The notes under the pieces: generated by a model
The model's database searches: none
Seen by the model: only the letters and a program-made list of their open reading frames with translations
Told to the model about the DNA's origin: nothing
Origin: Kiritimatiellia bacterium
Lineage (GTDB): Bacteria > Verrucomicrobiota > Kiritimatiellia > RFP12 > UBA1067
Direction of reading: 5' to 3'
Assembly (NCBI GenBank): GCA_045641645.1
Contig: JAZUHK010000047.1
Location: 51,316 to 115,315 of the forward strand
Length of the DNA stretch: 64,000 bases
Made by a program: the position numbers and the translations under genes
Shown: positions 1-64,000 of the stretch, one piece after another
Layout of the letters: every line of letters begins with the position of its first letter
Position numbering within the stretch: the stretch's first letter is position 1

Positions 1-2
1 CC

Positions 3-725
3 GCCTGCGAAGTGCCGGACCCGAATGAAATCGTGGATGCGATGGATGGCTTCTCCGCTACTTCGGGTTCTTCGGCTTTTCACTTCGTCGATGAGGCGAT
101 GCCGCCGAAACTCGTGGAGGGGGTGGCGCGCGAAATCCTGCGCCGCCGGCTCAAATGCATCTGGTGGGGCAATGTCCGCTTTGACCTGGGCTTCACGCCG
201 CAGCTCGTCAAGTTGATGGCCAAGGCGGGGTGTGTGGCGGTCACGGGCGGGCTCGAGTGCGCGAACGACCGGCTCCTGAAGCTGATGAACAAGGGCATTA
301 CGCTTGCTTCTGCAAAGCGGGTGCTGGCGCGTTTTCGCAGTGCGGGCATCCTGGTGCACGGCTATCTGATGTATGGTTTCCCCACCGAGACGGAGGCGGA
401 GGCGTTTGGCGCGCTCGACTTCGTGCGGGGGCTCTTCCGCGAGGGATTGTTGACGAGCGCCTTCTGGCATCGCTTCGCGCTCACCGTCCATTCGCCGATT
501 GCGGCCGAGCCCGGGCGTTTCGGCATCGAAGTCGTTCGTCCGCGGCAAAGGCGCGTCTTCTGCCGCAACGAGCTCGCCTATCGCGAGGCGGGTGCGCCTG
601 ACTGGGGACGGATCGGCAAGGTGCTGGAACTGGCGCTCTACAATTATCTGGAAGGGCGCGGTCTTGGGAAAAGCATGCGGTATTGGCGGCGTGCCGGTGG
701 TTCCAGGGCGGCCGTTGAAGATTGA
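3..725 (+). CDS. C-terminal part of a B12-binding-type radical SAM protein (DUF4070-like tail); 5' end lies outside the window
   Basis: Open frame runs to the window edge. The translation (…TGGLECANDRLLKLMNKGIT…GYLMYGFPTETEAE…SAFWHRFALTVHSP) resembles the C-terminal region of class-B radical SAM enzymes. Confidence 0.5.
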   Translation, partial: ACEVPDPNEIVDAMDGFSATSGSSAFHFVDEAMPPKLVEGVAREILRRRLKCIWWGNVRFDLGFTPQLVKLMAKAGCVAVTGGLECANDRLLKLMNKGITLASAKRVLARFRSAGILVHGYLMYGFPTETEAEAFGALDFVRGLFREGLLTSAFWHRFALTVHSPIAAEPGRFGIEVVRPRQRRVFCRNELAYREAGAPDWGRIGKVLELALYNYLEGRGLGKSMRYWRRAGGSRAAVED

Positions 726-897
726 AGATCGTGCCATTTGTCCGATGCCGCGGAAGCGGTTGGGTTGCTCGTGGTCGGCGAGAATGAGAATTTCCCGAAT
801 CTGCATACGGAAATGACGGCATATTCGGCGGTGATTGAAAAGTGCAATTATGTTGATTGCAACCGGTTCGTTTTGCGAGGAACGAGCAAAACTAACC

Positions 898-921
898 GAT
901 TGCGTCCCCGATTGCGTCCCC
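898..921. repeat. Perfect 12-bp tandem direct repeat gattgcgtcccc x2, immediately upstream of the pyrH promoter
   Basis: Seen directly: gattgcgtcccc gattgcgtcccc. Confidence 0.8.
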
Positions 922-924
922 GCT

Positions 925-953
925 TTGCAATCCGATCGGAAATATAGTATAAT
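925..953 (+). promoter_or_regulatory. Near-consensus sigma70 promoter TTGCAA-N17-TATAAT upstream of pyrH
   Basis: ttgcaa at 925-930 and tataat at 948-953 with a 17-nt spacer. The first in-frame start (GTG 961) is only ~8 nt downstream, implying a leaderless or very short-leader mRNA. Confidence 0.45.
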
Positions 954-960
954 TCCAATC

Positions 961-1689
961 GTGAAAAAACATCTTCCTCAGGTGAAGTACCGCCGGATCC
1001 TCCTGAAGCTCTCCGGCGAAGTTCTCGCTAACCGCGAGACGGGCGAATGCATTGACCCGAAGAATCTCGCCTTCATGGCGGAGCGGATCAAGAAAATCCA
1101 CGCGCTGGGCGTGGAAGTGGGCATCGTCCTCGGCGGCGGCAATATCTTCCGCGGGCTTACGGGCGCGGGGAAGGGCGTCAACCGCGTGACGGGCGATTCG
1201 ATGGGCATGCTCGCGACGATCATCAATGCGCTCGCGATGATGAACGCGCTCGAGTCGATCGGAGTTCCTACGCGCGTCATGACGGCAATCGAAATGCCGA
1301 AACTCGCCGAGCCCTTCATTCAGCGCCGGGCGCTGCGCCATCTGGAGAAGGGGCGCGTCGTCATTTTCGGCGGCGGCACGGGAAACCCCTATTTCTCCAC
1401 CGATTCGGCGGCGGCGCTGAAGGCGAGCGAAATCGGCGCGGACGCGCTGCTCAAGGCCACGAAGGTCGATGGCATCTACACGGCCGATCCCAAGAAGGAT
1501 CCGAAGGCGAAGAAGTACGGGTCGCTCAAGTACGAAACCGCGCTGGAGAAGCGGCTCAAGGTGATGGACTCCGCCGCCTTCGCCCTGTGCATGGACAACA
1601 ACATCCCGATCATCGTTTTCGATTTCTTCGACCCGCGCGCGCTGGAAGGCGTGGTCAAGGGCCGGACGATCGGCACGATTGTGAGCTGA
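961..1689 (+). CDS. pyrH: UMP kinase
   Basis: [12 protein letters not shown]…GGGNIFRG…[14 protein letters not shown] motifs are classic UMP kinase. The ORF track starts at 835, but that N-terminal extension would cover the promoter; GTG 961 gives the canonical N-terminal length. Confidence 0.85.
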
Positions 1690-1728
1690 AACTCGGGAAC
1701 GCTTGGATTTTTTCACGAAAGGAAGAAC

Positions 1729-2292
1729 ATGGAAACCGTTGCAGAAGTAATTAACGACGCGAATCAGAAAATCAACAAGAGCTTCGACGCCCTGAAGTCG
1801 CAGTTCGCGGGGCTCCGCACGGGCAAGGCCTCGCCGGCGATGGTCGATCAGATCAAGGTCGAATACTACGGCTCGCAGATGCCGATCAAGAATCTCGGCA
1901 CGATCTCCACGCCCGAGCCGCGGCAGCTCAAGATCACGCCCTTCGACCCTACGGTCATCGAGGCGATGAACAAGGCGATCCTTGCCGCCAACATCGGGGT
2001 CACTCCCCAGACCGACGGCAAGGTGCTGCGCATCACCGTGCCCGAACTTAACGAAGAGCGGCGCAAGGAGATCGTGAAGGTCGCCAAGACCCAGGCCGAA
2101 GCCCAGAAGGTGGCGATGCGCAACGTGCGTCGCGACGCGAACGAAGCGGCCAAGAAGCTGGAGAAGGACAAGAAGATCTCCGAAGACGAGCTCAAGGCCG
2201 CGCTCGACAAGATCCAGAAGGCGACCGACGCCGGCATCGCCAAGATCGACGCCGAACTCAAGGCCAAAGAGTCCGAGGTGATGGCCGTTTAA
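1729..2292 (+). CDS. frr: Ribosome recycling factor
   Basis: 187 aa directly downstream of pyrH (conserved pyrH-frr synteny). Charged helical RRF-like sequence (…LNEERRKEIVKVAKTQAEAQKVAMRNVRRDA…). Confidence 0.85.
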   Translation: METVAEVINDANQKINKSFDALKSQFAGLRTGKASPAMVDQIKVEYYGSQMPIKNLGTISTPEPRQLKITPFDPTVIEAMNKAILAANIGVTPQTDGKVLRITVPELNEERRKEIVKVAKTQAEAQKVAMRNVRRDANEAAKKLEKDKKISEDELKAALDKIQKATDAGIAKIDAELKAKESEVMAV

Positions 2293-2317
2293 GTTTTTTG
2301 AGAAAAGGGGGTTAAGC

Positions 2318-3364
2318 ATGGCTGAAAGTCCGCTCTCGCCGATAACGCCAATCACGCCGCCGCGTCCGCGCGCGCCAACGGTGAAGGCCGCACCCGCTCC
2401 CGCTGCGGCAGCGGCTTCTGCTCCTGCTTCCGAGCCCGTTGCGCCGCCGCCAGTGGCGCATCCGCTGGGTTCGCCAGCGGCGGAGAAGCCCGCCACCCTG
2501 AAGTTAAAGCCGGTTCTGCGGCAGGTTACGGTCGAGCGGACGCAGCAGATCGTGATGCCCGAGCCGAGCGTGGCGGAATTCAAGGCCGCTCCGCAACTTC
2601 GCGAAGTGACTACCCGCATTCCCGAAGTGGCGCTGGCGAACGACAGTCCCATGGACGCCCTCAAGCGCGTCACTCAGGATCTCAAGGGCATCACTTCTCC
2701 CATTTCCGATTCCGCGTTGGCGGCGGGCGCGGGCAAGTTGGACGCGGCGGCATTGGCGGCGGCGGCGAAGACGCGCACGGCGCGCATCACCCTCTCGGGT
2801 GGCGCTCCCGCAGTGCAGAAGCCGAGTCCCACGCCGACGCAGTCCAAGACGATTCGCATCAAGCGCCCGGTAGTGGGCGGCGCGCCTTCGCCGACTGTCG
2901 CTCCCGCTCCGCAACCGCAATCGGCCGGGCCCGCGGCAGCTCCGGTCGCCCCGGCGGAGGCCGAGAAGCCGGCCGCGGAAGCGCCGGCGGAGACTCCGCC
3001 GGCCAATGCCCCGGCGACGACGGTCACCCAGCGCAAGACGCTCAAGATCGCCCGTCCCGGCAAGGTGGCGAAGCCCTCGGCCAAGCCCATTGCCAAGAAG
3101 CCCGCGAATGAAAGTGCCGAACCGCCTGCGGAAGGCGAAGTCGCCGACATTCCCGAGATGGAGGCGGAGGAGAAGCCGGCTGCTTCGGCGCCGGTGCCGC
3201 CGCCGCATGCGGGGCAGGGCGGTCGGGTTGCCGATGTTCCCAACGGCGTCGCCGTGATGGGACTGATCCTGCAGGTGGCGGCGTGCGCGGTGATGGGTTA
3301 TCTCGGCTGGTGTCTCTATAACGACTGGCAGCTGCCGTTCTTCTGCGGCGGGTGCGCCCTGTGA
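2318..3364 (+). CDS. Pro/Ala-rich low-complexity protein with a C-terminal hydrophobic/Cys segment; function unknown
   Basis: 348 aa with an extreme Ala/Pro bias, repeated K(T/L)(L/I)(K/R)I(K/A)RP motifs, and a C-terminal VMGLILQVAACAVMGYLGWCLY…CGGCAL. Its end overlaps the next gene start (coupling). Confidence 0.45.
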   Translation: MAESPLSPITPITPPRPRAPTVKAAPAPAAAAASAPASEPVAPPPVAHPLGSPAAEKPATLKLKPVLRQVTVERTQQIVMPEPSVAEFKAAPQLREVTTRIPEVALANDSPMDALKRVTQDLKGITSPISDSALAAGAGKLDAAALAAAAKTRTARITLSGGAPAVQKPSPTPTQSKTIRIKRPVVGGAPSPTVAPAPQPQSAGPAAAPVAPAEAEKPAAEAPAETPPANAPATTVTQRKTLKIARPGKVAKPSAKPIAKKPANESAEPPAEGEVADIPEMEAEEKPAASAPVPPPHAGQGGRVADVPNGVAVMGLILQVAACAVMGYLGWCLYNDWQLPFFCGGCAL

Positions 3365-4236
3365 GGCGGTTTTCGGCCATTGCCCGGGCAACGGCGCTGG
3401 AGATCTTCTCCGAGCCGTTCGTCCTTTTGGTCACGCTTGCGGCGCTGGCGTTGGAAGTGCTGGCGCCGGCCATGCATTACCATCAGTTCGGTGAACCGAC
3501 CCGGATGGCGCGCGACGCGGTCATTTCCTCGGTTCTCGTGGGCTCGCTGGTGATCGCCGTCTTCGGTACGGCCAAGACCTGGCGGCGCGAGGTGGAGTCG
3601 GGAACGGCGCTGGTGGCGTTGGCGCATTCCGTCTCGCGGACTTCGTTTTTCTTCGCGAAGACCGCCGGGGCTGCGCTGGCGGTGCTGGCCTTCGCGCTGG
3701 CGGCGACGGGCGTGGGGCTTACGATGGTGAACGGGGCGGCGATCGGCGGGGCGGTGGGCAATTCGGCCGCGATGCTCGAACGGCTCTGGGGGCCATCGCT
3801 CGCGGTGGCGCTGGCGGCGATCGTCCTGCCGGTCTTTGCGGCGGCGGCGCTCAATCGCTTCGGCCGCTTCCGCTATGTGCTGACGGCGAATGCGTTGGCG
3901 TTGGCGCTGGGGGTGGCGGGGGTTCTCTATCGCTTCGACTTCGCGTTGGCCGCGAAGATGACGCCGGTTTTCGTTGTGGCCGCGATGCCTGCCTTTTTCT
4001 TCCTGGCGGTCGCTTCGGCGGCGGCGGCCGGCTTGCGGATGAATGCCGCGCTTTCGCTCACGGCGCTCGTCTTCGCGGCGTTTCTGCCGTTCCTGGGGAA
4101 CTACTGTCTCTCGGATGCCGTTGCCTACGAACGGTCGCTTTCGCCGGTTCGGGTGCTGTGGACGCTTTTGGCGCTGATGCCGGCGATTGGCGCGGCGCTG
4201 CTCGCCGGGACGATGGTGGCGGAGAGGAAGTTGTGA
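3352..4236 (+). CDS. Polytopic membrane protein, ABC-2-type permease-like
   Basis: About 8 predicted transmembrane helices, sitting immediately upstream of an ABC ATPase. Confidence 0.55.
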   Translation: MRPVRRFSAIARATALEIFSEPFVLLVTLAALALEVLAPAMHYHQFGEPTRMARDAVISSVLVGSLVIAVFGTAKTWRREVESGTALVALAHSVSRTSFFFAKTAGAALAVLAFALAATGVGLTMVNGAAIGGAVGNSAAMLERLWGPSLAVALAAIVLPVFAAAALNRFGRFRYVLTANALALALGVAGVLYRFDFALAAKMTPVFVVAAMPAFFFLAVASAAAAGLRMNAALSLTALVFAAFLPFLGNYCLSDAVAYERSLSPVRVLWTLLALMPAIGAALLAGTMVAERKL

Positions 4237-4273
4237 GTTGGAGTGAAAAGTTGGAGTTGGAGCAATGGCGGAT
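4236..4273. repeat. GGAG-rich spacer gagttggagtgaaaagttggagttggagcaatggcgga; near-identical copy at 41309-41347
   Basis: About 33 of 38 positions identical to the second locus. It ends at the ATG of the ABC ATPase. Confidence 0.7.
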
Positions 4274-5023
4274 GCGATTATCGAACTTAAGGGAGTTGCC
4301 AAGACCTTTCGCGATTTCTGGCTGCGGCCGACGGTGAAGGCCGTTTCCGGGCTTGATCTTACGGTGTCGCGCGGCGAGGTCTTCGGGCTTTTGGGGCCGA
4401 ACGGCAGCGGCAAATCGACGACCATCAAGATGATTCTCGGGCTGCTCAAGCCGGAGGCGGGGACGGTGCGGCTCTTCGGGCTTTCTCCGCGTGCGGTGAA
4501 GTCGCGGCAGAAGCTCGGCTATCTCCCCGAACTCAGCTATCTGCATCCGTTCCTTACGGCGCGGGAAACGCTGATGTACTATGCCGGGCTTTCGAATCTC
4601 GACCGCAAGACGGCCTCGTCGCGGGCGGCGGAGCTCCTTAAGATGGTGAAGCTGGAGGAGGTGGCGAATCGCCCGGTGGGCGGCTTTTCCAAGGGGATGG
4701 CGCGGCGGGTGGCGCTCGCTTCGGCGCTTATCGGCAAACCCGAGCTTCTCGTCCTGGACGAGCCCACCTCGGGGCTTGATCCGGTTTCGACCAAGGAGGT
4801 GAAGACCCTGGTGAAGGCGTTGGCGAAGGGCGGGATGACGGTGCTTACCACTTCGCATCTCCTCGCGGATGCGGAGGATATTTGCGACCGCGTGGCGATT
4901 CTCAACCATGGCGAGAAGGCGGCGGAGGGCCGGGTGGCGGAACTGGGGTCGAGCTTGGAGGATTTCTTCCTTGCGAAAGTCGGAGAGGCGGATGAATTCG
5001 TTTTGGCGGATTTTCTCGCTTGA
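4265..5023 (+). CDS. ABC transporter ATP-binding protein
   Basis: Walker A GPNGSGKST, signature-like FSKGMARR, Walker B LLVLDEPTSGLD, H-loop TSHLL. Confidence 0.9.
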   Translation: MADAIIELKGVAKTFRDFWLRPTVKAVSGLDLTVSRGEVFGLLGPNGSGKSTTIKMILGLLKPEAGTVRLFGLSPRAVKSRQKLGYLPELSYLHPFLTARETLMYYAGLSNLDRKTASSRAAELLKMVKLEEVANRPVGGFSKGMARRVALASALIGKPELLVLDEPTSGLDPVSTKEVKTLVKALAKGGMTVLTTSHLLADAEDICDRVAILNHGEKAAEGRVAELGSSLEDFFLAKVGEADEFVLADFLA

Positions 5024-6251
5024 GCTCAAGGCGTTTGTCCGCTCGAAGGCCCTTGCGCTGCTGGTGATCGCCGCCGTCGGGTGGATGTTGCTCGCTCCCT
5101 TCGTCTTCCGGGGGGACGGTACGGCCGAGGGCGCGCGGACGCTCGTCATCCACTATTCCCTCGGCGGTGTCGCCGCGCTCCTCGCGGTGGCGTTGACGGC
5201 TACGGCCACGGGACCGCTCGCCAAGGAGCGGGAAGCCAGGCGCCTGCAGCTGACGATGGTGCGTCCGGTCAGGTATTTCACGATTGCGCTCGGCAAGATC
5301 TGCGCGCTCTCGCTGATGGGTTTGCTGATTCTCGCGCTGGCTGCGGCCGTGGAGCTCATGCGGGCGGACGGCTCCCGCCGGTGCCGGCATCTCTATCGGC
5401 CGGTCCTCATGAGTCCGCGGGCCGAGGCAGAACTCCTCTATCCGCATTACATGGCCGATCCCGAGACGCCGGAGGCGGCGAAACGCGCGCCGAAGGAGAC
5501 GATCCTCCGCCTTCTCGTGCAGCGCGCCTGCGACCGTTACCAGACGGTGGATACCAACGAGACGGCGGTCTGGCACTTCCGCTTGCCGGCCGCGCTTGCC
5601 GAACGTCCGCGCGAAGTGCGGTTGCGCTTCACCAACAATTACGATCTCCGCGATGACGTCCGGGGGGAACTCCGCTTCGAGGCGTGGAGGGGGCTGGCGA
5701 GCAACATCACGCAGACGGTGACGGAGATACCGCTCGCGCAAGTCGCCGGGGAGGCGGCGGGGGCGGCAGGGGAGCTTGCCTTTGCGAATTGCGGCAAGAA
5801 TCCGCTGATGCTCCGTCCGCGCCGGGATGTCGAACTCCTCGTCCATGCCGACGGTTTCCGGCCGAATCTCGTCCGGGCGGTGCTGGAGCTGGCGGCGCTC
5901 ATTATGCTGCTCGTCGCCTTCGGGGTTTTCCTGGGGGCGGGATTGGGACGGCCGGTGGCGCTCTTCGTGGCGCTGGTGGTGCTGCTGCTCGGGGAGATGA
6001 CGCCGAGCGTGGTCGAACAGTATCCCGATCAGCTGGAGGAGGATGCGGTCGATCGGGTGGGGCTGGTGATTACGCGGGCCGCGGCGCGGATCACCCACCC
6101 GTTCAGTTCGCTCCGGCCGCTGGCGGCGCTCGCCGCCGACGAATGCGTGGAACCGCGCGAGCTGCTGCGGGTGCTCGCTGCGAATGTCGTTTTCTTCCCG
6201 CTGGTCTTTTCGCTTTTGACCGCGCTCGTCCTGCCGCGAAAGCACGAATGA
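4992..6251 (+). CDS. ABC-2 family permease-like membrane protein with a large soluble domain
   Basis: Transmembrane helices at the N- and C-termini with a central non-membrane domain. The ATG at 4992 was chosen because the ORF start at 4869 overlaps the upstream ATPase by ~150 nt. Confidence 0.5.
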   Translation: MNSFWRIFSLELKAFVRSKALALLVIAAVGWMLLAPFVFRGDGTAEGARTLVIHYSLGGVAALLAVALTATATGPLAKEREARRLQLTMVRPVRYFTIALGKICALSLMGLLILALAAAVELMRADGSRRCRHLYRPVLMSPRAEAELLYPHYMADPETPEAAKRAPKETILRLLVQRACDRYQTVDTNETAVWHFRLPAALAERPREVRLRFTNNYDLRDDVRGELRFEAWRGLASNITQTVTEIPLAQVAGEAAGAAGELAFANCGKNPLMLRPRRDVELLVHADGFRPNLVRAVLELAALIMLLVAFGVFLGAGLGRPVALFVALVVLLLGEMTPSVVEQYPDQLEEDAVDRVGLVITRAAARITHPFSSLRPLAALAADECVEPRELLRVLAANVVFFPLVFSLLTALVLPRKHE

Positions 6252-6297
6252 GCAGCGAGAAGCCGGTGCGGACCCGTTATCGAGAGGAGGACTGAAA

Positions 6298-6897
6298 ATG
6301 GCCAGGAAGGTTGATCATGCCGAGCGGCGGCGGGAGATCGCCGAGAAGGCGCTGCGGCTTTTTTCGCAGGTGGGGTACGAGAACGTCTCGCTCATCATGA
6401 TCGCGTCGGCGGCGGGGGTTTCGCGTACGGTCCTCTACCGCTATTTCTGCTCGAAGCGCGAAATCCTCGACGCGGCGATCCTGACGGTGACCGGCGACAT
6501 CGAGCGGCGGTGCTCGAAGATCGTCTCTTCGCGCGAGAAGGCGGTGGTCAAGCTCGAGCGCGTCTGCCAGACGGTCGTGGAGGTGATGTTCGAGAACAAG
6601 GCGTTCCTGGTGGCGGTGTTCGACTTCGTGGTGGGGATGGTGCGCACGGGGGCGGACATGAGCAGCAACATCTGCTCGTTCACCACCGGAACGCGCGATG
6701 TCCTGAAGCTGCTGATCGCGCATGCGAAGGCGGCGGGCGAGATTCCGGAAGTGCTGGTGGTCGAACGCATATCCGATGCGTTTTACGCGCAGTTCGAATC
6801 GGCGGCGATGCGCATCGTGATGGGCACGGAGCGCACTGCCGATGCGGCGAAGAAGCGTTTCGCCGACGCCATTCGGGCGATCTCGATCTGGCGGTAA
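6298..6897 (+). CDS. TetR/AcrR family transcriptional regulator
   Basis: N-terminal helix-turn-helix …FSQVGYENVSLIMIASAAGVSRTVLYRYFCSKREIL…, ~200 aa. Confidence 0.8.
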   Translation: MARKVDHAERRREIAEKALRLFSQVGYENVSLIMIASAAGVSRTVLYRYFCSKREILDAAILTVTGDIERRCSKIVSSREKAVVKLERVCQTVVEVMFENKAFLVAVFDFVVGMVRTGADMSSNICSFTTGTRDVLKLLIAHAKAAGEIPEVLVVERISDAFYAQFESAAMRIVMGTERTADAAKKRFADAIRAISIWR

Positions 6898-6945
6898 TGC
6901 CGGATGGCGGGCATGCGGATGCCGGTGAAGGTGAGGAGGTGACAT

Positions 6946-8112
6946 ATGGCTGGAACGATACTATTGATGGTGCTGGCGTCGGCGGCGATTACGTTCGCCG
7001 TGACGATGCTTTTCGTAGCGAAGGCGAAGGAACGGCTGTTCGCCGAGAAGGAGCGCGTGTTCGCGGAGATGACGCGGACCTTGCGTGAGCAGTTCGCCAA
7101 TCTGGCCGAACGCAAGCTCAAGGCCTCGACGGAGGGGCTTTCCGACCTTAATCGCAAGCAGATCGGCGAGATCGTCCGCCCGTTTCAGGAGGAGCTCGAC
7201 AAGTTCCGTCAGGCGTTCGAGGCGAACCGCCAGCAACAGGTGGCGAACAAGGCGAGCTTCGAGCAGGCGATCTCCGATCTCGGCCGGCGCGCCATGCAGA
7301 TCGGGACCGATGCCGAGAATCTCGCCAAGGCCCTCAAGTCGGAGTCGAAGACGCAGGGCGACTGGGGCGAAATGGTCCTCGCGAACATCCTCGCGGCGGC
7401 AGGGCTCAAGGAGGGGATTGACTTCATTCCGCAGGCGCAGGAAGCGGATGCCGCGGGCAACCGGCTGATTCCGGATGTGGAGATTCCGCTTCCGAACAGG
7501 GAGAAGCTGTTGATCGACTCCAAGGCGTCGGTGACGGCGTACCTCGATTACGTGGCTGCGCAGGACGAGGCGGCGAAGGACCGGGCGGTCAAGGAGCATG
7601 TCGCGTCAGTCCGCAAGCACATGGACGAACTCGCCGACAAGGATTACGTCAAGAAGGTGCGCGGCTCGCAGGGTTATATCCTGATGTTCATCCCGAACGA
7701 GGGAAGCTACCTCTTGGCGATGGAGCACGACCGGAAGCTCGCGACGGATGCGTTTAGGCGGCATGTCATCATCGTCAATCCGACGACCTTGCTCCTCTGC
7801 CTCCAGATCGTGGCGCTCCTCCGGTCGCGCGAAGCGCAGAACGAGAACGCGGAAAGGATTTCCGTCGCCGCGGCGAAGATGTACGAGAAGTTCGTCGGCT
7901 TCTCCGATACGTTTGCCGACCTCGGCAAGCGCGTACAAGGGCTTGCGGACGCCTATAACAAGGCGAACGGCCAGCTTTGCGACGGCAACGCCAATGTCAT
8001 CCGCCAGTTGGAACGGCTGAAGGAGATGGGCATCGTCACGACGAAGACGATCAATTCCAGGATGCTGGACGACGCGCTCGCGGCCGAAGCGGATTCCCCG
8101 AAACACCAGTGA
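6946..8112 (+). CDS. rmuC: DNA recombination protein RmuC
   Basis: N-terminal transmembrane helix then a long coiled coil, plus a conserved RmuC C-terminal block (…GSQGYILMFIPNEGSYL…IIVNPTTLLLCLQIV…). Confidence 0.8.
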   Translation: MAGTILLMVLASAAITFAVTMLFVAKAKERLFAEKERVFAEMTRTLREQFANLAERKLKASTEGLSDLNRKQIGEIVRPFQEELDKFRQAFEANRQQQVANKASFEQAISDLGRRAMQIGTDAENLAKALKSESKTQGDWGEMVLANILAAAGLKEGIDFIPQAQEADAAGNRLIPDVEIPLPNREKLLIDSKASVTAYLDYVAAQDEAAKDRAVKEHVASVRKHMDELADKDYVKKVRGSQGYILMFIPNEGSYLLAMEHDRKLATDAFRRHVIIVNPTTLLLCLQIVALLRSREAQNENAERISVAAAKMYEKFVGFSDTFADLGKRVQGLADAYNKANGQLCDGNANVIRQLERLKEMGIVTTKTINSRMLDDALAAEADSPKHQ

Positions 8113-8141
8113 ATGCGTTGACTGCGAATTTGTTCTTGCAG

Positions 8142-9527
8142 ATGCGCCGCGGACAGGTTGCGCTTTATCTGCTGACGGCTCTTGTCGCGCTTACGCTCCT
8201 GGTGGTGATGAACGCGCGGATCTTCCTCGCCGTCCGCTCCCGTAACCGCGTCGAAAACGCCGGCGACGCCGCCGCGCTTGCGGCCGCGCGCGCCCAGGGC
8301 GAAGCGCTGAACGCGATGGGATGGCTTAACCTTGAGCATATCGTCGCCGCGGCGGCGGGCGACGCGGCGAGATGCGAGGAGCTGGTGTTGCGCGCGCGGC
8401 GGGAGGCGCTCCTCGGGCCCGTTCGGGCGATTCGGGCTGCGAGCGAAGCGGCGAAGCTCAACGGGCTTTCCGAGAACCCCGACTTCACCGCCTGCGTTCG
8501 CGAACACGCCGAGACCGTGCGCACGCTTTACGCGCACCAGTTGGATGCGGACGGCGAACCTTATCCCGAGCCCTACCCTGGCGCCTGGGAGGAATATGCC
8601 GCGGCCCTTGAGGAAAGCGCCGCGGACGGTCTCGCGGCGGGGCCGGACAACACCGAGTATTTCGGCGCCCTCGGCGGGCATGTCCTGCTCGATCACAACT
8701 TCTACTACGCCGTCGCGGGCGAAACCTGGTGCTGGTTCAATTCGCACGCGAAGGGGCTCCTTGAGAGCTATCGCGACTATCGTTCGTGGCCGCCGCTCCC
8801 GAAGGCGAAGCGCGACGGCTTCAACGGTTCGGAGTTCTTTCCGCTGCATCTCAAGCCCTGGAAGGGGGCGCTCACGAATCTCATCTCGCGCGCGGAGATC
8901 TTCGAGCTCGCGGAGGAGTTCCTGGGGCGGCGTCCGGAGCCGCCGCCGCTCTTCGTCGAGGATCTGCTGGGTGACGAGGAGCAGGTCTGGTTTCTCTTCG
9001 ACGAGGAAATCTGGCGGCATTGGGTGGAGATCAGCCCCAAGGCGGAAGAAGATCATTTCCCGTTTCCGGTCGTCGCGGAAGCGAAGGAGGAGTACGATGT
9101 CCGCGGGGCGGCCGTCGTCACCCGCTGTGCGGCGGACGGCTTTTCCTGGTCGGCGGCGGCCAAGCCCTTCGGGTGCCTCAGGACGCGCGACGGCGGCGCG
9201 GAGGTGGTGACGGCGCGCGCGCGGCTGGCGTTGCCCGTCTTTGACGCGGTGCGTCTCGTGCCGCTTGATGCGGTGGGCGGCGGGGGACTGGGTTCGGCAG
9301 ATTACGCCTGGGCGAATCATGTCCGACGCCATCTCTACCACTATGTGGACGGCGGACCGGACATGCGCAACTGCTTTTACTGCCAGCAGCTGCTGCGGTG
9401 GGAAAACGAGCTTTTCCGGCTTAAGGGGATCAACTGGCTTAAGTTCCATGCCGGCGACTGCAACCGACCGGTGCGCGGCGGCGGTGGCGGCGGCGGACGA
9501 GGAGGAGGCACTGCGCATGGTCACTGA
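8142..9527 (+). CDS. TadE/TadG-like (Flp pilus-assembly family) membrane-anchored protein
   Basis: N-terminal MRRGQVALYLLTALVALTLLVV followed by …RNRVENAGDAAALAAARAQ, the hallmark of the TadE/G-like N-terminal domain. The ATG at 8142 is preferred over the long ORF start at 7977. Confidence 0.55.
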   Translation: MRRGQVALYLLTALVALTLLVVMNARIFLAVRSRNRVENAGDAAALAAARAQGEALNAMGWLNLEHIVAAAAGDAARCEELVLRARREALLGPVRAIRAASEAAKLNGLSENPDFTACVREHAETVRTLYAHQLDADGEPYPEPYPGAWEEYAAALEESAADGLAAGPDNTEYFGALGGHVLLDHNFYYAVAGETWCWFNSHAKGLLESYRDYRSWPPLPKAKRDGFNGSEFFPLHLKPWKGALTNLISRAEIFELAEEFLGRRPEPPPLFVEDLLGDEEQVWFLFDEEIWRHWVEISPKAEEDHFPFPVVAEAKEEYDVRGAAVVTRCAADGFSWSAAAKPFGCLRTRDGGAEVVTARARLALPVFDAVRLVPLDAVGGGGLGSADYAWANHVRRHLYHYVDGGPDMRNCFYCQQLLRWENELFRLKGINWLKFHAGDCNRPVRGGGGGGGRGGGTAHGH

Positions 9528-9849
9528 ACGGCGGCATAGCCGCGCCGGGCAGGCGCTGATGGAGCTTGCGTGCGGCCTTTTGGCGGTGGCATTGGTGCTG
9601 GCGGCGCTTTTCGGACTCGTGCGTTATATCGCCGAATCGCTGGACCGGACACGTTCGATGCGGGCGCAGGCGGGGCGTTCGGCGCTGGACGCGACCACGC
9701 CGCGCGGTTATTCCACCTCGTCGGTGCGGGATTCGGTCGAGGTCGAGCCGTTTGCCGCGGAGTACATCTTCGGAACGCGCACGCTCAGGATCCGCGAGGA
9801 GGTGGCGCTTCCGAACATGAGAGCCCTGGAGACGGTTGCCGAGGACTGA
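9517..9849 (+). CDS. TadE-like small protein
   Basis: …RAGQALMELACGLLAVALVLAALFGLV… is TadE-family N-terminal architecture. The start overlaps the upstream gene end. Confidence 0.5.
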   Translation: MVTERRHSRAGQALMELACGLLAVALVLAALFGLVRYIAESLDRTRSMRAQAGRSALDATTPRGYSTSSVRDSVEVEPFAAEYIFGTRTLRIREEVALPNMRALETVAED

Positions 9850-9869
9850 GTCACCGATGGTGAAAAATG

Positions 9870-9878
9870 TGGTATAAT
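9870..9878 (+). promoter_or_regulatory. Extended -10 element TGGTATAAT upstream of the tRNA
   Basis: tgGTATAAT lies ~15 nt before the tRNA 5' end. The same 9-mer recurs upstream of secY, the response regulator gene and the FAD-oxidoreductase gene. Confidence 0.4.
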
Positions 9879-9892
9879 ACATCCCTAATAGG

Positions 9893-9978
9893 GCCGGGGT
9901 GGCACAGTGGTTGACTGCGCCTGATTTGTAATCAGGATCCCTCGGGACGCGTCGGTTCGAATCCGACCCTCGGCTCCA
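9893..9978 (+). tRNA. Class II (long variable arm) tRNA with encoded CCA. Anticodon loop TTTGTAA reads as UGU by standard folding; identity uncertain (Leu-like body)
   Basis: Hand-folded. Acceptor GCCGGGG/CCTCGGC (one G-T pair). D-arm GCA-CAGTGGTTGAC-TGC. Anticodon stem CCTGA/TCAGG with loop TTTGTAA. A 14-nt variable arm ATCCCTCGGGACGC. T-arm GTCGG-TTCGAAT-CCGAC. Discriminator T then CCA. Confidence 0.75.
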
Positions 9979-10029
9979 GTGTTAACCTAAGAGATTACGA
10001 CACTAAGGCAAGAAAGGAAGGACTCGCAG

Positions 10030-11277
10030 ATGAACTCGTCGATTAAGAAGACCATGGGCATGACCGCGTTCGTGCTAGCGTTTGCCGGTTGTGCTACAAC
10101 TCCGTCGGTGCGCGATTCGGACACTACTTATATGAAAGACGCGATGGGGCCCGTCGTCGAGCAGGGGCTTTATCCTGGGTTTATCAGCGTTCTCTACAAT
10201 GACGGCGTCCAGGAGACGGCCTGCGTCGGCTATGCCGATGTCGAGAAGAAGCGTCCGATCGCGATGGACCAGGCCTTTCAGCAGTGCTCGCAGACGAAGG
10301 GCTTCTGCGGGGTGACGATCGCGAAGCTGGTCGAAGAAGGGAAAATCTCGCTGGACGATCCCGTCTCCAAGTATCTGCCCGAGTTCCAGAACACGATGTA
10401 CCGCGCCGAGGACGACATGAACTGGACGTGGGTCGTCAAGCGCTCCGACGTGCCGATCACCGTCAGGATGGTGATGAACCACACGGCGGGCTTCGATTTC
10501 GAACTCGCGGGCAAGGACGAGAAGATCCCCGGCGGCGGCTGGACGGGCGGGATGCCGCTCAGGATCGTCGCGGCCGAGGCCTCCAAGCAGGTGCTCAATT
10601 TCAAGCCCGGCACCCAGATGCGCTATTCTAACACCGGCATCGACGTTGGCGCGGCGATCGTCGAGGTCGTTTCGGGGATGAAGTGGGAGGATTACCTTCA
10701 GAAGTACGTCTTCGATCCGCTGGAGATGAAGGACACCACCTTCTGGCCGACCGACGAGCAGATTAAAAACCGCATTAACATCTATGCCTGCGAGACCAAC
10801 GCGCCTTGCGTGAAGCACGAGGCGGAGGGCTGGGCGCAGATGCCGTTCAACGATGCGCATGTTCACCCGTCGGCGGGTGCGGGCATCTGGACGACCGCGA
10901 ACGATCAGCTCAAGTTCTACAAGATGCTGATGAATCTCGGCGTCGGTGAGAACGGTGTTCGGGTCCTCAAGGAGGATACGGTCAAGAACCTCCTCGCCGC
11001 CTCCACGCGTCCGCGGGCTGCCGACGGGTCACACCCCTTGGGGGAGTATTCGCTTGGGCTATGGTGCAACGAGAAGACCGGCTGGTTCGGCCACGGCGGC
11101 GCGTGGGGCACCAATTGCGAGGTCAACTGGAAGACGAAGCAGCTGAAGCTCTGGGTCTGCCAGACGGTCGGCTGGAGCTGGAAGCTCGTGGAGCCGATGG
11201 GCGGGGCTCAGGAGAAGTTCTTCAAGACCGATTTCAAGCGCAGCGATTCCAGTGCCTACACTGGCAGGATGAAGTAA
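10030..11277 (+). CDS. Beta-lactamase-family serine hydrolase lipoprotein
   Basis: Lipobox LAFAGC and an SxxK motif (CSQTKGF) in a class-C beta-lactamase/PBP-like context. Confidence 0.65.
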   Translation: MNSSIKKTMGMTAFVLAFAGCATTPSVRDSDTTYMKDAMGPVVEQGLYPGFISVLYNDGVQETACVGYADVEKKRPIAMDQAFQQCSQTKGFCGVTIAKLVEEGKISLDDPVSKYLPEFQNTMYRAEDDMNWTWVVKRSDVPITVRMVMNHTAGFDFELAGKDEKIPGGGWTGGMPLRIVAAEASKQVLNFKPGTQMRYSNTGIDVGAAIVEVVSGMKWEDYLQKYVFDPLEMKDTTFWPTDEQIKNRINIYACETNAPCVKHEAEGWAQMPFNDAHVHPSAGAGIWTTANDQLKFYKMLMNLGVGENGVRVLKEDTVKNLLAASTRPRAADGSHPLGEYSLGLWCNEKTGWFGHGGAWGTNCEVNWKTKQLKLWVCQTVGWSWKLVEPMGGAQEKFFKTDFKRSDSSAYTGRMK

Positions 11278-11287
11278 GTAAACGCAG

Positions 11288-12823
11288 ATGGCAGATCTAA
11301 GCGGCATTCGCAGATTCAAGGACGCAGACGACTTTCGCAAGCGCATCATCGTCCAGTCGGAAATTGACCGATACCTCCCGGGCGGCAGGCATTTCATTGA
11401 CGAGCGGGAGATCGCCCGCTGCCTCGCGGAAATCGCGGAGCAACCGGCGGATCCCGTGCGTGTCCGCGAGATCATCGCGAAGAGCGAGACGACGCGCGAG
11501 ACGCTGAAGCCCGAGGAGACGGCGGTGCTGATGTCCGCCGCGAAGGACCCGGGTCTCTTCGCCGAGATGCGCGCGGCGGCGCTTCGGATCAAGCAGGCGG
11601 TTTACGACAACCGCATCGTCGTCTTCGCGCCGCTCTACATCTCGAACCTCTGCGTCAACGGCTGCCGGTATTGCGGCTTTCGCGAGGGGAACGAACTGCA
11701 AAAGCGCCGCGTCCTCACGATGGCCGAGTTGAAGGAGGAGCTCGATGTCCTCGCCGGCCGCATCGGGCACAAGCGCCTCATCGCGGTTTACGGCGAGCAT
11801 CCCACGACTTCCACCGAGTACATCGCCGAGACGATCGAGACCTGCTACGGGCATCTCGTCCCCGCACCGCGTTCGGGCTGCAAGGTGGGGATTCGCCGCG
11901 TCAACGTGAATGCCGCGCCGCTGCCGGTCGCGGACTTGAAGGTCCTCCGCTCGGTCGGCATCGGCACCTTCCAGGTCTTTCAGGAGACGTACAACCGCAA
12001 GCTCTACGAGGAGATGCATCCGGCGTGGAGTCCGAAGGGCAACTACGACTGGCGCGTCACCTGCTTCCACCGCTGTATGGAGGCGGGGGTAGATGACGTG
12101 GGGCTTGGGGTCCTCTACGGGCTTTGCGACTGGCGCTTCGAGCTCTTGGCGACGGTGATGCACGCGCGCGACCTCGAACGCTGGTTCAACATCGGTCCGC
12201 ATACGCTTTCCTTCCCGCGCTTGGAACCCGCGAGCGGCACGAAGGTCCCCGAGGAAAGCCCCTATCTCATCGACGACGCGACCTTCGAGAAGATCGTGAC
12301 GATCGCGCGGCTTTCGGTGCCTTACACGGGCATCATCATCACCGCGCGCGAGAACCCCGAAAGCCGCAACCGGCTCTTGGGCGGCGGCATGACCCAGCTC
12401 GATTGTTCGTCCAATATCGCCATCAAGGGCTACAGCGATTTCGCGAACGAGGCGCATCAGGAGAAGGATCGCCAGCAGTTCATGCTCGGCGACAACCGCT
12501 CGCTGGACGAGATGGTCCGTTACCTCGCTTCCCGCGGCACCATCACCTCGTTCTGCACGGCGGGCTACCGTTGCGGACGGACGGGAGGGTGCATCATGGA
12601 CGCGCTCAAGACGGGGCGCGAGGGGAAGTTCTGCAAGATCAACGCGGTGCTCACCTTCCGCGAGTGGCTGGACGATTTCGCGAGCGACGAGACGCGCAAA
12701 CTCGGCGGGGAGCTCATCGAAAGGGAACTCGCGGGCATCCGGGAGTGGCTCCCGAAGTTCTACCCCACGGTGATGAAGCAGTACGAGGCCACTTGCCGCG
12801 GCGAACGCGACCTCTTCTTCTGA
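11288..12823 (+). CDS. hydG: [FeFe]-hydrogenase maturase radical SAM protein HydG (ThiH-like tyrosine lyase)
   Basis: CVNGCRYC radical-SAM motif, ThiH/HydG-like core, and a C-terminal second cluster motif SFCTAGYRCGRTGGC. At 511 aa the length fits HydG rather than ThiH. Confidence 0.75.
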   Translation: MADLSGIRRFKDADDFRKRIIVQSEIDRYLPGGRHFIDEREIARCLAEIAEQPADPVRVREIIAKSETTRETLKPEETAVLMSAAKDPGLFAEMRAAALRIKQAVYDNRIVVFAPLYISNLCVNGCRYCGFREGNELQKRRVLTMAELKEELDVLAGRIGHKRLIAVYGEHPTTSTEYIAETIETCYGHLVPAPRSGCKVGIRRVNVNAAPLPVADLKVLRSVGIGTFQVFQETYNRKLYEEMHPAWSPKGNYDWRVTCFHRCMEAGVDDVGLGVLYGLCDWRFELLATVMHARDLERWFNIGPHTLSFPRLEPASGTKVPEESPYLIDDATFEKIVTIARLSVPYTGIIITARENPESRNRLLGGGMTQLDCSSNIAIKGYSDFANEAHQEKDRQQFMLGDNRSLDEMVRYLASRGTITSFCTAGYRCGRTGGCIMDALKTGREGKFCKINAVLTFREWLDDFASDETRKLGGELIERELAGIREWLPKFYPTVMKQYEATCRGERDLFF

Positions 12824-12877
12824 CACTTGCGCAGACGAGGTAAAAGATGATATACTATTCCTTCAACGGAGAAAAAG

Positions 12878-13195
12878 ATGAATAACGAACTTTTGAAGCG
12901 CGCCCACGAGAAGATTCCCTCGACCCCGGTGTTGATCAACCTCATTTCCCGGCGCGAGCGCGAGCTCATCAACGGCGCCAAGCCCCTCGTGAACCCCACC
13001 AAGCTCCTCACCAACGAAGACCGCCGGAAGAGCCGCACGGGCCTCGACGTCGATAAGTGCGATATCGCGCTCGCCGAGGTCGCCGAGGGCAAGCTCATCG
13101 CGGAAATCGACTTCGATGCCATCGCCAAGGCCGAGGAAGCCAAGACGAAATGGAATCAGAAGCACGTGAATGTCAATTCGCTCTTCGGTGACTGA
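12878..13195 (+). CDS. rpoZ: DNA-directed RNA polymerase subunit omega (divergent)
   Basis: HEKIPSTPVLINLISRRERELINGAKPLV aligns with E. coli RpoZ [29 protein letters not shown], and …IALAEVAEGKLI aligns with VIALREIEEGLI. Confidence 0.55.
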   Translation: MNNELLKRAHEKIPSTPVLINLISRRERELINGAKPLVNPTKLLTNEDRRKSRTGLDVDKCDIALAEVAEGKLIAEIDFDAIAKAEEAKTKWNQKHVNVNSLFGD

Positions 13196-13640
13196 GCGCA
13201 AGTTCAATCCCGTCTTCGCCGAGAACCGCAAGGCCCGGCACGACTATACCGTACTCGACCAGCTCGAGTGCGGTATTGAACTTTCCGGCACCGAGGTGAA
13301 GTCGATCCGCCGCGGCGGGGTGTCGCTCGCGGGGAGTTACGCCGCCGTACTCGGCGGAGAACTCTGGCTCGTCGGCGCCGACATCTCGGCGTACGAGTTC
13401 GGCAACCGCTTCAACCACGACCCCAAGCGCAATCGCAAGCTTCTGGTTCATGCGAAGGAGGTCATCGACCTGAAGCTCAAGACCGAGGCGAAGGGGCTTA
13501 CGCTTGTTCCGCTCAAGGTTTTTCTGAAGCGCGGGCGCATCAAGGTGGAGCTCGGCGTCTGCCGCGGCAAGGCGCTTCATGACAAGCGGGAGACGCTGAA
13601 GAAAAAGGCCTTGCGCCGTGACCTTGAAAGGGACGGCTGA
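13170..13640 (+). CDS. smpB: SsrA-binding protein
   Basis: …ENRKARHDYTVLDQLECGIELSGTEVKS…KRNRKLLVHAKEV… is a typical SmpB. Confidence 0.85.
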   Translation: MSIRSSVTERKFNPVFAENRKARHDYTVLDQLECGIELSGTEVKSIRRGGVSLAGSYAAVLGGELWLVGADISAYEFGNRFNHDPKRNRKLLVHAKEVIDLKLKTEAKGLTLVPLKVFLKRGRIKVELGVCRGKALHDKRETLKKKALRRDLERDG

Positions 13641-13644
13641 AATT

Positions 13645-13653
13645 TGGTATAAT
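13645..13653 (+). promoter_or_regulatory. Extended -10 TGGTATAAT upstream of secY
   Basis: aatttggtataatacc, ~40 nt before the secY ATG. Confidence 0.4.
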
Positions 13654-13691
13654 ACCCAAAAGTTTTTTCCAAGAAGAAGGAGAAGAAAACC

Positions 13692-15089
13692 ATGTCGATG
13701 ATGAAGGGCTTTTCAAACGCATTCCGCATTCCGGAGCTCCGGAAGAAAATCCTGATTACGCTCGGGCTCGTGTTCGTGTGCCGTCTCGTTTCGCAGATTC
13801 CCACGCCCGGCGTCGATTGGCAGGCGTTGCAGCGCGTCATCGCCGACTTCAAGGCCTCTTCGACGGCGGGCGGCATGCTCGACTGGTTCGAGGTCTTCAC
13901 GGGTGGTGCGCTCGGGCAGTGCGCCATCGGCTTCCTCTCGATCTGGCCCTACATCTCCGCGCAGATCGTCATCCAGCTCCTCGGCTCGGTGATTCCTTCG
14001 CTGGAGAAGCTGAAGAAGGAAGGGGAGTCGGGCCGGCAGCAGCTGGCGCAGATCACGCGCTATCTCACCATCGTCCTCTGCGTCTTCCAGTCGTGGGGCA
14101 TCGCGACCGCGCTCTCCCACCCGGGAATGCTCGGGCAGGCGTTCGCCGGCGTCGAGATCGTGGTCAATCCGGGGCTCGGCTTCCAGCTGATGACCGTTAT
14201 CGGCATGACCTCCGCGGCATTGTTCGTCATGTGGGTGGCCGATCAGATCACCACCTTCGGCATCGGCAACGGCGCTTCGCTCATCATCATGATCAACATC
14301 ACCTCGCGGCTTCCGCAGGCGCTCATCCAGGCGTGGGAGCGTTACTTCGGTCTCGCGGGCGTGCAGGCGTCGGCGCCGATCGCGGAGCTGCCGATCATCG
14401 TAATCTTCTTCCTCCTCGTCGTGATGGGCACGGTGATGCTCACGCAGGGCGTCCGGAAGGTCGCCATCCACTCCACGCGCCGCAGCGTGACGGGCGGCAG
14501 CACCTACGGGATGCAGCAGACGTTCATGCCGCTCAGGGTGAACTACACGGGCGTAATGCCCATCATCTTCGCCCAGCCGATCATCCAGATCGTCGCCGCG
14601 GTGATGATGAAGTTCACCGATCCCACCTCGCTCGGCTTCTCCGGCAAGCTCAACCGCTTCGCGCAGGATCTCTCGAACCCCACGGTTCTCCACCTCGCGG
14701 TGTACGCGGTCCTCATCATGTTCTTCGCGTTCTTCTGGGTGGCGACGCAGTTCAATGCGATCGACATCTCCGAGAACCTCAAGAAGGACGGCAGCTACAT
14801 TCCCGGCATCCGTCCCGGGCGGGCGACGGCGGAGTTTCTTGACGACATGATGACCAAGATCACCTTGATCGGCGGCACGGGGCTCTTGATCGTGGCGCTC
14901 ATCCCGATGGTGCTCATGGGCTGGATGTCGATTCCGTGGGCGATCGCCTCGTTCTTCGGCGGCACCTCGCTTCTCATTATCGTGGGCGTGGCGCTCGATA
15001 CGCTCCGCATCATGGAAAGCCACCTCCTCGTCAGGAAGTACGACGGCTTCCTCGCGCATGGTTCGTTGCGCGGGCGCGGCGGGGTCTGA
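13692..15089 (+). CDS. secY: Preprotein translocase subunit SecY
   Basis: 465 aa, 10-TM SecY signature regions (…GGALGQCAIGFLSIWPYISAQIVIQLLG…). Confidence 0.9.
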   Translation: MSMMKGFSNAFRIPELRKKILITLGLVFVCRLVSQIPTPGVDWQALQRVIADFKASSTAGGMLDWFEVFTGGALGQCAIGFLSIWPYISAQIVIQLLGSVIPSLEKLKKEGESGRQQLAQITRYLTIVLCVFQSWGIATALSHPGMLGQAFAGVEIVVNPGLGFQLMTVIGMTSAALFVMWVADQITTFGIGNGASLIIMINITSRLPQALIQAWERYFGLAGVQASAPIAELPIIVIFFLLVVMGTVMLTQGVRKVAIHSTRRSVTGGSTYGMQQTFMPLRVNYTGVMPIIFAQPIIQIVAAVMMKFTDPTSLGFSGKLNRFAQDLSNPTVLHLAVYAVLIMFFAFFWVATQFNAIDISENLKKDGSYIPGIRPGRATAEFLDDMMTKITLIGGTGLLIVALIPMVLMGWMSIPWAIASFFGGTSLLIIVGVALDTLRIMESHLLVRKYDGFLAHGSLRGRGGV

Positions 15090-15110
15090 TTATTGCGACC
15101 GGACGCAATG

Positions 15111-15150
15111 GAAAAGGGCCCCGCTTCGCGTGAAGCGCGGCCCTTTCGCT
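15111..15150 (+). terminator. Hairpin gaaaagggccccgcttcgcgtgaagcgcggccctttcgc downstream of secY
   Basis: GC-rich inverted repeat AAGGGCC…GGCCCTT followed by a short T-containing stretch. Confidence 0.4.
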
Positions 15151-15151
15151 T

Positions 15152-16531
15152 ATGAAAACGGGACTTCATCAGGGACAGGCGCAGGTTCAGACGCTCGCTC
15201 CTCGGCTTCGTCAGGGGCTGAAGATCCTCGCGTTGTCACTCCCCGAGCTGCGGAGCGAACTCCTGAGCGAGATGGCGAAGAACCCCGTCATCGACGACAT
15301 CGAACCGACGTTGGAGAAGACCACGATTTCCGAACAGGTCTCCGCGCGCGATGCGGCCGTCGAGGAGCGGGATTATCCCGAAGACGACAACACGCGCGAC
15401 GCGGCGTATCTCGACGGCTTCAATCGCGGCACTTCGGGGACAGACCCCGAAGCGATCGAGCGGCGGCAACAGTTCTTCGACCGGCAGGTGCGGGAGGAGA
15501 CGCTGGAGGAGCATCTGCTGGCGCAACTCGTCGGTTCGGATATCGACGAGCGGGACTATCCGGTCGCGGAGCTGCTCATCGGGGAACTGGACGCGAAAGG
15601 ATGGTTCGTGGGGTCTGTCCCCGACATCGCGATGGTGACGGGGGAGAGCGAACCGAAGGTGCGGGCGGTGTTGGCCGCGATCCGCGAATTCGATCCGCCC
15701 GGTTGCGGGGCGACCACGCTGGAGGAATGTCTCTTGGCGCAGCTCGATCAGATCGCCGACCGCGATTTGCGCGCGCGGGTCAAGGCGCTCATTCCGCAGC
15801 TTGCGGCGGTCGCGACCGGCGAGGTCGCCGACACGGAGGCGTTGAAGGTCCTGCGCACGCTGGAGCCGCGCCCGGGGCGCGGATACCGTCACGGCGGGCA
15901 TGGCGTCGAGTATGTGAATCCGGAGGTGCACGCCGTCCGCCGCGCCGACGGCTGGGAGGCGCGGGTGGACGCCCGCTCGCTCCCCGAGATCCGCATTTCC
16001 CGGAAGTATCTCGCGATGCTGGAGGACCCTGCGGCGACGCCGGAGACGAAGGCCTATATCCGCGAGCGCATCGCCGCGGCCAAGGCGCTTCGGGAGGCCG
16101 TGGAGAAGCGCCACGATACGGTCGTGGCCGTTGCGCAGGAGATTTTCGACCGCCAGGGCGCGTTTTTCGAAGCGGGGCTCAAGGGGCTTAAGCCGCTCAC
16201 AATGCAGGAGGTGGCGGAGGCGACGGGGGTGAGCCTTTCCACGGTGTCGCGGACGGTGAACGGCAAGTATGCCGCGACTCCCAAGGGCACGGTGGAGCTG
16301 CGCCGCTTCTTCACTCAGGGCGTCAAGACGGGAGCGGGCGAAGAGGTGGTGCGCGACGAAGTGCTGGCGCGGCTTCGGGAGCTGGTGGCGGCGGAGGACA
16401 AGGCGCAGCCGCTGGCCGACGAGCGCCTTGCGGCGCAGCTCAAGGAGTCCGGCTTTCCGGTCGCCCGGCGGACGGTGGCGAAATATCGGTCGCTCGCGGG
16501 GATTCCGGGCGCCGCCGAACGGAGGCGTTAG
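15152..16531 (+). CDS. rpoN: RNA polymerase sigma-54 factor
   Basis: C-terminal RpoN box ARRTVAKYR, an HTH, and an N-terminal Gln/Leu-rich region. Confidence 0.9.
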   Translation: MKTGLHQGQAQVQTLAPRLRQGLKILALSLPELRSELLSEMAKNPVIDDIEPTLEKTTISEQVSARDAAVEERDYPEDDNTRDAAYLDGFNRGTSGTDPEAIERRQQFFDRQVREETLEEHLLAQLVGSDIDERDYPVAELLIGELDAKGWFVGSVPDIAMVTGESEPKVRAVLAAIREFDPPGCGATTLEECLLAQLDQIADRDLRARVKALIPQLAAVATGEVADTEALKVLRTLEPRPGRGYRHGGHGVEYVNPEVHAVRRADGWEARVDARSLPEIRISRKYLAMLEDPAATPETKAYIRERIAAAKALREAVEKRHDTVVAVAQEIFDRQGAFFEAGLKGLKPLTMQEVAEATGVSLSTVSRTVNGKYAATPKGTVELRRFFTQGVKTGAGEEVVRDEVLARLRELVAAEDKAQPLADERLAAQLKESGFPVARRTVAKYRSLAGIPGAAERRR

Positions 16532-16548
16532 TACCTGGGGGCTATCCG

Positions 16549-17178
16549 ATGGCTTCGGTGCTGGTGTTAAACGGTTGGGCGGCGAGCGAGCGCGCATGGG
16601 AGCTTTGCCGGTTTCCGCGGGAGCGCATATTCTCGTATCGCGAGCATCTTGCCGGCGAGACGGAACGTGCGGTCGCGACGGGCGGGGAGCGCATCTTGGT
16701 CGGGTGGTCGATGGGCGGAACCTTCGCGCTTAAGCTCGCGCTTCGGTATCCCGAGAAGATCAAGGGCATGGTGCTGTTGGCGGGAACGCCGCGGATGATG
16801 GCGGACGGGCCCGACTGGCCTGGGTTCACCCCGCATAAGCTCGCCGCCTTCAAAAAAGGTTTGGATTACAGTTTGACCCATGGGCCGATGGGCTTGGATG
16901 CGAGATTGCCGAATCCCTATGCGCGCGATGCCGAGGAGAATCTGGAGGCGGGGCTGAAGTTCCTGTCCGAGGTGGATATTCGCTCGGAATTGACCGCGGC
17001 CCCTCCCGCGATGCCGGTGCGAATCTTCCATTCGGAACGGGATGCGGTGGTGAAGTTGCACGCCTCGCGGTTCTTGGCGCAGACGCTTCCGCATTCGACC
17101 TTGGAGGTGGTTCCTGGTTCCGAACATGCGCTACCGGTGATAATTCCGGCAAGGATCGACGCGGCGGTGCGGTTCTGA
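16549..17178 (+). CDS. Alpha/beta-fold hydrolase (BioH-like esterase family)
   Basis: GWSMGG nucleophile elbow, ~209 aa. Confidence 0.6.
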   Translation: MASVLVLNGWAASERAWELCRFPRERIFSYREHLAGETERAVATGGERILVGWSMGGTFALKLALRYPEKIKGMVLLAGTPRMMADGPDWPGFTPHKLAAFKKGLDYSLTHGPMGLDARLPNPYARDAEENLEAGLKFLSEVDIRSELTAAPPAMPVRIFHSERDAVVKLHASRFLAQTLPHSTLEVVPGSEHALPVIIPARIDAAVRF

Positions 17179-17292
17179 CGAGTCCCCGGAGATTGCCGGT
17201 TTACAAACGGGATGTTCAAAGTTTTACAAAAGGGATGTATGCGTGGCGTCCTTTTGTTATAATCGGCGCAAAACAATTCAAGGAGGAAAGCG

Positions 17293-17970
17293 ATGAAGAG
17301 ATCCGAATTAAACGCCATCATGCGCGAGGCGGTAAAGTTCATAAACGACATGAAATTCCTGTTGCCGCCGTTTGCGTATTGGAGCCCGGCGGAATGGGCG
17401 ACCAAGGGTCACGATTACGACGAGATCCGCGACAACATGCTCGGCTGGGACATCACGGATTTCGGTTCGGGCGACTATAAGAAGGTGGGGCTCCTCATGT
17501 TCACGCTCCGCAACGGTAATTTCAACGACAAGGAAAAGTACGTGAAGCCCTACGCCGAGAAGCTGCTGATCGTCGAGGAAGGACAGATCACGCCTTATCA
17601 TTTCCATTGGAGCAAGATGGAGGATATCATCAACCGTGGCGGCGGCGACCTGCTCGTTCAGGTCTATAATTCGGACGCGAAGGAGGATTTCGCCACGACG
17701 GACGTGCCGCTCGCGATCGACGGCCACCGCTATTCGGTGAAGGCCGGTTCGGTCGTGCGCATCCGGCCCGGCGAGTCGATCTCCATCCAGAGCGGCATGT
17801 ATCACAAGTTCTGGGCCGAGGGCGGCCGGACGCTCTTGGGCGAGGTCTCGAAGGTCAATGACGACCGCGTCGACAACCGCTTCCACGATCCCGTCGGACG
17901 GTTCCCCGCGATCGAAGAGGACGAGCCGGCGCTTTATCTGCTCGGGAACGAATATCCCGTCGCCCAATGA
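17293..17970 (+). CDS. D-lyxose/D-mannose-family sugar isomerase (cupin)
   Basis: About 225 aa cupin with …ITPYHFHWSKMEDIINRGGGDL…, typical of D-lyxose ketol-isomerases. Confidence 0.6.
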   Translation: MKRSELNAIMREAVKFINDMKFLLPPFAYWSPAEWATKGHDYDEIRDNMLGWDITDFGSGDYKKVGLLMFTLRNGNFNDKEKYVKPYAEKLLIVEEGQITPYHFHWSKMEDIINRGGGDLLVQVYNSDAKEDFATTDVPLAIDGHRYSVKAGSVVRIRPGESISIQSGMYHKFWAEGGRTLLGEVSKVNDDRVDNRFHDPVGRFPAIEEDEPALYLLGNEYPVAQ

Positions 17971-19388
17971 CCCTGATCGCCGGGCTGGACGTCGGCACGA
18001 CCGGCTGCAAGGTGACCGTGTTCACGGCCGAGGGCGAGAACCTCGGGCGTGAATATCGGGATTATCCCGTCCGCCGCGCCGTCGACGCCCAGGAGATCGA
18101 TGCCGCGCTGCTCGGCGAAAGCGTGCTCGCCTGCGTGAAGGCCGCCAAGGCGCGTTTCGGGCGGATCGAGGCGCTGGGAGTCACGAGTTTCGGCGAGGCG
18201 TTCGTCCTCACGGATGCGGAGGGGGTACCGCTGCGTCCGATCCTCCTGTGCACGGATGCGCGGGGCGCGGACGAGTGTCGCGCGTTTTGCGAGACCTTCG
18301 GCGCCGACCGTGCGGCGCAGATCGCGGGCGTGAAGCCGAGCGAGTCCTATTCCTTTCCGAAGCTGATGTGGGTGAAGGACCGCGAGCCGGAGATCTATGC
18401 CCGCGCCCGTCAGGTGATGCTGATCGAGGACTACGTCATTTATCTGCTGACGGGCAATCGGGTCATCGATTATTCGCTGGCAGCACGGACGGGGGCGTTC
18501 GACATCCGCGCGCTCCGCTGGAGCGACGCGATCCTTTCGGCGGCGGGGCTTGACGCGGACAAGTTCTCCACGCCCGTGCCGACGGGAACGGTCGCCGGCG
18601 TGACGGCGGACGGCATGAAGGTCGTCGCGGGCGGGCACGACCAAGTCGCCTGTGCCGTCGGCGCTGGCGTCTTCGCGCCCGGAGTCGCCGCCGAAGGGGC
18701 GGGGACGGTCGAGTGCGTGACGCCGGTCTTTGCCGCGATTCCGGAATCCGTGCGGTTTCAGGACGACAACTACTGTGTCGTTCCCTATTTCGGCAACTAT
18801 GTCTCGTATGCCTATTCCTACACGGGCGGCGAGCTTTTGCGCTGGTGCAAGGATGCGATCTGCAGGCGGGAGCACTCCGAACTGCAGGCAGGCGACTACT
18901 CGGGGCCGACGGGACTGCTGGTCCTGCCGCATTTCGCCGGGGCGGCGACGCCGTACATGGACTCCGGCTCGCGCGGCGCGGTGGTCGGGCTTTCCCTCGC
19001 GACCACCGACCGCGACCTCTATCTTGCGTGCATGGAGGCGGTGGCCTACGAGATGCGGCTCAATATGGAACGCCTTGCCGCGGCGGGGGTGACGTTCAAC
19101 CGCCTGGTCGCCACCGGCGGCGGAGCGAAGTCGAAGCTCTGGATGCAGATGAAGGCCGATGTCCTCGGGCTTCCGTTCGACACGCTGGAGACGGAAGACG
19201 CGGGCACGGTAGGGTGCGCGATGATGGCGGGGGTGGCGGCTGGCGTCTTCCGCGACCTGCCCGCGGCGCGGAAGACGATGGTGCGGGAGATCGGCACTTA
19301 CGAGCCGAACGCGGCGCGGCGTTCGGAATACGATTTGGTCTATCAACGTTACGAAAAACTGTATGATGCGGTGCGTCCGCTGGTGTAG
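17967..19388 (+). CDS. FGGY-family carbohydrate kinase
   Basis: N-terminal LIAGLDVGTTGCK and C-terminal GGGAKSKLWMQMKADVLGLP FGGY motifs. Confidence 0.8.
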   Translation: MTLIAGLDVGTTGCKVTVFTAEGENLGREYRDYPVRRAVDAQEIDAALLGESVLACVKAAKARFGRIEALGVTSFGEAFVLTDAEGVPLRPILLCTDARGADECRAFCETFGADRAAQIAGVKPSESYSFPKLMWVKDREPEIYARARQVMLIEDYVIYLLTGNRVIDYSLAARTGAFDIRALRWSDAILSAAGLDADKFSTPVPTGTVAGVTADGMKVVAGGHDQVACAVGAGVFAPGVAAEGAGTVECVTPVFAAIPESVRFQDDNYCVVPYFGNYVSYAYSYTGGELLRWCKDAICRREHSELQAGDYSGPTGLLVLPHFAGAATPYMDSGSRGAVVGLSLATTDRDLYLACMEAVAYEMRLNMERLAAAGVTFNRLVATGGGAKSKLWMQMKADVLGLPFDTLETEDAGTVGCAMMAGVAAGVFRDLPAARKTMVREIGTYEPNAARRSEYDLVYQRYEKLYDAVRPLV

Positions 19389-19391
19389 AAG

Positions 19392-20231
19392 ATGAAAGCG
19401 AAACTGCAAGAGGTCTTGGACTGGGCCGAGGCGCGGGAGTGTGCCGTCGGCGCGTTCAATACGCCGACCTTTGAGAATGTGACGGCGGTCATCGCCGCAG
19501 CGGAAAAGCTGGGGACTCCGGTCATCGTCTCGCATGCGGAGTTGCACGAAAACGAGGGCGCGCCCATCGACCGGATTGGGCCGATGATGCTTTGGGCGGC
19601 GGAACGGGCGAAAGTCCCCGTCTGCGTTTTCCTTGATCACGGCGAGACGATTGCGTACGTTAAGCACGCCGTCGATCTCGGCTTCACGGGCGTCATGTAC
19701 GACGCATCGCTCAAGTCCTACGAGGAGAATGTCGCCGGCACGAAGGAGATTGTCGCCTACGCTCACGCGCGCGGGGTGCAGGTCGAGGCGGAGATCGGTG
19801 CGCTCGCGACGCGCGAGGGCGGCGCGGATGGTGCCGGAGCTGCGGTCTATACCGAGCCGGAACTGGCGAAGCGGTTCGTCGCCGAAACGGGCATTGACGC
19901 GCTCGCCGCGTCCTTCGGTACGGCGCACGGCATCTACAAGGTGAAGCCGAAGCTCGACTTCGGCCGCATCCGCAGGATTCGCGAATTGACGGCGGTGCCG
20001 CTCGTGATGCACGGCGGGAGCGGCGTTTCGAGCGAGGATTACCGCACGGCGATTGGTTGCGGCGTCCGCAAGATCAACTACTATTCCTATATGGCGAGGG
20101 CGGGCAAGAACGCCGTCGCGGAGAAGCTTGCGGCGGAAGAGGTGACGTTTTTCCATGTGCTGGCGGCGGCCGCGCCCCCCGCCATGACCGAGGACGCGGC
20201 GAAGGCGATGGAGGTGTTTTGCGGACGATAA
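19392..20231 (+). CDS. Class II ketose-bisphosphate aldolase (FBA/tagatose-bisphosphate aldolase family)
   Basis: …AVGAFNTPTFE…LDHGE…MHGGSGVS… metal-dependent aldolase motifs. Confidence 0.75.
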   Translation: MKAKLQEVLDWAEARECAVGAFNTPTFENVTAVIAAAEKLGTPVIVSHAELHENEGAPIDRIGPMMLWAAERAKVPVCVFLDHGETIAYVKHAVDLGFTGVMYDASLKSYEENVAGTKEIVAYAHARGVQVEAEIGALATREGGADGAGAAVYTEPELAKRFVAETGIDALAASFGTAHGIYKVKPKLDFGRIRRIRELTAVPLVMHGGSGVSSEDYRTAIGCGVRKINYYSYMARAGKNAVAEKLAAEEVTFFHVLAAAAPPAMTEDAAKAMEVFCGR

Positions 20232-20310
20232 ATCGAAAAATTCCCCTCTTGCTTCTTGCTCAAACTTTTTTCGATTTTTCGTTTGTGAGCGGAGGGCGGG
20301 TGAGTCGCGA

Positions 20311-20400
20311 GGAGAAGAAGGTGGAGAAAGTCGGTGGAGGTGGACAGTGGTGGGGAGAAGAAGGTGGAGAAAGTAGGTGGAGGTGGAGAATGGTGGGGTT
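20311..20400. repeat. 45-bp tandem repeat x2 (gagaagaaggtggagaaagt[c/a]ggtggaggtgga[c/g]a[g/a]tggtgggg[a/t]) in a convergent intergenic region
   Basis: Seen directly; two units differ at 5 positions. Confidence 0.7.
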
Positions 20401-21535
20401 AGGATATGTTGGTGGAGTGGCGCCATTCGGTGGGGGTGAGGCCGGTTATGCGCTTGAAGGACCTGGTCATGTAGCTTGCGTTCGCGAAGCCGCAATTCCC
20501 GGCGATTTCGGCTATCGGCAGGTTTGTCGTTTTCAATAGCCGCTGCACCTGCGCAATGCGCGTCGAGAGGATGAAGGCGCCGATGGAAGTCCCCTTAAGC
20601 TGGCGGAACCGCAGTTCCGCGAGCCGCCGGGAGGTGCCCATGGCACGGGTGACGGAGAAGACCGAGATGCGCTGGTCGAAATTGGCGAGAATGAAGTCGA
20701 TGCCGATCTGGACCAGCGAAGAGGGCGAGGTGTCGGTCCGGGTGGAGGCGCGGACGATGACTTCCTTGTTGGGAACGAATTTCGGCTTCCAGACCGCCGC
20801 CCGAGGATTGCGCAGGAGGCGGTCGAGTTCCCTGGCGGCGACAAACCCCTCTTGCTCGAAGTCAGGCGCGATGCTGGAGAGCGTCGGCTTGCAGTAGCTG
20901 CAAAGGAAGACGTCGTTGTCAACGCCAAGCAGCGCCACCTGCCCGGGGACGTCGAGATGGGCGTCCCTGCAGACGTTCAGGACATCGGAGGCGCATTTAT
21001 CGTTGGCACAGAATACGGCCAGGGGCTTGGGGGCCGACGCCAGTCGCTTCGTCAGGGCCACGCCGTCATCGGTGGCGGGATGGGGAAGGACGAAGAACCG
21101 CTTCTTGCGGCGCGTTACTAATTTACGAAAGGCGGTTTCGCGAATCGCCGACCATTCGTTGAGAAGGGGATCGCGGACATAGAGATAGGCGTTGAATCTG
21201 CCCATCGCGTCGAAATGCGCCAGGGCCTTTTCCGCGATTTCCCGGTTGTTGACCTTGATATGCGCGACGCGAGCGGCGGCGGGAAAGATCTTGGCGTCGA
21301 TGTCGATGGCGACGGTCGGCACCTTGGCCGCCGCCAATTGTGCGGCTTCGGCGGCGTGCCATTCGTCGGCGATGCAGCCGTCGAAGCCGCCGGGCGCGGA
21401 AGGGCCGGGAAGGATTGACGTCTCCCAGACGGTATTGAGGGTGCGAAGGTGACGGAAGATGCCGATGATTCGCGCTTGATTGCAGGCGGTGCGGATGTCC
21501 AGCATCAGGGCGATGGAGAGCTTGCGGTTCCTCAT
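20399..21535 (-). CDS. XylR-type hybrid regulator (periplasmic-binding-protein-like sensor domain fused to an AraC-family HTH)
   Basis: C-terminal …IAEIAGNCGFANASYMTRSFKRITGLTPTEWR is an AraC HTH; the N-terminal ~270 aa is LacI/PBP-like. Confidence 0.7.
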   Translation of the reverse strand: MRNRKLSIALMLDIRTACNQARIIGIFRHLRTLNTVWETSILPGPSAPGGFDGCIADEWHAAEAAQLAAAKVPTVAIDIDAKIFPAAARVAHIKVNNREIAEKALAHFDAMGRFNAYLYVRDPLLNEWSAIRETAFRKLVTRRKKRFFVLPHPATDDGVALTKRLASAPKPLAVFCANDKCASDVLNVCRDAHLDVPGQVALLGVDNDVFLCSYCKPTLSSIAPDFEQEGFVAARELDRLLRNPRAAVWKPKFVPNKEVIVRASTRTDTSPSSLVQIGIDFILANFDQRISVFSVTRAMGTSRRLAELRFRQLKGTSIGAFILSTRIAQVQRLLKTTNLPIAEIAGNCGFANASYMTRSFKRITGLTPTEWRHSTNIS

Positions 21536-21650
21536 GGCGGGAATTATAGCATATTATCGCGGCTGTTTGCGCAAAAGTGATAATATTTTTTGCGCCAAAA
21601 TGATATCAGGTTTGTAATATAATATCCGCTGAATGGAAGCTGGAGGTTCT

Positions 21651-23705
21651 ATGCATCTGAAAAACGCTGCCAAGATCGTCGGTGCGGTCGGAGTCGCAAT
21701 CTGCATTGCGCAGAGCGCGGTTGCCAAGATTTCGACTGCGTCCTATGTGCAGGAGGGCTTGGTTGCCTGTTGGGACGGCTATGAGAATGCTGGCTCAAGC
21801 GGCGAGCATGTGGATACGCTGCCGAACGGCCAATGGCGCGATACCATCGGTGACATTCCGTTTGCGATGTCCGGGGTAACCATTGAGTGCGATGGTATAG
21901 TTTTCGCTGGCACCAGCAGTTCCTATGGTGAGCTGACCTCGGCTAATGCCGCGAGCACCTTCAATACCTGTGCCTCACAGGGTACACTGGAAATCGTCTA
22001 TGTCGCGAATTCGACCGCTAGCCAAATGCTCTTGCAGGGTAATTCCACCGCCGGCATATCCATCGGCTCGCTGGAAGGATCTGCGAAGTTCATCTGTTGG
22101 ACCGGTAATTCCAAGAAGAATTACTTTAACCTACCTTCGGGAAGCAGTTGGATTACGGATACGAATACAGTGGCGGTCACTTATTCGAGTTCCAATCCGC
22201 AAAACTTCTATATCAATTCCGTGAGTGGCACTTCGGCCGGCTCCGATCAGTATTGGGGAGGTCCGGCAAGTTCGATTTTCGTCGGCAAGCGGAACACTAA
22301 TAATATGTTGTTCAGCGGCAAGATCTATGCAATTCGTCTTTATAGCCAGGTGCTGACGGCGGAACAGCTCGCCGCCAATCGCGCGGTGGACGTCAAGCGA
22401 TTCATCGATCCGCCGCTTGAGAACGGCGAGCTACAGGTGCTATCGCTGGATGGCGTGCAGGGCGAAACCCAGCCGGCGATGGGGATTACCACCGGGTATG
22501 AGGTAGGGGAGATGGTGAATTTCAGCTGGAACGGAGCGGATGGTTTGCCGCGCCGCTGGACGGTACTCAATTGCGATGACGGCGAATGGAAGGTGGTCAA
22601 GCACGGTTATGGACAACGGGGGTCGCTTATTTATATGGAGGGCGGTATGCGGATTGCGTGGGATGGGGAGAAGGAGCGCGCCTCACCGATCTGCCGCTGG
22701 ACGTTCGACGACCAGACGGGGCGGAATACTGGCAGCTTGGGCGCGGACGGCGATTTGGAATTTTCGGGGAGCGTTTCTGCCGCCAACGGTTATCTGACGA
22801 TTCCTAACAATCAGCAATCCTTTGCCAATACGGCGGCGGCGGTTCCCTTGTCGACGGCCAACGGGGTGACGGTCGGATTCTGGGTGCGGAACCTGACGAG
22901 AAGGGACGCGGCGGTCTTTGAGTTATCACCGTATTACGGAAGTAACGCGGGGTGCTTTGGCGGCTGGTGGGGCGCCGATCATATATGGTCTGGGGCTTTC
23001 CGAGCGGTGCTGGGCAGTAATTCTGGGCAATCGATCGTGCAGTATTCGCTGTCGGCAAGTCAAGATGTGATGGCGGACGGTCAATGGCATTTCGCCACCT
23101 TCGTTTTCCGCAAGGCGACATGGCCGAATATCGAGATATACCTTGACGGGCAGGCGCTCTCGGATAAGGTGAGCGCGAGTAAGTATTATGATTATGTTGG
23201 AGACACCTCGAACGCGACATTCGCCGACGATCAGAGGTTTTATCTGGGTTATTATGACGGGAAGAATTCGGCGTATGGTGATTTTGACGAAATGGCGATT
23301 TATCCGCAGGAGTTGGTGAAGGAGGAGGTGGAAGAGCTTTATCAGCAGGAACGCAGAGCTGGCAAGGTGGTGCCGTTTGTGCCGTCGGCGGAGGAGAATC
23401 TGCTGATGGTGACGGTGCGGGGAGTGGTGCCGAGCGAGGAGTTGCCGACACCGATGCTGGACACTTTCATCGAGTGTGAGGAAGGCGAGGTGCAGTCGTT
23501 CGATTTCCGGCGGCAGGCGTTTACGGTGGAAGGCCGCAAGCGCAAGGTGGCGTTGATGAGATGGACGCTTTATCGCCATGTCGAGGGTGAGTGGACGGCG
23601 GATGCGGCGGGAACGAATCGGCTGATTGAGTTCGTGCATCCTGGCGGGGCGGTTAAACTGGAACTGGAGTTCGGAGTTCCTTCGACGGTGCTTTATTTGA
23701 AGTAG
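21651..23705 (+). CDS. Secreted protein with two LamG/concanavalin-like domains
   Basis: Signal peptide, then …LFSGKIYAIRLYSQVLTAEQLAANRA… and …DFDEMAIYPQELVKEEVEELYQ…, which are typical LamG jelly-roll C-terminal strands. Confidence 0.55.
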   Translation: MHLKNAAKIVGAVGVAICIAQSAVAKISTASYVQEGLVACWDGYENAGSSGEHVDTLPNGQWRDTIGDIPFAMSGVTIECDGIVFAGTSSSYGELTSANAASTFNTCASQGTLEIVYVANSTASQMLLQGNSTAGISIGSLEGSAKFICWTGNSKKNYFNLPSGSSWITDTNTVAVTYSSSNPQNFYINSVSGTSAGSDQYWGGPASSIFVGKRNTNNMLFSGKIYAIRLYSQVLTAEQLAANRAVDVKRFIDPPLENGELQVLSLDGVQGETQPAMGITTGYEVGEMVNFSWNGADGLPRRWTVLNCDDGEWKVVKHGYGQRGSLIYMEGGMRIAWDGEKERASPICRWTFDDQTGRNTGSLGADGDLEFSGSVSAANGYLTIPNNQQSFANTAAAVPLSTANGVTVGFWVRNLTRRDAAVFELSPYYGSNAGCFGGWWGADHIWSGAFRAVLGSNSGQSIVQYSLSASQDVMADGQWHFATFVFRKATWPNIEIYLDGQALSDKVSASKYYDYVGDTSNATFADDQRFYLGYYDGKNSAYGDFDEMAIYPQELVKEEVEELYQQERRAGKVVPFVPSAEENLLMVTVRGVVPSEELPTPMLDTFIECEEGEVQSFDFRRQAFTVEGRKRKVALMRWTLYRHVEGEWTADAAGTNRLIEFVHPGGAVKLELEFGVPSTVLYLK

Positions 23706-23745
23706 AAACAGTTGGAGCCGGAGCGAGGAGTCGGGAGTCGAAAAA

Positions 23746-26634
23746 ATGATGACAGGGGTGATGATGGTGGCGGTGCTCGCCGTGGGGAATGCCGCGTGGA
23801 GCGGGCGCGAGTCGCATCCGGCGGTGGTCAATCCGGTTTGCGGTTACGAAGAGGGCACGGTTGTTGATCTGGGCGGCGAATGGGAGTTTATGGCGCGCGG
23901 TGCTGCGGCCGATCGCCACCAGTTCTTCCGTCAGATCGAATATGACCGTGATTGGCCCGATGCGCGGAAGCTGCGTGTGCCCGGCAATTGGGAGGCGCAG
24001 GGCGTCGGGAAATCTGTACCGAAACAGGAACGCCGCACCTATGACGGCTACCGCCAGCTGCCGCTGAACCACTATTTCAACGGCCACGGTTGGTATCGGC
24101 GGACGGTGAAGATCCCCTCGGCATGGCAGGACCGCCGCATTTGGCTTAAGGTGGGCGGAGTTACCAGCGAGGGGTGGTTCTGGGTGAACGGACAGCCAGT
24201 CGCGCATGTCCTCGATTACTGCGCGACGCGCAAGTTCGAAATTACCGATCTCGTGAAGCCCGGCGAAGACGCGCGGCTGGTCGTCGAGGTTTCCAATGCC
24301 GGCGTCTCGAAGCACGGCTATCGCGACGCCTGTGGCATCTGGGGCGGAATCACGCGGGCGCTGGAGTTGGAGGCGACACCGCCGACCTTCATTGACGATG
24401 CGTGGGTGCGGGGCGATTTTGACCGGCAGGAGGCCGAGGTGCACGTCGAGGTCAATTGTTCGGATTGTTCAGATTGTTCGGATTGTTCGATTGGGGGGAG
24501 CGGGTCTTGGGCGGTTCGGGTGGAAATCGAGGGCAAGGTCGTTGAACAGGCAATCAAGCAATCGAACAATCCGAACAATCGAACAATTACGAGGGTTCCG
24601 CTTCGTAAGTTTCGGGCGTGGTCGCCGGAGTGTCCTAACCTCTACACGGCGCGGGTGGAGCTGGTCGTCGGCGGCAAGACGGTGCAGACGCGGTTGGAGC
24701 GGTTCGGCGTGCGTAAGCTGGAAGTGCGCGGGCGGGACATTTATCTCAACAATCTGCCGTTTTTCTGGCGGGGCGTCGGTTTCCATGAAATCGATCCGAT
24801 TCTCGGACAGCATCCAGCGGACCGCGGCTATTACCGCGACCGGGTGGCGAAAATCCGCGCCTGCGGTTTCAATGCGGTGCGGCTGCATACGCATTGCGAG
24901 TCGGCCGAGTTCTTCGAGGCCGCCGACGAGCTGGGGCTGATGGTTCAGGCGGAGCTGCCGTATTACGGCGATCATCCCGTTAATTACGCGCCGTTCGATC
25001 CGTTAGGTGATGCCGAGGAACTGTATCTGAACTTCCGGCGGTATCCGTCGTTCGCCGTCTATTCGGGCGGCAACGAGGGCTCGTTCGGACCGGTGCTGGG
25101 CAGGCGTTTCTACGATGAAGTCAAGGCGCGCGATCCCGATCGGCTGGTTCTTGAGCAGACGACGATGGGGTATACGCAGTGGCCGGAGCGCGGGCATGTG
25201 GGGACTACCGACTTCGTCTCGCAGCCGACGGAGATTTGGCCGCGCGGACAGTTGAACCCCGATCGTCCGCTGCTTGCGCACGAGTACATGAATCTCGCGA
25301 TCAAGCTGGATACGCGGCTTGAGGATCGTTATACGGGAGTATGGCGGGTGCCGCAGAAGCAGTCTGATCGTGACGCCTGGCTCGCGCGGTTCGGCCTTGA
25401 TCGCGCCTTTGGCGATCGGCTGCAGGATGCTCAGCACGCGCTGCAGGCGCTCTGGCAGAAGCGCGGCATCGAGGCGGCGCGCAAGGATCCTTACTGCGAC
25501 GGCTATTATTTCTGGTCGATGCTGGATGCGACCTGCATCAACATGATCGGCTGGACGGGCATGATCGACTGGGACAACGAGACGTATATGGCGCAGGGCG
25601 TCTTGAATGCGTTTTTCGAGGAGAAGCAGGGCGGGCAGACGATGGCGGGGTTTGCGGTCTTCAATTCACCAGTCGGAGTTTTCGCGGATACCGAGCCCGA
25701 GGATCTGCAGGTTTATGCCGGCGATCGGATCAAGGCGAAGGTGTGGCTGGCGAATTACGGCGAGGAGACGCTCAAGGCGGCGCGGCTCGATTGGCGGCTT
25801 ACGGATGCGCTGGGCGCGGTGTTGGCATCGGGCTTCAGGTCGATCGGGGATCGTCCGGTCGGAGCGGTCGCCGAGGTTGCTGCGCTCAATTTTGCCGCGC
25901 CCGAGGTCAAGGCGCCGACGGCGGCGAAACTGGAGGTGGCGATCGCCGGGCACGCGAACAGCTGGCCGTGCTGGCTCTTTCCGCGACGGGCGCGGCGCGA
26001 CGGACGAGATTTGGCGGTATGTGGGCGGATGCAGGCGGCGGTGGCGGCGTCCTATCAGGGGGTGCTACCGCCGGAGCGGGCGGCGGAGGCGAAGGTGGTG
26101 ATTGCCGATTACGGCTCGCCGGAGGCCGCCGCGGCGCTTCAGCGGGGGCAGTCGCTCATCGAGGTTGGCGGGATGGACGGAGCGTCGAATGTGGAGCTCG
26201 GCTGGTGGTTCTTCGACGGCATCGCCGGCGCGGTCTTCGACGTGAAGAGTCCGATGCTTAAGTATCTGCCGCCGTCGCCGACGCTCTCGACGCTGCATTT
26301 CCGGATTTTCAAGCAGGGTCTGCGCCTGCCGATCGAGGGCTTCGGGCAGGAGGGGCTGATCGCGGTCAGCGACGAGGCCAAAGGGTGCTTCGTGAATCTC
26401 GCCGAGCGGGCGCTGATGAACGGTGCGCGGCATTTGCTCGCCTACGGACTCGCGGTTGATGAACCGTTGCCGGAGGCGTTGGCGATTTTGGACGGTCTCA
26501 TCGATCGCGCGAGGATGCCGGTTGCCGCAGACGAGCGGCGGAGCGGCGGCGGGAGCGTCGGTGTGCGAGGGATGGCAACGGGCGGGCGGACCTCGTCGGC
26601 AGATGGGCAGGCGGGCGGCAAGGGTCGTGAGTAA
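23746..26634 (+). CDS. Glycoside hydrolase family 2 (beta-galactosidase / beta-glucuronidase-like), 962 aa
   Basis: …CPNLYTARVELVVGGKTVQTRLERFGVRKLEVRG…NLPFFWRGVGFHE… and a TIM-barrel block …NAVRLHTHCESAEFFEAADELGLMVQAELPYYG…. Confidence 0.75.
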   Translation: MMTGVMMVAVLAVGNAAWSGRESHPAVVNPVCGYEEGTVVDLGGEWEFMARGAAADRHQFFRQIEYDRDWPDARKLRVPGNWEAQGVGKSVPKQERRTYDGYRQLPLNHYFNGHGWYRRTVKIPSAWQDRRIWLKVGGVTSEGWFWVNGQPVAHVLDYCATRKFEITDLVKPGEDARLVVEVSNAGVSKHGYRDACGIWGGITRALELEATPPTFIDDAWVRGDFDRQEAEVHVEVNCSDCSDCSDCSIGGSGSWAVRVEIEGKVVEQAIKQSNNPNNRTITRVPLRKFRAWSPECPNLYTARVELVVGGKTVQTRLERFGVRKLEVRGRDIYLNNLPFFWRGVGFHEIDPILGQHPADRGYYRDRVAKIRACGFNAVRLHTHCESAEFFEAADELGLMVQAELPYYGDHPVNYAPFDPLGDAEELYLNFRRYPSFAVYSGGNEGSFGPVLGRRFYDEVKARDPDRLVLEQTTMGYTQWPERGHVGTTDFVSQPTEIWPRGQLNPDRPLLAHEYMNLAIKLDTRLEDRYTGVWRVPQKQSDRDAWLARFGLDRAFGDRLQDAQHALQALWQKRGIEAARKDPYCDGYYFWSMLDATCINMIGWTGMIDWDNETYMAQGVLNAFFEEKQGGQTMAGFAVFNSPVGVFADTEPEDLQVYAGDRIKAKVWLANYGEETLKAARLDWRLTDALGAVLASGFRSIGDRPVGAVAEVAALNFAAPEVKAPTAAKLEVAIAGHANSWPCWLFPRRARRDGRDLAVCGRMQAAVAASYQGVLPPERAAEAKVVIADYGSPEAAAALQRGQSLIEVGGMDGASNVELGWWFFDGIAGAVFDVKSPMLKYLPPSPTLSTLHFRIFKQGLRLPIEGFGQEGLIAVSDEAKGCFVNLAERALMNGARHLLAYGLAVDEPLPEALAILDGLIDRARMPVAADERRSGGGSVGVRGMATGGRTSSADGQAGGKGRE
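24454..24590. repeat. Imperfect ~40-bp inverted repeat (gattgttcg-type 9-bp units on one arm, their reverse complement on the other) inside the GH2 coding region
   Basis: Arm 1 is caattgttcggattgttcagattgttcggattgttcgattg and arm 2 is caatcaagcaatcgaacaatccgaacaatcgaacaattac. They encode CSDCSDCSDCS and QSNNPNNRT in frame. Confidence 0.75.
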
Positions 26635-26806
26635 GCCGGGTTTAGAGCAACTGGGGCATCAGGATCAGCTCCTTGTGCCACATCCTCGGCCTCATCCTCA
26701 TCTTCAACAAGAGGTAAGGATTTCGGTCCGCAGTGTTGGCTGGATCGTTGAGTGCGAGTTCGTAAGAAAAGGCCAACAGGTCATACTTGACCTTGTGGGT
26801 CATAAT

Positions 26807-26815
26807 ATGGTATGA
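26807..26815 (+). promoter_or_regulatory. -10-like TGGTATGAT upstream of the antitoxin gene
   Basis: ataatatggtatgatcttc, ~28 nt before the ATG. Confidence 0.3.
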
Positions 26816-26842
26816 TCTTCTCCTGAAGAGGGGGATTATTCC

Positions 26843-27073
26843 ATGCCGATGACAATGAGCATCAATGAGGCGAAGGCGAATTTCTCGGGTATGCTATCCG
26901 AGGTGGAGTCGCAGCTCGCGTCGTTCACGATCTTGAAATACGGACGGCCCATTGCGCGAATTGTTCCAATCGAGCGCACCCGCAGGATACGTCCGCTTCC
27001 GGGATACGGTCAGAAGATTGCGATCAAGGGTGATATCTTCGCGGATGACTCGGCCTTGTGGGAGAACGCCTGA
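26843..27073 (+). CDS. Type II antitoxin, Phd/YefM family
   Basis: 76 aa, …SINEAKANFSGMLSEVE…RPIARIVP…; overlaps the downstream PIN gene. Confidence 0.7.
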   Translation: MPMTMSINEAKANFSGMLSEVESQLASFTILKYGRPIARIVPIERTRRIRPLPGYGQKIAIKGDIFADDSALWENA

Positions 27074-27456
27074 TGAGTTATCTTCTCGATACCTGCGCGC
27101 TCATCTGGCTCGGGATGGGCGGCGGCGACTTGAGCGCGGATGCGAGAAAACGGATTTCCGTTGCGTCGGCCTTGCATTATTCCTCCATTTCCGCTTGGGA
27201 GATTGCGCGGCTCCAGCAGGAGGGGAAGATTGTTATTCCGAATACGCCGGACGGGTTCCTGTCGGACTTAGCGAACCAGTACGGGCTTTCGGCGATTCCG
27301 CCGACCGATGACATCATGATCCGTGCGGCGCAGCTGCCTCTGCACCATCGCGATCCGGCGGACCGCATCATCATCGCGACATCACTCGTGCACGATCTCA
27401 TAATTGTTACCGGCGATGAGAAATTCGCGCAGTACGGCATGCGTACGATTTGCTGA
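27058..27456 (+). CDS. vapC: PIN-domain toxin VapC
   Basis: MSYLLDTCALIW… N-terminus with the acidic PIN residues D6 and D…; 132 aa. Confidence 0.75.
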   Translation: MGERLMSYLLDTCALIWLGMGGGDLSADARKRISVASALHYSSISAWEIARLQQEGKIVIPNTPDGFLSDLANQYGLSAIPPTDDIMIRAAQLPLHHRDPADRIIIATSLVHDLIIVTGDEKFAQYGMRTIC

Positions 27457-27478
27457 GGAAAGGGAGGTAAGGAGAAAT

Positions 27479-28882
27479 ATGCGAGCGAAATGGTTATGGG
27501 CAGGCATTGTCGCGGCGGCGGCGGTCGCGGGCGAGGGTGCGGTCAAGGTCGAGGTCGATTTCACCGCGCGGCAGGGGCGGATCAAGCCCATGCACGCGGT
27601 AGGACAGGGGCCGCTCCTTTATTGGAGTGATTTTTCGCTGTATCATTATCTGAAGGAAGCGCATGTTCCCTATATCCGGTATCACGACGTGGGCGGTCCG
27701 TTCGGCAAGATGCTCTATGTCGATATCCCGAACCTCTTCCGCGATTTCGAGGCCGACGAGCAGGACCCGAAGAATTACGACTTCACCTTCACCGATATGC
27801 TCGTCAAGGCGTGTCTCGAAAATGGCATGAAGCCGTTTTTCCGCCTCGGCGTGACGATCGAGAACATGTCGCAGATCAAGAAGTACCGCATCTTCCCGCC
27901 AAAGGATTTCGACAAGTGGGCGCGCATTTGCGAGCGGGTGGTCGCCCACTACAACGAGGGCTGGGCCGACGGCATGCACGCGGGGATCGAGTACTGGGAA
28001 GTGTGGAACGAGCCAGACGACCGCGCCAAGCCCGAGGCGTCGTTCATGTGGTGCGGCACGATGGCGGAATATCATCGGCTTTACGAGGTGACGGCGAAGC
28101 TCCTTAAAGACCGTCACCCCAAATTGAAGGTGGGCGGGTACGCCTCGTGCGGCTATTATGCCGCGAAGGCGGGGGTGCCGATTTCCGAATCGCTGCCGCC
28201 CGATTGGAAGAGCGACGGCGAGCACCATGACAACTTCTACTTCATCAAGGCGACGCTCGACTTCCTCGACTTTGTGCGCGACCATAATTGCCCGCTCGAC
28301 TTCTTCTCGTTCCACAGCTATGACCGGGCGGAACGGGTATTGGAGCAGATCGAGAGCATTTCACTGGAGATGAAGCGTCGCGGCATTGCGCCGGAGCTGA
28401 TCTTGAACGAGTGGCTGCCGGAGCCGTCGTTGGAGCGGGTCTTTTCGCCCGAGCAGAATACGGATATCGCCTCCGTCCTCATCGGCGCCCAGCATTCGGA
28501 TCTCGCGATGCTGATGCTCTATGACGCGCGGATCGAGTGCCGCAACCCCTATGCGCCGCTTTTCGATCCTGTCACCGCGAAGCCGGCGGGGGCGTATTAC
28601 GCGCTCCAGTATTTCGGCGAACTCTATCGCCGCGGGTTCGAGGTGAAGAGCGCCCTCAAGGGCGATGGTCTTAAGGTCTGTGCGGCTTCGGACGGGCGGA
28701 CGGATGGCGCGGTGATGTTGGTCAATGCGGGGACGCAAGAGGTTGCGCTGGATTTCGGCGCGTTGGCGGGTAGATTCCGCTTTGGTTCGCTCACCGAACG
28801 CGACCGCATCGGCACGGCGCTCTTCGACTTGCCGAAAGCGCTCGCGGCGAAGTCGTTTGCGCTTCTCGTTTTCGGGCTTTGA
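27479..28882 (+). CDS. Clan GH-A glycoside hydrolase, GH39-like (beta-xylosidase family), with signal peptide
   Basis: YWEVWNEPDD acid/base motif in a TIM-barrel context, and an N-terminal signal peptide MRAKWLWAGIVAAAAVAG. Confidence 0.55.
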   Translation: MRAKWLWAGIVAAAAVAGEGAVKVEVDFTARQGRIKPMHAVGQGPLLYWSDFSLYHYLKEAHVPYIRYHDVGGPFGKMLYVDIPNLFRDFEADEQDPKNYDFTFTDMLVKACLENGMKPFFRLGVTIENMSQIKKYRIFPPKDFDKWARICERVVAHYNEGWADGMHAGIEYWEVWNEPDDRAKPEASFMWCGTMAEYHRLYEVTAKLLKDRHPKLKVGGYASCGYYAAKAGVPISESLPPDWKSDGEHHDNFYFIKATLDFLDFVRDHNCPLDFFSFHSYDRAERVLEQIESISLEMKRRGIAPELILNEWLPEPSLERVFSPEQNTDIASVLIGAQHSDLAMLMLYDARIECRNPYAPLFDPVTAKPAGAYYALQYFGELYRRGFEVKSALKGDGLKVCAASDGRTDGAVMLVNAGTQEVALDFGALAGRFRFGSLTERDRIGTALFDLPKALAAKSFALLVFGL

Positions 28883-28994
28883 ACGGCTATTGAGATTCCG
28901 ACTGTCTAATTATGAGGTTTCATTGTCTGTGTATGAGTCCGGCGATTGACGCCTGCGTGGCGCTGCCCTTGGTACGAGAGCTCCGTCGGTCACG

Positions 28995-29189
28995 ATGATC
29001 CGCCGCGCCATCCGTCTGGAGGGATTGGATGCGGAGCGGCGTTATCGGCTGAAGGAGATTAACCGCGGTGATCGCCTGCACGGGGATTTCGACGGCAAGG
29101 AGTTGACCGGCCGGGAGCTGATGGAGAACGGAGTTGTGGTGGAGATTGGCAATCTTTACGATTCAATGGCGATCGAACTTGCTCAATGA
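28995..29189 (+). other. Short ORF resembling the C-terminal beta-sandwich tail of a glycosidase; possible gene remnant
   Basis: 64 aa (…GDFDGKELTGRELMENGVVVEIGNLYDSMAIELAQ) with no upstream catalytic domain. Confidence 0.25.
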
Positions 29190-30341
29190 TGACGAGAAGA
29201 CGCGGGCGGGGGAACTTCTGATTTTATATTCCGACATGGTCACGCCGTAACGCGATTTGAAGCTGCGCATCAGCTGGGTGGAGGATCTCCAGCCGCAGAG
29301 ATTGGCGATGGCACCGAGCTTCATGTTCGGGCGGGAGAGAAGTTCCTGCACTTTTTCGAAGCGGGCGTCGAGAATGGCCGCGCCGATGCTTTTCCCAGTC
29401 ACCTCCAGAAACAGCTTTTCCGCAGTGCGTCGCGCTTTGCCCATCGCTTCCGCCACTTCGCTGATGCGGAGGCGGGTATCGGCGCGTTCGCGGATGAGCG
29501 TGAGCGCGCGGTTGACCGCCGCCGCGCCCAGCAAGGTCAGCGACGAATTGCGTCGCACGAGTGTCCGTGGCGGAATGTACGTGTGCCGCCGGCCGGCCGG
29601 CCGGTGTTCCATCAGCAGGGCGAGCGTCTGCGCGGCGGCCTCGCCGGCTTGTTCCATGTCCTGCTCGATGCTGGTGAGGGTGGGGTTCAGGTTCTCGCAA
29701 ATGGTCAGGTTGTTATCTACCGATACCACCTTGAGCTCGTGCGGAATCCTGAGGCCGCATTTTCTGGCGGCGGCATAAAGGGCGCTCGCCGCGAGATCGT
29801 TGACGGCAAAGGCGGCGATCGGAGGGTCGAGGCGGCGCAGGGCGGCGGCGATCTGGTCGCCGGACAGGATCGGATTGCCGTCGGTGGTTTCGATGAAACT
29901 TAAGGCGACCTGTCCGTGCTCGCATGATTTCGCGAAGGATGCGCGGCGCGCCTTGGACCAGGGGAGGTCGGATTGGACTGAAACGAAGATCGCCTGTGAG
30001 CCAGCGGCGGGGGCGAGTTCGTCGAAAGCCCGCTGAGCGATGACGGCGGCGTCACTTTCGACGGTATGGTATCGGCCCGGATGCGGGATGTTGGCATCGA
30101 GGAAGACGCGCGGCACTTTGGTGCCGGGGAGTTTTTCGAGAGCTTCGTTCGCGTGGTCGCCTTCGATGATGATGCCGTCGGGTTTGAGGGAGCGGCAGAG
30201 TTTGCGGACTTCGGCGGCAGGCGCCTCGGGTTCCAGGTAAAAGAGCTGCCACGCGGCGGCTTTGGCGACCCTGAACATGCCGATGAGTTTGTCGGCCTTG
30301 CGCATCTGGTTGGCATTGGTGAAGACGAGTACCTTTTTCAT
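29163..30341 (-). CDS. XylR-type hybrid regulator (PBP-like sensor + AraC HTH), paralog of 20399-21535
   Basis: MKKVLVFTNANQMRK… sugar-binding-fold N-terminus and a C-terminal …LGAIANLCGWRSSTQLMRSFKSRYGVTMSEY AraC HTH. Confidence 0.7.
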   Translation of the reverse strand: MKKVLVFTNANQMRKADKLIGMFRVAKAAAWQLFYLEPEAPAAEVRKLCRSLKPDGIIIEGDHANEALEKLPGTKVPRVFLDANIPHPGRYHTVESDAAVIAQRAFDELAPAAGSQAIFVSVQSDLPWSKARRASFAKSCEHGQVALSFIETTDGNPILSGDQIAAALRRLDPPIAAFAVNDLAASALYAAARKCGLRIPHELKVVSVDNNLTICENLNPTLTSIEQDMEQAGEAAAQTLALLMEHRPAGRRHTYIPPRTLVRRNSSLTLLGAAAVNRALTLIRERADTRLRISEVAEAMGKARRTAEKLFLEVTGKSIGAAILDARFEKVQELLSRPNMKLGAIANLCGWRSSTQLMRSFKSRYGVTMSEYKIRSSPARVFSSSLSKFDRH

Positions 30342-30436
30342 GCTGGAGGAGATTATAGCACATCATTTGCATAAAAGGATAGTAAAATAATTGCGTAATA
30401 CGCAATCTATTGACGCGGCAGAGATGGTAAAATGTC
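30312..30436. repeat. 125-bp block (regulator 5' end plus intergenic promoter/operator region); copy 1 of 2, second copy at 37517-37641
   Basis: About 96% identical to 37517-37641. Contains the perfect palindrome TTGCGTAATACGCAA (30391-30405) and TTGCATAAAAGG. Confidence 0.85.
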
Positions 30437-30472
30437 ATCACAATCAAAAGGATAAGAGAAAGGAAAGGGCAA

Positions 30473-33400
30473 ATGAAAGCTTATTCTCGCTTTTTGGGGG
30501 CTTGGATGTCCTGTGTCGGATTGGCGATAGCCGCACAGTCGCTCGCCGCTACGGGCTTACCCGAGGGCTATATCGAGCTTAGCTATATCAAATCGACGAG
30601 CACATCGTCGAATAGCGAAATCGCCCAGCAGTATCTCGATACGGGTTATACGCCGCAGGATGCCAAGTTGGGATTCGAGCTCGACTTCGTTTTTCATGGC
30701 GGCGTAAAGAAAAGCCCCGGGAACCGCATTATGGGTTCGAGCACCAAGAGCGGCAATTATGGTCTTTTCATCGGGGCTTATAGTGATCCAGCCCCTAGCG
30801 GTGGGGTTGGCGGGCAGTTTTACTTTTGTAATTCGCCCGTTAAGAACCCGTATATTAAGGGAGGTGTTCGTCAGTTGCTCGTCCTGCGAAATAAGCAGTA
30901 CTGGAGTTATGAAATTTCCGAGGACATTTTGAGTACGAATGAATTGGGCAAAATCGATTCCTTACCGGTACAGACGAGTAATTTGGGCTATGATGGATCG
31001 ATTTTGTTGGGATCGATTAAATGTGGAACCGAGAGAGCGGAACTTCGCGCCGTCTGCACTTTTTACCGCTTCAAGATTTACGATGGGGATACGCTCCTGC
31101 ACGATTTCGTGCCGGCGCTAAGTCCAGATGGTGTCGCTGGGCTTTATGATATTGTCGGCGAGCTTGGATTTAAGACGAGCAATGATCCAACTAATTATCC
31201 TTTTACCCCTGGCGACCCGGTTGATCTCGACGGTGGCACCGTGACGATCAATCCCGTACTCGTCGAGGCCACGATCACCGTGGCCGGAAGCGCGAAGGCA
31301 AGCGGGAGTTTCATCGAGGCGGGGTCGGAGGTGACGGTTACGGCGCATCCCCTCTTGGGCGGGGAGCGGGTGATCTCGTGGGAGAAGCCGCTACCTGCGG
31401 GGGCCGTCACTTCGATGTCGGGCGAGGATGCGGTATTGACTTTTACGATGGGCTTAGAGCCGGTCATAATCGGCGTAAGGTCGGTGGCGAATGTCAATAC
31501 GACCTTGCCGTCTGGGTATCGGTTACTTGAATATATCGAATCGACGGGAACGCAGTATGTGGATACGGGGGTTAAAATTGGAAGTGATGTCGCGATGGAA
31601 TTGGAGCTGGCGCTAACGCCGAATGAGACCGTCAACGATCAGTGCAACTACTCGGGCGCGGCGCTCAATCAATCGCAGGGATGGCTTTTGGTGGGCGATT
31701 ACGGCAAAGCCGAGAACAAGTTAGGCGCTTACTTCGCCAGGGGTACACGGGCTGGCGCGGAAATCGTCTATGATTCCGCTTTCCACTACTACTATTGCGG
31801 TGACGGCTTTCAGTGCGTGGATACGACTACGGCGAATAATTCGGCGACTTTTTCCAGTGAGCTCACGCTGTACCTTTTAGATGCCAATATCGAGTGGTCG
31901 CCGACGCATAGGCGCCGGCAGCGGCTTAAGTCGTGCATCATTTACGAGGATGGGGCGGTCGTGCGCAATTTCGTGCCGGCGCTGGAACTGGCTACCGAGA
32001 CCCCGGGGCTTTATGATGTGGAAAACGGAGCGTTTTACGGGAACGCCAATTCCAGTTCGTCGGATAAGTTTGCGTACAAGGAAGTGGAGGCACTCACGGT
32101 CGTCGGCAATCCGGTCGAGGTCGGCTCGCCGGTTCCCGATTATGGACTGGATCTGGCGGCGCGGCTGGACGAGGAGCGCACCTATACCTTTCCTAACGCG
32201 GGCTTCCCGTTTACCAATGCCGAGGAGACGGTCGTCTGTACGGGACTCAGCGGCTATACGCTCACTTTGAAAAACGGCGTCTCGTATTCGGGCGAAGGCA
32301 ATTCCACCTCTTTCGTTTATACGACGGAGCATTATGGGGCGACACTCGCGTGGAATTTCACCACCATCAGCCGCCTCACGTTTGCCGCGGCGGACGAGTT
32401 CGGTGCCGTCATTGGGGCAGAAGCGGGCTTTTATGCGCCTGGTACGGAGCTTACGCTGCGGGCGAAGCCCGTGCGGGAGGCGGTGTTCGCGGGATGGACG
32501 GGGGATGTCGATCCGGAGCACGCATTCGATAATCCGCTCACCGTCACGATGGGTTCGTCGCCGCTCAACCTCGTGGCGAATTTCCGTTCGAACACCCAGC
32601 CCACGGCGGAGGAGTGCTCGACGAAGGATCTCGTCGTTTCGATTATCGGCGACAGCTACAGTTCGTTTAGCGGCTATAATAACTTAGGCACGCCGTATTA
32701 TCCCGCTCGCGATGTCACTTCGGTCGAGCAGATGTGGTGGCGTAAGGTAATCAAAAACCTCGGGGCGAAGCTGGGGGTCTGCGATGCCTCTGGCGGGACA
32801 ACGCTCGGTTATAAGACGAAGAGTTCCTCGTTCCTTTCGCGAGTGCGGAAACTGGACGATGGCGCGAACGGTACGCCCGATATCATCTTCGTCTTCGGTG
32901 GGGCGAATGATCAGGCGCAGGGCGCGGGGCAGGGCGATTACCTTTACGATCCCACAACTTGGAATAATACGACGCTCGCCAGTTTCCGTCCCGCCTGCGC
33001 GGCGATGATCAATCACCTCCGTAATCTCTATCCCAAGGCGCGGATTTATTTTGTCGTCAATGCACCGGCGACTTCGGATACCGATATCTACCTTCAGCCC
33101 GCATATATCGATTCGATGACCAACGTCTGTGCGCATTGCGGAGTGCCGTATATCGAGCTTCACGATATTGATCGCGTAGAACGTCATCCGACGGCGGCTG
33201 GGATGGCGGCCATCGCCGAGCAGGTGACGGCGTTCGTCCAGGCGGATTTCGCCGCGCGCGCGACCTACGGTTATCAGGATAAGCTGTTTTATTCGAATGA
33301 CTCCTCTTTAAGCTGCCAAAAGGTGGGTAAGGAGTATGTCTATATTGCCACCAATACGGATCGCCGCATTACGCTCGTGGCGCGGCGCAATCTGGAGGTT

Positions 33401-34186
33401 AGGCGCTCGCTGGTGGTGGGCGGTGGCGGCGCGGGAGGCGCGACCATTGGCGGCGGCGGCGGTGGCGGCGGCGTGACGGAGGCAACGTATGCCGAGGGAG
33501 GTTTCCTGGTGAAGAAGGGCGAGCGGCTGACGCTGGTCGTGGGCGCGGGCGGCGGATATGACGCGGTGGTGCCGGCGGAGGCCTCGGGTTCGCCGATCAC
33601 GGTCGGTCATTGGCAAAGGGGCGTTAGCGGTACGGCGTCTCGGGTTTTGACTAATGGTGTTGAGCTCGCGTGCGCTGGCGGCGGTGGTGGTGGCGGCGGC
33701 TGGGAGAGTGTTGCTGGCGGTGCGGCGCAAGATGGCGCGAGTACTGGCGGCGGCGGTCGCGGCGGTGCAGCGGGAGCGGTTACCGGGGTTGGTCACGCGG
33801 GCGCGAATGGACCGAGTAACGGCAATGGCGGCGGTGGCGGCGCCGGGCTTGCGGGTGCGGCTTCAGGTGGCGGCGTGGGCGGCGCAGGCGGCGCGGGAGT
33901 CGAATCGGATATTACCGGTTTTGCGCTTGATTACGGCGCGGGCGGTGGTGGCGGTGCAGGTAATGGTAGCGGCCAGCCGGCGCAACCGGGCGCGGCGGGT
34001 GACGAAAGCGCTGGTGCAGGCGGTGCGGTCGGTGCGGTCGGCGGCAAGGGTGCTGACGGCTTGGGTGGCGGCGGTGGCGGCGGTGGCTACAACGGCACGG
34101 GCTATGTCGGCGGCAAGGGCGGCAATGGTGCGGTTATTTTGCGGGTGCGCTCGAAGGTCGAGGGGACGATATTGTTCTTAAGGTGA
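30473..34186 (+). CDS. Very large secreted modular protein (1237 aa): repeated type-A and type-B modules of unknown function, GYxFxGW repeats, an SGNH/GDSL hydrolase domain, and a ~240-aa Gly-rich tail
   Basis: Signal peptide. Module motifs include QYLDTGYTP…RIMGSS…YRFKIYDGDTLLHDFVPA…GLYDIVGELGFKTS and YRLLEYIESTGTQYVDTGV…HYYYCGDGFQCVD…VVRNFVPA. SGNH blocks IIGDSYSSFSG, FVFGGANDQ, DIDRVERHPT. Tail GGGGAGGATIGGGGGGGGV…. Confidence 0.6.
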   Translation: MKAYSRFLGAWMSCVGLAIAAQSLAATGLPEGYIELSYIKSTSTSSNSEIAQQYLDTGYTPQDAKLGFELDFVFHGGVKKSPGNRIMGSSTKSGNYGLFIGAYSDPAPSGGVGGQFYFCNSPVKNPYIKGGVRQLLVLRNKQYWSYEISEDILSTNELGKIDSLPVQTSNLGYDGSILLGSIKCGTERAELRAVCTFYRFKIYDGDTLLHDFVPALSPDGVAGLYDIVGELGFKTSNDPTNYPFTPGDPVDLDGGTVTINPVLVEATITVAGSAKASGSFIEAGSEVTVTAHPLLGGERVISWEKPLPAGAVTSMSGEDAVLTFTMGLEPVIIGVRSVANVNTTLPSGYRLLEYIESTGTQYVDTGVKIGSDVAMELELALTPNETVNDQCNYSGAALNQSQGWLLVGDYGKAENKLGAYFARGTRAGAEIVYDSAFHYYYCGDGFQCVDTTTANNSATFSSELTLYLLDANIEWSPTHRRRQRLKSCIIYEDGAVVRNFVPALELATETPGLYDVENGAFYGNANSSSSDKFAYKEVEALTVVGNPVEVGSPVPDYGLDLAARLDEERTYTFPNAGFPFTNAEETVVCTGLSGYTLTLKNGVSYSGEGNSTSFVYTTEHYGATLAWNFTTISRLTFAAADEFGAVIGAEAGFYAPGTELTLRAKPVREAVFAGWTGDVDPEHAFDNPLTVTMGSSPLNLVANFRSNTQPTAEECSTKDLVVSIIGDSYSSFSGYNNLGTPYYPARDVTSVEQMWWRKVIKNLGAKLGVCDASGGTTLGYKTKSSSFLSRVRKLDDGANGTPDIIFVFGGANDQAQGAGQGDYLYDPTTWNNTTLASFRPACAAMINHLRNLYPKARIYFVVNAPATSDTDIYLQPAYIDSMTNVCAHCGVPYIELHDIDRVERHPTAAGMAAIAEQVTAFVQADFAARATYGYQDKLFYSNDSSLSCQKVGKEYVYIATNTDRRITLVARRNLEVRRSLVVGGGGAGGATIGGGGGGGGVTEATYAEGGFLVKKGERLTLVVGAGGGYDAVVPAEASGSPITVGHWQRGVSGTASRVLTNGVELACAGGGGGGGGWESVAGGAAQDGASTGGGGRGGAAGAVTGVGHAGANGPSNGNGGGGGAGLAGAASGGGVGGAGGAGVESDITGFALDYGAGGGGGAGNGSGQPAQPGAAGDESAGAGGAVGAVGGKGADGLGGGGGGGGYNGTGYVGGKGGNGAVILRVRSKVEGTILFLR

Positions 34187-34190
34187 GGTG

Positions 34191-37100
34191 ATGGTTGATG
34201 GTCGGTGTTTGGGGGCGCTTTTGGGCGGCGTTGCCTTGGCGGTGCTGTCGGCCGTCGGCGGCGGGCTGCCGGATGGCTATGTTGAACTCACCTGCATCAC
34301 CTCTGACGGCAATCAATACCTGGATACGGGCTATACGCCGACATCGGTCGACTTTGGCTTTGAGCTGGAGTTCACCTTCAAGGGAACGGTCGGAACGGGT
34401 GGCACGCGCATTATCGGCTCCTCGACGCGGAAGGGGACGAACCCAGGCGTTTTTGTCGGCAGCTACCAAGGTGCTGCGGCTTCGTCGGGCGGTCAGATGT
34501 GGTTTTGCGGCGCCTGCGGAACCGGCAATCCGGGGATTGTCCCCAACCGCTGGATGTCGATCTCGCTCAAGCGCCGGCGCTACACGGCCAGCTCGGCCAG
34601 CACGTCTACGACCGTTGACTTGAGCGGGGCTTCAGATACGAGCGGGCTTGCCGGTTCCGTTTGGCTTGCGTCGGTTCACCAAAGTTCAGACAATAGGGCG
34701 CATTCCCCCGGCGACTGGTATCGGCTGAAGCTTTACGAGGGCGATGCGCTGGTGCATGACTTTGTGCCGGCGAAGGATTCCTCGGGGCAGGTAGGCCTCT
34801 ATGACGTGGCTGGCAATCTGGGCTTTAGGACGAGCGCGGTTTCCGGCAAGCCCTTTATCGCCGGGGCCGAAGTGGAGAGCGGCTCTGAAGATTCGTCTGC
34901 GCGGGTCGTTAAGGTTGACAACGAGTGGTATTATGAAGGTTCGATTGCGGGCGATCCGTCGGGTGACTACCTGCCAGACACCAATCTGACCTTTACGGCG
35001 GTGGCGAACGAGGGCTATCGCTTTGCCGGTTGGTCGGGCGATGTCGGCGCGGCTGAAATCGACGGGAACACGGCCGTGGTCAGGGTGACCGGCGAGTCGC
35101 CGCGGGGCATCGCGCTTTGGGCGAACTTTGAGAAGCTTCCCTGTCCGCATGTCTTCTCAATGTCGATCAAGGCGACGAGTTTTGCCGCGGGCGGCGACCT
35201 GGTGAATGAGGGTCGCCGGGATGAACTGATCGGCTGGCTTTTGGCGAACGGCTTCACGAAGGTCTACCTTGAGACCTACCGGCACAATGTCTATGCGCCC
35301 ACCGAGCTTTTGGCGACGGCGAGCAACGAGTTTGCGGCGGCGGGACTTGATGTGTGCGGGCTCATCACCCCGACTTGCCTTGACCTGGATCCCTCGGCGA
35401 CGCCGGTGAGCGGCAGCTATGAAACGTGCTTCAGCAATCCGTTCGCCCGCGAGCGGCTCTCGAATGAAGTGGCGCGGTGTGCGCGGCTTTTCAACACCAT
35501 CCTCTTTGACGACTTCCTCTTCGCCTCGTGTCAGCAGAGCTGCCCTCATTGCCGCAGCACATCGGTCGAGTTCCGCACGGAGCTCGTCAATGCCGTCTGC
35601 CGGGAGATCTTGGCGACGGCGAGGGAGGTGAACCCCCGCTGCCACTGCATCATCAAGTATGCCAACTGGTATGACCTCTGGACCGGCAGGGGACTGAACC
35701 CCGCCTTGCAGACCGCCATCTTCGGCGAGTGCTGGGTGGGGAGCGAGACGCGCGACGCAGGCAGCGATCCGCTCTGGGCCTGCAATGCCTATGACTATCT
35801 CAATTCGCGCTGCGGCGGGCGTTGCGGCGGCGTGTGGTTCGACCCGCTTGATTCGACGCCCGCCAAGTATGTGGAGCAGGCCTACTACTCGATTCTTTCG
35901 GGTGCGCCGGAGTCGCTGTTCCATTGCTTTGACTACATGCTGGCCGACAACGGCGGCACGACGCCCTATGGCGAGAGCTTTAAGGACGCCTATAAGTGTA
36001 CGGATCTCCTGGAGGAGCGCATGGAGGAGCTGCATGCGCTCGCCGATTTTTGCGATGCGGCCGAACGCGGTGAGGTGAAGAAGCTTTCAAACGGCATCTC
36101 GCAGCATTACTACACGCTGGACGGCGCCACTTATGTCGCCCGGGTCAACACAAGCAAGATGCAGGCGGGCGACGAGTTCGGGGTCTTGGCGCCGAACCAG
36201 TTCGGCTTCCCCTTGCTGGTGGCGGAGGCGACGGACGAGGATTGTCCTGACGAAGCGGAATATTTTGAGGATGGGCGGTATATGCGCGTACAGCATGTCT
36301 ATTCGGAAGATGGCGGCAATGGCTTTACCGCGAGCACCGAAAATTACATTGATACGGGCTACACCCCCGCTTCCACGAGCGTGGGCTTCTACTTTGACTT
36401 TGTCTTTGACGGCACAATTGGGACGGATGCGCCGCGAATCATGGGATCTTCAATCAGGGATAAGAACAACAACTGGGGCGGTCTTGAATTGGGCGCTTAT
36501 AATTCAACTGGCGGCGGCGAGTTCTTTGCCTTCGGCCACGGGCCCCAAGAGCTGGTCAATCCGCGCCTGCGGTCGGGCTGCCGCATGACGCTGGATTTCC
36601 GCAACGGCATTTTGCTCGCGGCGGATGGCGGCAGGGTGGACCTTTCGGCGCATCATGTCGATACGGATTTCAACGGGAACATTTGGATCGGCTGCGTTCA
36701 TTCGCCTGACTATGGCACGAAGAAGGGTTGTGCGCCTTTGAAGGTCTACCGTTACAAAATTTACGAGGGCGACGAGGTCGTCCATGATTTTGTGCCGGTG
36801 AAACGGGTGGAGGACGGAGCCGCCGGGCTTTACGACCTGGTGGGCGGGAAGGGCTTCCGGGTGGGAACGGGGTTTAAGGCCGGCACTTGGACGCCCCGGT
36901 CGAGCCGGGGCGCTTTCAGGCAGCTTCAGTATATCGAGTCGGACGGGCTGCAGTATTTTGACTTGGGCGTTCCGACGGCGACTAATGTGGCCTTCGAAGC
37001 CGAGATGGCGTCGGTTTACGAGGAGTCGACGGAGAACAACTACATCGGCGCGGTCTATGGCAGCAGTTCGGGCTGGATGGCGATTGGCGACTATGGAGAA

Positions 37101-37517
37101 GGGAAGCTCGTCTCCTATTATGCGACCAAGAGCCGGCAGGGAACTGGCGTCGAGATCCCCTATGATACGCTCTTCCACCATTACTATTGCGGGAACGGCT
37201 TGCAGGTGATTGACGGCGTGACCAATCACACGGTCTCGGCCAAGATGCCGGACAACGTCGCCACGGTCAACCTGTGGGCGTTTAAGGCGAATCTCACCTT
37301 CAGCGGCAGTTCCATGGCGAAGCTGAAGATCAAGTACCTGAATGTCTATCTGAACGGGGTCTTGGTTCGCCAGCTCGTGCCCGTCAACGCCGGCGGGCGG
37401 ATTGGCATGCTCGACAAGCTTAGCGGCCAGTTCTACCTGAACGAGGGCGCGGGGAGCTTTGCCGCCGGCCCTCCCTGCGCGAAACGGGGCTTGATCATCC
37501 GCTACCTTGGCCGTTAG
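34191..37517 (+). CDS. Very large secreted modular protein (1109 aa), paralogous modules to 30473-34186 plus a Cys-rich central domain
   Basis: YVELTCITSDGNQYLDTGYTP…YRLKLYEGDALVHDFVPA…GLYDVAGNLGFRTS, GYRFAGWSGD, a central …VYLETYRHNVYAPTELL…CPHCRS… domain, then a second A module (YRYKIYEGDEVVHDFVPV) and a B module (LQYIESDGLQYFDLGV…HHYYCGNGLQVIDG). Its start overlaps the upstream stop. Confidence 0.6.
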   Translation: MVDGRCLGALLGGVALAVLSAVGGGLPDGYVELTCITSDGNQYLDTGYTPTSVDFGFELEFTFKGTVGTGGTRIIGSSTRKGTNPGVFVGSYQGAAASSGGQMWFCGACGTGNPGIVPNRWMSISLKRRRYTASSASTSTTVDLSGASDTSGLAGSVWLASVHQSSDNRAHSPGDWYRLKLYEGDALVHDFVPAKDSSGQVGLYDVAGNLGFRTSAVSGKPFIAGAEVESGSEDSSARVVKVDNEWYYEGSIAGDPSGDYLPDTNLTFTAVANEGYRFAGWSGDVGAAEIDGNTAVVRVTGESPRGIALWANFEKLPCPHVFSMSIKATSFAAGGDLVNEGRRDELIGWLLANGFTKVYLETYRHNVYAPTELLATASNEFAAAGLDVCGLITPTCLDLDPSATPVSGSYETCFSNPFARERLSNEVARCARLFNTILFDDFLFASCQQSCPHCRSTSVEFRTELVNAVCREILATAREVNPRCHCIIKYANWYDLWTGRGLNPALQTAIFGECWVGSETRDAGSDPLWACNAYDYLNSRCGGRCGGVWFDPLDSTPAKYVEQAYYSILSGAPESLFHCFDYMLADNGGTTPYGESFKDAYKCTDLLEERMEELHALADFCDAAERGEVKKLSNGISQHYYTLDGATYVARVNTSKMQAGDEFGVLAPNQFGFPLLVAEATDEDCPDEAEYFEDGRYMRVQHVYSEDGGNGFTASTENYIDTGYTPASTSVGFYFDFVFDGTIGTDAPRIMGSSIRDKNNNWGGLELGAYNSTGGGEFFAFGHGPQELVNPRLRSGCRMTLDFRNGILLAADGGRVDLSAHHVDTDFNGNIWIGCVHSPDYGTKKGCAPLKVYRYKIYEGDEVVHDFVPVKRVEDGAAGLYDLVGGKGFRVGTGFKAGTWTPRSSRGAFRQLQYIESDGLQYFDLGVPTATNVAFEAEMASVYEESTENNYIGAVYGSSSGWMAIGDYGEGKLVSYYATKSRQGTGVEIPYDTLFHHYYCGNGLQVIDGVTNHTVSAKMPDNVATVNLWAFKANLTFSGSSMAKLKIKYLNVYLNGVLVRQLVPVNAGGRIGMLDKLSGQFYLNEGAGSFAAGPPCAKRGLIIRYLGR

Positions 37518-37641
37518 CATTGGTGAAGACGAGTACCTTTTTCATGCTGGAGAAGATTATAGCACACCATTTGCATAAAAGGATAGTAAAATAATTGCGT
37601 AATACGCAATCTATTGACGCGGCAGAGATGGTAGAATATGT
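37517..37641. repeat. Second copy of the 125-bp promoter/operator block, including the palindrome TTGCGTAATACGCAA at 37595-37609
   Basis: Begins exactly at the stop codon of the upstream gene and ends at the start of the downstream gene. Confidence 0.85.
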
Positions 37642-38840
37642 TGACACCTAAAATGGGATGGAGTATGATTCTACTGATAGCTACGATTTTTTCGATGTCC
37701 TTCAAGGTGACCGCGCTCAACGGCGAGTTGACGCGCCCGGGAGTGAAGGAGCGGGCGGCGGCTTGGCTCAAGACGCATCACATCACCAAGGTCTATTTGG
37801 AGACCTACCGTCACGCCGAGTATGTGCCGACTGAGCGGCTGGTCGCCTATCGGGACTGGTTTCGGACGAATGGCTTCGAGGTGGCGGGACTGTTGACCCC
37901 GACGATGCTCAACGATCCGGAAAAGCCAGGGGAAAAGCCGCCTTACTGTTGCTGTTGGAGTGATCCTAAATGCCGCGAGCGATTAGCGGCAGAGTCCGTG
38001 CGCGCGGCGGGCGTTTTCGATACGGTGCTGTTGGATGATTTTCTCTTCGATTGCTGCACCTGTCCGCGTTGCACGCGGCTTAAGGAGGAGAGCGGCAAGT
38101 CGCTGGACGATTTTCGCTTCGACCACATGGAGGATCTTTGCCGTAAGGCGATCTATGAGCCCGCGAAGGCGGCGCATCCGAAGAGCCGCTTCATCATCAA
38201 GTTCCAGTGCTGGTATAAGGGGTGGTCCACGTCGGGGACGGATCCGAAGCGGCTCACTAATGTCTTCGGCGCGTGTTGGATCGGCACCGAGTCGCGTGAC
38301 AATTGTGACGATCCGATGCAATCGGCGTGGATTACGCCGTATGTGGACGATTTGACGGGCGGCCGTTGCGAGGGCTGCTGGTTTGATCCGCTCGACTCGA
38401 CGCCCGAGCGTTATGTGCAGCAGGCGCGCTATACGATTCTCGGCGGTACGCGGGAAACGCTTTTCCACGCTTATGACTATCTGCTCGCCGAAGACCCCGG
38501 CGGCGTGCCGTTCGGGCAGAGCCCGAAAGGCGGTCACGCATGCCGCGCGGCGCTGGAAGCGGAGATTGACGGGCTCTGGCGTCTCGCGGAGATAGTGGGA
38601 CCGCTCAGGCCCGTTGAGCAGAAGTTGGAGCCAAATGGCGTCTCGCGGCATCTTTTCCGCGAGGGCCAAACGCTCTATACGGCTTATCAGAATACAACCA
38701 ATGAAGCGCGAGCGGTGGTTATGCCGGCGAGAGCAAAGGTGAGCTTGATTCTACCCGACGATTCCGGCTACGAGCCGTCCACGGTGGTGCTTAAGCCGCA
38801 TGCTTTCGTGCTGTTTGCGCATCCGGTGGTGCAGAAGTAA
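37638..38840 (+). CDS. Standalone paralog of the Cys-rich central domain of 34191-37517 (unknown function; possibly a TIM-barrel glycosidase-like fold)
   Basis: …ITKVYLETYRHAEYVPTERL…CCCWSDPKCRERL…LLDDFLFDCCTCPRCT…CWIGTESRD…GRCEGCWFDPLDSTPERYVQQARYTILGG… aligns with residues ~330-640 of the upstream protein. Confidence 0.55.
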   Translation: MLTPKMGWSMILLIATIFSMSFKVTALNGELTRPGVKERAAAWLKTHHITKVYLETYRHAEYVPTERLVAYRDWFRTNGFEVAGLLTPTMLNDPEKPGEKPPYCCCWSDPKCRERLAAESVRAAGVFDTVLLDDFLFDCCTCPRCTRLKEESGKSLDDFRFDHMEDLCRKAIYEPAKAAHPKSRFIIKFQCWYKGWSTSGTDPKRLTNVFGACWIGTESRDNCDDPMQSAWITPYVDDLTGGRCEGCWFDPLDSTPERYVQQARYTILGGTRETLFHAYDYLLAEDPGGVPFGQSPKGGHACRAALEAEIDGLWRLAEIVGPLRPVEQKLEPNGVSRHLFREGQTLYTAYQNTTNEARAVVMPARAKVSLILPDDSGYEPSTVVLKPHAFVLFAHPVVQK

Positions 38841-38967
38841 TCGGCTTTATTACGCGGCGTTGAAAGAGCGTTTCTGACACGGTTGCGCGGTGAAAGCCGA
38901 ATAGCCGACGTTGCCGTCAATTTCGCCGACGTGCCGGACTGGGCGGCGACAGGGTTCGCGAATAATG

Positions 38968-38976
38968 TGCTATAAT
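38968..38976 (+). promoter_or_regulatory. Extended -10 TGcTATAAT upstream of the GH92 gene
   Basis: aatgtgctataatatttggc. Confidence 0.35.
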
Positions 38977-39070
38977 ATTTGGCATGAGAGCATTGCGTAA
39001 CTTCATGTCCAATCGCGGTTATCAGCTGATCAGCAGGGTTGTACGCCGTGCGTTCTTGCTTGACCCTCGA

Positions 39071-41320
39071 ATGCTGATAACTTTCATGGCCGCGGCCTTG
39101 GCCGCGGGAGTGTCCGCGGCGGAAGCGCCGCAGGAAACGCCGCTCGCGGCGCCGGATCTGTTCATCGGCACGCAGGGGCTCGGGCATGTTTCGCCGGCGG
39201 CGGCGTGGCCGTTCGGCATGGTGCAGGCGGGGCCCGATACGTCGAAGACGCCGGAGCGCTATTTCGGCGATTGGCCGCATACCTGCGGCTACCAGCATAA
39301 TGACCGGTTCCTCTGGCGTTTCTCGCAATGCCGGTTCTACGGCATCGGATGCGGCTCGATGGGATTCTTCGGGCTGTTGCCGTCCGCGAGTCCCTTTGAT
39401 GCGGCGAATCACGCCTATGCGAAGGAGATGGACAAGGCGACCGAGAAGGCCATTCCCGGATACTACACGGTGACGCTGAAGGAGGGGAAGGTGCGTTGCG
39501 AGATGACGGCGCTCGCCCGTTCGGCGGCGTATCGTTTCGACTTCGCTCGCGGCGGCCGCGCCTATCTTCTGGTCGATCCGGGATGGGGCTGTCAGCTGGA
39601 CGAGCCGAAGCGCAGGGTGGATATGGCCGGTATCGACGCGTGCTTCGGCCGTTACGTGCTCGACTCAGAAGCGCGCGTTCAGACGCCGACGCGCCTTGCC
39701 TTGCACACGCGGCAGATGGATTGGAATGACGTTGAATGCTGGGGCGTCGCCGAGCTCTCTTCGCCGATCGTCTCGTCCCGGAAACTTCGCGCGGCGAAGT
39801 TTCCGCATGGCGAGATCGTCGAATACGGCTTCGACCTGCCGACGAACGGCGTTTTGGAGGTGCGACTCGCCTTGTCCCGCACGTCGATTCGGGCGGCGGC
39901 GAAGAATCTGGCATCGGAGATGCCGGACTTCGATTTCGACGGGGCGAGGGCGAAGGTCGCCGCCGAATGGAAACGGCGGCTATCGGCGCTTAGGCTCGAT
40001 CCGGCGACGCCAGAGCCGGTGAAGACGATCTTCGAGTCGGCTTTTTACCGCACGATGATCCATCCGAGCGATCTTGGTGATGTTGGCGGTAAGCGCGCTT
40101 ATTCCAATCTCTCGCTCTGGGACATCTTCCGCTCCTGTTCGCCGCTGCAGACGATCTTCGCGCCGGAGGTGACAGGCGGACTTGTCGAGTCGATGTGCGA
40201 TATCTTCGACCGTCAGGGGTATCTTCCGATTCTGCATACGTGGGGCGTCGATAACCACTGCATGATCGGGCATCACGCGGTGCCGATCATCGTGGACGCC
40301 TATCTTAAGGGCATCGGCGGCTTTGACGCCGAACGCGCTTACGAGGCGGTGAAGGATTCGCTGACCGTGATGCATGTGAAAGCCGGTAACGGCACTTGGG
40401 GGCTTTTGAAGGAGGATTGGGATGTCTATGACGCCTACGGCTACTATCCGTTTGACAAGTTGACCGGCGAATATCACGGGCAGGTGGTGAAGGGCGAATC
40501 CGTCTCCCGTACGCTCGAGTGCGCCTACAATGACGCCTGCGCGGCGAAATTCGCCGCGGCGCTCGGCAAGCGGGAGGACGCGGCGTTTTTCGCGAAGCGC
40601 GCGCAGAGCTGGAAGAACGTCTTCGATGCGTCCGTCGGCTTCATGCGCGGCAAGGATTCGAAAGGCCGCTGGCGCGAGCCGTTCGACCCGAAGTCGTGCG
40701 GCGCGGGGCCGTGGGCGGAGAACGACTTCACCGAAGGTAACTCCTGGCAATATACGTGGCATGTGATGCACGATATCCCGGGGCTTGTCGCGGCGATGGG
40801 CGGCAAGGAGAAGTTCGGCGCGAAGCTGCAGGCGCTCTTTGAGCAGACGGACGAGGTTTACGGCAGTTCGTTCACGCACGATGTCTCGGGGCTGATCGGG
40901 CAGTATGCGCACGGCAACGAGCCGAGCCATCATGTCGCGTATCTCTTTCGCTGGTCGGACCGTCCGGAGAAGACCGATGAATACGTCGGCCGCATCTGCC
41001 GCGAGCTTTACGGGCCTAAGCCGGACGGCTGTTGCGGCAATGACGATTCGGGGGCGATGGCGGCGTGGTATGTCTTTTCGGCGCTCGGGTTCTATCCGGT
41101 GGATGCCTGTGGCGGGGAATACGTCATCGGCGCGCCGCAGGTGCCGGGTGCGACCTTGCGGTTGCCGAACGGCAAGGTGTTCAGGATGGAAGCGAAGGGA
41201 TTCGGTGGGGAGAAGAGGTATGTGAAGTCGGTGACTTGGAATGGGCGCAAGATTGTGAATTGGCGTTTTCGGCATGAGGAACTGTTGGCGGGGGGAGTGC
41301 TTGGTTTTGAGTTGGAGTAA
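39071..41320 (+). CDS. GH92 family alpha-mannosidase (secreted)
   Basis: Signal peptide MLITFMAAALAAGVSAAEA. GH92-like blocks …YSNLSLWDIFRS…, …HAVPIIVDAYLKGIGGFD…, …GNEPSHHVAYLF…CGNDDSGAMAAWYVFSALGFYPV…. The ORF track offers an earlier ATG at 38984. Confidence 0.65.
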   Translation: MLITFMAAALAAGVSAAEAPQETPLAAPDLFIGTQGLGHVSPAAAWPFGMVQAGPDTSKTPERYFGDWPHTCGYQHNDRFLWRFSQCRFYGIGCGSMGFFGLLPSASPFDAANHAYAKEMDKATEKAIPGYYTVTLKEGKVRCEMTALARSAAYRFDFARGGRAYLLVDPGWGCQLDEPKRRVDMAGIDACFGRYVLDSEARVQTPTRLALHTRQMDWNDVECWGVAELSSPIVSSRKLRAAKFPHGEIVEYGFDLPTNGVLEVRLALSRTSIRAAAKNLASEMPDFDFDGARAKVAAEWKRRLSALRLDPATPEPVKTIFESAFYRTMIHPSDLGDVGGKRAYSNLSLWDIFRSCSPLQTIFAPEVTGGLVESMCDIFDRQGYLPILHTWGVDNHCMIGHHAVPIIVDAYLKGIGGFDAERAYEAVKDSLTVMHVKAGNGTWGLLKEDWDVYDAYGYYPFDKLTGEYHGQVVKGESVSRTLECAYNDACAAKFAAALGKREDAAFFAKRAQSWKNVFDASVGFMRGKDSKGRWREPFDPKSCGAGPWAENDFTEGNSWQYTWHVMHDIPGLVAAMGGKEKFGAKLQALFEQTDEVYGSSFTHDVSGLIGQYAHGNEPSHHVAYLFRWSDRPEKTDEYVGRICRELYGPKPDGCCGNDDSGAMAAWYVFSALGFYPVDACGGEYVIGAPQVPGATLRLPNGKVFRMEAKGFGGEKRYVKSVTWNGRKIVNWRFRHEELLAGGVLGFELE

Positions 41321-41347
41321 GAGTTGGAGTTGGAGAGTGGCGGAAAG
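41309..41347. repeat. Second copy of the GGAG-rich spacer (gagttggagtaagagttggagttggagagtggcggaaag)
   Basis: Matches 4236-4273; here it overlaps the GH92 stop codon. Confidence 0.7.
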
Positions 41348-41421
41348 ATTCTGAGTGAAGGAGATTTTGACCACGTCGGTCGTGGTCTGTCCTATGGCCG
41401 CCGCAGCCGCGGATCCGCGGA

Positions 41422-43203
41422 TCAGTCGTCGAGCGCGCGGAGATCGAGCTTAAGGACCTTCGCCGCCGAGCCCTGGCGCTGGCCCGGCTCTTGCTTGGCT
41501 CCACTGACGTATTCGCGCCCCATTACCGCATTGGTGGGAAGCCCCACGTCGCTCGGCAGATCGGCGGGATTCGCGATGCCGATCGTCACGCACACGATGA
41601 TCTCCTTCTGCACCTTCTGGCGGCTCTTCCAGCCGAAGAGCTTCGGACCGATCCACGGGATCTTGCGGAGATAGGGGATGCCGGAATCGACATCGTCCTC
41701 CACGGTGCGCGAGAGTCCGCCGATGACCGCCGTTGAGCCGTCCTTCATCGTGAACTCGGTGGTGATGCGCTTCATTGCGATTACCGGGAAGAGCCCGTAG
41801 GAACTGTCGCTCTGGATGTTGTAGAAGCCGGTGGCGGTGGTCTCGGTATCGAGTTGCGAAATGGTGGGGATGATCTCGACGGAAATGAGACCGTCGGGCG
41901 AGATGCGCGGCTTGACGCTCAGCTCGATGCCCCACTGGTAGAAGCAGGAGCCGGAGAAGAGCGCCTTGTCGCGGTAGTCGAGCTCTTTGTGCCCGCGCTC
42001 GCCGGGGATCTCCTGGATCTCGGCGGCAGTGTCGAGATAGGCGCCGTAGCTGGTGTCGTTGCGCTGCGAGGTGAGTTTCACGTTCGGAAACTTGGTGGTC
42101 ATATCGACGACGGCCTCCTTGCCGTTGGAGACGATGACCTTCGGGTTGGAGAAGATCCTGCCTTCGCCGAACTCCTCGAAGGCCGAGAGTGCGAGGCGGA
42201 AGTCGTCGGCGGAGAGCTGGCCGGAAAAGCCGGAGGCGTTGCGCCAACCCATCGATTCCGCCGAAAGCCCGGCGCCCGTCGCTTCCTTGATGGCGTCCGG
42301 GCGCAGAAAATTCGCAGTGGTATAGTCGCGTACGGACTTGCCGTCGGAGATGTCGTTGCCTTCGGCATTGAACTGCTTGGGCTGGTAGAAGTGGTCGGAC
42401 TTGCCGTTCGAATAGTGAGCGGCCTTGCCGCTGTTGAATTCGATGCCGCCGGAGATGTTCTTGGCCGTCATCCCCCAGCTTTCGAGCTGGTTCCACTGGA
42501 TGCCCAGCTTGTGCATCGCCTCGCTCGAAAGTTCGAGGAAACGCGCCTCGATGTAGATCTGGGCGACGGCCTTGTCCACGGCCTTGACGATCGATTCGCA
42601 GTCGGCGATGGTCTTTTCGGTGGCGGTGACGACCACCACGTTGGCGCCCGCGAAGCAGGTGGCGACGGGAATGGTGATTTCGCCCTTGTCGTCCTTCTGG
42701 CCGTAGGACTGGTTGAAGAGCACGGTCAGCTCGGAGGCGGAGGCGTGATTGAGCGTGAAGGTCTTGGTGAGGATGGGATCCGCGACCTTGTCTTCCTTGA
42801 CGAAGTAGATTTCGCCGCGTTTCTCCAGCCGATAGTTGCGCGAATTGAGGATCGACTGAAGGGCGTCGAACCAGGGGACACGGTGAAGGTTCACCGAGAC
42901 GCGCCGCAGGAGGTTGGTGGAATCGTCGGAGATGATGTTCGCATCCGTCACCTTGCGGAACTGCCGCAGGACATCGGCCAGCGTGGTGTCGTCGCAGGCG
43001 ATATCGACGAGCGTCGTCGCCGCCGGCGAGTCGAGCCGCGAGATCCGCGCCTGATGCGCGGCATCGGCGGAATCGTCGATTTCCCCGAGATCGATCACGT
43101 CGGCCTTCATCTCTACGGCGGCGGCCGGGGTGACGGCGCTTTCTTCGGCGAAGGCGCCGAAGCAGGCGAGCAGCAAGGCAAAGAGGACGTGTTTCTGGTT
43201 CAT
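41422..43203 (-). CDS. Secretin (GspD/PilQ family outer-membrane channel)
   Basis: Signal peptide, N-domains, and a C-terminal secretin block …VIGGLSRTVEDDVDSGIPYLRKIPWIGPKLFGWKSRQKVQKEIIVCVT…. Confidence 0.8.
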   Translation of the reverse strand: MNQKHVLFALLLACFGAFAEESAVTPAAAVEMKADVIDLGEIDDSADAAHQARISRLDSPAATTLVDIACDDTTLADVLRQFRKVTDANIISDDSTNLLRRVSVNLHRVPWFDALQSILNSRNYRLEKRGEIYFVKEDKVADPILTKTFTLNHASASELTVLFNQSYGQKDDKGEITIPVATCFAGANVVVVTATEKTIADCESIVKAVDKAVAQIYIEARFLELSSEAMHKLGIQWNQLESWGMTAKNISGGIEFNSGKAAHYSNGKSDHFYQPKQFNAEGNDISDGKSVRDYTTANFLRPDAIKEATGAGLSAESMGWRNASGFSGQLSADDFRLALSAFEEFGEGRIFSNPKVIVSNGKEAVVDMTTKFPNVKLTSQRNDTSYGAYLDTAAEIQEIPGERGHKELDYRDKALFSGSCFYQWGIELSVKPRISPDGLISVEIIPTISQLDTETTATGFYNIQSDSSYGLFPVIAMKRITTEFTMKDGSTAVIGGLSRTVEDDVDSGIPYLRKIPWIGPKLFGWKSRQKVQKEIIVCVTIGIANPADLPSDVGLPTNAVMGREYVSGAKQEPGQRQGSAAKVLKLDLRALDD

Positions 43204-43703
43204 TGGCCGGATCCTTTCTCTTCCGGGGAGGTTGGGATTTCGCGCAATTTGACGCGCAGAAGCTTCAGGGTGTTGGTTGCCGCCGACATCTGGAGGCGCC
43301 AGGTGAAGCGGTAGCCATTGTGGTTGACGGAAATGAGGTCGCCGTCGGCATAGACCTTGCCGTTGACGGTGACGGCCGAACGGCCGGCGTCGGCGTCGGT
43401 TCTCAGGGTGCTGCCGAATCTGAGCGTCTTGCGCGCCCGCGTCCAGAGGCGGTCGATGCCGGGGCCGTCTGCCATGTTGACGGGCTCGAATTCGGCAGCG
43501 GCCGTGGCGGTGACATTGGTGGCGGCGGTTTTCGTGTCGGGCGCTGCCGCCGGAGCCGCAATCCGGACCTGCGGGTCCTCGACGATCGCTTCGCGTTCGC
43601 CGACGTAGCCCTCCGGCCAGAAGGGATTGCGCAGCGGCGTGGCGGCGGCGAGGAGCGCGGCGAGGAGCATGGTCATCGGACGGCTCCTTTCTTCATGGGC
43701 CAT
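43200..43703 (-). CDS. PilP-like pilus assembly protein (hypothetical)
   Basis: Small protein with signal/lipoprotein-like N-terminus and a beta-rich C-terminus, encoded between the PilO-like gene and the secretin (pilMNOPQ order). Confidence 0.4.
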   Translation of the reverse strand: MAHEERSRPMTMLLAALLAAATPLRNPFWPEGYVGEREAIVEDPQVRIAAPAAAPDTKTAATNVTATAAAEFEPVNMADGPGIDRLWTRARKTLRFGSTLRTDADAGRSAVTVNGKVYADGDLISVNHNGYRFTWRLQMSAATNTLKLLRVKLREIPTSPEEKGSGQ

Positions 43704-44260
43704 TCGAAAACGAAGGTGATCTGCTGCAGTTCGGGATCGGCCGTCGCCGTGACCGAGAGCGCGGTGAGGGATACGAGCTCGAAGCGCTTTTCCACGCAGC
43801 GAACGAGGGATACGGCCGCTTGGTAACTGCCGCGGCAGGTGATCCGGATCGGTTCGCGCACGAATTGCTCCTGCGCGGCGAGACCGAAGACGGGCAGTGC
43901 GACGGGTTCTTGGGCCTCGTACTCGAGATTGATGAGCCCGCAGCCGGTGGCAAGCGGATCGATCAGCGCCTTTGCGCGCATGGCCGTCGATTCGAGGAGG
44001 GGCGTCATCAGCCCCGCATCGTAGGTAGCGCGGCGGACGGATTTCTCGTTCAGCCCGCGGAGGATGATCTCCTTTTGCGCGAGATCGTCAAGGACGGTGC
44101 GCTGGCGGACGATCTGCTCTTCCAGGACGGCGTGGGCCGCCGTCAGGTTGAGATCGGCAGGTTCGATGACGCCGAAGTAGAACGCCGCGCCGACGACGCC
44201 GAAGGCGAGCGTGAGCAGGAGGGATTGCCGGGTGTCTGGCGGCCTTAGCTGGAGTTTCAC
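43673..44260 (-). CDS. PilO-like inner-membrane pilus assembly protein
   Basis: GTG start 8 nt after an AGGAGG RBS, single N-terminal TM (LLLTLAFGVVGAAFYFGVI) then a coiled coil. The longer ORF start at 44791 lacks an RBS and overlaps the PilN-like gene. Confidence 0.5.
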   Translation of the reverse strand: MKLQLRPPDTRQSLLLTLAFGVVGAAFYFGVIEPADLNLTAAHAVLEEQIVRQRTVLDDLAQKEIILRGLNEKSVRRATYDAGLMTPLLESTAMRAKALIDPLATGCGLINLEYEAQEPVALPVFGLAAQEQFVREPIRITCRGSYQAAVSLVRCVEKRFELVSLTALSVTATADPELQQITFVFEWPMKKGAVR

Positions 44261-44913
44261 GGCGTGAACCTCCTCTCCTGGACGAGATATTCGATATCGA
44301 AGACGAGTTTCCGCTGTTCTTCGCCTTTCTTCGGCAGGTCCTGCTTGAACGCCTTGACCCGCGGACTGACGATCCCTTCTTCGGGATGCTGACAGACCTC
44401 CAGCAGGTTGGTGAAGGGCTCGGCCGTGAGCGAACGCATCAGCATAAGCACCGGCTGTTCCTGCGGGGTGCGCCCGACGAGCGAGAAGGTAGTGCGTTCG
44501 ACATATCCCGTCGATGGCTCGGCAATCTCCGGCAAGGCCGGCGGCGGCATCGAGAGGGTGACGAGCTGGACTTGCGGCGGCATCACTTCGGCGAGCGCGC
44601 CGAGCGCCGAACCGACGCGGCGAACCGATTTGCGGTAGCAGTCGAGCTGCTCCAGCTGGGCATCGAGCTCGTTGGCTTCCGCCATCAGCTCGATGATCTC
44701 CTGGTGGGGATTGGTCTGTTGGACGAGCTCTTGGTCGATCCGTCCGCTCATGGACTTGGTGAGCATCAGCTGCCCGACGAGGATCGCCCACCAGATGACC
44801 AGCCCCACGCAGGCGAAAAGCGCGAAGATTGGAGCCATCACGCGGAAGCGGACGGGCGAGGAGCTCACGCGCTCCGAAGGACGGAGGAGATTGAGATGAA
44901 GCGGCGTCTTCAT
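44257..44913 (-). CDS. PilN-like protein
   Basis: N-terminal LNLLRP-type motif, one TM (MAPIFALFACVGLVIWWAILV), and a coiled coil. Confidence 0.5.
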   Translation of the reverse strand: MKTPLHLNLLRPSERVSSSPVRFRVMAPIFALFACVGLVIWWAILVGQLMLTKSMSGRIDQELVQQTNPHQEIIELMAEANELDAQLEQLDCYRKSVRRVGSALGALAEVMPPQVQLVTLSMPPPALPEIAEPSTGYVERTTFSLVGRTPQEQPVLMLMRSLTAEPFTNLLEVCQHPEEGIVSPRVKAFKQDLPKKGEEQRKLVFDIEYLVQERRFTP

Positions 44914-45965
44914 GCGACGCGCTCCTCTCCCATCAGTGCCAACGCCGCCCCCAGCGCGGCGGCGAAGGCCTCGGATCCGGCGGCTCCCGGTACGGCAGAC
45001 AGATCGATGTCTAATTTAAGCCCGTCGAGGGGATTGACGCTGCAGAGCGGCAGCTTGAGCCGTTCTTCGACGAGGGCTCCGAAATAGCGGTCGTCAGGCG
45101 GAATGCCCAGCGCGAGGATGCGGGCGGGGGCGGCACCGAGCGTGCCGACGAGATAGTCGCGAGAGGCGCCGAGTTCGTTGAGAAGCGGCGCGAGGAGCGG
45201 CTCCAGCGCGGGCCGAGGATCGATGAGCGTGTCGCTCAGGACGCATGCGGCCATGTTCTCGCCGAGCCCCAGCCGCCGTTCGAGCGCGGCGGAAAGTTCG
45301 CGCCAGCCGGCGAGTTCGCGACAGTTCCGCCAGAGGACGAGTTCGCCGCCCTTGTAGCCGGCGACGGAGAATTCCGCAGGCGAAGCGAAGAGCACGACGG
45401 CGGTGCCGCCGTCGGCGATGAAGGCGGGCGTATTGTGCAGACAGGCGGCGAGCGCGGCGTGACGCACTTGGATGGAGGCCGCCGTGGGACGGTATCCCTC
45501 GGGCAGCAGTCGCGAGAGCCAGAGCACTTGGTATTCGGGGAGCGACGCTTCCATCACGAAGCCCGCGCTCGCGGCGAGCGGCTTCATTACATGGCGTATG
45601 CCGCCGTGGGATACGGGAACACCGGGAGCGATGTCAAAAGCGAAGGCGTCGCGCGTCGTCTGCGAAAAGGTGGCGTTGGCTGCGGAAACCGCGAGCGCGG
45701 CGACGGGAGATTGAAAAGGCGAAGGGAGCGACCACGAACAGCTTTTCGCCGCTGCTTCCCACGAGGTGGGCAGGGGTGCGGAGGGCGGCGGTACGAAGCC
45801 GACGGCGGCGAGATGGATGACGCCTTTGCGCTTGACGAGCCGTACGGCCGGTGCGCCGAGCGCTTCGCCGGAAGTAAGATCGATGCCGCAGACATCAACA
45901 AACGACAGACCTTTCGGTTCGCCGCCGAGAGTCAGGGTTTTCGTCTTAGTAAGTTGGATTTCCAT
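44910..45965 (-). CDS. PilM-like actin-fold pilus assembly ATPase-like protein
   Basis: About 350 aa at the first position of the pilMNOPQ-like operon, with an actin-like fold pattern (GIDLTSG…). Confidence 0.5.
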   Translation of the reverse strand: MEIQLTKTKTLTLGGEPKGLSFVDVCGIDLTSGEALGAPAVRLVKRKGVIHLAAVGFVPPPSAPLPTSWEAAAKSCSWSLPSPFQSPVAALAVSAANATFSQTTRDAFAFDIAPGVPVSHGGIRHVMKPLAASAGFVMEASLPEYQVLWLSRLLPEGYRPTAASIQVRHAALAACLHNTPAFIADGGTAVVLFASPAEFSVAGYKGGELVLWRNCRELAGWRELSAALERRLGLGENMAACVLSDTLIDPRPALEPLLAPLLNELGASRDYLVGTLGAAPARILALGIPPDDRYFGALVEERLKLPLCSVNPLDGLKLDIDLSAVPGAAGSEAFAAALGAALALMGEERVA

Positions 45966-46003
45966 CAGCGGAAAATATTATACCAAAAATTCGGGCACAA
46001 AAT

Positions 46004-46012
46004 ATGGTATAA
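46004..46012 (+). promoter_or_regulatory. Extended -10 TGGTATAAT upstream of the response-regulator gene
   Basis: aaatatggtataatgttcg, ~12 nt before the ATG. Confidence 0.4.
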
Positions 46013-46023
46013 TGTTCGCCGAC

Positions 46024-46545
46024 ATGACACAACTCCTGTTAGTTAATAACGAGCCGCGAAACCTCCAGCTGATGCGGAGTCTTTTGGAGTCGAACGGCTA
46101 TGGAGTGGTGACGGCGACCGACGGTTTTTCGGCTTTGGAGATTGTCAGGAACGGGCAGGTACGGGCGGTGCTGGCCGATTTGCGAACGGGGTCGATGGAC
46201 GGCTTGGCGTTTTTGCGTGAAGTCAGGAAGTCAAATCCCGGGCTTCCCGTGGTGTTGCTGACGGAAGAGGTCGGTTTCGAAGCGGCGCTCGCGGCGATGC
46301 AAGAGGGGGTCTTCGATTATCTCGTCAAGCCATTCAGAGTGGACGAACTGCTCGCTTGCCTGCGGCGCGCGGAAGGGCGGGAAGCCGGCGGCGAACGGGT
46401 GTTGCTAAAAGGGTTCTTGCGGAAAAAGGAGAAGGAGTGCATCGGCGAGCTGCTGTCGGCGGCAGACGAGGCGGACGATCGTGCGGCGGCGGCAATGAAA
46501 TCGTCGCTCGCGGCGTTGGATAGCCGCCTATCCGCCGAATCTTGA
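46024..46545 (+). CDS. Response regulator, receiver domain with a short C-terminal extension and no DNA-binding domain
   Basis: …LLLVNNEPRNLQLMRSLLE…VLADLRTGSMDGLAFLREVR…LVKPF… has the CheY-like D/D/K residues. Divergent from the pilM operon. Confidence 0.75.
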   Translation: MTQLLLVNNEPRNLQLMRSLLESNGYGVVTATDGFSALEIVRNGQVRAVLADLRTGSMDGLAFLREVRKSNPGLPVVLLTEEVGFEAALAAMQEGVFDYLVKPFRVDELLACLRRAEGREAGGERVLLKGFLRKKEKECIGELLSAADEADDRAAAAMKSSLAALDSRLSAES

Positions 46546-46626
46546 TTCTTCATCACGAAATTTGCTACAATGTCTTTCGTAATCGGCAAAGTGTCGGTTG
46601 CGGCTACAAAAAAGGAAAAACAAAAA

Positions 46627-46989
46627 ATGAATATGAAAATGAAGTCGGGCTTTACGCTCGTTGAAATCATGATTGTGGTCGCAATCATCGCCATCTTGGC
46701 TGCGATTGCGATTCCGAACTTCGTCAAGTACCGCAAGGAGTCGCAACTTAGCGCCTGCCTCAGCAGTCAGGCGTCGATTACTACGGCGGCCGAGAGCTGG
46801 TTGTCCAAGCCGGCGAACGCCACCGCGACGTCGATCAAGGATACGGATATCGCGCCGGCGGACGGCTCTGGGTATCTCAAGACCTTTCCCACCTGCCCGG
46901 CTGGCGGCAAGTACACGATTACGGTTGATTCGAAGACCAAGGCGGTCGTCGTCAAGTGTTCGCTGACTGAACACGCGGCCACCAAGTAA
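46627..46989 (+). CDS. Type IV pilin / pseudopilin, probable major subunit
   Basis: Prepilin leader MNMKMKSG|FTLVEIMIVVAIIAILAAIAIPNF with a conserved Glu5. A strong terminator lies downstream. Confidence 0.8.
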   Translation: MNMKMKSGFTLVEIMIVVAIIAILAAIAIPNFVKYRKESQLSACLSSQASITTAAESWLSKPANATATSIKDTDIAPADGSGYLKTFPTCPAGGKYTITVDSKTKAVVVKCSLTEHAATK

Positions 46990-47011
46990 CCCGCTTTGCT
47001 TAAAGGGATAA

Positions 47012-47050
47012 AAAAGAGGAGCGGATTTTCAAGGTCTGCTCCTCTTTTTG
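47012..47050 (+). terminator. Rho-independent terminator (stem agaggagc / gctcctct, 15-nt loop, TTTT)
   Basis: aaaaagaggagcggattttcaaggtctgctcctctttttg. Confidence 0.7.
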
Positions 47051-48715
47051 ATAAAAGCCCGCCTTTATATGGCCAAACTCCACGCGATACGACCGGGAAA
47101 CAAGACGCTTGAGGAAATCAAGGCGCTTGCCAATCCGGTCGAGTACGTACTGTCGGCGGCCGAGTACTTTTCCCTGCCGCCGATGGTGGTGCCTTCGGGA
47201 TTCGTCCCCGCAGAGTCGCTTTTAAGCGGGCAGGCAATCGGCTTTTGGCTGAAGGCCAAGGCCGTGCCGCTGTGCCGGGTGGCGGGCAAGCTGACGGTTG
47301 CCTTTGCCGATCCCTTCGATCTTCCGTCGCGCGAAGAGGTCGCGCGCGTCGCCGGCGGCTCCCTGTGGGCGGTAGTGGCGGCGGAAGAGGCGATTCTCAA
47401 TGCGCTCACGCGCGCGAAGATGTCGGAAGCCGCCGCCGATCCCGCATTGGCGCTGGAGAATGTGATGAAGGGGTCGGAGGGAGTGGTCGAGATTGCCGAG
47501 AGCGCGGCAGCTCCGGAAACTTCCTTTGATGCGACGGAGGATGCGTCGGGCGAGGCCCCGGTCATCCGCATGGTCAATTCGATGCTGGTGGAGGCCCTGA
47601 AGACGAACGCCTCCGACATCCACTTCGAGGCGATGGAGAAGACCTCGCGCCTGCGCTTCCGCATCGACGGCGCGCTCGTCGAACGGCCGGCGCCGCCGAA
47701 GGCGCTCCATAACGCCGTCGTCTCGCGCATCAAGATCATGGCGAACCTCGATATCGCCGAGCGGCGGCAGCCGCAGGACGGGCGCTTCAAGGTGCATGCG
47801 CTCAAGAAGGAGGTCGATGTGCGCGTTTCGATCCTCCCCACGGTACATGGCGAGAAGGTGGTGATGCGCATTCTCGACAAGGAGAACCTGGCGCCGGGCC
47901 TCGGCTCGCTCGGGCTCGACGACTACGCCTTCGAGGCGATGAAGTTTGCGATCGAGCAGCCGCACGGCATCATCCTGGTGACGCGCCCGACCGGCTCCGG
48001 CAAGACCACCACGCTCTATTCGTGTCTGCAGGATCTCAATCGCGGCGAGGTAAATATCGTCACGGCCGAAGATCCGGTCGAATACGAGCTGCCCGGCGTC
48101 AATCAGTGTCATGTCAATGTGGCGCAGGGGCTGACATTCGCGGGCATTCTCCGCTCGGTCTTGCGGCAGGATCCCGATATCGTGCTCGTCGGCGAAATCC
48201 GCGACGGCGAAACGGCCGATATCGCGGTGAAGGCGGCCCTGACCGGCCACCTCGTCCTTTCCACCCTGCATACGAATGACGCCTGCGGCGTGGTGCCGCG
48301 GCTTATCGATATGGGCGTGCAGCCGTTTATGCTCGGCTCGTCGCTTATTCTCGCGCAGGCCCAGCGGCTCTATCGGCGGCTTTGTCCCCATTGCCGGCAA
48401 AGGGTCGAAGTCAATCGCGAACTTCTGGAGGCGAACAATGTCGATCCCGCGCCGTTCGAGGGTGTGGAGGTCTTCGGCCCCGGCGGGTGTCCGAAGTGCA
48501 ACGGCACCGGCTACAAGGGGCGGGGCGCGATGATGGAGGTGTTGCCGATTACGCCGAAGATCCGTTCGATCATTTCGACTGGGGGTAATGCCGGGATATT
48601 GCGGGCGGCGGCGCTGGAAGAGGGGATGGTCACTTTGAAGGAAGCGGGGATGATGAAGGTGCGTGCGGGGCTTACCTCGCTGGAGGCGGCGCTGATGGTC
48701 ACGGGAGGAGAGTGA
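47048..48715 (+). CDS. GspE/PilB-family secretion ATPase, copy 1
   Basis: Walker A GPTGSGKTTT, Asp box, Walker B, His box, and a C-terminal tetracysteine CPHC…CPKC. Confidence 0.85.
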   Translation: MIKARLYMAKLHAIRPGNKTLEEIKALANPVEYVLSAAEYFSLPPMVVPSGFVPAESLLSGQAIGFWLKAKAVPLCRVAGKLTVAFADPFDLPSREEVARVAGGSLWAVVAAEEAILNALTRAKMSEAAADPALALENVMKGSEGVVEIAESAAAPETSFDATEDASGEAPVIRMVNSMLVEALKTNASDIHFEAMEKTSRLRFRIDGALVERPAPPKALHNAVVSRIKIMANLDIAERRQPQDGRFKVHALKKEVDVRVSILPTVHGEKVVMRILDKENLAPGLGSLGLDDYAFEAMKFAIEQPHGIILVTRPTGSGKTTTLYSCLQDLNRGEVNIVTAEDPVEYELPGVNQCHVNVAQGLTFAGILRSVLRQDPDIVLVGEIRDGETADIAVKAALTGHLVLSTLHTNDACGVVPRLIDMGVQPFMLGSSLILAQAQRLYRRLCPHCRQRVEVNRELLEANNVDPAPFEGVEVFGPGGCPKCNGTGYKGRGAMMEVLPITPKIRSIISTGGNAGILRAAALEEGMVTLKEAGMMKVRAGLTSLEAALMVTGGE

Positions 48716-48722
48716 GAAGGGG

Positions 48723-49793
48723 TTGGGAGTTAGCATGGAAAAAGTCAGAGGAGCAAGGCGAATCGTCAAGCGGGAGTTGGTGCCTTTCACCAAACAACTG
48801 GCGTCGATGAACGGCGCCGGGCTTTCCATTCTTACCACTTTGCAGACCCTGGAAGAGCAGGCCGAAAATCCCGAATTCAAACACCTCCTGAAGCAACTTC
48901 TCAAAACCATCGAGAGCGGTGAGCCGCTCTCCAAGGGGCTGTCGGAATATCCGCAGGTCTTTGACGAACTTTACATCAACATGACGATGGCGGGCGAACA
49001 GTCGGGACAGTTCGCGCTGGTGATGCGGCGGTTGGCGTCGATCTTGGAGAATTCCGCGCGTCTGCGGCGTCGGGTCAAAAGCGCCATGGCCTATCCGACG
49101 GTCGTCTTGTCCATTGCGGTGCTTCTCTGCTGGGGGCTTATCCAGTTCGTCGTCCCGACCTTCGCGGAAATGTTCGCGGATGCCGGCAAACCCCTCCCGG
49201 CACTGACGCAGGCGCTGGTGGATTTCGCCGATTTCATCAAGCACCGTTGGTCGTTCGTGATCGGCGCGATGGTCTTGGGCGTCGGCGGATTTCGCCGGTG
49301 GCGGCGGACGGAGCGCGGACGCTTTGCGTTCGACGAATTCATGCTGAAGGTGCCTGTCTTCGGCGAACTTCGGCACAAGGCGAGCATCGGGCGTTTCGCG
49401 CGGCTCCTTTCGCAGATGATGTCGGCGGGCGTGCCGATTCTGAAGGCCCTTGCGGTGACGGCGGGTTCGCTCGATAACTATGTCCTGGAAAAGTCGATTC
49501 GCGATGCGCGTCTGGAAGTGGAGCAGGGTAATCAGCTCAATACCGCCCTTGCCGGCAAGCCCTATATGCCCATCATTCTCATCCGGATGATTGCCGCAGG
49601 CGAGAAATCGGGCCAGATCGACGAGATGCTGACTTCCGTCGCCGATGCCTATGACGAGGAGGTGGAGACGCTGCTTTCGACGTTGACGGCATTGATGGAG
49701 CCGTTCCTGATGGTCTTTCTGGGCGGAATCATCGGTACGGTGGTAGTGGCGATGTTTCTGCCGATTTTCAATATGGGATCGTTGGCGCATTGA
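48723..49793 (+). CDS. GspF/PilC-family platform protein
   Basis: Two GspF repeats and 3 TM helices (…LSKGLSEYPQVFDELYINM…; …AGEKSGQIDEML…). Confidence 0.8.
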   Translation: MGVSMEKVRGARRIVKRELVPFTKQLASMNGAGLSILTTLQTLEEQAENPEFKHLLKQLLKTIESGEPLSKGLSEYPQVFDELYINMTMAGEQSGQFALVMRRLASILENSARLRRRVKSAMAYPTVVLSIAVLLCWGLIQFVVPTFAEMFADAGKPLPALTQALVDFADFIKHRWSFVIGAMVLGVGGFRRWRRTERGRFAFDEFMLKVPVFGELRHKASIGRFARLLSQMMSAGVPILKALAVTAGSLDNYVLEKSIRDARLEVEQGNQLNTALAGKPYMPIILIRMIAAGEKSGQIDEMLTSVADAYDEEVETLLSTLTALMEPFLMVFLGGIIGTVVVAMFLPIFNMGSLAH

Positions 49794-49803
49794 GGGGTAG
49801 GGG

Positions 49804-50499
49804 ATGCAAGATTTTACGATAAAACTACAGCAAAGCATTGACTTCTTCGAGCAGGTGCTCAAGGCACTGCCCGATGATCCCGTGGCGCTTGAGTTTCTTG
49901 CGGCCGTCTATTCTTATCTCGGCCAGCACGAAAAAGCCGAGGAAATGCAGTTCGCGCTTGCCCGCGTCCGTCGGCAAGAGCAAGTCGGCAAAAGCGCCGC
50001 CGAACCGCCGTTGCCGCCCGATTTCATTCCGGTCGCCGCAACGGAAGGGGAGCTTGTCGCGCAGGCCGTCGAAAGCGAAGCTTCGCTGGCGGAGGAACTC
50101 GGCGAATCGGCGCTGGCGGAGCGCCTTCGCAAGTCACCCGTCGGCGGGAAGCTGTCGCTCGTTTCTGCACTCGCGGGGTTGGCTAAGGAAAATCCAAGCG
50201 CGGCAGAGTCCGCCCTTAGGTCGCTTGCCGACCGGTATGGCGTTCCGCCGGTGCCACTGGAGGCCTTTGAGCCCGAGGCAGCGTTGGTGAAGCGGATCCC
50301 CGAAGAGCTTTTGCGCGTCCGCGGCGTCATTCCCTTCGCTCGGCTCGGCGATTGGGCGCTGGTGGCCTTGCTTTCGCCGCAGGATTCCCAGTTGCGGAAT
50401 TCCGTTTCCAAGGCGCTGGGCGGCAAGGTTCAGTTCTATCTCGGCGAACCGCGGGCGGTGACGGCCGCGCTCGCCAAGCTTTTCCCGGAGGCGGATTAG
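49804..50499 (+). CDS. Standalone GspE-N (T2SSE_N / MshEN-like) domain protein
   Basis: C-terminal half …ELLRVRGVIPFARLGDWALVALLSPQD… matches the N-terminal domain of GspE ATPases; no ATPase domain is present. Confidence 0.45.
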   Translation: MQDFTIKLQQSIDFFEQVLKALPDDPVALEFLAAVYSYLGQHEKAEEMQFALARVRRQEQVGKSAAEPPLPPDFIPVAATEGELVAQAVESEASLAEELGESALAERLRKSPVGGKLSLVSALAGLAKENPSAAESALRSLADRYGVPPVPLEAFEPEAALVKRIPEELLRVRGVIPFARLGDWALVALLSPQDSQLRNSVSKALGGKVQFYLGEPRAVTAALAKLFPEAD

Positions 50500-50503
50500 G
50501 ACG

Positions 50504-50839
50504 ATGCGCCGGGGCTTTACGCTCGTGGAATGCCTGGTGGCGGGAATGATCCTTGCGCTGGTCGCGACCGCCGTCCTGAAGGGCTTTGCCGTAGTGGGGC
50601 GCGTGGCGAATGAAAACGCCCAGTATCTGGAGGCGGACGCGATCGTGTGGGATGCGCTCGCCGAGGCCTTTACCAATGAGGTTTGCGAGCTGGACGCGGC
50701 GGTGAGCGTTCAGGGTTTTCCGGGCGAAATCCACCGACGGCTGGCCGGTGATCGGATCGTCGCGTGGGTCGAGTGGAACGGGCAGATGCACTCGAACGAA
50801 CTCCTGCGCGCCTGCTGCAAGCGGGGGAAGGGGAAATGA
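50504..50839 (+). CDS. Minor pseudopilin, prepilin-type N-terminal domain
   Basis: MRRG|FTLVECLVAGMILALV. Confidence 0.65.
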   Translation: MRRGFTLVECLVAGMILALVATAVLKGFAVVGRVANENAQYLEADAIVWDALAEAFTNEVCELDAAVSVQGFPGEIHRRLAGDRIVAWVEWNGQMHSNELLRACCKRGKGK

Positions 50840-51084
50840 GCGCGCGCCGTGCGGGCTTCACGCTTTTGGAACTGCTGATCGCTTCGGCCATCGGCACGCT
50901 GTGTCTCGCCGGAGTGCTCGTCTTCTTCACCGGAACCAATCGGCTGAACCGCGAAACCTTCGGCAAGCTCAAGGGGGCGCTGGACGAGCGGGTGGAGCGC
51001 GAGAAGACCTTGTTCGTCAGGGCTCGTGAAACGGCCACGGTCGATCTGCCGTTCGTCAAGCGCGCCTGGGAGGTGGTGAAGTGA
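50836..51084 (+). CDS. Minor pseudopilin, prepilin-type N-terminal domain
   Basis: MSARRAG|FTLLELLIASAIGTL; ATGA overlap with the upstream gene. Confidence 0.6.
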   Translation: MSARRAGFTLLELLIASAIGTLCLAGVLVFFTGTNRLNRETFGKLKGALDERVEREKTLFVRARETATVDLPFVKRAWEVVK

Positions 51085-53060
51085 ATGCGCGGCGATGGCG
51101 GCGGGGGTTTGCGCTTCCGCTGGTCCTGGTGGTCACTTCGCTCGCCACGGTCGCGCTGGCCGCGCTCGGCGGCTATGCGGCGTTTTCGTCACGGATGACG
51201 CGCTATTACCTGGCCGAGACCCGCTGCCGGCTGGCCGCGCAGTCCGCGCTGGAGATGACCAAGGCGGATTTGCAGGCGGCGTTCCTGCAGTATGTGGGCG
51301 AGGTATCGCCGGGCGTGAAGATCACGCCAGTGCGGCTTGGGGACGATGTGCTCGAATGGTTTGACGCGGGGGATGCGCGCAGCATCGGAACGCGCGTCGT
51401 CTATGAGGCGGCGGAATCGGTGCGGTTGGGCGGGTGTGAGGTTCGGGTGTGGTTCGGCAACCACCGAAACGCGCGCGTCGAGATCCGCGCACGTGCGACT
51501 TGCCGCGTTTTCGGCGGACCGGTGGCATCTTCGACCTTGCAGGAGACGGTGGAGTTTTCCTTCGTGCCCGAGCAGAGCCCGGTTTTCGACAATGCCTATT
51601 TCGTCAACAACTTCGGCTGGATGACGGGCAGTTCCCTGGTCGTCAACGGGCGGATGCGGGCGAACGGCAACATCAGCTTGTCGGCTTCGACGGTGAACGG
51701 TTTCATCTATGCGGCGAGAAACGAGGAGGTGGGAGCCGACGGCAGGGTGTCGCTCTCCTCCAGTCCGCAGATCAAAAGCGCCGCGGCCTATCGTTCCGGC
51801 TATGGCAACCGCACCTGCCCCGATGTGGGCGACTATCCGATTTCCGATGCCTATGACGCGCCGAAGGCGAGCGGAACCCTCGCCAAGCCGACGCGCTATG
51901 AATATGACGAAAGCGGCTGGTTGGTCAAGAACCGGATCGGCGGTACGCGCGCGGCGGATTCGGAGGAGGCGATCATCAACGAATATGCTGCGGCCGTCCC
52001 CATGCCGTTCGTTTCGGACCTTAAGGATTATGTCGATTACGCGCAAATGCTGAAGGCCGGCGCGAACGGCGTTTCCGCGCGTCTTACCTATCCCGGCTAC
52101 AGTTATACGGATGCGGCGGGGACGGTTCACCGACAGGCGGGGGGCGTGGTGGAGGTCCGTCATTCGGGCGCCGGTCCTTCGGGGGACGCCTCGCTCGCCG
52201 ACCGGGGCGCGCTCGTCCTTGTCGGTACGCAGACCGACCCCATCGTGATCGACGGCCCCGTGGTGGTGGATTCCGATGTCGTCATCAAGGGCTACGTGAA
52301 GGGACAGGGAACGATCTACTCAGGGCGGAACATCCATATTATCGGTGACATTAAGTACGTGAACCCGCCGTCCTGGGGCCATCCCGACGCGGATGACGCG
52401 GCGGTCGCCGAACGGAATGCGGGCAAGGACATGCTCGGCCTCGTCGCCAAGGGGAATATCGTCTTCGGCGATGCGCGTACGGAGAATCAGAAATGGCATG
52501 AGAAGGTGGACGAATACATCAACGGCGCTTCGTCCGCCTCGGTGGTCAAGCGCTATGCCTGCGACCCGAGTGACGCCGACATCGGCTATCCCGCCGTCTT
52601 CCAGGGCGACTACACGGCGGTCGAGACGGTGAACGGCAAGACCTTCGGCAAGGTGCGCTCGCGGACGGTGACGAACGCGGACGGTTCGAAGCAGGTGGAG
52701 TTCTATACCGCCGACGACCGCCGCTACTACGAGACGGTGTGTGACGACTCGCTCATCAGGTCACTGCGGGATTCTCCGCAGAAAGACATGGTGGAAATCA
52801 CCCAGATCGACGCCGTACTCTACAATAACCACGGCATCTTCGGGGAGATCGGCCGCCCGAGCGCGAACTTCAACCTCAACGGTGCGCTCGTCTGTCGCGA
52901 CGAGGCGCTGCACTTCACGGGCAACAGCTGCCGCTTCAACTGGGATTTCCGGCTGGGGAGGGCGAGCGGCGAGAAGTTCCGTGCGCGCCTCGGCTTGCCC
53001 GTGGGGATGCCGGAGGACGTGATGCGCACGGTCGAATGGAAGGAGCTTGCGGACGAATGA
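51081..53060 (+). CDS. Large (659 aa) pilus-associated protein with an N-terminal hydrophobic anchor (GspK/PilX/PilY-like tip or adhesin candidate)
   Basis: MNARRWRRGFALPLVLVVTSLATVALAAL N-terminus followed by a large beta-rich domain; sits in pseudopilin operon context. Confidence 0.45.
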   Translation: MNARRWRRGFALPLVLVVTSLATVALAALGGYAAFSSRMTRYYLAETRCRLAAQSALEMTKADLQAAFLQYVGEVSPGVKITPVRLGDDVLEWFDAGDARSIGTRVVYEAAESVRLGGCEVRVWFGNHRNARVEIRARATCRVFGGPVASSTLQETVEFSFVPEQSPVFDNAYFVNNFGWMTGSSLVVNGRMRANGNISLSASTVNGFIYAARNEEVGADGRVSLSSSPQIKSAAAYRSGYGNRTCPDVGDYPISDAYDAPKASGTLAKPTRYEYDESGWLVKNRIGGTRAADSEEAIINEYAAAVPMPFVSDLKDYVDYAQMLKAGANGVSARLTYPGYSYTDAAGTVHRQAGGVVEVRHSGAGPSGDASLADRGALVLVGTQTDPIVIDGPVVVDSDVVIKGYVKGQGTIYSGRNIHIIGDIKYVNPPSWGHPDADDAAVAERNAGKDMLGLVAKGNIVFGDARTENQKWHEKVDEYINGASSASVVKRYACDPSDADIGYPAVFQGDYTAVETVNGKTFGKVRSRTVTNADGSKQVEFYTADDRRYYETVCDDSLIRSLRDSPQKDMVEITQIDAVLYNNHGIFGEIGRPSANFNLNGALVCRDEALHFTGNSCRFNWDFRLGRASGEKFRARLGLPVGMPEDVMRTVEWKELADE

Positions 53061-53368
53061 TCGACTCGACGGTAGATCCCCGGTTCGCCGCGTTCGAGCG
53101 CGCGGAGGTGCGGAAGGCGGCGGCGGCCGCTCTCGCGCGGCGGGACGCCGCACCCGAACACCGGGTCTATCGCGGCGAACTCGCCGCGCTCGCCAGGCCG
53201 CCGGCGGTGGCCGCGGAGACGGCTTTGGTGGCGACGGAGGGCGTGCCGGACGCGCCGACGGAGCCGTCCGTCGCCGCGTCGGCCGACTGGCTTTGGCTGC
53301 TCTTGGGCGTCGTCATGGCCGCTTTCGGCGTCTGGCTGGGCGCTTGCAGGCGCAGGCGGGCCACTTGA
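53036..53368 (+). CDS. Small protein with a C-terminal TM anchor plus RRRR tail (hypothetical)
   Basis: …DWLWLLLGVVMAAFGVWLGACRRRRAT. Confidence 0.3.
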   Translation: MEGACGRMIDSTVDPRFAAFERAEVRKAAAAALARRDAAPEHRVYRGELAALARPPAVAAETALVATEGVPDAPTEPSVAASADWLWLLLGVVMAAFGVWLGACRRRRAT

Positions 53369-53404
53369 TTTCCCAAAGGGGTTTCGCTATAATTCTCACC
53401 AACA

Positions 53405-55072
53405 ATGACAAGTAACGACGAATATGTCCTGCAGTTGCTGACCGAGCGCGGGTTCCTCACGCAGGAACAGGTTGACGACGCCGCGTCGTCAATGCGCGCC
53501 GAGAACGAAACGACGCTCGATGCGCTCCTGTCGAGCGGCGTGGTCAACGAGGACGAGGTCCTCGGGACGGTGGCCGACCAGTTCGGCCTCAAATACTGCC
53601 ATGTCAACGCCGAGGTGATCAACCCCGAGGTCGTCAAGGAGCTTCCGGCCGATATCGCCAAGAAGTATTCGGTCGTGCCCGTGATGGCCGACGAGTATGC
53701 GATCACGGTGGCGCTCTCCGACCCGATGGCCTACGATACCATCGATTCGCTGCGCTATGTGCTCCACGGGCGCGACGTCGAGGCGGTCATCGCGCCGCGC
53801 GCCGAGGTGAAGGCGGCGATGGTGAAGCTCTATCAGGAGGAGGCGCCGGCCGATGTCACCACGCGCGACGAGGGGATCGTGGGGCTCGAAACCGATCCCG
53901 GCGACGAGACCCCGGTGGTGAAGCTGACCACGATGCTCATCACCACGGCCATCAAGATGAAGGCGTCGGATATCCACATTGAGCCGATGGAGAAGGAGCT
54001 GCGCGTCCGCTACCGCATCGACGGCGCGCTCCGCAAGATGGATTCGCCGCCGAAGCGCCTGCAGTCGGCGATTATCTCGCGCCTCAAGATCATGTCGCAC
54101 ATGAAGATCTCGGAGAAGCGCATCCCGCAGGACGGCCGCATTCAGATTACGGTGAACGGCAAGGATCTCGACCTCCGCGTCAACTCCGTGCCCACCAATC
54201 ACGGCGAGTCGATCGTCATGCGTATTCTCGACAAGACGACCTTCTCGCTGGGGCTTCCCCAGCTCGGCTTCCTGACCGACGACCAGGCCACCTTTGAGCG
54301 GCTCATCAAGCTCCCGGACGGCGTCGTGCTGGTGACGGGGCCGACAGGTTCCGGCAAGACGACTACGCTTTACGCCTGCCTCGGGCAGATCAACACCCCC
54401 GACAAGAAGCTCATCACCGTCGAGGACCCGGTCGAATACCAGATGAGCGGCATCAACCAGGTGCAGGTCAACAAGGACGTGGGGCTCGACTTCTCGGCGG
54501 CCCTCCGCTCGATCCTCCGTCAGGCGCCGAACATCGTGATGGTCGGCGAAATCCGTGACGAGGAGACGGCCGATATCGCGATGGAGGCGGCGCTCACCGG
54601 CCACCTCGTGTTCTCGACCCTCCATACCAACGACGCGCCGAGCGCGGTCACCCGTCTCTTGGATATCGGCGTCAAGCCGTTCCTCGTCGCCTCGGCCCTG
54701 CGCGCCGCGATGGCGCAGCGTCTCGTCCGCGCCATTTGCGAGAACTGCAAGGAGCCGTACCAACCCACCGAGCGCGAGGTGAAGATGCTCGGTTCGATCG
54801 CGAAGACGATGCCCGAGCGCATGTTCCACGGCGCCGGCTGCGACAAGTGCGGCAAGACCGGCTACAAGGGCCGCAAGGGCATTTTCGAGATCTTCAAGGT
54901 TGACGACACCATCCAGCGGCTCATCTTCGACCACGCTCCCGCGACGCTCCTCCGGCAACGCGCGCGTGAGATGGGGATGCGCACGCTGCGCGAGGACGGG
55001 ATGCTCAAGGTGGCGAGCGGAATGACTTCGCTTGCGGAGATCCTGCGGGTGACAATGGGAGATGCGGACTGA
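53405..55072 (+). CDS. GspE/MshE-family ATPase, copy 2, with an MshEN-type N-terminal domain
   Basis: N-terminal LQLLTERGFLTQEQVDDA and LDALLSSGVVNEDEVLGTVA repeats (MshEN-like), Walker A GPTGSGKTTT, and tetracysteine CENC…CDKC. Confidence 0.85.
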   Translation: MTSNDEYVLQLLTERGFLTQEQVDDAASSMRAENETTLDALLSSGVVNEDEVLGTVADQFGLKYCHVNAEVINPEVVKELPADIAKKYSVVPVMADEYAITVALSDPMAYDTIDSLRYVLHGRDVEAVIAPRAEVKAAMVKLYQEEAPADVTTRDEGIVGLETDPGDETPVVKLTTMLITTAIKMKASDIHIEPMEKELRVRYRIDGALRKMDSPPKRLQSAIISRLKIMSHMKISEKRIPQDGRIQITVNGKDLDLRVNSVPTNHGESIVMRILDKTTFSLGLPQLGFLTDDQATFERLIKLPDGVVLVTGPTGSGKTTTLYACLGQINTPDKKLITVEDPVEYQMSGINQVQVNKDVGLDFSAALRSILRQAPNIVMVGEIRDEETADIAMEAALTGHLVFSTLHTNDAPSAVTRLLDIGVKPFLVASALRAAMAQRLVRAICENCKEPYQPTEREVKMLGSIAKTMPERMFHGAGCDKCGKTGYKGRKGIFEIFKVDDTIQRLIFDHAPATLLRQRAREMGMRTLREDGMLKVASGMTSLAEILRVTMGDAD

Positions 55073-56205
55073 TGCAATTTCATCGCGACGAGCTTTTGCA
55101 GGCGATTATCGACGAAGGGGGCAGCGCCCTCCACATCCGTGCGCGCATGGCGCCGGAACTGCGCGTCCACGGCGAGCTGCTGCCGCTCGCCGAGGAGGTG
55201 ATGAATGACGACGAGGCCGAGGCGCTCGTGCACGAGTTCGTGCAAGGCGTGGCCGATCAGGACAAGGACCCTCGCCGCCAGAAGGACGTCGAGAAGCTCC
55301 TGAACGAACTGGAGACGAACGGCGGCGCCGACTTCGCGCTCGCCCATCCCGACGGCACCCGTTTCCGTGTCTCGGTCTTCAAGGAGAGAAAGCGCTACGG
55401 CGCCGTCCTCCGTCAGATTCCGAGCGGGCTCCTCACGCTGGAGCAGATCGGCCTGCCGCCGACCGTGCGCGAACTCCTCTTCAAGCCGCGCGGACTCATC
55501 CTCGTGACGGGCCCCACGGGTTCCGGCAAATCGACGACGCTCGCCTCGATGATTGACGTCATCAACCGCGAGCGCTCGGTGCATATCATCACCATCGAGG
55601 ACCCGATCGAATTCTATCATGAGTCGAAGCGCTCGATCATCACCCAACGCGAGGTGGGCGACGACGTGCCGAGCTTTGCCGAGGCGATCCGCCGCGCGCT
55701 CCGTCAGGACCCGGACGTCATCCTCGTCGGCGAAATGCGCGACCTGGAGACGATCGCCGCGGCCATCACCGCGGCGGAAACCGGCCACCTCGTCTTCGGC
55801 ACCCTGCATACGACCGGGTCGGCCGAGACGATCGACCGTATCGTCGATGCCTTCCCGATGAACCAGCAGGCGCAGATCCGCACGCAGCTTGCCGCCGGCA
55901 TGCAGGCCGTCATTTCGCAGATCCTGCTGCCGAAGCTCGATGCGAACGGCGAGGTCCACGGGCGTATCGCCGCGTTCGAGATCATGACCTCCACCGACTC
56001 CATCCGCAGCCGCATCCGCGACAACAAGACGAACATGATCAAGTCCGACTTGCAGACGGGCGCGAAGTACGGCATGTTCACGCTCGACTCGCACCTCACC
56101 TCGCTTTACAAGCAGGGGCTCATCTCCTACGAGGAGCTGATCACCAAGTCGCAGGACCCGGAGTCGGTCGTGCAGAAGCTCAAAGAGGAAGGATACGGCG
56201 AATGA
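55072..56205 (+). CDS. pilT: Twitching-motility retraction ATPase PilT/PilU family
   Basis: 377 aa with Walker A GPTGSGKSTT and a PilT-specific C-terminal region; no N-terminal GspE-N domain. Confidence 0.85.
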   Translation: MQFHRDELLQAIIDEGGSALHIRARMAPELRVHGELLPLAEEVMNDDEAEALVHEFVQGVADQDKDPRRQKDVEKLLNELETNGGADFALAHPDGTRFRVSVFKERKRYGAVLRQIPSGLLTLEQIGLPPTVRELLFKPRGLILVTGPTGSGKSTTLASMIDVINRERSVHIITIEDPIEFYHESKRSIITQREVGDDVPSFAEAIRRALRQDPDVILVGEMRDLETIAAAITAAETGHLVFGTLHTTGSAETIDRIVDAFPMNQQAQIRTQLAAGMQAVISQILLPKLDANGEVHGRIAAFEIMTSTDSIRSRIRDNKTNMIKSDLQTGAKYGMFTLDSHLTSLYKQGLISYEELITKSQDPESVVQKLKEEGYGE

Positions 56206-57890
56206 CAGATCCGGTTCTCCAGATCCTCATCCAGAACGGCTATCTCGACGAAGAGGGTGCCCAAGACCTCGCCGAAATCGCCAAGAGCGAGCAGAAGCCC
56301 ATCCGCCGCCTCGTGGTGGACCAGGGCGTCCTGTCGGAGGAGGATCTCCTGGCGGCGATGGCCGCCTATCAGGACACCGAGGCGATCGACCTTGCGTCGA
56401 TGACGATCGAGACCGACGTCACCGAGGCGATTCCCGCCTCGACCGCGCGCATGTACAATGTCTTCCCGATCGCCGCCGACGACTGCTCGGTGACGCTCGC
56501 GACCTTCGATCTCATCGATCCGCGCATTTCCGACGAGATGCTCTTCACGCTCTCGAAGGAGGTGCGGTTCGTCTTTGCGAAGGAACAGGACGTGATGGAT
56601 CGCATCGCCCAGTACTACGGCGATGCGAACGAGTCGGTTGCCGACATGATCAAGTCGCTCGGCGAGGGCATGACCGACGAGGAGGGGCTTACCGGCAACG
56701 CGAACGACATCGCCTCGATGGAGAACGCGGCGAACGCCTCGGCGATCATCCGCTTCGTGAACCGCGTCCTCTATCAGGGCGTGGTGGACCGCGCCTCCGA
56801 CATCCACATCGAGCCCTTCGAGAAGGACTTCAAGATCCGCTACCGCGTCGATGGCGCGCTTTACGAGATGAAGGCGCCGGATGTGTCGATGGCGCCGGCG
56901 ATCATCTCGCGCATCAAGATCCTCTCCAACCTCAATATCGCCGAGAAGCGCATTCCGCAGGACGGGCGCATTGCGCTCACCGTCGCGGGGAAGCCCGTCG
57001 ATCTGCGTGTCTCGTGCCTTCCCACCGCTCACGGCGAATCGGTGGTAATGCGTATTCTCGACCAGTCCGCGACTTCGCTCGACCTCGAGAACGTGGGGCT
57101 CCCCGAGGACGTTTACGAGCAGATCACGATGGACGTCGAAAAGCCAAACGGCATCTTCATCGTGACGGGGCCGACGGGTTCCGGCAAGACCACCACGCTC
57201 TATTCCATCCTCCGCCGCATCAACCAAATCGATACCAAGCTCCTCACGGCCGAGGAGCCGGTCGAATACAATGTGGACGGCATCGTCCAGGTGCCCATCG
57301 ACGCGCACGTCGGCAATACCTTCGCGAAGGTGCTCCGCGCCTTCCTGCGTCAGGACCCGGACGTGATGATGATCGGCGAGATCCGCGACCTGGAGACGGC
57401 GGTAATCGCCGTGCAGGCGGCGCTCCCCGGCCACTTCGTCTTCTCGACCCTGCACACCAACGACGCCGCGGGCGCGGTGATGCGACTGGTGGACATGAAT
57501 GTCGCGCCCTACCTCCTCTCGGCCACGCTCGAAGGCGTCCTCGGCCAGCGACTCGTGAGAACCTGCTGCCGCGAGTGCCGCCAGTCCTACGAGCCCGATG
57601 ACGAGACGCTCGACCGCATCAACATGACGCGCGACCAGACCGGCGGGCGGCCGTTCTACTTCGGCCAGGGCTGCAAGGCCTGCAACGGCACCGGCTATAA
57701 GGGCCGCAAGGGCGTTTTCGAGTATCTCCGGATGCTCGATCCGCTGAAAGAACTGGTCAATAACCGCGCACCCACGCTGGTCATTCGCGAAAAGGCACGC
57801 GAACTCGGCATGCGGACGATGCGCGAAGACGGCATTCGCTCGATTCTCGACGGCTATACGACGGTTGACGAAGTGCTGCGCTATACCTAA
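56202..57890 (+). CDS. PilB/GspE-family ATPase, copy 3, with an MshEN-type N-terminal domain
   Basis: N-terminal LQILIQNGYLDEEGAQDLA and IRRLVVDQGVLSEEDLLAAMA, Walker A GPTGSGKTTT, tetracysteine CREC…CKAC. Confidence 0.85.
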   Translation: MTDPVLQILIQNGYLDEEGAQDLAEIAKSEQKPIRRLVVDQGVLSEEDLLAAMAAYQDTEAIDLASMTIETDVTEAIPASTARMYNVFPIAADDCSVTLATFDLIDPRISDEMLFTLSKEVRFVFAKEQDVMDRIAQYYGDANESVADMIKSLGEGMTDEEGLTGNANDIASMENAANASAIIRFVNRVLYQGVVDRASDIHIEPFEKDFKIRYRVDGALYEMKAPDVSMAPAIISRIKILSNLNIAEKRIPQDGRIALTVAGKPVDLRVSCLPTAHGESVVMRILDQSATSLDLENVGLPEDVYEQITMDVEKPNGIFIVTGPTGSGKTTTLYSILRRINQIDTKLLTAEEPVEYNVDGIVQVPIDAHVGNTFAKVLRAFLRQDPDVMMIGEIRDLETAVIAVQAALPGHFVFSTLHTNDAAGAVMRLVDMNVAPYLLSATLEGVLGQRLVRTCCRECRQSYEPDDETLDRINMTRDQTGGRPFYFGQGCKACNGTGYKGRKGVFEYLRMLDPLKELVNNRAPTLVIREKARELGMRTMREDGIRSILDGYTTVDEVLRYT

Positions 57891-57900
57891 ATCATGCTCG

Positions 57901-59709
57901 ATGACGCTTGAGAACATTCGCAATTTCTGCATTATCGCCCATGTCGATCATGGGAAGACGACGCTTTCCGACCGCATTCTCGAACTGACTCACGCCATCT
58001 CGGCGCGGGAGCTCAAGGAACAGACGCTGGACGCGATGGACTTGGAGCGCGAGCGCGGCATCACCATCAAGTCGCACCCGGTGTCGATGCACTACGAGGC
58101 GAAGGACGGCAAGACCTATCTCTTCAACCTCCTCGACACTCCAGGCCACGTCGGTTTCGCCTACGAGGTCTCGCGGTCGAGGGGCGCGTGCGAAGGGGCG
58201 CGGTTAGTCGTGGACGCGGCGCAGGGCGTGGAGGCACAGACGGTCGCCAACACCTATTTCGCCCAGGCCGCGAAGATCGAGATCGTGCCCGTCCTCAACA
58301 AGGTGGACTTGCCCGGTGCTGACGTGAAGGAGGTGAGTCGCGAGATCGAGGACATCCTCGCCATCCCGATGGACGATCCGCTCCTCGTTTCGGCGAAGAC
58401 CGGGGTCGGCTGTCCCGAGGTGCTGGAGGCGATTGTCAAGCGCATTCCGCCGCCGACGACGCTTGGTACCGATGCCCCCTTAAGGGCGCTCGTCTTCGAT
58501 TCGGTGTTCGACGAATTCCGCGGGGTGATCACCTATGTGCGGGTGATGGACGGGTCGCTTTCGGCGGGGCAGAACGTCCGCTTCATGGGTTCGGGCGTGA
58601 CCACTACCGTTCACGAAGTGGGCATCTTCTCGCCCGGCAAGAAGCCGGTTCAGTGGCTTTCGGCGGGCGAGGTCGGCTACATCGTGGGGACGGTGAAGGA
58701 TCCGAGCGAGATTAAGATTGGCGATACGGTCACCTCGGCGCGGTTGGGCGCCTCCGAGCCGTTGCCGGGTTTCCAGGATATCCGCCCGACGGTCTTCTGC
58801 GGCATCTATCCGATGTCCACCGACGAGTTCCAGAAGGTGGAGCAGGGGCTGGAGAAGCTGCATCTCAACGACGCTGCCTTCACCTTCCACCACGAAAGTT
58901 CGCTGGCGCTCGGCTTCGGCTTTCGCTGCGGGTTCCTGGGGCTTCTGCATATGGAGATTGTGCAGGAGCGTTTGCGGCGCGAGTTCAATCTCGACATCAT
59001 CTCCACGAGTCCCGGCGTCGTCTATAAGCTCAAGCTCAAGTCGGGCGAGGAGAAGGATCTCGACAATCCCCTGCAGATGCCCGATCCGTCGGTGCTGGAG
59101 ACGATTTCGGAGCCCATCCTCAAGGCGCGCATCATCACGCCGTCGGAGTCGATCGGCGATGTGATGCGCATCGTGATGGATCGCCGCGGGACAGTGGAGG
59201 GGACGGAGACGATCGACGCGAAGCGCGTGATGCTGCACTGCCTGTTGCCGCTCAACGAGATCCTGCTCGACTTCCACGATACGCTCAAGTCCGTTTCCCA
59301 CGGTTACGCTTCGATGGATTACGAGCCCGCGGGCTATCAGGTCTCGGATATAGTCAGGATGGATATCCTCTTGTACGGCGAGACGGTGGATGCGTTTGCG
59401 ACGATGGTCCATCGCGACAAGGCGCGGACGCGAGGGATGCAGATGTGCAAGGCGCTCTCCGAGACGATTCCGCCGCATCAGTTCAAGATTCCGGTGCAGG
59501 CGGCGATCGGGCGGGAGATCATCGCGCGCGAGGACATCCGTCCGTTCCGCAAGGACGTGCTCGCGAAGCTTTACGGCGGCGACGTGACGCGCAAGATGAA
59601 GGTCTTGGAGAAGCAGAAGCGCGGCAAGGCGCGGATGAAGGAGTTCGGGCACGTGAACGTGCCGCAGTCCGCGTTCATCGCCGTCCTCAAGGGCACCATC
59701 AAGGAATAA
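57901..59709 (+). CDS. lepA: Elongation factor 4
   Basis: [21 protein letters not shown]-domain and a LepA-specific C-terminal domain. Confidence 0.9.
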
Positions 59710-59731
59710 TCAAGAAAGGGGATTGCAAACT

Positions 59732-60739
59732 ATGAAACGCGCACTCATTACCGGCATCACCGGGCAGGACGGCAGCTACCTGGCGGAACTGCTGATCAAG
59801 AAGGGCTACGAGGTACACGGCATCGTGCGCCGCGCCTCCACCTTCAACACCGAACGGATCGATCACCTCTATCAGGATCCGCACGTGAACGGGCGCGTCC
59901 TCTTTCTGCACTACGGCGATCTGAGCGACAGCTCCAACCTGATCCGGCTCGTCTACGACATCAAGCCCGACGAGGTCTACAATCTTGCCGCGCAGAGCCA
60001 TGTGCGCGTCTCCTTCGATTCGCCCGAGTTCACGGGCGACGTGGACGCGCTCGGTACGATGCGGCTCTTGGAGGCGATTCGCCTGACGGGGCTCGCGAAG
60101 ACCACGCGTTTCTATCAGGCCTCCACCTCGGAGCTCTTCGGTCTCGTCCAGGAGGTCCCGCAGAAGGAGACGACGCCTTTCTATCCGCGTTCGCCCTATG
60201 CGGTCGCTAAGCTCTACGGCTACTGGGCGGTGAGGAACTACCGCGAGGCCTACGGGATGTTCGCCTCGAACGGCATCCTCTTCAACCACGAATCGCCGCG
60301 GCGCGGCGAGACCTTCGTGACGCGCAAGATCACGCGGGCGGTCGGGCGCATCAAGTACGGGTTGCAGGAAAAGCTCTACATGGGCAATGTCAACTCGCTG
60401 CGCGACTGGGGTTTTGCGGGCGATTACGTGGAGGGGATGTGGAGGATCCTTCAGCACGAGCGCCCCGACGAGTTCGTGCTGGCGACCGGCGAAATGCATT
60501 CGGTGAAAGAGTTCCTGGAGGCGGCGTTCTCGCGCGTGGGGCTGGACTGGCAAAAGTATGTCGAATGCGATACGCGCTATCTGCGTCCGACCGAGGTCGA
60601 TCAGCTGCTGGGCGACGCGACCAAGGCGAAGCGCGAGCTTGGCTGGGAGCCGAAGGTGAAGTTCCCCGAGCTGGTGGCGATGATGGTGGACGCCGACTTG
60701 GAGAAGGCGCGCAAGGAAAGGGCGCTTGTCGATGCATAA
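59732..60739 (+). CDS. gmd: GDP-mannose 4,6-dehydratase
   Basis: [21 protein letters not shown]…, a YxxxK SDR motif, and high similarity to bacterial Gmd. Confidence 0.9.
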
Positions 60740-61679
60740 GGACGCGAAGATCTTTGTCGCCGGCCACCGCGGGATGGTGGGCTCGGCGGTCTGCCGGGCG
60801 CTTGCGAGGGCGGGTTACGGCAACGTCGTCACGCGCACGCACGCCGAACTGGACCTCTTGGATCCGCGCGCGGTGCGCGAATTCTACGCCGCCGAAAAGC
60901 CCGAGGTCGCGGTGATCGCCGCGGCGCGCGTAGGCGGGATCGGCGCGAACAGCGCGGCGAACGCGAGGTTTCTCTACGAGAACGAGATGATCGCCTTGAA
61001 TACGGTCTATGAAGCGGCGGCGGCGGGAGTGGGGAGACTGCTCTTCCTCGGCTCCACCTGCATTTATCCGCGGCTCGCCCCGCAGCCGATCCCCGAGGGG
61101 GCGCTGCTCACTTCGGAACTTGAGAAGACCAACGAGGGCTATGCGCTCGCGAAGATCTCGGGCCTGAAGCTCTGCGAATTCCTGCGGCGCGAAAGGGGGC
61201 TGTGCTACCACTCGCTGATGCCCACGAATCTCTACGGGCCCGGCGATAACTACGACATCGTCCACGGCCATGTGCTGCCTACGCTCGTTCGGAAGTTCGA
61301 GACGGCGCGCGAGACGGGGGCGAAGGAAGTGACGCTCTGGGGGTCGGGAAAGCCGCTCCGCGAATTCCTGCACGTGGACGATCTCGCCTCGGCCTGTCTT
61401 TTTGCGCTGGGGCTTGAGAATCCTCCGGACGTCCTCAATGTCGGCTCGGGTAGCGAGGTGACGATTCGCGAACTCGCCGAAGCGGTGAAGCGCGCTACCG
61501 GCTGCAGTGCCGCAATCGTCTGGGACGGCACCCGTCCCGACGGCACTCCGCGCAAGCTTTGCGACACCTCGCTCATCCGGTCGCTCGGGTGGATGCCGCT
61601 TATCTCGCTTGAAGAGGGGCTGGCGCGGACGGTTGCCGACTATCGTCGGGAGCTGGCGGCGGGGACGATTCGGCTCTGA
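60726..61679 (+). CDS. fcl: GDP-L-fucose synthase
   Basis: …[13 protein letters not shown]…[11 protein letters not shown]… typical of Fcl/WcaG; overlaps the gmd stop. Confidence 0.85.
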
Positions 61680-61687
61680 AGGGGATT

Positions 61688-61939
61688 ATGCCGCTGTACG
61701 TTTATGAGGCCAGGGATCCGAAGCGCGGCTGCGCCAAGTGCCGCGGCGGTTTCGAGGTGACGCAGTCGCTTAAAGACGCGAAGCTCGCCGCCTGTCCTGC
61801 GTGCGGAGCGGAGGTCTTTCGCGTCATTCAGGCGCCGGGGCTCACGCATTCGAAGACCGACCTCCATTATCGCGCCAAGCGGGCGGGGTTCCATACCCTC
61901 AAGAAGGTTTCGAAGGGCGAATACGAGAAACTCTACTGA
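61688..61939 (+). CDS. FmdB-family zinc-ribbon protein
   Basis: MPLYVYEARDPKRGCAKCRGGFE…CPACG. Confidence 0.6.
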   Translation: MPLYVYEARDPKRGCAKCRGGFEVTQSLKDAKLAACPACGAEVFRVIQAPGLTHSKTDLHYRAKRAGFHTLKKVSKGEYEKLY

Positions 61940-61950
61940 TTGAAGACACC

Positions 61951-63057
61951 ATGCGCGTTTGGATCGTCAATCCCTTCGACAATCTTCCCGGCGAGGGCTT
62001 TCGCGCGGGGCGCTATGAGCTGATGGCGCGCGCCTTCGCCGCCGCCGGGCATGAGGTGACCTGGTTTTCGGCCGATTTCAGTCACGCGCTCAAGCGCCCG
62101 CGGCAGGTGGATTCGCCGCGCGGCTATGCGCTCCGGCTGCTGGCGGTGCCGCCTTATCGCCAAAACGTTTCGCTTCGGCGCGTCCGTAGCCACTATGCCT
62201 TTGCGCGGGCGTTCACCGCGGCGGCGGCGGCGACGCCGCTCGGCGAACGCCCCGAGGTGGTCATTGCAAGTACGCCGCCGCTGTCGGCGGCGAATGCCGC
62301 GTTCCGCTTTTGCCGCACCGTTGGCGCGAAATTCGTCTTGGACGTGCAGGACCTCTGGCCGGAGACCTTCTATCGGTTGTTGCCGCGCCCGCTGAGGTTC
62401 TTGGGGCCGATCGTCTTTTTCCGGCAGGTGCGGAAGGCGCGCCGGCTTTACCGGGAGGCGGCTCTGGTTACGGGTACCGCCCGCTCTTATGCGGCGCTCG
62501 TGCCGCAGGCGTATCATTACGCGCCGCTGGGGATCGAGAAGGTCGAGCCGGCCGCGGGGGTTGGGCGGGCGGGATCTCGGACCTTGCGGCTCGTCTATCT
62601 CGGGAACCTCGGGCGCAGCTACGATCTCAAGACGGTGATTGCCGCCGTGCAGGCGATGGAAGGGGTGTCGCTGGATATCGCGGGGGCGGCGGCGCCCAGG
62701 ACGGAAGGAAGGGTGACTTACCACGGATATCTGCAGGAGCGGGAGCTTTCGGCGTTGCTCGCTACGGCGCAGATCGGGGTGGTGCCGATGACGGCCGATT
62801 CGTTCGTGGGCATCCCCAACAAGGTGGCGGACTATGCGCGCGCGGGGCTGAAGATCGTCAGTTCCCTCGAAGGCGAATGTGCGGAGCTGCTGGCGCGCAC
62901 CGGGACGGGAGTTACCTATCGTCCAGGCGAGGTGGCGTCGCTGAAGGCGGCGATTCGGGCGGCGGCGCGGCTGACGGGGAACAATGAGGCGCTGCTCCGC
63001 GAGCTGGATGCCGCACGCATCTATGGCGATTATGTTCATTGCGTCACGAAGTTGTGA
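61951..63057 (+). CDS. GT4-family glycosyltransferase
   Basis: MRVWIVNPFDNLPGEG… N-terminus and a C-terminal GT-B (E-x7-E-like) region. Confidence 0.65.
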   Translation: MRVWIVNPFDNLPGEGFRAGRYELMARAFAAAGHEVTWFSADFSHALKRPRQVDSPRGYALRLLAVPPYRQNVSLRRVRSHYAFARAFTAAAAATPLGERPEVVIASTPPLSAANAAFRFCRTVGAKFVLDVQDLWPETFYRLLPRPLRFLGPIVFFRQVRKARRLYREAALVTGTARSYAALVPQAYHYAPLGIEKVEPAAGVGRAGSRTLRLVYLGNLGRSYDLKTVIAAVQAMEGVSLDIAGAAAPRTEGRVTYHGYLQERELSALLATAQIGVVPMTADSFVGIPNKVADYARAGLKIVSSLEGECAELLARTGTGVTYRPGEVASLKAAIRAAARLTGNNEALLRELDAARIYGDYVHCVTKL

Positions 63058-63062
63058 AATTT

Positions 63063-63071
63063 TGGTATAAT
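63063..63071 (+). promoter_or_regulatory. Extended -10 TGGTATAAT upstream of the FAD-oxidoreductase gene
   Basis: aattttggtataatgccc, with RBS AAGGAG before the ATG at 63105. Confidence 0.4.
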
Positions 63072-63104
63072 GCCCTTGAACCTTTCAGGAAGGAGTTGAA
63101 TGCC

Positions 63105-64000
63105 ATGCAGATTACCAAGCGTGAATTCTTGAAGAAACTCGGCCTCGGCGGCGCGGCGGTGGCCACGGGCGCGGCGTTTGCCGACCAGTATGTCGCCACC
63201 ACCAATCCGTTGCCTCCGGGGAGCGTCGGCGATCCGGAAGCCGCTTGGTTCGGCCGGCATATCTTCCCCATTGACAAGCCCCTGGAGATCGACGGGCCGA
63301 GTTGCTGTCTGAAGGATGGCAAGATCATCGAGCCCGCGCGCGAGATTCCGAAGTTTCATGAGACCGATGTGGTGGTGGTCGGCGGCGGGCCTGCGGGCTT
63401 CTCGGCGGCGGTCTCCGCCGCGCGCGCAGGCGCGAAGGTGGCGCTGGTCGAGCGCTACGGGTCGCTCGGCGGGCTCTTCACCAACGGTATGGTGCTGATC
63501 GTTCTTTCTACCTGTCGGCAGGAAGGGGATAACAAGTGGACGCTGGTGGCGCGCGGCACGTGCGAGGAGTTCATGACGCGCGCTCAGGCGCTGGGAAGCG
63601 ACTTCTGCACGCCGCGTTCGATTCCGCAGGAGCATTGGCAGGCGACGGTCGATCCCGAGGCGGGCAAGTACCTGATGGACCGCATCGTTGAGGAGGCCAA
63701 GATCGACATGTTCTTCCATGCTTGGGGTGTGGACGTGATTCAGGACGGCGACAAGGTGCTGGGAGTGGTCTTCGAGTCGAAGCAGGGGCGGCAGGCGATT
63801 CTGGCCAAGCAGGTGGTGGATGCGACTGGCGATGCCGACATGCTCTTCCGGGCGGGCGGCGCCTACAAGCAGGTTACGCACGCTTTCGGGTTCGTCTCGC
63901 GTTGGGCCAACATGGATAAGATCACCGCCACCAAGCCGCTGATGTGGAACGAGGTTCCGGGCGGGGCTCCGCTCAGGGGCAACGAGGGCAATCCCTCCAC
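63105..64000 (+). CDS. Tat-secreted FAD-dependent oxidoreductase (3' end lies outside the window)
   Basis: Hand translation gives MQITKREFLKKLGLGGAAVATGAAFA (twin-arginine-like signal) then VVVVGGGPAGFSAAVSAARAGAKVALVERYGSLGG (FAD Rossmann). It is absent from the ORF track because no stop codon falls in the window. Confidence 0.65.
   Translation, partial: MQITKREFLKKLGLGGAAVATGAAFADQYVATTNPLPPGSVGDPEAAWFGRHIFPIDKPLEIDGPSCCLKDGKIIEPAREIPKFHETDVVVVGGGPAGFSAAVSAARAGAKVALVERYGSLGGLFTNGMVLIVLSTCRQEGDNKWTLVARGTCEEFMTRAQALGSDFCTPRSIPQEHWQATVDPEAGKYLMDRIVEEAKIDMFFHAWGVDVIQDGDKVLGVVFESKQGRQAILAKQVVDATGDADMLFRAGGAYKQVTHAFGFVSRWANMDKITATKPLMWNEVPGGAPLRGNEGNPS

Follow-up and report, generated by a model that had tools for sequence, protein, structure and literature searches.

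In-frame, oppositely oriented arrays of a short dispersed repeat in a GH2 glycoside hydrolase gene of Kiritimatiellia

A GH2-family glycoside hydrolase gene of a Kiritimatiellia bacterium carries a pair of inverted arms, which we interpret as two in-frame, oppositely oriented copies of a lineage-specific dispersed Kiritimatiellia repeat, located in adjacent surface loops of the GH2 Ig-like domain. We give a probability of roughly 60% to this reading, according to which the copies are tolerated and the hairpin that they can form is a by-product. The stretch of DNA that was analysed, 64 kb in length, is referred to as the window throughout.

The gene (positions 23746-26634, + strand) was recognised from the ORF list, its translation and its Pfam domains, and encodes a protein of 962 aa. 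Membership of the GH2 family is indicated by three domains scoring above their gathering scores, Glyco_hydro_2_N (PF02837, residues 41-183, score 61.9, cut-off 28), the Ig-like Glyco_hydro_2 (PF00703, residues 214-323, score 47.5, cut-off 23) and Glyco_hydro_2_C (PF02836, residues 326-469, score 35.4, cut-off 21). All named homologs of the protein come from Kiritimatiellae MAGs. The gene is surrounded by genes for AraC-type regulators with a periplasmic-binding domain, a LamG-domain protein, a GH39 enzyme and GDSL lipases, and its context is a Kiritimatiellia-type carbohydrate-utilisation cluster. Its GC content is 63.5%, that of the window 62%.

Arm 1 (AATTGTTCGGATTGTTCAGATTGTTCGGATTGTTCGATTG, positions 24454-24493, + strand) is an array in the ATTGTTCG sense with unit lengths of 9, 9, 9 and 8 nt followed by ATTG, and is translated as NCSDCSDCSDCSI (residues 237-249). 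Arm 2 (CAATCAAGCAATCGAACAATCCGAACAATCGAACAATTAC, positions 24551-24590, + strand) is an array in the CGAACAAT sense, composed of the degenerate units CAATCAAG and CAATCGAA and then a canonical 8-9-8 core, and is translated as (AIK)QSNNPNNRTI (residues 269-282). Both are built from 8/9-nt units, ATTGTTCG[G], in opposite orientation, with tandem periods of 9 nt (4.4 copies) and 8 nt (4.5 copies) in the two arms. Together they form a perfect 22-nt inverted repeat (24472-24493 and 24559-24580; imperfect out to ~40 nt) around a 65-nt spacer, and a stem-loop at 24472-24580 is predicted for single-stranded RNA or DNA. This pair is the top-scoring short-range inverted repeat of the window. The original prediction of two imperfect inverted arms of ~40 bp at 24454-24590, translated in frame within ORF 23746-26634, was thereby confirmed. 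With up to 3 mismatches allowed, the unit was found 5 times in the 64-kb window against 0.35 expected, and four of these five matches lie inside the arms. The search for further arm copies that had been proposed was successful in related Kiritimatiellia MAGs, which hold many, but yielded none beyond the two arms in the window.

Only the arms are foreign; the centre between them (positions 24494-24550, + strand), which encodes GGSGSWAVRVEIEGKVVEQ and corresponds to a beta-hairpin of the Ig-like domain, is native GH2 sequence. The region had been described as an AT-rich insert of ~45% GC. This holds for the arms (37.5% each) but not for the centre (64.9%), and the 48.9% of the whole 137 nt is the mean of these parts. 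Codon third positions follow the arms as well, with a GC3 of 0.23 in arm 1 and 0.40 in arm 2 against 0.77 for the gene. The centre aligns with homologs that lack the arms. Compared with homolog L001 it is 59% identical at the nucleotide level while the arms are 100% identical, a divergence rate equal to that of the remaining gene, and compared with distant homologs it is 56-67% identical where the arms are 90-100% identical. The PF00703 profile is matched over its full length (1-109 of 109, residues 214-323), hence there is no 45-residue insertion. In the structure model the centre forms two beta-strands (residues 255-261 and 264-269), arm 1 is a low-confidence loop (residues 238-254, pLDDT <50 at 241-252), and arm 2 makes up a loop (residues 270-278) and the beginning of a strand (279-285). 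The complete Ig-like domain, the host-like GC content of the centre and its alignment to arm-less homologs contradict a single palindromic insert of ~137 bp (~45 aa). What the alignment of orthologs does reveal is that the arms add extra residues, roughly 12 and 5, in two loops, on either side of a centre that is also present where the arms are missing. Both arm positions are loops of variable length in the orthologs, which supports the earlier view that the ORF tolerates them. The consequence for the enzyme is likely small, two surface loops being made longer.

The arms belong to a family of short elements that is present, both intergenically and in frame within unrelated genes, in at least 10 Kiritimatiellia MAGs. 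Its units, ATTGTTCG and ATTGTTCGG, occur in equal numbers, giving a 17-nt period, and the most frequent core is [G/A]ATTGTTCG-ATTGTTCGG-ATTGTTCG-ATTG (~29 nt). Among 185,579 species genomes, the 18-mer common to both arms matched more than 116 stretches, about 23 of them from Kiritimatiellia MAGs or rumen RUG bins; MAG JAZUGW01 alone accounts for 9 contigs. Mixed 8/9-nt arrays were found only in the Kiritimatiellia/RUG stretches, whereas those from other phyla consist purely of (CCGAACAAT)n in coding sequence. This dispersal was observed in related MAGs; the 64-kb window itself has two copies only, which counts against the main reading. The core of arm 2, CAATCGAACAATCCGAACAATCGAACAAT, is the form present in other genes of other Kiritimatiellia MAGs. 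In-frame copies lie in a LeuRS editing domain, an HrpA-type helicase (3 copies), an FGGY kinase, a DNA methylase and RHS proteins, as well as in thrC (a putative assignment) and in a ROK-family gene of L001. The core is read as QSNNPNNRTI in some of these genes and as IEQSEQSNN in others, and in L004 ATTGTTCGATTG is translated as IVRL instead of CSI. Arm 1 is the sole coding copy in the ATTGTTCG sense, since in all the others, at least 13, the sense strand reads CGAACAAT. Copies elsewhere are mostly single and non-palindromic, with neither a self-complementary partner nor the centre seen in the window. Arrays are polar, sharply bounded at their 5' edge and decaying on their 3' side: the flanks of 38 arrays have [G/A]A at the 5' boundary and, 3', ATTGNNNG decay, with no duplicated target. 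Long intergenic arrays are positioned just upstream of gene starts, and the genes beside them, identified from N-terminal sequences only, encode HtpG-like, RpiB-like, membrane and other proteins. The element was absent from 80 JGI metagenome loci of GH2 homologs (~0.45 Mb), which indicates that it is restricted to a sub-lineage.

Comparison of the arms among GH2 homologs revealed that the conserved entity is the DNA, not the peptide. The window and L001 agree in all 23 arm codons although the genes share only 63% nucleotide identity; outside the arms, just 51% of the codons at conserved residues are the same. L001 and L203 share every codon of arm 1 with the window, those of the variant unit TTGTTCAG among them. 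Distant homologs (58-63% nucleotide identity) have arms that are 97-100% identical, while in the closest homolog, L003 (79% nucleotide identity), arm 1 is shortened from the 4 units of the window to 2 and arm 2 is just 77% identical. The CSDCSDCSDCS peptide is kept in 5 homologs and absent from most, and among 120 homologs the same two loops hold many unrelated low-complexity peptides and other repeats. In the GH2 tree, genes with both arms are spread over at least 6 separate clades. L001 and L002 have a common tract of ~400 nt with 80-95% identity that spans the domain, in genes that are otherwise 40-70% identical. These patterns speak for turnover of the arms more than for plain descent.

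How the arms reached their present state can be outlined as follows. The arrays would have arisen by insertion or by local expansion of native codons resembling the unit, an example being GTC GAA CAG (VEQ), which closes the second strand and is unit-like. They may persist in these loops because the loops accept almost any peptide, and could be held near the family consensus by turnover or by gene conversion with other copies. The pair of arms may have spread among GH2 paralogs by recombination of an Ig-like domain cassette. The hairpin would be a side effect of two copies that chanced to face each other, and any effect that it has on mRNA stability or translation would be secondary.

The leading alternative to this reading concerns the hairpin. 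As the original prediction had anticipated for the RNA, a strong structure is predicted for the arm-pair region: the RNA fold has -60.5 kcal/mol (z = -4.9) and the DNA fold a z of -6.5, and in both cases 0 of 200 shuffles fold as well. The inverted pair could be a structure under selection, formed by two copies of the element as a hairpin in the mRNA or a cruciform in the DNA, and might serve as a site for processing by RNase III or another enzyme, as a pause that separates folding of the N-terminal sugar-binding domain from that of the Ig-like domain, or as a paired site for a repeat-recognising factor. Long hairpins are predicted for the window and for 6 of the 7 homolog genes with both arms (z -4.3 to -8.3). 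The near-perfect identity of the arms, synonymous sites and the shared variant unit included, is far above the synonymous expectation and could alternatively result from purifying selection for a function of the nucleic acid. Seven homologs have both arms and none has arm 1 alone, although these counts are not phylogenetically independent. Since arm 1 is oriented in the way that coding copies otherwise avoid, its persistence only with its partner hints that pairing matters. In other homologs the beta-hairpin is bracketed by inverted repeats of unrelated sequence, scoring 16-17 in L013 and L039 and 12-13 in L053, L054 and L047 (null maximum 9-11), and in L171 a second inverted pair of the element encloses the ribosome-binding site and start codon of thrC (z = -6.4). 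However, there is no covariation: the mutated arms of L002, L202 and L003 show uncompensated changes and loss of pairing (z = -1.0 for L003), while intact copies, the arms of which are identical, are uninformative in this respect. Arm 2 occurs without arm 1 in at least 5 homologs, and in L201 it has expanded to at least 15 units with no fold signal. About half of the homologs have no inverted repeat whatever, copies elsewhere usually stand alone, and an Rfam scan of 24200-24850 gave nothing above threshold, its single sub-threshold match, at 28.6 bits where the gathering score is 82, being to a model of a miRNA precursor. On balance we regard a selected structure as a tentative alternative, unlikely but the strongest that we considered.

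A broader and similarly improbable proposal concerns the family as a whole. The element might be an undescribed self-propagating or actively maintained repeat of gut and rumen Kiritimatiellia, which a dedicated sequence-specific activity would keep near a single consensus in many species; candidates for it are a binding protein or an integrase-like or templated repeat-adding enzyme. In-frame invasion and a strict strand bias would belong to such a system, and the inverted pairs in GH2 and thrC would be functional RNA hairpin switches. In our literature search on repeats in Kiritimatiellae/Kiritimatiellota no published description of the element was found. The genes flanking the long intergenic arrays, judged from their N-terminal sequences only, included none that resembles a transposase, recombinase or reverse transcriptase. 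A scan of viral contigs with the 24-mer core returned 0 matches and hence gave no sign of a phage origin.

An intragenic inverton is very unlikely. In such a locus a recombinase would flip the 65-nt segment between the 22-nt repeats and a premature stop would switch the enzyme off. The anatomy is suitable, with a perfect 22-nt inverted repeat around a short segment within a CDS; inversion of the spacer in silico creates a stop codon directly after arm 1, and intragenic invertons have been documented in gut bacteria (bioRxiv 10.1101/2023.03.11.532203). However, the arms were in the forward, open orientation in 8 of 8 independent homolog contigs, and there was no recombinase among the 8 large ORFs checked within ~10 kb. 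Unlike invertase sites, the arms belong to a repeat that is mostly single and forms tandem arrays, and the flipped form would only truncate the protein, with no recoding.

Even less weight was given to a simple-sequence contingency locus, in which slipped-strand mispairing would alter the length of the loop (9-nt units, arm 1) or the reading frame (8-/17-nt, arm 2). The varying unit number between homologs, described above for arm 1 (window and L003) and arm 2 (L201), would suit it, as would the long intergenic arrays just upstream of gene starts, and heptamer tracts in 5'-UTRs drive phase variation in Haemophilus (PMC12721329). Against this, each arm has 3-4 near-identical units, which is few for high-rate slippage, none of the 120 homolog proteins represents a frameshifted allele, and both the inverted arrangement and the dispersal of a fixed 8-9-8 core are left unexplained.

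Insertion of a single mobile palindromic element, MITE- or RPE-like, as a whole was rejected as extremely improbable: terminal inverted repeats of ~40 nt around ~57 nt, with AT-rich arms and an open frame, have the appropriate anatomy, but the centre is native by GC content, homology and completeness of the Ig-like domain, the edges lack a target-site duplication, and other genomic copies are single arms devoid of this centre. Least probable of all is selection of the peptides themselves, for example of a metal- or disulfide-forming Cys-Ser-Asp loop; retention of CSDCSDCSDCS in the 5 homologs would speak for it, but the loop is modelled with low confidence and most homologs do not have the peptide. 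A protein-level motif was rejected because synonymous positions are invariant as well and because this DNA is translated in different frames elsewhere.

Invasion of housekeeping genes by dispersed repeats that stay in frame is best documented in Rickettsia. A structurally different case in a free-living, carbohydrate-degrading gut and rumen lineage would broaden this phenomenon, the traits that set it apart being tandem 8/9-nt units, a fixed core, a strict coding-strand bias and array polarity. The family is tractable for two questions, how such repeats spread and why their sequence is so uniform from species to species. There is also a risk for annotation, as the repeat peptides (CSDCSD, QSNNPNNRTI, IEQSEQSNN) and the strong hairpins within genes may be misread as functional motifs, RNA genes or invertons.

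Several known systems resemble the element in part. With intragenic invertons (bioRxiv 10.1101/2023.03.11.532203) the GH2 locus has in common an inverted repeat around a short coding segment in a gut-associated bacterium. It differs in that the GH2 loci were found in one orientation only (8/8 assembled) and that the arms come from a dispersed tandem-repeat family. The DNA uptake sequences (DUS/USS) of Neisseria and Pasteurellaceae are single motifs of ~10-12 nt with thousands of copies per genome. Like the Kiritimatiellia element, they are short conserved DNA motifs that lie within genes in frames that are tolerated, and at times form inverted pairs. The element, in contrast, is arranged in tandem arrays and much less abundant (2 copies in the 64-kb window; at least 9 contigs in one MAG). 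The STRR sequences of cyanobacteria are short, tandemly repeated heptamers described as intergenic. Lineage-specific short units (7 versus 8/9 nt) in tandem at many loci are common to both families, whereas a recurring fixed 8-9-8 core, array polarity and in-frame genic copies distinguish the Kiritimatiellia element.

In the REP/BIME/REPIN systems, REP sequences, which are imperfect palindromes and almost always extragenic, are arranged in inverted pairs and mobilised by RAYT transposases. The Kiritimatiellia repeats are similarly short and dispersed, and sometimes form an inverted pair ~60-70 nt apart with the potential for a long hairpin. This doublet geometry is present in the GH2 gene, but the units are non-palindromic, most copies are single and many are coding. 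A MITE is at variance with an internal sequence that is that of the host gene and with the 38 array flanks, at which no target was duplicated. A further parallel is provided by the Rickettsia palindromic elements (RPEs), which are individually palindromic. RPEs are dispersed repeats of ~150 bp found in frame in unrelated protein-coding genes (PMC10969869). The Kiritimatiellia element is likewise multi-copy, as seen in related genomes, is located between genes and in frame in unrelated housekeeping genes, encodes family-typical peptides and occupies surface positions where it is tolerated. In contrast to an individually palindromic element of ~100-150 bp, it is a unit of ~29 nt (longer in arrays) made of tandem 8/9-nt units that are not self-complementary. 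The palindrome in the window requires two copies of the element around native sequence, and the host lineage is Kiritimatiellia.

Arm 1 (24454-24493, + strand) consists of tandem ATTGTTCGG-type units and reads NCSDCSDCSDCSI, and arm 2 (24551-24590), a reverse-complement array of the same units, reads QSNNPNNRTI. Both are in frame within the host gene, a GH2-family glycoside hydrolase ORF of 962 aa with three GH2 Pfam domains (23746-26634, + strand). The arms share a perfect 22-nt core (24472-24493 / 24559-24580, spacer 65 nt); among short-range inverted repeats of the 64-kb window, this one ranks first. The palindromic arms and their in-frame translation were thus present as originally predicted. 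RNA folding of the region also yielded a predicted hairpin, and the fold is much more stable than that of shuffled sequence (RNA z = -4.9, DNA z = -6.5). A loose-match search of the 64-kb window for the arm unit gave five matches against 0.35 expected, four of the five inside the arms; the unit was not found elsewhere in the window by this search. At 20311-20398 and 20225-20282 lie a purine-rich 43-nt unit, GGAGAAGAAGGTGGAGAAAGTAGGTGGAGGTGGACAATGGTGG, present twice (93% match), and an adjoining AT-rich 16-nt inverted repeat, between convergent aldolase and AraC-type regulator genes.

The original prediction took the arms and the centre between them (24494-24550) for one AT-rich insert of ~45 residues, a reading that survived for the arms and failed for the centre. 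Since the Ig-like domain PF00703 is matched end to end over residues 214-323 (Pfam), the domain holds no insertion of 45 residues. Each arm has a GC content of 37.5%, whereas the centre (64.9%) is at the level of the gene (63.5%). In an AlphaFold2 model of the protein (mean pLDDT 81.5) a strand (229-237) is followed by the low-confidence loop 238-254, corresponding to arm 1, two strands (255-261, 264-269) corresponding to the centre, the loop 270-278, corresponding to arm 2, and another strand (279-285). Homologs without arms retain the central strands (xxRVxIEGxxVE), but their two loops are ~12 and ~5 residues shorter. The centre is native and the arms alone are extra; the consequence for the enzyme is probably limited to a lengthening of two surface loops. 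At the C-terminus of the GH2 protein (26545-26631, residues ~934-962) is a Gly-rich tail, modelled with low confidence, whose last residues are ...DGQAGGKGRE. The same ending is found in many GH2 homologs (D-G-x-x-G-G-x-G-R-[EDL]) and may be a conserved C-terminal signal for sorting or anchoring.

Among 120 homologs, seven carried both arms, five arm 2 only and none arm 1 only. Genes with both arms fall into at least six separate clades, each with sister genes lacking arms. In the closest homolog (L003, 79% identical) arm 1 is shortened and arm 2 is degraded to 77% identity, and intact arms are found in genes more distant than this one. DNA was compared for seven homologs with arms. The window gene shares all 23 arm codons with homolog L001 (63% nucleotide identity overall), versus 51% of codons among conserved residues in the rest of the gene and 59% identity in the centre. 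Arm 1 of homolog L203 (58% identical overall) is the same as that of the window, including the variant unit TTGTTCAG, and homolog L004 carries part of the motif in another frame, with IVRL in place of CSI. GC3 is 0.23 and 0.40 in the arms versus 0.77 in the gene. What is conserved in the arms is the nucleotide sequence. L001 and L002, two homologs of one sample, have 40-70% identity outside a shared ~400-nt tract (L001 ~1030-1440, L002 ~800-1210; 80-95% identity) that spans the Ig-like domain. Hence, the arm pair can move between GH2 genes by recombination; the tract suggests that paralogs or co-resident strains have exchanged sequence, by recombination or gene conversion, although an assembly chimera is possible.

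A scan for an 18-mer common to the arms, run on 185,579 species with one genome each, gave more than 116 stretches among the matches listed. Those listed from outside Kiritimatiellia consisted purely of 9-nt coding repeats, (CCGAACAAT)n, giving PNN or GLF repeats in translation, and were treated as convergent. Mixed 8- and 9-nt units occurred in at least about 23 of the stretches listed, from at least ten Kiritimatiellia MAGs and rumen bins, with nine contigs supplied by a single MAG. A core of [G/A]ATTGTTCG-ATTGTTCGG-ATTGTTCG-ATTG recurs, and 8-nt and 9-nt spacings occur in equal numbers (n = 52 each), giving a 17-nt period. Arrays have a sharp 5' edge and decay into ATTGNNNG units on the 3' side; long arrays (up to 14 units) are intergenic, often just upstream of gene starts. 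The element was found neither in 80 JGI loci of GH2 homologs nor in a scan of viral contigs. Arrays of other 8-nt units (CTTGCACA, ACATTCGA, GATTGAGT, CTCTTCAC) adjoin ATTGTTCG arrays in the element-bearing stretches L163 (6660-6720), L095 (300-470), L148 (1627-1690) and L104 (5340-5375), so Kiritimatiellia genomes may hold several related short-repeat families.

Short in-frame copies were present in a LeuRS editing domain, an HrpA-type helicase (three copies), an FGGY kinase and a DNA methylase, and also in RHS proteins, thrC and a ROK-family gene. Two frames are used, gene by gene, reading QSNNPNNRTI or IEQSEQSNN. All of the non-GH2 coding copies among the matches listed (at least 13) have CGAACAAT on the sense strand, and GH2 arm 1 is the only opposite-sense coding copy among those matches. 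As the element has no stop codon in any frame of either strand, we infer that this bias most simply reflects peptide-level selection against Cys/Val/Leu/Phe-rich readings. One HrpA-type helicase gene, in L167, contains three in-frame copies in the same orientation (1240-1263, 1459-1482 and 2506-2529; SNNPNNRTI, SNNPDNRTT and SNNPNNRTI), suggesting local clustering of the element.

The best-supported explanation is that the arms are two tolerated copies of this dispersed repeat, whose facing orientation creates the hairpin. The main rival, selection for the hairpin itself, would fit the frozen arms, the occurrence of arm 1 exclusively alongside arm 2 and its retention despite a disfavoured orientation. 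However, arms in homologs L202 and L002 decay without compensating changes, arm 2 is often solitary (in homolog L201, arm 2 alone has at least 15 units and no fold signal), many homologs lack any repeat, and element copies elsewhere are mostly single. Hairpin selection is also favoured by analogous inverted repeats in other homologs and by a pair that brackets the ribosome-binding site and start codon of thrC. This second inverted pair of the element (929-970, +; 1088-1103, -) is in L171, from the Kiritimatiellia MAG JAZLMR01. A thrC-like gene (MKYVSTRKG...) has AAGGATTGAGATG as its ribosome-binding site and start; one arm immediately precedes AAGGATTGAGATG in the 5' leader, and the other, which reads QSNNPNNPNNLNNRTI, falls ~100 nt into the coding sequence. 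The RNA hairpin predicted for this pair (z = -6.4) encloses the start codon.

In other homologs the same two loops carry other repeats, either purine-rich inverted or GC-rich REP-like. Purine-rich inverted repeats of unrelated sequence flank the same beta-hairpin, reading KVKVEGEG / PSPSYFTL (L013, L039), KCKIE / LNFTF (L053, L054, L047) or ELKVES / NSQLSTL (L007, L027). They score 12-17 against null maxima of 9-11, apart from L007 (12, null 16) and L027 (9, null 10), which are below their own null maximum; selection for the stem and template-switch mutational bias are both possible causes. GC-rich palindromes, for example GGGAGGGTCGCGCTGCCGCGCGACCG and its complement, are in frame in L014 (2666-2723, 3959-4082), L020 (1565, 2897-2955), L032 (503-571, with perfect 28-nt arms), L038, L008 and L029. 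Besides loop 1, these genes carry them a second time ~1.3 kb further downstream; the encoded peptides include GRAVAPRPP and GGSRSCATE. The GH2 loops are evidently very permissive. An inverton, in which the segment between the repeats inverts, is possible in form because inversion would introduce a stop codon, but the inverted orientation was seen in none of the 8 homolog contigs with arms, and no recombinase was found among the 8 large ORFs within about 10 kb. Under the best-supported explanation, that of two tolerated repeat copies, recombination would spread the arm pair among GH2 genes, and turnover or gene conversion would hold the arms near the family consensus.

A MITE was ruled out by the lack of both an element-specific interior and a target-site duplication, and a REPIN by the non-palindromic units. 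No Rfam family was matched, and no description of the element was found in the literature searched. Rickettsia palindromic elements (RPEs) are defined by every element being itself palindromic. Like the repeat described here, RPEs are dispersed repeats that sit in frame within unrelated genes (PMC10969869). Although its copies are not individually palindromic and differ in size and architecture, the Kiritimatiellia element is, in the way it works, most like RPEs.

Follow-up and report, generated by a model that had tools for sequence, protein, structure and literature searches.

The DNA analyzed here, referred to as the window, is a 64-kb stretch of a metagenome-assembled contig. Nucleotides 29163–30341 on its minus strand encode a 392–amino acid regulator with a LacI/GalR-type sugar-binding domain and a C-terminal AraC-type helix-turn-helix (HTH) region. 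Pfam matches were obtained with Peripla_BP_3 (1.5e-25), HTH_18 (7.7e-13), and HTH_AraC (1.1e-9) as well as with Peripla_BP_4, and the protein thus possesses the LacI/GalR-like periplasmic-binding-protein fold and C-terminal AraC-type double HTH of XylR-type regulators. No NCBIfam equivalog model reached its cut-off for this protein, and no XylR model was among the matches. As judged from its sequence, the regulator is XylR-like in architecture only. An exact look-up of the protein returned no record, as did that of P0114, and a genome-collection search with the regulator yielded only an unrelated Blautia AraC-type match.

Three genes follow on the plus strand. Giant gene 1 (30473–34186) encodes 1237 amino acids with repeated N-terminal domains, Flg_new_2, a GDSL-like esterase domain, and a Gly-rich C-terminus. 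Giant gene 2 (34191–37517; ORF, 34188–37517) encodes 1108 amino acids from the ATG at 34191 and contains a central PF28584 "GH_cat" domain. The third gene (37665–38840), referred to below as GH_cat, encodes a stand-alone PF28584 domain of 391 amino acids from the ATG at 37665, or of 400 amino acids from the longest-ORF start at 37638. The ATG at 37665 is the likely start, given that an identical 391–amino acid protein is present on an NCBI record and that homologues begin near this position.

Extent and identity of the duplicated block

A 125-bp block is present at 30309–30433 (copy 1) and again, with a constant offset of 7204 nt, at 37513–37637 (copy 2). The copies match at 121 of 125 positions and differ (copy 1/copy 2) at 30312 (G/A), 30349 (G/A), 30363 (T/C), and 30430 (A/G). 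Their core, 30313–30429 versus 37517–37633, is identical at 115 of 117 positions (98.3%, E = 8e-59), and identity outside the block falls abruptly to about 50% directly after the –10 hexamer. Similarity far above chance over these 117 nt together with abrupt boundaries identifies the repeat as a segmental duplication of cis-regulatory DNA. The near-identical repeat described in the original prediction was thus borne out by pairwise alignment. The ranges given there (30312–30436 and 37517–37641, at about 96% identity) are about 95% identical, with the copy 2 coordinates being off by 1 nt. No third copy was found in the window. The sequence immediately 3' of the block is weakly similar between the copies (10 of 19 nt), but its interpretation as a trace of a longer original duplication was rejected, given that such similarity is indistinguishable from chance in A-rich sequence.

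Copy 1 lies, as predicted, between the divergent regulator gene and giant gene 1. It is the native divergent control region, includes regulator codons 1 to 11, and is orthologous to the intergenic region of L004, a more distant relative. Copy 2 begins, also as predicted, at the stop codon of giant gene 2, with the TAG (37515–37517) falling within its first 5 nt. The C-terminus of giant gene 2 is intact, aligning to the last residue of both P0082 and P0083, and the block was therefore joined exactly at the native stop. The other end of copy 2 was predicted to coincide with the start of the downstream gene; this is correct for the longest ORF, whose start at 37638 abuts the –10 hexamer, but not for the likely start at 37665. 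The anticipated beginning of the regulator ORF is also retained on the minus strand of copy 2, in the form of the ATG and first 11 codons. The remnant reads MKKVLVFTNAN followed by GQGSG and a stop, whereas the actual regulator gene reads MKKVLVFTNANQMRK, and it forms a 16-codon ORF (MKKVLVFTNANGQGSG and a stop; 37495–37545, minus strand) antisense to the 3' end of giant gene 2.

The genes behind the two copies had been described as paralogous. Comparison of giant gene 1 with the 400–amino acid GH_cat protein yielded an E value of 1.9, whereas the latter is 39% identical to residues 322–674 of giant gene 2. The paralogue of GH_cat is thus not giant gene 1 but the central domain of giant gene 2.

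Confirmation of both copies in an independent sample

The junctions were examined in an independent sample, SRR24915801. The contig on the regulator side (L002) ends at the window equivalent of 30393, and that on the giant gene 2 side (L007) at 37597. The last bases at which the copies can be told apart are 30363 and 37567, respectively, and each contig end lies exactly 30 nt beyond, which is where an assembly graph with k = 31 has to break at such a repeat. L002/L003 and L007 carry the bases specific to their own copy, and both left junctions, including that of copy 2 in L007, were recovered. The boundary between the block and GH_cat, the right junction of copy 2, was seen in the window contig only. 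The 391–amino acid protein P0108 is encoded on a 3,119-nt Logan contig that may span this right junction.

It is extremely unlikely that faulty assembly or a small MITE-like mobile element accounts for the repeat. The metagenomic source of the window and the breaking of short-read contigs of another sample inside the block would fit an artefact, but the independent left junctions carry copy-specific bases, and no linear path except that in the window uses each junction a single time. With regard to a mobile element, the block has neither terminal inverted repeats nor a target-site duplication, it is not dispersed in multiple copies, there being only two in 64 kb, and a block-specific 33-mer gave 0 matches in the JGI metagenome collection. 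A GATGG repeat is present in the region, but it flanks a larger indel (see below), not the block. The repeat is not an assembly artefact, and both copies are real.

Putative operator boxes and promoters

Both copies carry, as the original prediction had it, the perfect palindrome TTGCGTAATACGCAA (TTGCGTA-A-TACGCAA), a 15-mer with 7-nt arms around a central A. It occurs in the window only at 30391–30405 and 37595–37609, compared with a chance expectation of 0.11 matches at two or fewer mismatches, and no further site was found there at three or fewer mismatches with the exception of one coding-like match. Alignment revealed a degenerate direct repeat of this 7+1+7 palindrome (box B) at 30367–30381 on the plus strand (box A, TTGCATAAAAGGATA), and an identical box A is present at 37571–37585 in copy 2. 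The two boxes, each of 15 bp and of the TTGCG-N5-CGCAA type, are 24 bp apart and constitute a composite site of 39 bp (30367–30405 in copy 1). Box B of copy 1 is centered at about –42 with respect to the plus-strand promoter, and box A at about –66 for this promoter and about –29 for that of the regulator.

The extended –10 element of the giant gene 1 operon (TGGTAAAAT, 30425–30433, plus strand) lies 22 nt past box B, as it does in the related loci L004, L008, L009, and L073, and a –35 hexamer is absent at 17 nt from it. A scan with TGNTANAAT identified the corresponding element of copy 2 (TGGTAGAAT, 37629–37637, plus strand), with a predicted transcription start near 37644. The plus-strand promoters of the block copies thus read TGgTAAAAT or TGgTAGAAT and lack a –35 element. 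Box A, box B, and the conserved T/A/T positions of either –10 element are untouched by the four substitutions that separate the copies, although the sparing of the 30 nt of the boxes by four substitutions is expected by chance.

The motif TGNTANAAT occurs 15 times in the window, compared with 1.7 times in shuffled sequences (eight- to nine-fold enrichment), and 13 of these 15 occurrences were judged to lie just upstream of gene starts, including those of tRNA-Thr and SecY. TGnTAnAAT is thus both enriched and placed upstream of genes, as expected for a sigma-70 extended –10 element, and given this enrichment and placement both block promoters fit the promoter type of the organism. The same scan revealed the extended –10 element of the regulator (TGCTATAAT, 30352–30360, minus strand), from which a near-leaderless mRNA with a start site about 4 nt before the ATG is predicted. 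This element also precedes a second regulator gene in the window (21543–21551) as well as the regulator genes in L004, L008, L009, L073, and L074. An intact copy of it (TGCTATAAT, 37556–37564, minus strand) remains in copy 2, where it now points antisense into giant gene 2. The GH92 gene has an extended –10 element of its own (TGCTATAAT, 38968–38976, plus strand) located 8 nt before its ATG at 38984, and therefore need not depend on copy 2.

Conservation of the control region among related loci

The window and five other loci (L004, L008, L009, L073, and L074), whose regulators are 35–66% identical, share a common layout in otherwise diverged intergenic regions. Box A is followed by a spacer of 9–10 nt, box B, a further 21–22 nt, and TGnTAnAAT, and the –10 element of the regulator itself is maintained about 10 nt before its ATG. 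Box B of L073 is the identical 15-mer TTGCGTAATACGCAA at the same position. Box A forms a good TTGCGCAAT-A-yGCAA palindrome in L008, L073, and L074, whereas it is not palindromic in the window. The second XylR-like regulator in the window, which is 30% identical to the first, is associated with a different repeat, TTGCGC-N-AAAA-TGAT, and the box motif therefore tracks the regulator clade.

This comparative footprinting supports the notion that the palindrome is an operator for the adjacent regulator. The proposal of a candidate operator in the original prediction gains from the recurrence of the same box, 21–22 nt from TGnTAnAAT and by homologous regulators, at five other loci, but requires amendment in that the palindrome is the promoter-proximal half of a two-box site. 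A strict double-palindrome pattern matched 63 loci in the JGI metagenomes, and tblastn with 19 XylR-like proteins placed such a regulator beside 0 of the 63. The motif alone is therefore not diagnostic of the regulator family, and the pattern, which picks up unrelated repeats, is uninformative with regard to it.

The palindrome might instead act at the RNA level, with a hairpin that terminates giant gene 2 intrinsically or serves as some other RNA element, and a terminator scan did flag, for each copy, a hairpin on the minus strand followed by an A/T-rich tail. The predicted hairpins are weak, however (–7.6 and –8.2 kcal/mol; z = –0.56 and –1.6), and the plus strand has no U-tract, so that the stable GC-rich hairpin and U-tract of an intrinsic terminator are both missing. 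The block matched no Rfam family, and at copy 1 neither strand carries an upstream gene that could be terminated. Moreover, the relatives maintain a fixed distance between box and –10 element as well as the second box, which is not palindromic in the window. We consider a role as an RNA hairpin highly improbable.

A 3,460-bp indel among related strains

Both giant gene 2 and copy 2 are missing from the sister haplotype L005 (95–98% nucleotide identity) and from the more distant L004. The second copy is thus absent at the orthologous position in close relatives, as would be expected for a duplication. Alignment of L005 with the window by blastn matched L005 nucleotides 1–3408 to 30796–34200 and nucleotides 3408–14587 to 37661–48843. 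The 3,460-bp segment absent in L005 (34201–37660) comprises giant gene 2 and copy 2 together with about 20 nt of DNA left unassigned; copy 2 forms its right-hand end, and each end of the indel bears the sequence GATGG (34197–34201 and 37657–37661). The implication of the original prediction that the block was simply copied before a resident gene is therefore not correct, given that copy 2 is tied to an indel that includes giant gene 2.

A distance of 11 nt separates the stop codon of giant gene 1 from the start of GH_cat in L005, and in L004 the two genes overlap as TAATG. We infer from these sequences that the arrangement of L004 and L005, in which giant gene 1 leads directly into GH_cat, is the older one. 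On the basis of parsimony in what is a visibly mosaic region, the indel probably arose by insertion in the lineage of the window, with deletion in the other lineage being a distinctly less probable course. L006 was uninformative with regard to giant gene 2, because the gene upstream of GH_cat there is GH31-like as read from its translation.

The duplication had been described as recent. The duplication itself is upheld, but its age requires qualification, in that it predates the split of strains whose regulator genes are 3.9% apart. Between the strains, copy 2 shows 1 difference in 85 nt, and the adjacent giant gene 2 differs by 1.0%; no purifying selection on copy 2 was detectable in this comparison. 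Copy 1 alone shows 0 differences in 85 nt compared with the 3.9% divergence (P of about 0.04). A Poisson test that pooled both copies against a strain divergence of 4% (P = 0.009) was rejected, given that the neighborhood of copy 2 diverges by only 1%.

Possible role of the second copy

The block is the complete divergent control region of an XylR-like, presumably sugar-responsive regulator, present twice. A ligand-bound regulator dimer on boxes A and B would recruit RNA polymerase by class II–type activation, with box B being near –42, and box A overlaps the –35 region of the promoter that serves the regulator itself, which suggests autoregulation. Copy 1 is the native site ahead of the giant gene 1 operon. 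Giant gene 2 would then have been inserted into this operon in the lineage of the window, with the copied control region having been acquired together with giant gene 2 or soon after. Copy 2 would provide GH_cat with an internal promoter under control of the same regulator, offsetting the polarity or distance imposed by the 3.3-kb insert. On the basis of the sequence features described above, we regard a functional internal regulated promoter as the most likely reading of copy 2, and as a reasonably probable one. The suggestion that duplication equipped a downstream paralogue with a regulated promoter is consistent with the data to the extent that copy 2 is well placed to drive GH_cat, which is not, however, a paralogue of giant gene 1.

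Copy 2 also holds parts that are useless for expression of GH_cat, namely the regulator ATG and 11 codons and the promoter that points antisense, and these parts fit a by-product of recombination as well as they do a selected promoter. The main alternative is that copy 2 is a functionless scar, a piece of the regulator/promoter region carried in when illegitimate or microhomology-mediated recombination either introduced giant gene 2 or, in L005, removed it. Such a scar would be tolerated rather than selected, with GH_cat being expressed mainly by read-through from copy 1. The strict linkage of copy 2 to the indel, the arbitrary point (codon 11) at which its left end cuts the regulator, the GATGG microhomology, the lack of significant constraint between strains, and the highly mosaic nature of the region are all in keeping with this notion. 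On the other hand, the native stop of giant gene 2 marks the precise start of copy 2, which ends right after an intact –10 element, 27 nt before the start of GH_cat. Copy 2 has every element conserved at the six loci, with none mutated, and has been retained since at least the separation of the strains with regulator genes 3.9% apart. We therefore view a functionless scar as possible but doubtful.

A further scenario concerns only the origin of copy 2 and is compatible with its being either functional or nonfunctional. Copy 2 may be the remnant of a complete second regulator-plus-promoter unit, with about 1.3 kb or more having been duplicated or imported in the order giant gene 2, minus-strand regulator, promoter, and GH_cat, and with the regulator later having been cut to 11 codons. 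The downstream direction of the regulator fragment points to giant gene 2, so that a single deletion between codon 11 and the stop of giant gene 2 would suffice, and distant genes resembling giant gene 2 (51–55% identical) lie directly beside XylR-like regulators in L008 and L009. No haplotype with a full second regulator was found, however, and the deletion endpoint would need to hit the stop codon of giant gene 2 exactly. A donor layout of giant gene 2 followed by a convergent regulator was sought in L008 and L009 and rejected, because the genes downstream of the giant gene 2–like genes are a PurF-like gene and an unrelated ORF, not regulators. Such an origin appears unlikely.

Returning to copy 2 as an internal regulated promoter, the region would represent a natural example of how an operon absorbs a large gene without silencing those downstream, through placement of a copy of its own regulated promoter beyond the insert. 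The event is observed as a polymorphism, with the segment present in some and absent in other close strains of an uncultured bacterium of the gut or rumen type. A broader proposal would be that genes are recurrently spliced in together with a copy of the operon's own promoter/operator, that an antisense transcript from the retained regulator promoter and 16-codon ORF tunes giant gene 2, and that a regulator dimer possibly bridges operators 7.2 kb apart, as Escherichia coli XylR does in looping IA to IF; we consider this combination quite improbable. The comparison of loci also yields an operator model for a large uncharacterized XylR-like clade located beside glycan-degrading genes, with TTGCG-N5-CGCAA present twice and the second box 22 nt from an extended –10 element, and this model could help regulon prediction in genomes that harbor the clade.

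Comparison with known systems

The locus is a tidy but ordinary case of copied regulatory DNA and does not constitute a new kind of system. XylR of E. coli, which acts at IA and IF of the divergent xylAB/xylFGH region (Ni et al. 2013, PMC3561964), likewise combines LacI/GalR-type sugar-binding and AraC-type DNA-binding domains. Its sites are about 37 bp in length and consist of two direct repeats beside a poor –35 element (PMC3561964). The window resembles this system in having a divergent control region with a composite two-repeat candidate operator (about 37–39 bp in the two systems) that abuts the –35 position of a promoter whose –35 element is poor or absent; box B of the window ends 22 nt before the –10 element, in a layout conserved at the six loci. 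The E. coli consensus (gaAa-a-a-AAT) was not found, the boxes here being TTGCG-N5-CGCAA, nor was a curated equivalog. The window differs further in that its boxes are themselves palindromic, in that the regulator is divergent from its target and probably autoregulated through box A, and in that the presumed targets are genes for secreted multidomain esterases and glycosidases rather than those of xylose catabolism.

The plus-strand promoters also resemble class II (about –41.5) activator-dependent sigma-70 extended –10 promoters in their TGnTAnAAT element, lack of a –35 hexamer, and box near –42, although the start sites in the window are predicted ones and its host is an uncultured bacterium that probably belongs to the PVC group. 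Finally, the presence of a near-identical promoter/operator before a different gene, inside an operon and polymorphic among strains, is shared with regulon or operon rewiring by cis-regulatory duplication. Compared with typical examples of such rewiring, the copy in the window comes from the control region of the same operon, is coupled to a 3.3-kb gene insertion upstream, involves no transposable element, and retains the truncated start of the regulator.

Genes and extent of the duplicated block

The original prediction of a duplicated control region was borne out: copy 1 (30309-30433) and copy 2 (37513-37637) are offset by 7204 nt and give an ungapped alignment in which 121 of 125 positions are identical, with 98.3% identity over the 117-nt core (30313-30429 and 37517-37633; E 8e-59). 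The four differences between copy 1 and copy 2 are G/A at 30312, G/A at 30349, T/C at 30363, and A/G at 30430. Identity drops to about 50% directly past the -10 hexamer and to noise left of 30309, and sensitive blastn revealed no third copy in the 64-kb window. The G+C content of the intergenic block is 37%, versus 62% for the window. Copy 2 retains the regulator ATG and 11 codons (MKKVLVFTNAN), followed by GQGSG and a stop, and the TAG stop of the gene at 34188-37517 falls inside its first 5 nt. An RNA element was ruled out as an explanation of the block by the lack of an Rfam match inside it and by its weak hairpin (-7.6 and -8.2 kcal/mol; z of -0.6 and -1.6).

The regulator (29163-30341, minus strand) has the XylR architecture, Peripla_BP_3/4 plus an AraC-type HTH, and no NCBIfam equivalog was assigned to it at cut-off. 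Giant gene 1 (30473-34186) encodes Flg_new_2 and a GDSL-like esterase. Its C-terminal region (33428-34088) contains degenerate GGC-rich repeats (Gly-rich, GGxGG-type), and precomputed annotation assigns the Gly-rich C-terminal family PF21722 (Gly_rich_2) to its orthologue in a more distant relative, L004. Giant gene 2 (34191-37517) has N- and C-terminal domains in common with giant gene 1 (37-38% identity), and its central domain is PF28584 (GH_cat), a newer Pfam family. The 400-amino acid ORF at 37638-38840 specifies a stand-alone GH_cat protein. This protein matches residues 322-674 of giant gene 2 with 39% identity (E 3e-82). It shows no relationship to giant gene 1 (E 1.9), so that the genes behind the two copies are not the paralogues proposed.

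Homologues of the GH_cat protein with about 50% identity are named as from Thermoguttaceae MAGs. Its NH2-terminus (37638-37667; 3400-3420 in the sister-haplotype contig L005) matches a stretch within giant gene 2 (IFSMSFKVT versus VFSMSIKAT). Only about 10 residues precede this stretch, and the NH2-terminus of the orthologue on contig L006 is longer and signal peptide–like; the signal peptide of the stand-alone protein in this lineage may therefore be minimal or truncated.

The window is chromosomal, with genes for SecY, RpoN, LepA, aldolase, and type II secretion or pilus components. Three paralogous T2SSE-type secretion ATPase genes lie within 11 kb (47048-48715, 53405-55072, and 56202-57890), adjoining secretin, T2SSF, and prepilin-like genes. 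A purine-rich 43-nt tandem direct repeat (20303-20388; two copies, 88% identical) is located between a class II aldolase gene and the 3' end of a second XylR-like regulator gene.

Predicted promoters and a proposed two-box operator

In the window, the extended -10 motif TGNTANAAT has 15 occurrences, compared with 1.7 in shuffled sequences (maximum of 6), an eight- to nine-fold enrichment, and it marks the majority of gene starts. When the coordinates were compared with those of the genes, 13 of the 15 sites were judged to be directly upstream of genes, including those for tRNA-Thr (9893), SecY, both XylR-like regulators, giant gene 1, GH_cat, and GH92; sites include 9870-9878, 13645-13653, 17255-17263, 21543-21551, 38968-38976, 45977-46013, and 63063-63071. 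The GH92 gene, which follows GH_cat and starts at 38984, has its own TGCTATAAT 8 nt upstream. For several genes (both regulators, GH92, and those at 45965 and 46025), the motif stands just 8-12 nt ahead of the ATG, a placement that points to frequent use of leaderless or near-leaderless mRNAs in this organism. At 45977-46013, two TGGTATAAT promoters stand back to back as an inverted repeat between divergent genes (ATTATACCA...TGGTATAAT).

Each block copy likewise contains two back-to-back motifs of this type. The minus-strand motif, TGCTATAAT, stops about 10 nt short of the regulator ATG, with a predicted leader of about 4 nt; on the plus strand, copy 1 has TGGTAAAAT and copy 2 has TGGTAGAAT. 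Between the two motifs of copy 1 are box A (30367-30381, TTGCATAAAAGGATA) and box B (30391-30405), with starts 24 bp apart. Box B is the 15-mer palindrome TTGCGTAATACGCAA, consisting of two 7-nt arms and a central A, and is found in the window only there and at 37595-37609 (0.11 chance matches expected). With the -10 hexamer set as -12 to -7, box B is centered at about -42 and box A at about -66 relative to the plus promoter, and box A at about -29 relative to the regulator's own promoter.

The suggestion that the palindrome is an operator holds as a predicted site, with the same layout present beside homologous regulators of 66% (L004) and 35-40% (loci L008, L009, L073, and L074) identity. 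All six regions share the order regulator -10, box A, 9-10 nt, box B, 21-22 nt, and TGnTAnAAT, with no conservation of the flanks in alignments of the divergent regions. Box B of L073 is exactly TTGCGTAATACGCAA, and box A is also a good palindrome in L008, L073, and L074. The repeat differs at the second XylR-like regulator of the window (20399-21535), which is 30% identical; as judged from these sequences, the motif therefore tracks the regulator clade. Two unrelated high-GC (68-69%) metagenome contigs, L011 (2480-2620) and L055 (5441-5480), carry identical TTGCGTAATACGCAA twice, 25 bp apart, with a further near-copy in L011. Neither contig had a detectable XylR-like gene, and the identical box may thus serve another regulator family there.

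The segment carrying copy 2

Contig L005 (ENA ERZ27247137) matches window positions 30796-34200 at 95.0% identity and continues unbroken at 97.9% into 37661-48843. It therefore lacks 34201-37660, a segment comprising giant gene 2 in its entirety, copy 2, and about 20 nt, leaving 11 nt between the giant gene 1 stop and the GH_cat start. The simple duplication originally envisaged thus does not hold. The gene order in L004 (nucleotide identities of 72% for the regulator, 91% for giant gene 1, and 65% for GH_cat) is regulator, giant gene 1, and GH_cat, and the stop and start codons of the last two overlap in TAATG. The presence of this adjacency in both L005 and L004 makes it, on the simplest account, the ancestral arrangement, with giant gene 2 and copy 2 quite probably a derived insertion. 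The alternative, a microhomology-mediated deletion in L005, would fit the GATGG at both segment ends (34197-34201 and 37657-37661) and the single AATGA at that point in L005.

The giant gene 2 COOH-terminus aligns through the last residue of its homologues P0082 and P0083, so that the junction with the block falls precisely at the native stop. Giant gene 2–like genes (51-55% identical) in L008 and L009 lie immediately beside an XylR-like regulator and a two-box promoter of their own; giant gene 2 thus belongs to the sort of gene that heads such units elsewhere. NCBI holds proteins identical to the regulator, giant gene 2, and GH_cat of the window, all from one contig of 116,635 nt, with GH_cat recorded as 391 amino acids (start equivalent to ATG 37665). 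Its cluster comprises three 391-residue (MILL...) and three 393-residue (MNxILL...) forms, which probably mark haplotypes with versus without the insertion.

Age of the duplication and mosaicism

Two contigs of SRR24915801 break off inside the block: L002, with the regulator (96% identical), at the counterpart of 30393, and L007, with giant gene 2 and the 3' half of giant gene 1 (98% protein identity), at that of 37597; L003 (SRR24915793) has the same end as L002. These ends are 30 nt past the last copy-distinguishing base (30363 or 37567), as expected for a k=31 graph, and the diagnostic bases are those of copy 2 in L007 (A and C) and copy 1 in L002 (G and T). The duplication is therefore also present in other strains, from which the window strain separated after it had arisen.

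From the window, the SRR24915801 strain differs by 3.9% in the regulator, 1.0% in giant gene 2, and about 9% in the 3' half of giant gene 1. In L004, giant gene 1 is 91% identical to that of the window at the nucleotide level, against 72% for the adjacent regulator and 65% for GH_cat (window 30473-34186 compared with L004 1019-4110 and L007 1-1956). This strongly mosaic pattern points to recent recombination or transfer of the giant genes, and the locus is clearly a recombination hot spot. The COOH-terminal tail of giant gene 1 and the intergenic spacer also differ between the strains. Copy 2 could be derived from the resident copy, from a related-strain allele, or as the remnant of a full second regulator.

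Role of copy 2 and comparison with known systems

The best-supported reading is that copy 2 reproduces the regulated divergent promoter of its own operon in full and without damage. Its predicted plus-strand start is at about 37644, approximately 21 nt before the GH_cat start codon, and GH_cat, on the far side of the 3.3-kb inserted gene, would thereby have an internal promoter dependent on the regulator. A neutral recombination scar is a serious, if rather unlikely, rival, favored by the lack of detectable constraint on copy 2.

As a regulated internal promoter, copy 2 would join two known kinds of element, a predicted XylR-like two-box operator and a cis-regulatory duplication that yields an internal operon promoter; it would add a further example of both, and its importance is modest. 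Escherichia coli XylR binds sites of about 37 bp with two direct repeats beside a poor -35 element and activates by recruitment (PMC3561964). The box geometry of the window block matches this published arrangement, whereas the box sequence is unrelated.

Follow-up and report, generated by a model that had tools for sequence, protein, structure and literature searches.

A widespread predicted ConA/LamG-like module and GH42/GH164-like barrels in a probable carbohydrate-active enzyme locus of a Kiritimatiellae genome

Secreted multimodular carbohydrate-active enzymes are of an ordinary kind; what is new in the locus described here is a very large undescribed family of modules together with an odd GH42-like enzyme. 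In the 64,000-nucleotide stretch of a gut Kiritimatiellae genome that was analysed (the window), three genes, P1, P2 and P3, follow each other on one strand in a tight gene order that includes a GH92 gene (Table 1), and we consider it probable that the four products constitute a Sec-exported, XylR-regulated set of carbohydrate-active enzymes operating without SusC/SusD. Kiritimatiellae are abundant, poorly understood glycan degraders in animal guts. The genes of 1237, 1109 and 400 aa listed in the first-pass annotation were recovered exactly at the positions given in Table 1, the start of P2 abutting or overlapping the stop of P1.

Table 1. Features of the P1-P3 locus and its surroundings (positions in the window)
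Feature	Position	Strand	Remarks
XylR-like regulator no. 2	20399..21535	-	
LamG (Laminin_G_3) protein	21633..23705	+	PF13385 4.9e-17; neighbouring XylR-controlled unit
GH2 enzyme	23746..26634	+	
GH39-like enzyme	27404..28882	+	PF01229 4.8e-20
XylR-like regulator (periplasmic-binding-protein domain + AraC HTH)	29163..30341	-	divergent from P1; Pfam Peripla_BP_3 1.6e-25, HTH_18 7.6e-13
125-bp repeat copy 1	30309..30433		P1 upstream region and 5' tip of regulator gene
P1, 1237 aa	30473..34186	+	signal peptide, module A, B-repeat, module B, B-repeat(s), SGNH esterase, Gly-rich domain, hydrophobic tail GTILFLR
P1 module A (aa 27-251)	30551..31225	+	A subtype, predicted LamG-like jelly-roll family; module HMM 1e-85
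P1 weaker Flg_new_2 copy (aa ~264-330)	~31262-31462	+	PF18998 E 0.0066
P1 module B (aa 343-549)	31499..32119	+	sequence used for structure modelling
P1 InlB B-repeat-like domain Flg_new_2 (aa 640-707)	32390..32593	+	PF18998 E 2e-6, 28 bits vs cutoff 23.6
P1 SGNH/GDSL esterase domain (aa 722-921)	32636..33235	+	PF16255 4.1e-29, PF13472 3e-11
P1 glycine-rich C-terminal domain	33422..34159	+	PF21722 positions 20-225 of 226, E 0.24, below threshold
P2, 1109 aa	34188..37517	+	signal peptide, module A, B-repeat, GH_cat barrel, module A, module B
P2 N-terminal module A (aa 25-230)	34260..34877	+	module HMM
P2 Flg_new_2 B-repeat (aa 250-301)	34935..35090	+	PF18998 1.7e-8, 34.8 bits vs cutoff 23.6
P2 central Cys-rich GH_cat TIM barrel, PF28584-type (aa 322-674)	35151..36209	+	39% identity to P3
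P2 second module A (aa 694-907)	36267..36908	+	module HMM
P2 module B (aa 905-1098)	36900..37481	+	module HMM
125-bp repeat copy 2	37513..37637		directly upstream of P3
P3, 400 aa	37638..38840	+	signal peptide, stand-alone GH_cat (beta/alpha)8 barrel, small C-terminal beta domain
GH92 alpha-mannosidase-family enzyme	38984..41320	+	PF07971 2.9e-149; partner downstream of P3

Type A modules are found once in P1 and twice in P2, type B modules once in each protein, and the motifs that the first-pass annotation had quoted for both types are present there. Pairs of modules are 34-37% identical (E 1e-25 to 1e-36), and aligning A with B by hhalign gave a probability of 97.9% with an E value of 4e-13 over 173 columns. 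On this sequence evidence A and B are subfamilies of one domain of ~190 aa, thus the repeats reported earlier are real but do not represent two separate module types. The predicted fold is a ConA/LamG-like beta-jelly-roll, as the modelled module has two antiparallel sheets and about 180-200 residues, in agreement with the ConA-like superfamily. Members of the family begin with the signature LPxGYxxLEYIESxGxQYIDTG and end with LVRDFVPxxxxxGxxGLYD. According to the consensus line, conservation is concentrated in the N- and C-terminal strands and the middle is variable; the invariant or nearly invariant residues are Y7, Y12, Y20, D22, T23, G24, P160 and G170-D173.

The module is very common in metagenomes and matches none of the described sequence families searched. 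No module of the window matched Laminin_G_3 (PF13385), and a faint match to that family in 3 of 45 members (best E 0.0025), short of the Pfam gathering threshold, was the sole recurrent Pfam match of the modules. Moreover, NCBIfam gave no match for P1, P2 or P3, PDB sequences gave none to the module profile, and a full-text literature search for the motif QYIDTG returned no papers. The earlier view that the modules belong to no named domain therefore holds at the level of sequence families, while the predicted fold itself could be recognised. Like the ConA-like lectins of the LamG, LNS and pentraxin types (including Laminin_G_3 and Bacteroides ovatus BACOVA_03559, PDB 4dqa), the A/B modules are appended, repeated and non-catalytic in appearance on extracellular proteins; unlike them, they have a signature of their own, and they share no significant sequence similarity with these lectins, their identity being 5-12% in structural alignments and their Pfam scores lying below threshold. 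The LamG protein encoded upstream was considered as a remote relative of A/B and was ruled out, its hhalign comparison with the module profile being not significant.

In P1 the modules are joined to an esterase whose SGNH motifs were located by inspection: GDS at 726-728, GGAND at 809-813 and RHP at 904-906 (H905). Together with the Pfam match, these supply the Ser (block I), Gly, Asn (block III) and His (block V) that define SGNH/GDSL enzymes, with the block V Asp lying away from its canonical -3 position. The esterase named in the first-pass annotation is thus borne out, and so are its long poly-Gly tail, which is the Gly-rich C-terminus of P1, and its GYxFxGW segments resembling Listeria-Bacteroides repeats, which correspond to Flg_new_2 matches in P1 and P2. 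By its sequence the P1 tail is probably a Gly_rich_2 or ALK-LTK-GRD-like domain. By inspection, its short beta segments and its runs of poly-Gly succeed each other as they do in Gly_rich_2 (PF21722) and ALK_LTK_GRD (PF12810), although its match, which spans nearly the full PF21722 model, is sub-threshold, with composition bias hampering the scoring. When the tail was compared with the corresponding Gly-rich domains in relatives, neither pairwise nor HMM comparison was significant. The pairing of the module with a Gly-rich domain is found again in relatives, some of which have significant PF12810 or PF21722 matches.

The Cys-rich central domain of the first-pass annotation is present in P2, but is recast here as a predicted GH-type TIM barrel of the Pfam PF28584 (GH_cat) type, which is GH42/GH164-like. 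P3 is a paralogue of this enzyme domain (P3 17-378 against P2 322-674, E 6e-81); consequently, what P3 has in common with its neighbours is the Cys-rich domain of P2 and not, as had been proposed, the repeats, since it contains no A/B module. The PF28584 assignment of P3 is taken from its homologues, 63 of 63 of which carry a precomputed match, including the 95%-identical P0061, and the local Pfam models, among which PF28584 is not included, gave P3 itself no match. Pfam Glyco_hydro_42 gave no match even at E <= 10, and a scan of the genome contigs with P3 alone found no relatives. Full-text literature searches returned no papers for PF28584 and nothing relevant for a described GH family matching GH_cat.

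The invariant residues of P3 are E55, D133, D134, K188, E218, R220, W248 and D250, of which the acidic D133-D134 and D250 stand at strand ends, after beta4 and beta7 respectively. A Cys cluster, C106 with C140-x-C142-xx-C145, lies six residues past beta4. The P2 barrel has every invariant column of the GH_cat alignment A2, with its DD at 441-442 and its Cys at 414, 448, 452 and 455, and the cluster columns of both proteins are at least 90% conserved across the family. GH42 enzymes have an Asn-Glu acid/base at beta4, their nucleophile is a Glu at beta7, and Cys113/153/155/158 sit after Asn147-Glu148 (PMC8573354). P2 and P3 are thus like GH42 (PDB 3tts, 1kwk) in their (beta/alpha)8 catalytic-type barrel and in a four-Cys cluster by beta4, predicted to bind metal as in the Zn site of some GH42 enzymes. 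However, GH_cat is only 8-12% identical to GH42 and GH164 (beta-mannosidase, PDB 6t5o), has a separate Pfam family and, when residues are mapped onto GH42 by strand position rather than by superposed coordinates, has an invariant Asp-Asp at the end of beta4, where GH42 has Asn-Glu, and an Asp at the end of beta7, where GH42 has Glu; in addition, P3 and P2 have no trimerisation domain. Since the Asn-Glu/Glu pair of clan GH-A is missing, GH_cat could be non-hydrolytic or use another mechanism. Longer GH_cat relatives carry an extra domain that faintly resembles Glyco_hydro_42M and GH164.

The LamG protein, the GH2, GH39-like and GH92 enzymes and the XylR-like regulators noted as neighbours in the first-pass annotation were all supported by Pfam, the LamG ORF extending over 21633-23705; its hydrophobic C-terminal tail, STVLYLK, resembles that of P1. 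Among ~33 ORFs scanned across the window, no Pfam match to a SusC-like TonB-dependent transporter or a SusD-like lipoprotein was obtained, which agrees with the earlier statement that this is not a canonical SusC/D polysaccharide utilisation locus. The suggestion of a glycan-capture or processing system fits the GH2/GH39/GH92/XylR context, but has to be amended: as GH_cat is a GH-type barrel, P2 and P3 are predicted enzymes and not capture proteins only. The fusion partners of GH_cat in other genomes are its neighbours here, namely GH92 (GH92+GH_cat in a Bacteroidales locus) and a GDSL esterase (GH_cat+GDSL in another locus), yet just 1 other of 80 genomic GH_cat loci has the module within 10 kb of the GH_cat gene. 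P1-P3 are comparable to the multimodular secreted carbohydrate-active enzymes of PVC bacteria and Firmicutes, which combine a catalytic domain with binding modules and Ig-like spacers, and to polysaccharide utilisation loci in the broad sense. Here, too, catalytic domains of esterase and hydrolase type share a chain with repeated modules of a binding type and with B-repeat spacers, and the genes lie close to further GH genes and a regulator of the sugar-responsive type. They differ from such systems in an A/B module that lies outside the Pfam CBM and lectin models searched, in the C-terminal glycine-rich domain of P1, which is unusual for such enzymes, and, with respect to the Bacteroidota type of locus, in the absence of a SusC/SusD pair.

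If this reading is true, the following mechanism can be proposed. P1, P2 and P3 have signal-peptide-like N-termini, judged by eye, after which module A comes directly in P1 and P2, and export across the outer membrane may proceed via the type II secretion genes that adjoin the locus. The lectin-fold modules would act as non-catalytic binding modules that probably target the enzymes to their substrate, holding esterase and hydrolase on a polymeric glycan or a cell surface. The esterase would strip acyl groups, after which GH_cat and GH92 would cut glycosidic bonds of the same glycan; neighbours and fusions suggest that this glycan is probably a mannose-containing one. Candidate catalytic residues of GH_cat are Asp134 at the end of beta4, Asp250 at the end of beta7 and perhaps Glu218 at the end of beta6, and its four Cys would bind a structural Zn.

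The P2 gene is absent from a related, 95-98% identical strain that keeps the locus order, housekeeping neighbours included. The family of very large proteins described in the first-pass annotation lacks conservation even at this local scale. An origin of P2 by recent recombination between P1 and P3 was ruled out because the identities are just 34-39%.

It is also necessary to consider the wider module family, which comprises ~34,000 clusters (50% identity) at E <= 1e-3 and ~27,000 at E <= 1e-10. Most of its proteins consist almost purely of 1-13 modules in tandem, and enzyme domains are few or lacking in them; as many as 16 matched stretches occur in a single protein. Modules cover a median of 80% of protein length, and they are accompanied by Gly-rich domains, Flg_new, fn3 and DUF6273. 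The modules of P1 and P2 are contiguous with an SGNH esterase and a GH-type barrel, as CBMs are within carbohydrate-active enzymes, but the enzyme-poor arrays indicate that such a role is not the norm of the family. Accordingly, P1 and P2 might be chiefly surface adhesins or fibre-like scaffolds, in which modules, B-repeats and the Gly-rich domain attach the cell to particles or other cells and the enzyme domains are accessory. A short C-terminal tail of the form G-hydrophobic(5)-R, which P1 has in common with the LamG protein and with several homologues that bear signal peptides, could then be a surface-retention tag. We regard this as rather unlikely, given that the esterase motifs and the family-invariant barrel residues are intact, that the genes are set among GH2, GH39 and GH92 under sugar-type regulators and that P2 is dispensable in a near-identical strain.

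Foldseek against BFVD retrieved gut-virome proteins with the same module (best E 8e-13 at 26% identity), one labelled GDSL lipase and another "receptor protein-tyrosine kinase", a label that probably stems from an ALK/LTK-type Gly-rich domain. Some metagenomic homologues have tail-fibre-like termini as well, and P1-P3 could on these grounds be chromosomally resident proteins of phage origin, receptor-binding proteins or depolymerases that resemble tail fibres or tailspikes. This is highly improbable: the scanned ORFs of the window include no phage structural, integrase or lysis genes, the three proteins have Sec-type N-termini, and the locus order is kept with housekeeping neighbours in the related strain. 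Furthermore, PHROGs gave one marginal match among 45 module members and no match was obtained when 50,697 phage records were searched by tblastn with a typical module, so that a general phage-tail-fibre identity is unsupported. We give equally little credit to the A/B modules being catalytic jelly rolls of GH16-, PL7- or GH11-like type, because the domains that match them better are the non-catalytic LG, LNS, pentraxin and lectin ones, their most conserved residues lie in the first and last strands and not in a central cleft strand, conservation of an ExDxxE-type motif is not seen, and as many as 16 copies in one protein are usual for binding repeats but not for catalysts.

Returning to the enzyme set, a broader and more tentative picture is possible. 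Perhaps the module is a large LamG-fold recognition family with a fixed framework and a hypervariable middle, a plug-in "lectin cassette" shared by phage-like elements of the gut, surface arrays of Firmicutes and glycan enzymes of PVC bacteria, and GH_cat a new glycosidase family from the GH42/GH164 lineage. In this family the Glu/Glu catalytic pair would have given way to chemistry based on Asp, the structural Zn site would have been retained, and GH92 and an SGNH esterase would be its partners in acting on an acylated glycan that contains mannose. Among protein domain families that have yet to be described, the module ranks with the larger ones, and with a model of it a great many giant proteins of gut bacteria and gut viromes that are now called "hypothetical" could be annotated; its ligand, once known, would show how the carriers recognise glycans or surfaces. 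GH_cat, whose active site is unusual in its composition, is a candidate for a new glycosidase family, and its fusions to GH92 and GDSL esterases offer testable substrate hints. The P1-P3 locus would illustrate how Kiritimatiellae assemble enzymes without SusC/D, and it makes plain that genes of this sort differ between near-identical strains. The genome is a PVC one, in which LepA shares 87-91% identity with proteins of Kiritimatiellae MAGs.

Finally, the region upstream of P1 is duplicated in front of P3. The two 125-bp copies are 96.8% identical (blastn), and both contain the near-palindrome AATTGCGTAATACGCAATC, at 30389-30407 and 37593-37611, which is found twice in the window, where chance alone would give 0.01 occurrences. 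The repeat is a putative promoter/operator element of P1.

The three open reading frames that the first-pass annotation had placed at 30473-38840 were recovered at exactly those positions, all on the + strand, and all-against-all BLASTP reproduced the repeated modules described in P1 and P2. P1 1-325 aligns with P2 1-301 (34% identity, E 2e-36), P1 52-246 with P2 718-903 (37% identity, E 5e-25) and P1 349-529 with P2 910-1090 (37% identity, E 2e-29), and the module borders were set by an HMM built from the five window copies. The 400-aa P3 had also been credited with A/B modules; none occurs there, and P3 matches instead the "Cys-rich central domain" of P2 (residues 322-674; 39% identity, E 6e-81). 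The GYxFxGW segments are present as Flg_new_2 B-repeats, the SGNH/GDSL esterase domain was located in P1 (PF16255, E 4e-29; GDS 726-728, GGAND 809-813, H905), and the proposed long poly-Gly tail is the Gly-rich C-terminus of P1.

Features of the locus and of GH_cat fusions in other genomes (window nucleotide positions unless a protein or another locus is named)
Feature	Location	Strand	Remarks
P1	30473-34186	+	1237 aa
P2	34188-37517	+	1109 aa; GTG/ATG start abuts P1 stop
P3	37638-38840	+	400 aa
Module A	P1 27-251, P2 25-230, P2 694-907		HMM of five copies
Module B	P1 343-549, P2 905-1098		HMM of five copies
C-terminal tail of P1	34160-34183
Secretin/T2SS/T4P-type gene	41422-43203	-
Secretin/T2SS/T4P-type gene	47048-48715
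Secretin/T2SS/T4P-type gene	53405-55072
Secretin/T2SS/T4P-type gene	55072-56205
Secretin/T2SS/T4P-type gene	56202-57890
GH92+GH_cat fusion	L005 7784-11053		Bacteroidales MAG; single 1090-aa ORF
GH_cat+GDSL esterase fusion	L003 8665-10794		Kiritimatiellae MAG; single ORF
FAD-dependent oxidoreductase (PF12831)+GH_cat fusion	L018 7133-11119		rumen MAG; single ORF

As judged from their profiles, A and B are subtypes of a single domain, since the A-type profile matches the B-type with 97.9% probability (E 4e-13, 173 columns) and since, in 60 unnamed metagenomic proteins homologous to the A-B tandem of P2, the A and B queries match identical regions. In an alignment of 45 copies, the consensus starts with LPxGYTxLEYIESxGTQYIDTG, continues through about 110 variable residues and ends with LYxCKIYDxxxLVRDFVPCxxxxGxxGLYDLVxxxFYxNxGxGxF. 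The modules had been thought unassignable to a named domain, and indeed they matched no described sequence family searched: Pfam gave faint Laminin_G_3 matches in 3 of 45 members, precomputed Pfam annotation of the homologues, of a version that covers PF28xxx families, gave "-" or unrelated partner domains, PHROGs gave a single marginal match, and neither NCBIfam nor, with the module profile, the PDB sequences gave any. A full-text search of the paper library did not find the QYIDTG motif. Against 1.84 billion entries, the module profile retrieved 33,958 representatives at E <= 1e-3, 26,838 at E <= 1e-10 and 9,711 at E <= 1e-30, with up to 16 matched stretches per protein and protein lengths up to 7.6 kaa. 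Among 209 members, sampled with a bias towards high scores, proteins carry 1-13 copies and modules make up a median 80% of protein length; 186 have a low-GC-type amino-acid composition, and a crude test finds a signal-peptide-like N-terminus in just 35. Partner domains include glycine-rich domains (PF12810, PF21722), Flg_new, fn3, DUF6273, Big_2, Laminin_G_3 and N_methyl. The value of the finding lies in defining this very large unannotated domain family, and not in a new biological principle. Some low-GC homologues among P0004-P0053 have MSFDYSTLVTDRTQADV-like N-termini and WFYSGDLYSGEV-like C-termini, which suggests a separate architecture using the same module, possibly a prophage tail fibre.

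Structural relatives of the module, modelled on module B of P1, are PAPP-A LG domain (score 12.0), the putative carbohydrate-binding protein 4dqa of Bacteroides ovatus (11.7), LG domains of agrin, neurexin, laminin and perlecan (about 10), pentraxins (9-10), sialidase lectin domains/CBM40 (8-10) and GH16 and PL7 enzymes (8-9), all at 4-14% identity. In function the module would resemble LamG-type lectins or carbohydrate-binding modules; it falls within no described sequence family searched. The LamG protein reported in the locus is a Laminin_G_3 protein at 21633-23705, with no detectable sequence relation to the A/B modules.

P3 and the core of P2 probably belong to another family, GH_cat (PF28584), annotated on all 63 homologues of P3; our own Pfam scan gave no match for P3 because PF28584 is newer than the release scanned. 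Its closest folds are GH42 3tts (25.2), the GH164 beta-mannosidase 6t5o (24.8), GH42 1kwk (24.8), other GH42 enzymes (22-23), Cwp19 (21.9) and PgaB (20.3), at 8-12% identity. At the sequence level there is only a weak GH164 profile match (E 0.019), obtained via an extra domain of longer relatives. Fourteen positions are invariant in 64 aligned sequences, P2 included (K51, E55, F127, D133, D134, K188, W192, G200, G216, E218, R220, G246, W248 and D250), with D133-D134 following predicted strand beta4, E218 beta6 and D250 beta7. GH42 enzymes carry Asn147-Glu148 at beta4 and Glu305 at beta7, and bind a structural Zn through Cys113, Cys153, Cys155 and Cys158 (PMC8573354). The Cys cluster is common to both families: P3 has C106 and, directly after beta4, C140-x-C142-xx-C145, P2 has C414 and C448-x3-C452-xx-C455, and the four columns are at least 90% conserved in GH_cat. 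Asp-Asp and Asp stand, however, where clan GH-A has Asn-Glu and Glu. On these grounds a GH42/GH164-like barrel is the best description of the domain; it would work like a clan GH-A barrel but lies outside GH42 by sequence and by catalytic residues. By strand position, D134, D250 and E218 are candidate catalytic residues. We have high confidence in the fold assignments, a LamG-like jelly roll for the module and the GH42/GH164-like barrel for GH_cat, and the locus offers clues to the function of PF28584 that can be put to the test.

When one genome per species was scanned, GH_cat relatives turned up at 566 loci or more. The closest, with 44-48% identity, come from Kiritimatiellae MAGs of herbivore gut origin, and others from Planctomycetes, Victivallales, Bacteroidales, Clostridia, Cohnella, Treponema and Acidobacteria. 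Among 80 of these loci the module HMM matched just one neighbouring gene (in L018); therefore, module and GH_cat are not generally linked. In the window, GDSL-bearing P1 is followed by GH_cat (P2, P3) and then GH92, and this order, together with the fusions found elsewhere, is the reason for proposing one shared substrate for esterase, GH_cat and GH92. The flanking GH2, GH39 and GH92 enzymes named by the first-pass annotation are all present, the two regulators, described as XylR-like, each combine Peripla_BP_3 and AraC domains, and about 33 ORFs scanned include no SusC/D-like protein, in line with the non-canonical locus it had envisaged. The host genome can be placed in the PVC class Kiritimatiellae, as its LepA is 87-91% identical to Kiritimatiellae MAG proteins.

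The 125 bp that separate the P2 stop from the P3 start (37513-37637) are 96.8% identical to 30309-30433, a segment spanning the 5' tip of the divergently oriented XylR-like gene and the sequence upstream of P1. Judging from this repeat, the control region of P1 was copied recently to a position ahead of P3 and GH92. Both copies contain the 19-bp near-palindrome AATTGCGTAATACGCAATC (30389-30407 and 37593-37611), a candidate operator. A related strain (L001, ENA sample ERZ27247137) matches window positions 30796-34200 and 37661-48843 at 95-98% DNA identity and is without the 3.46 kb between them (window 34200-37661 versus L001 3394-3408), that is, the entire P2 gene and the promoter copy, so that its P3 orthologue starts 12 nt after its P1 orthologue. 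Two explanations fit: one strain gained or lost a 1109-aa enzyme, or the difference stems from a collapse or other artefact of assembly; loss of P2 in L001 is favoured because the junction keeps sequence around the P2 start.

The identities and folds of the domains, the order of the genes, the fusions in other genomes and the duplicated upstream element are observed; from them the following scheme can be proposed. The proteins would be exported by Sec and then released or displayed at the surface, type II secretion genes beginning at 41422. LamG-like modules would bind glycan and keep the SGNH esterase of P1 and the barrel of P2 on it, P3 and GH92 would act on released fragments, and a XylR-type regulator would govern both promoters. 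Mannose-containing glycans, possibly acylated, are loosely suggested as substrate by the link to GH92 and the likeness to GH164. We find this whole picture, of a secreted esterase, GH_cat and GH92 with glycan-holding modules under XylR-type control, probable on balance. Carbohydrate binding by the modules themselves is favoured by a narrower lean, since most of the family consists of tandem arrays that lack enzyme domains. Such arrays also raise a surface adhesin or fibre role, which we think unlikely for proteins bearing an esterase and a barrel. Foldseek against viral models found true module-family members in human-gut virome contigs (best E 8e-13, 26% identity), of which one bears the label GDSL lipase and another "receptor protein-tyrosine kinase", the latter presumably reflecting an ALK/LTK-type Gly-rich domain, and a tblastn search of 50,697 deposited phage genomes gave no module match; that the genes encode phage-derived receptor-binding proteins seems highly improbable. 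Equally improbable is a catalytic jelly-roll module, the better fold matches being non-catalytic domains and the conserved positions lying only in the first and last strands. The preferred reading is of a known kind, namely secreted carbohydrate-active enzymes of multimodular build, encoded in a cluster with a linked regulator and without SusC/D.

The enzyme genes are followed directly by those for a secretin and four ATPase paralogues of T2SS/T4P type, of which three are GspE/MshE-like and one is PilT-like; L001 shares this layout, including a pilin-like N_methyl gene and a response regulator. Several 350-660 aa ORFs of this region are without Pfam match (43673-45965 and 48699-49862 on the - strand, 51081-53060 on the +) and may be spurious, the DNA being high in GC, or unannotated pilus or secretion components.

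Members bearing a signal peptide end in G, five hydrophobic residues and R/K/Q (for example GTILFLR, GLVIIVR, GMIIFVR and GFLIILR), a tail too short for a membrane helix and noted in homologues P0001, P0002, P0003, P0012, P0019, P0025, P0199, P0215 and P0223. P1 and the LamG protein, which ends STVLYLK (23682-23702), are the only window ORFs of 200 aa or more that follow the pattern; P2 ends GLIIRYLGR (37491-37514). The tail may serve secreted proteins of Kiritimatiellae type as an undescribed C-terminal tag for sorting or retention.
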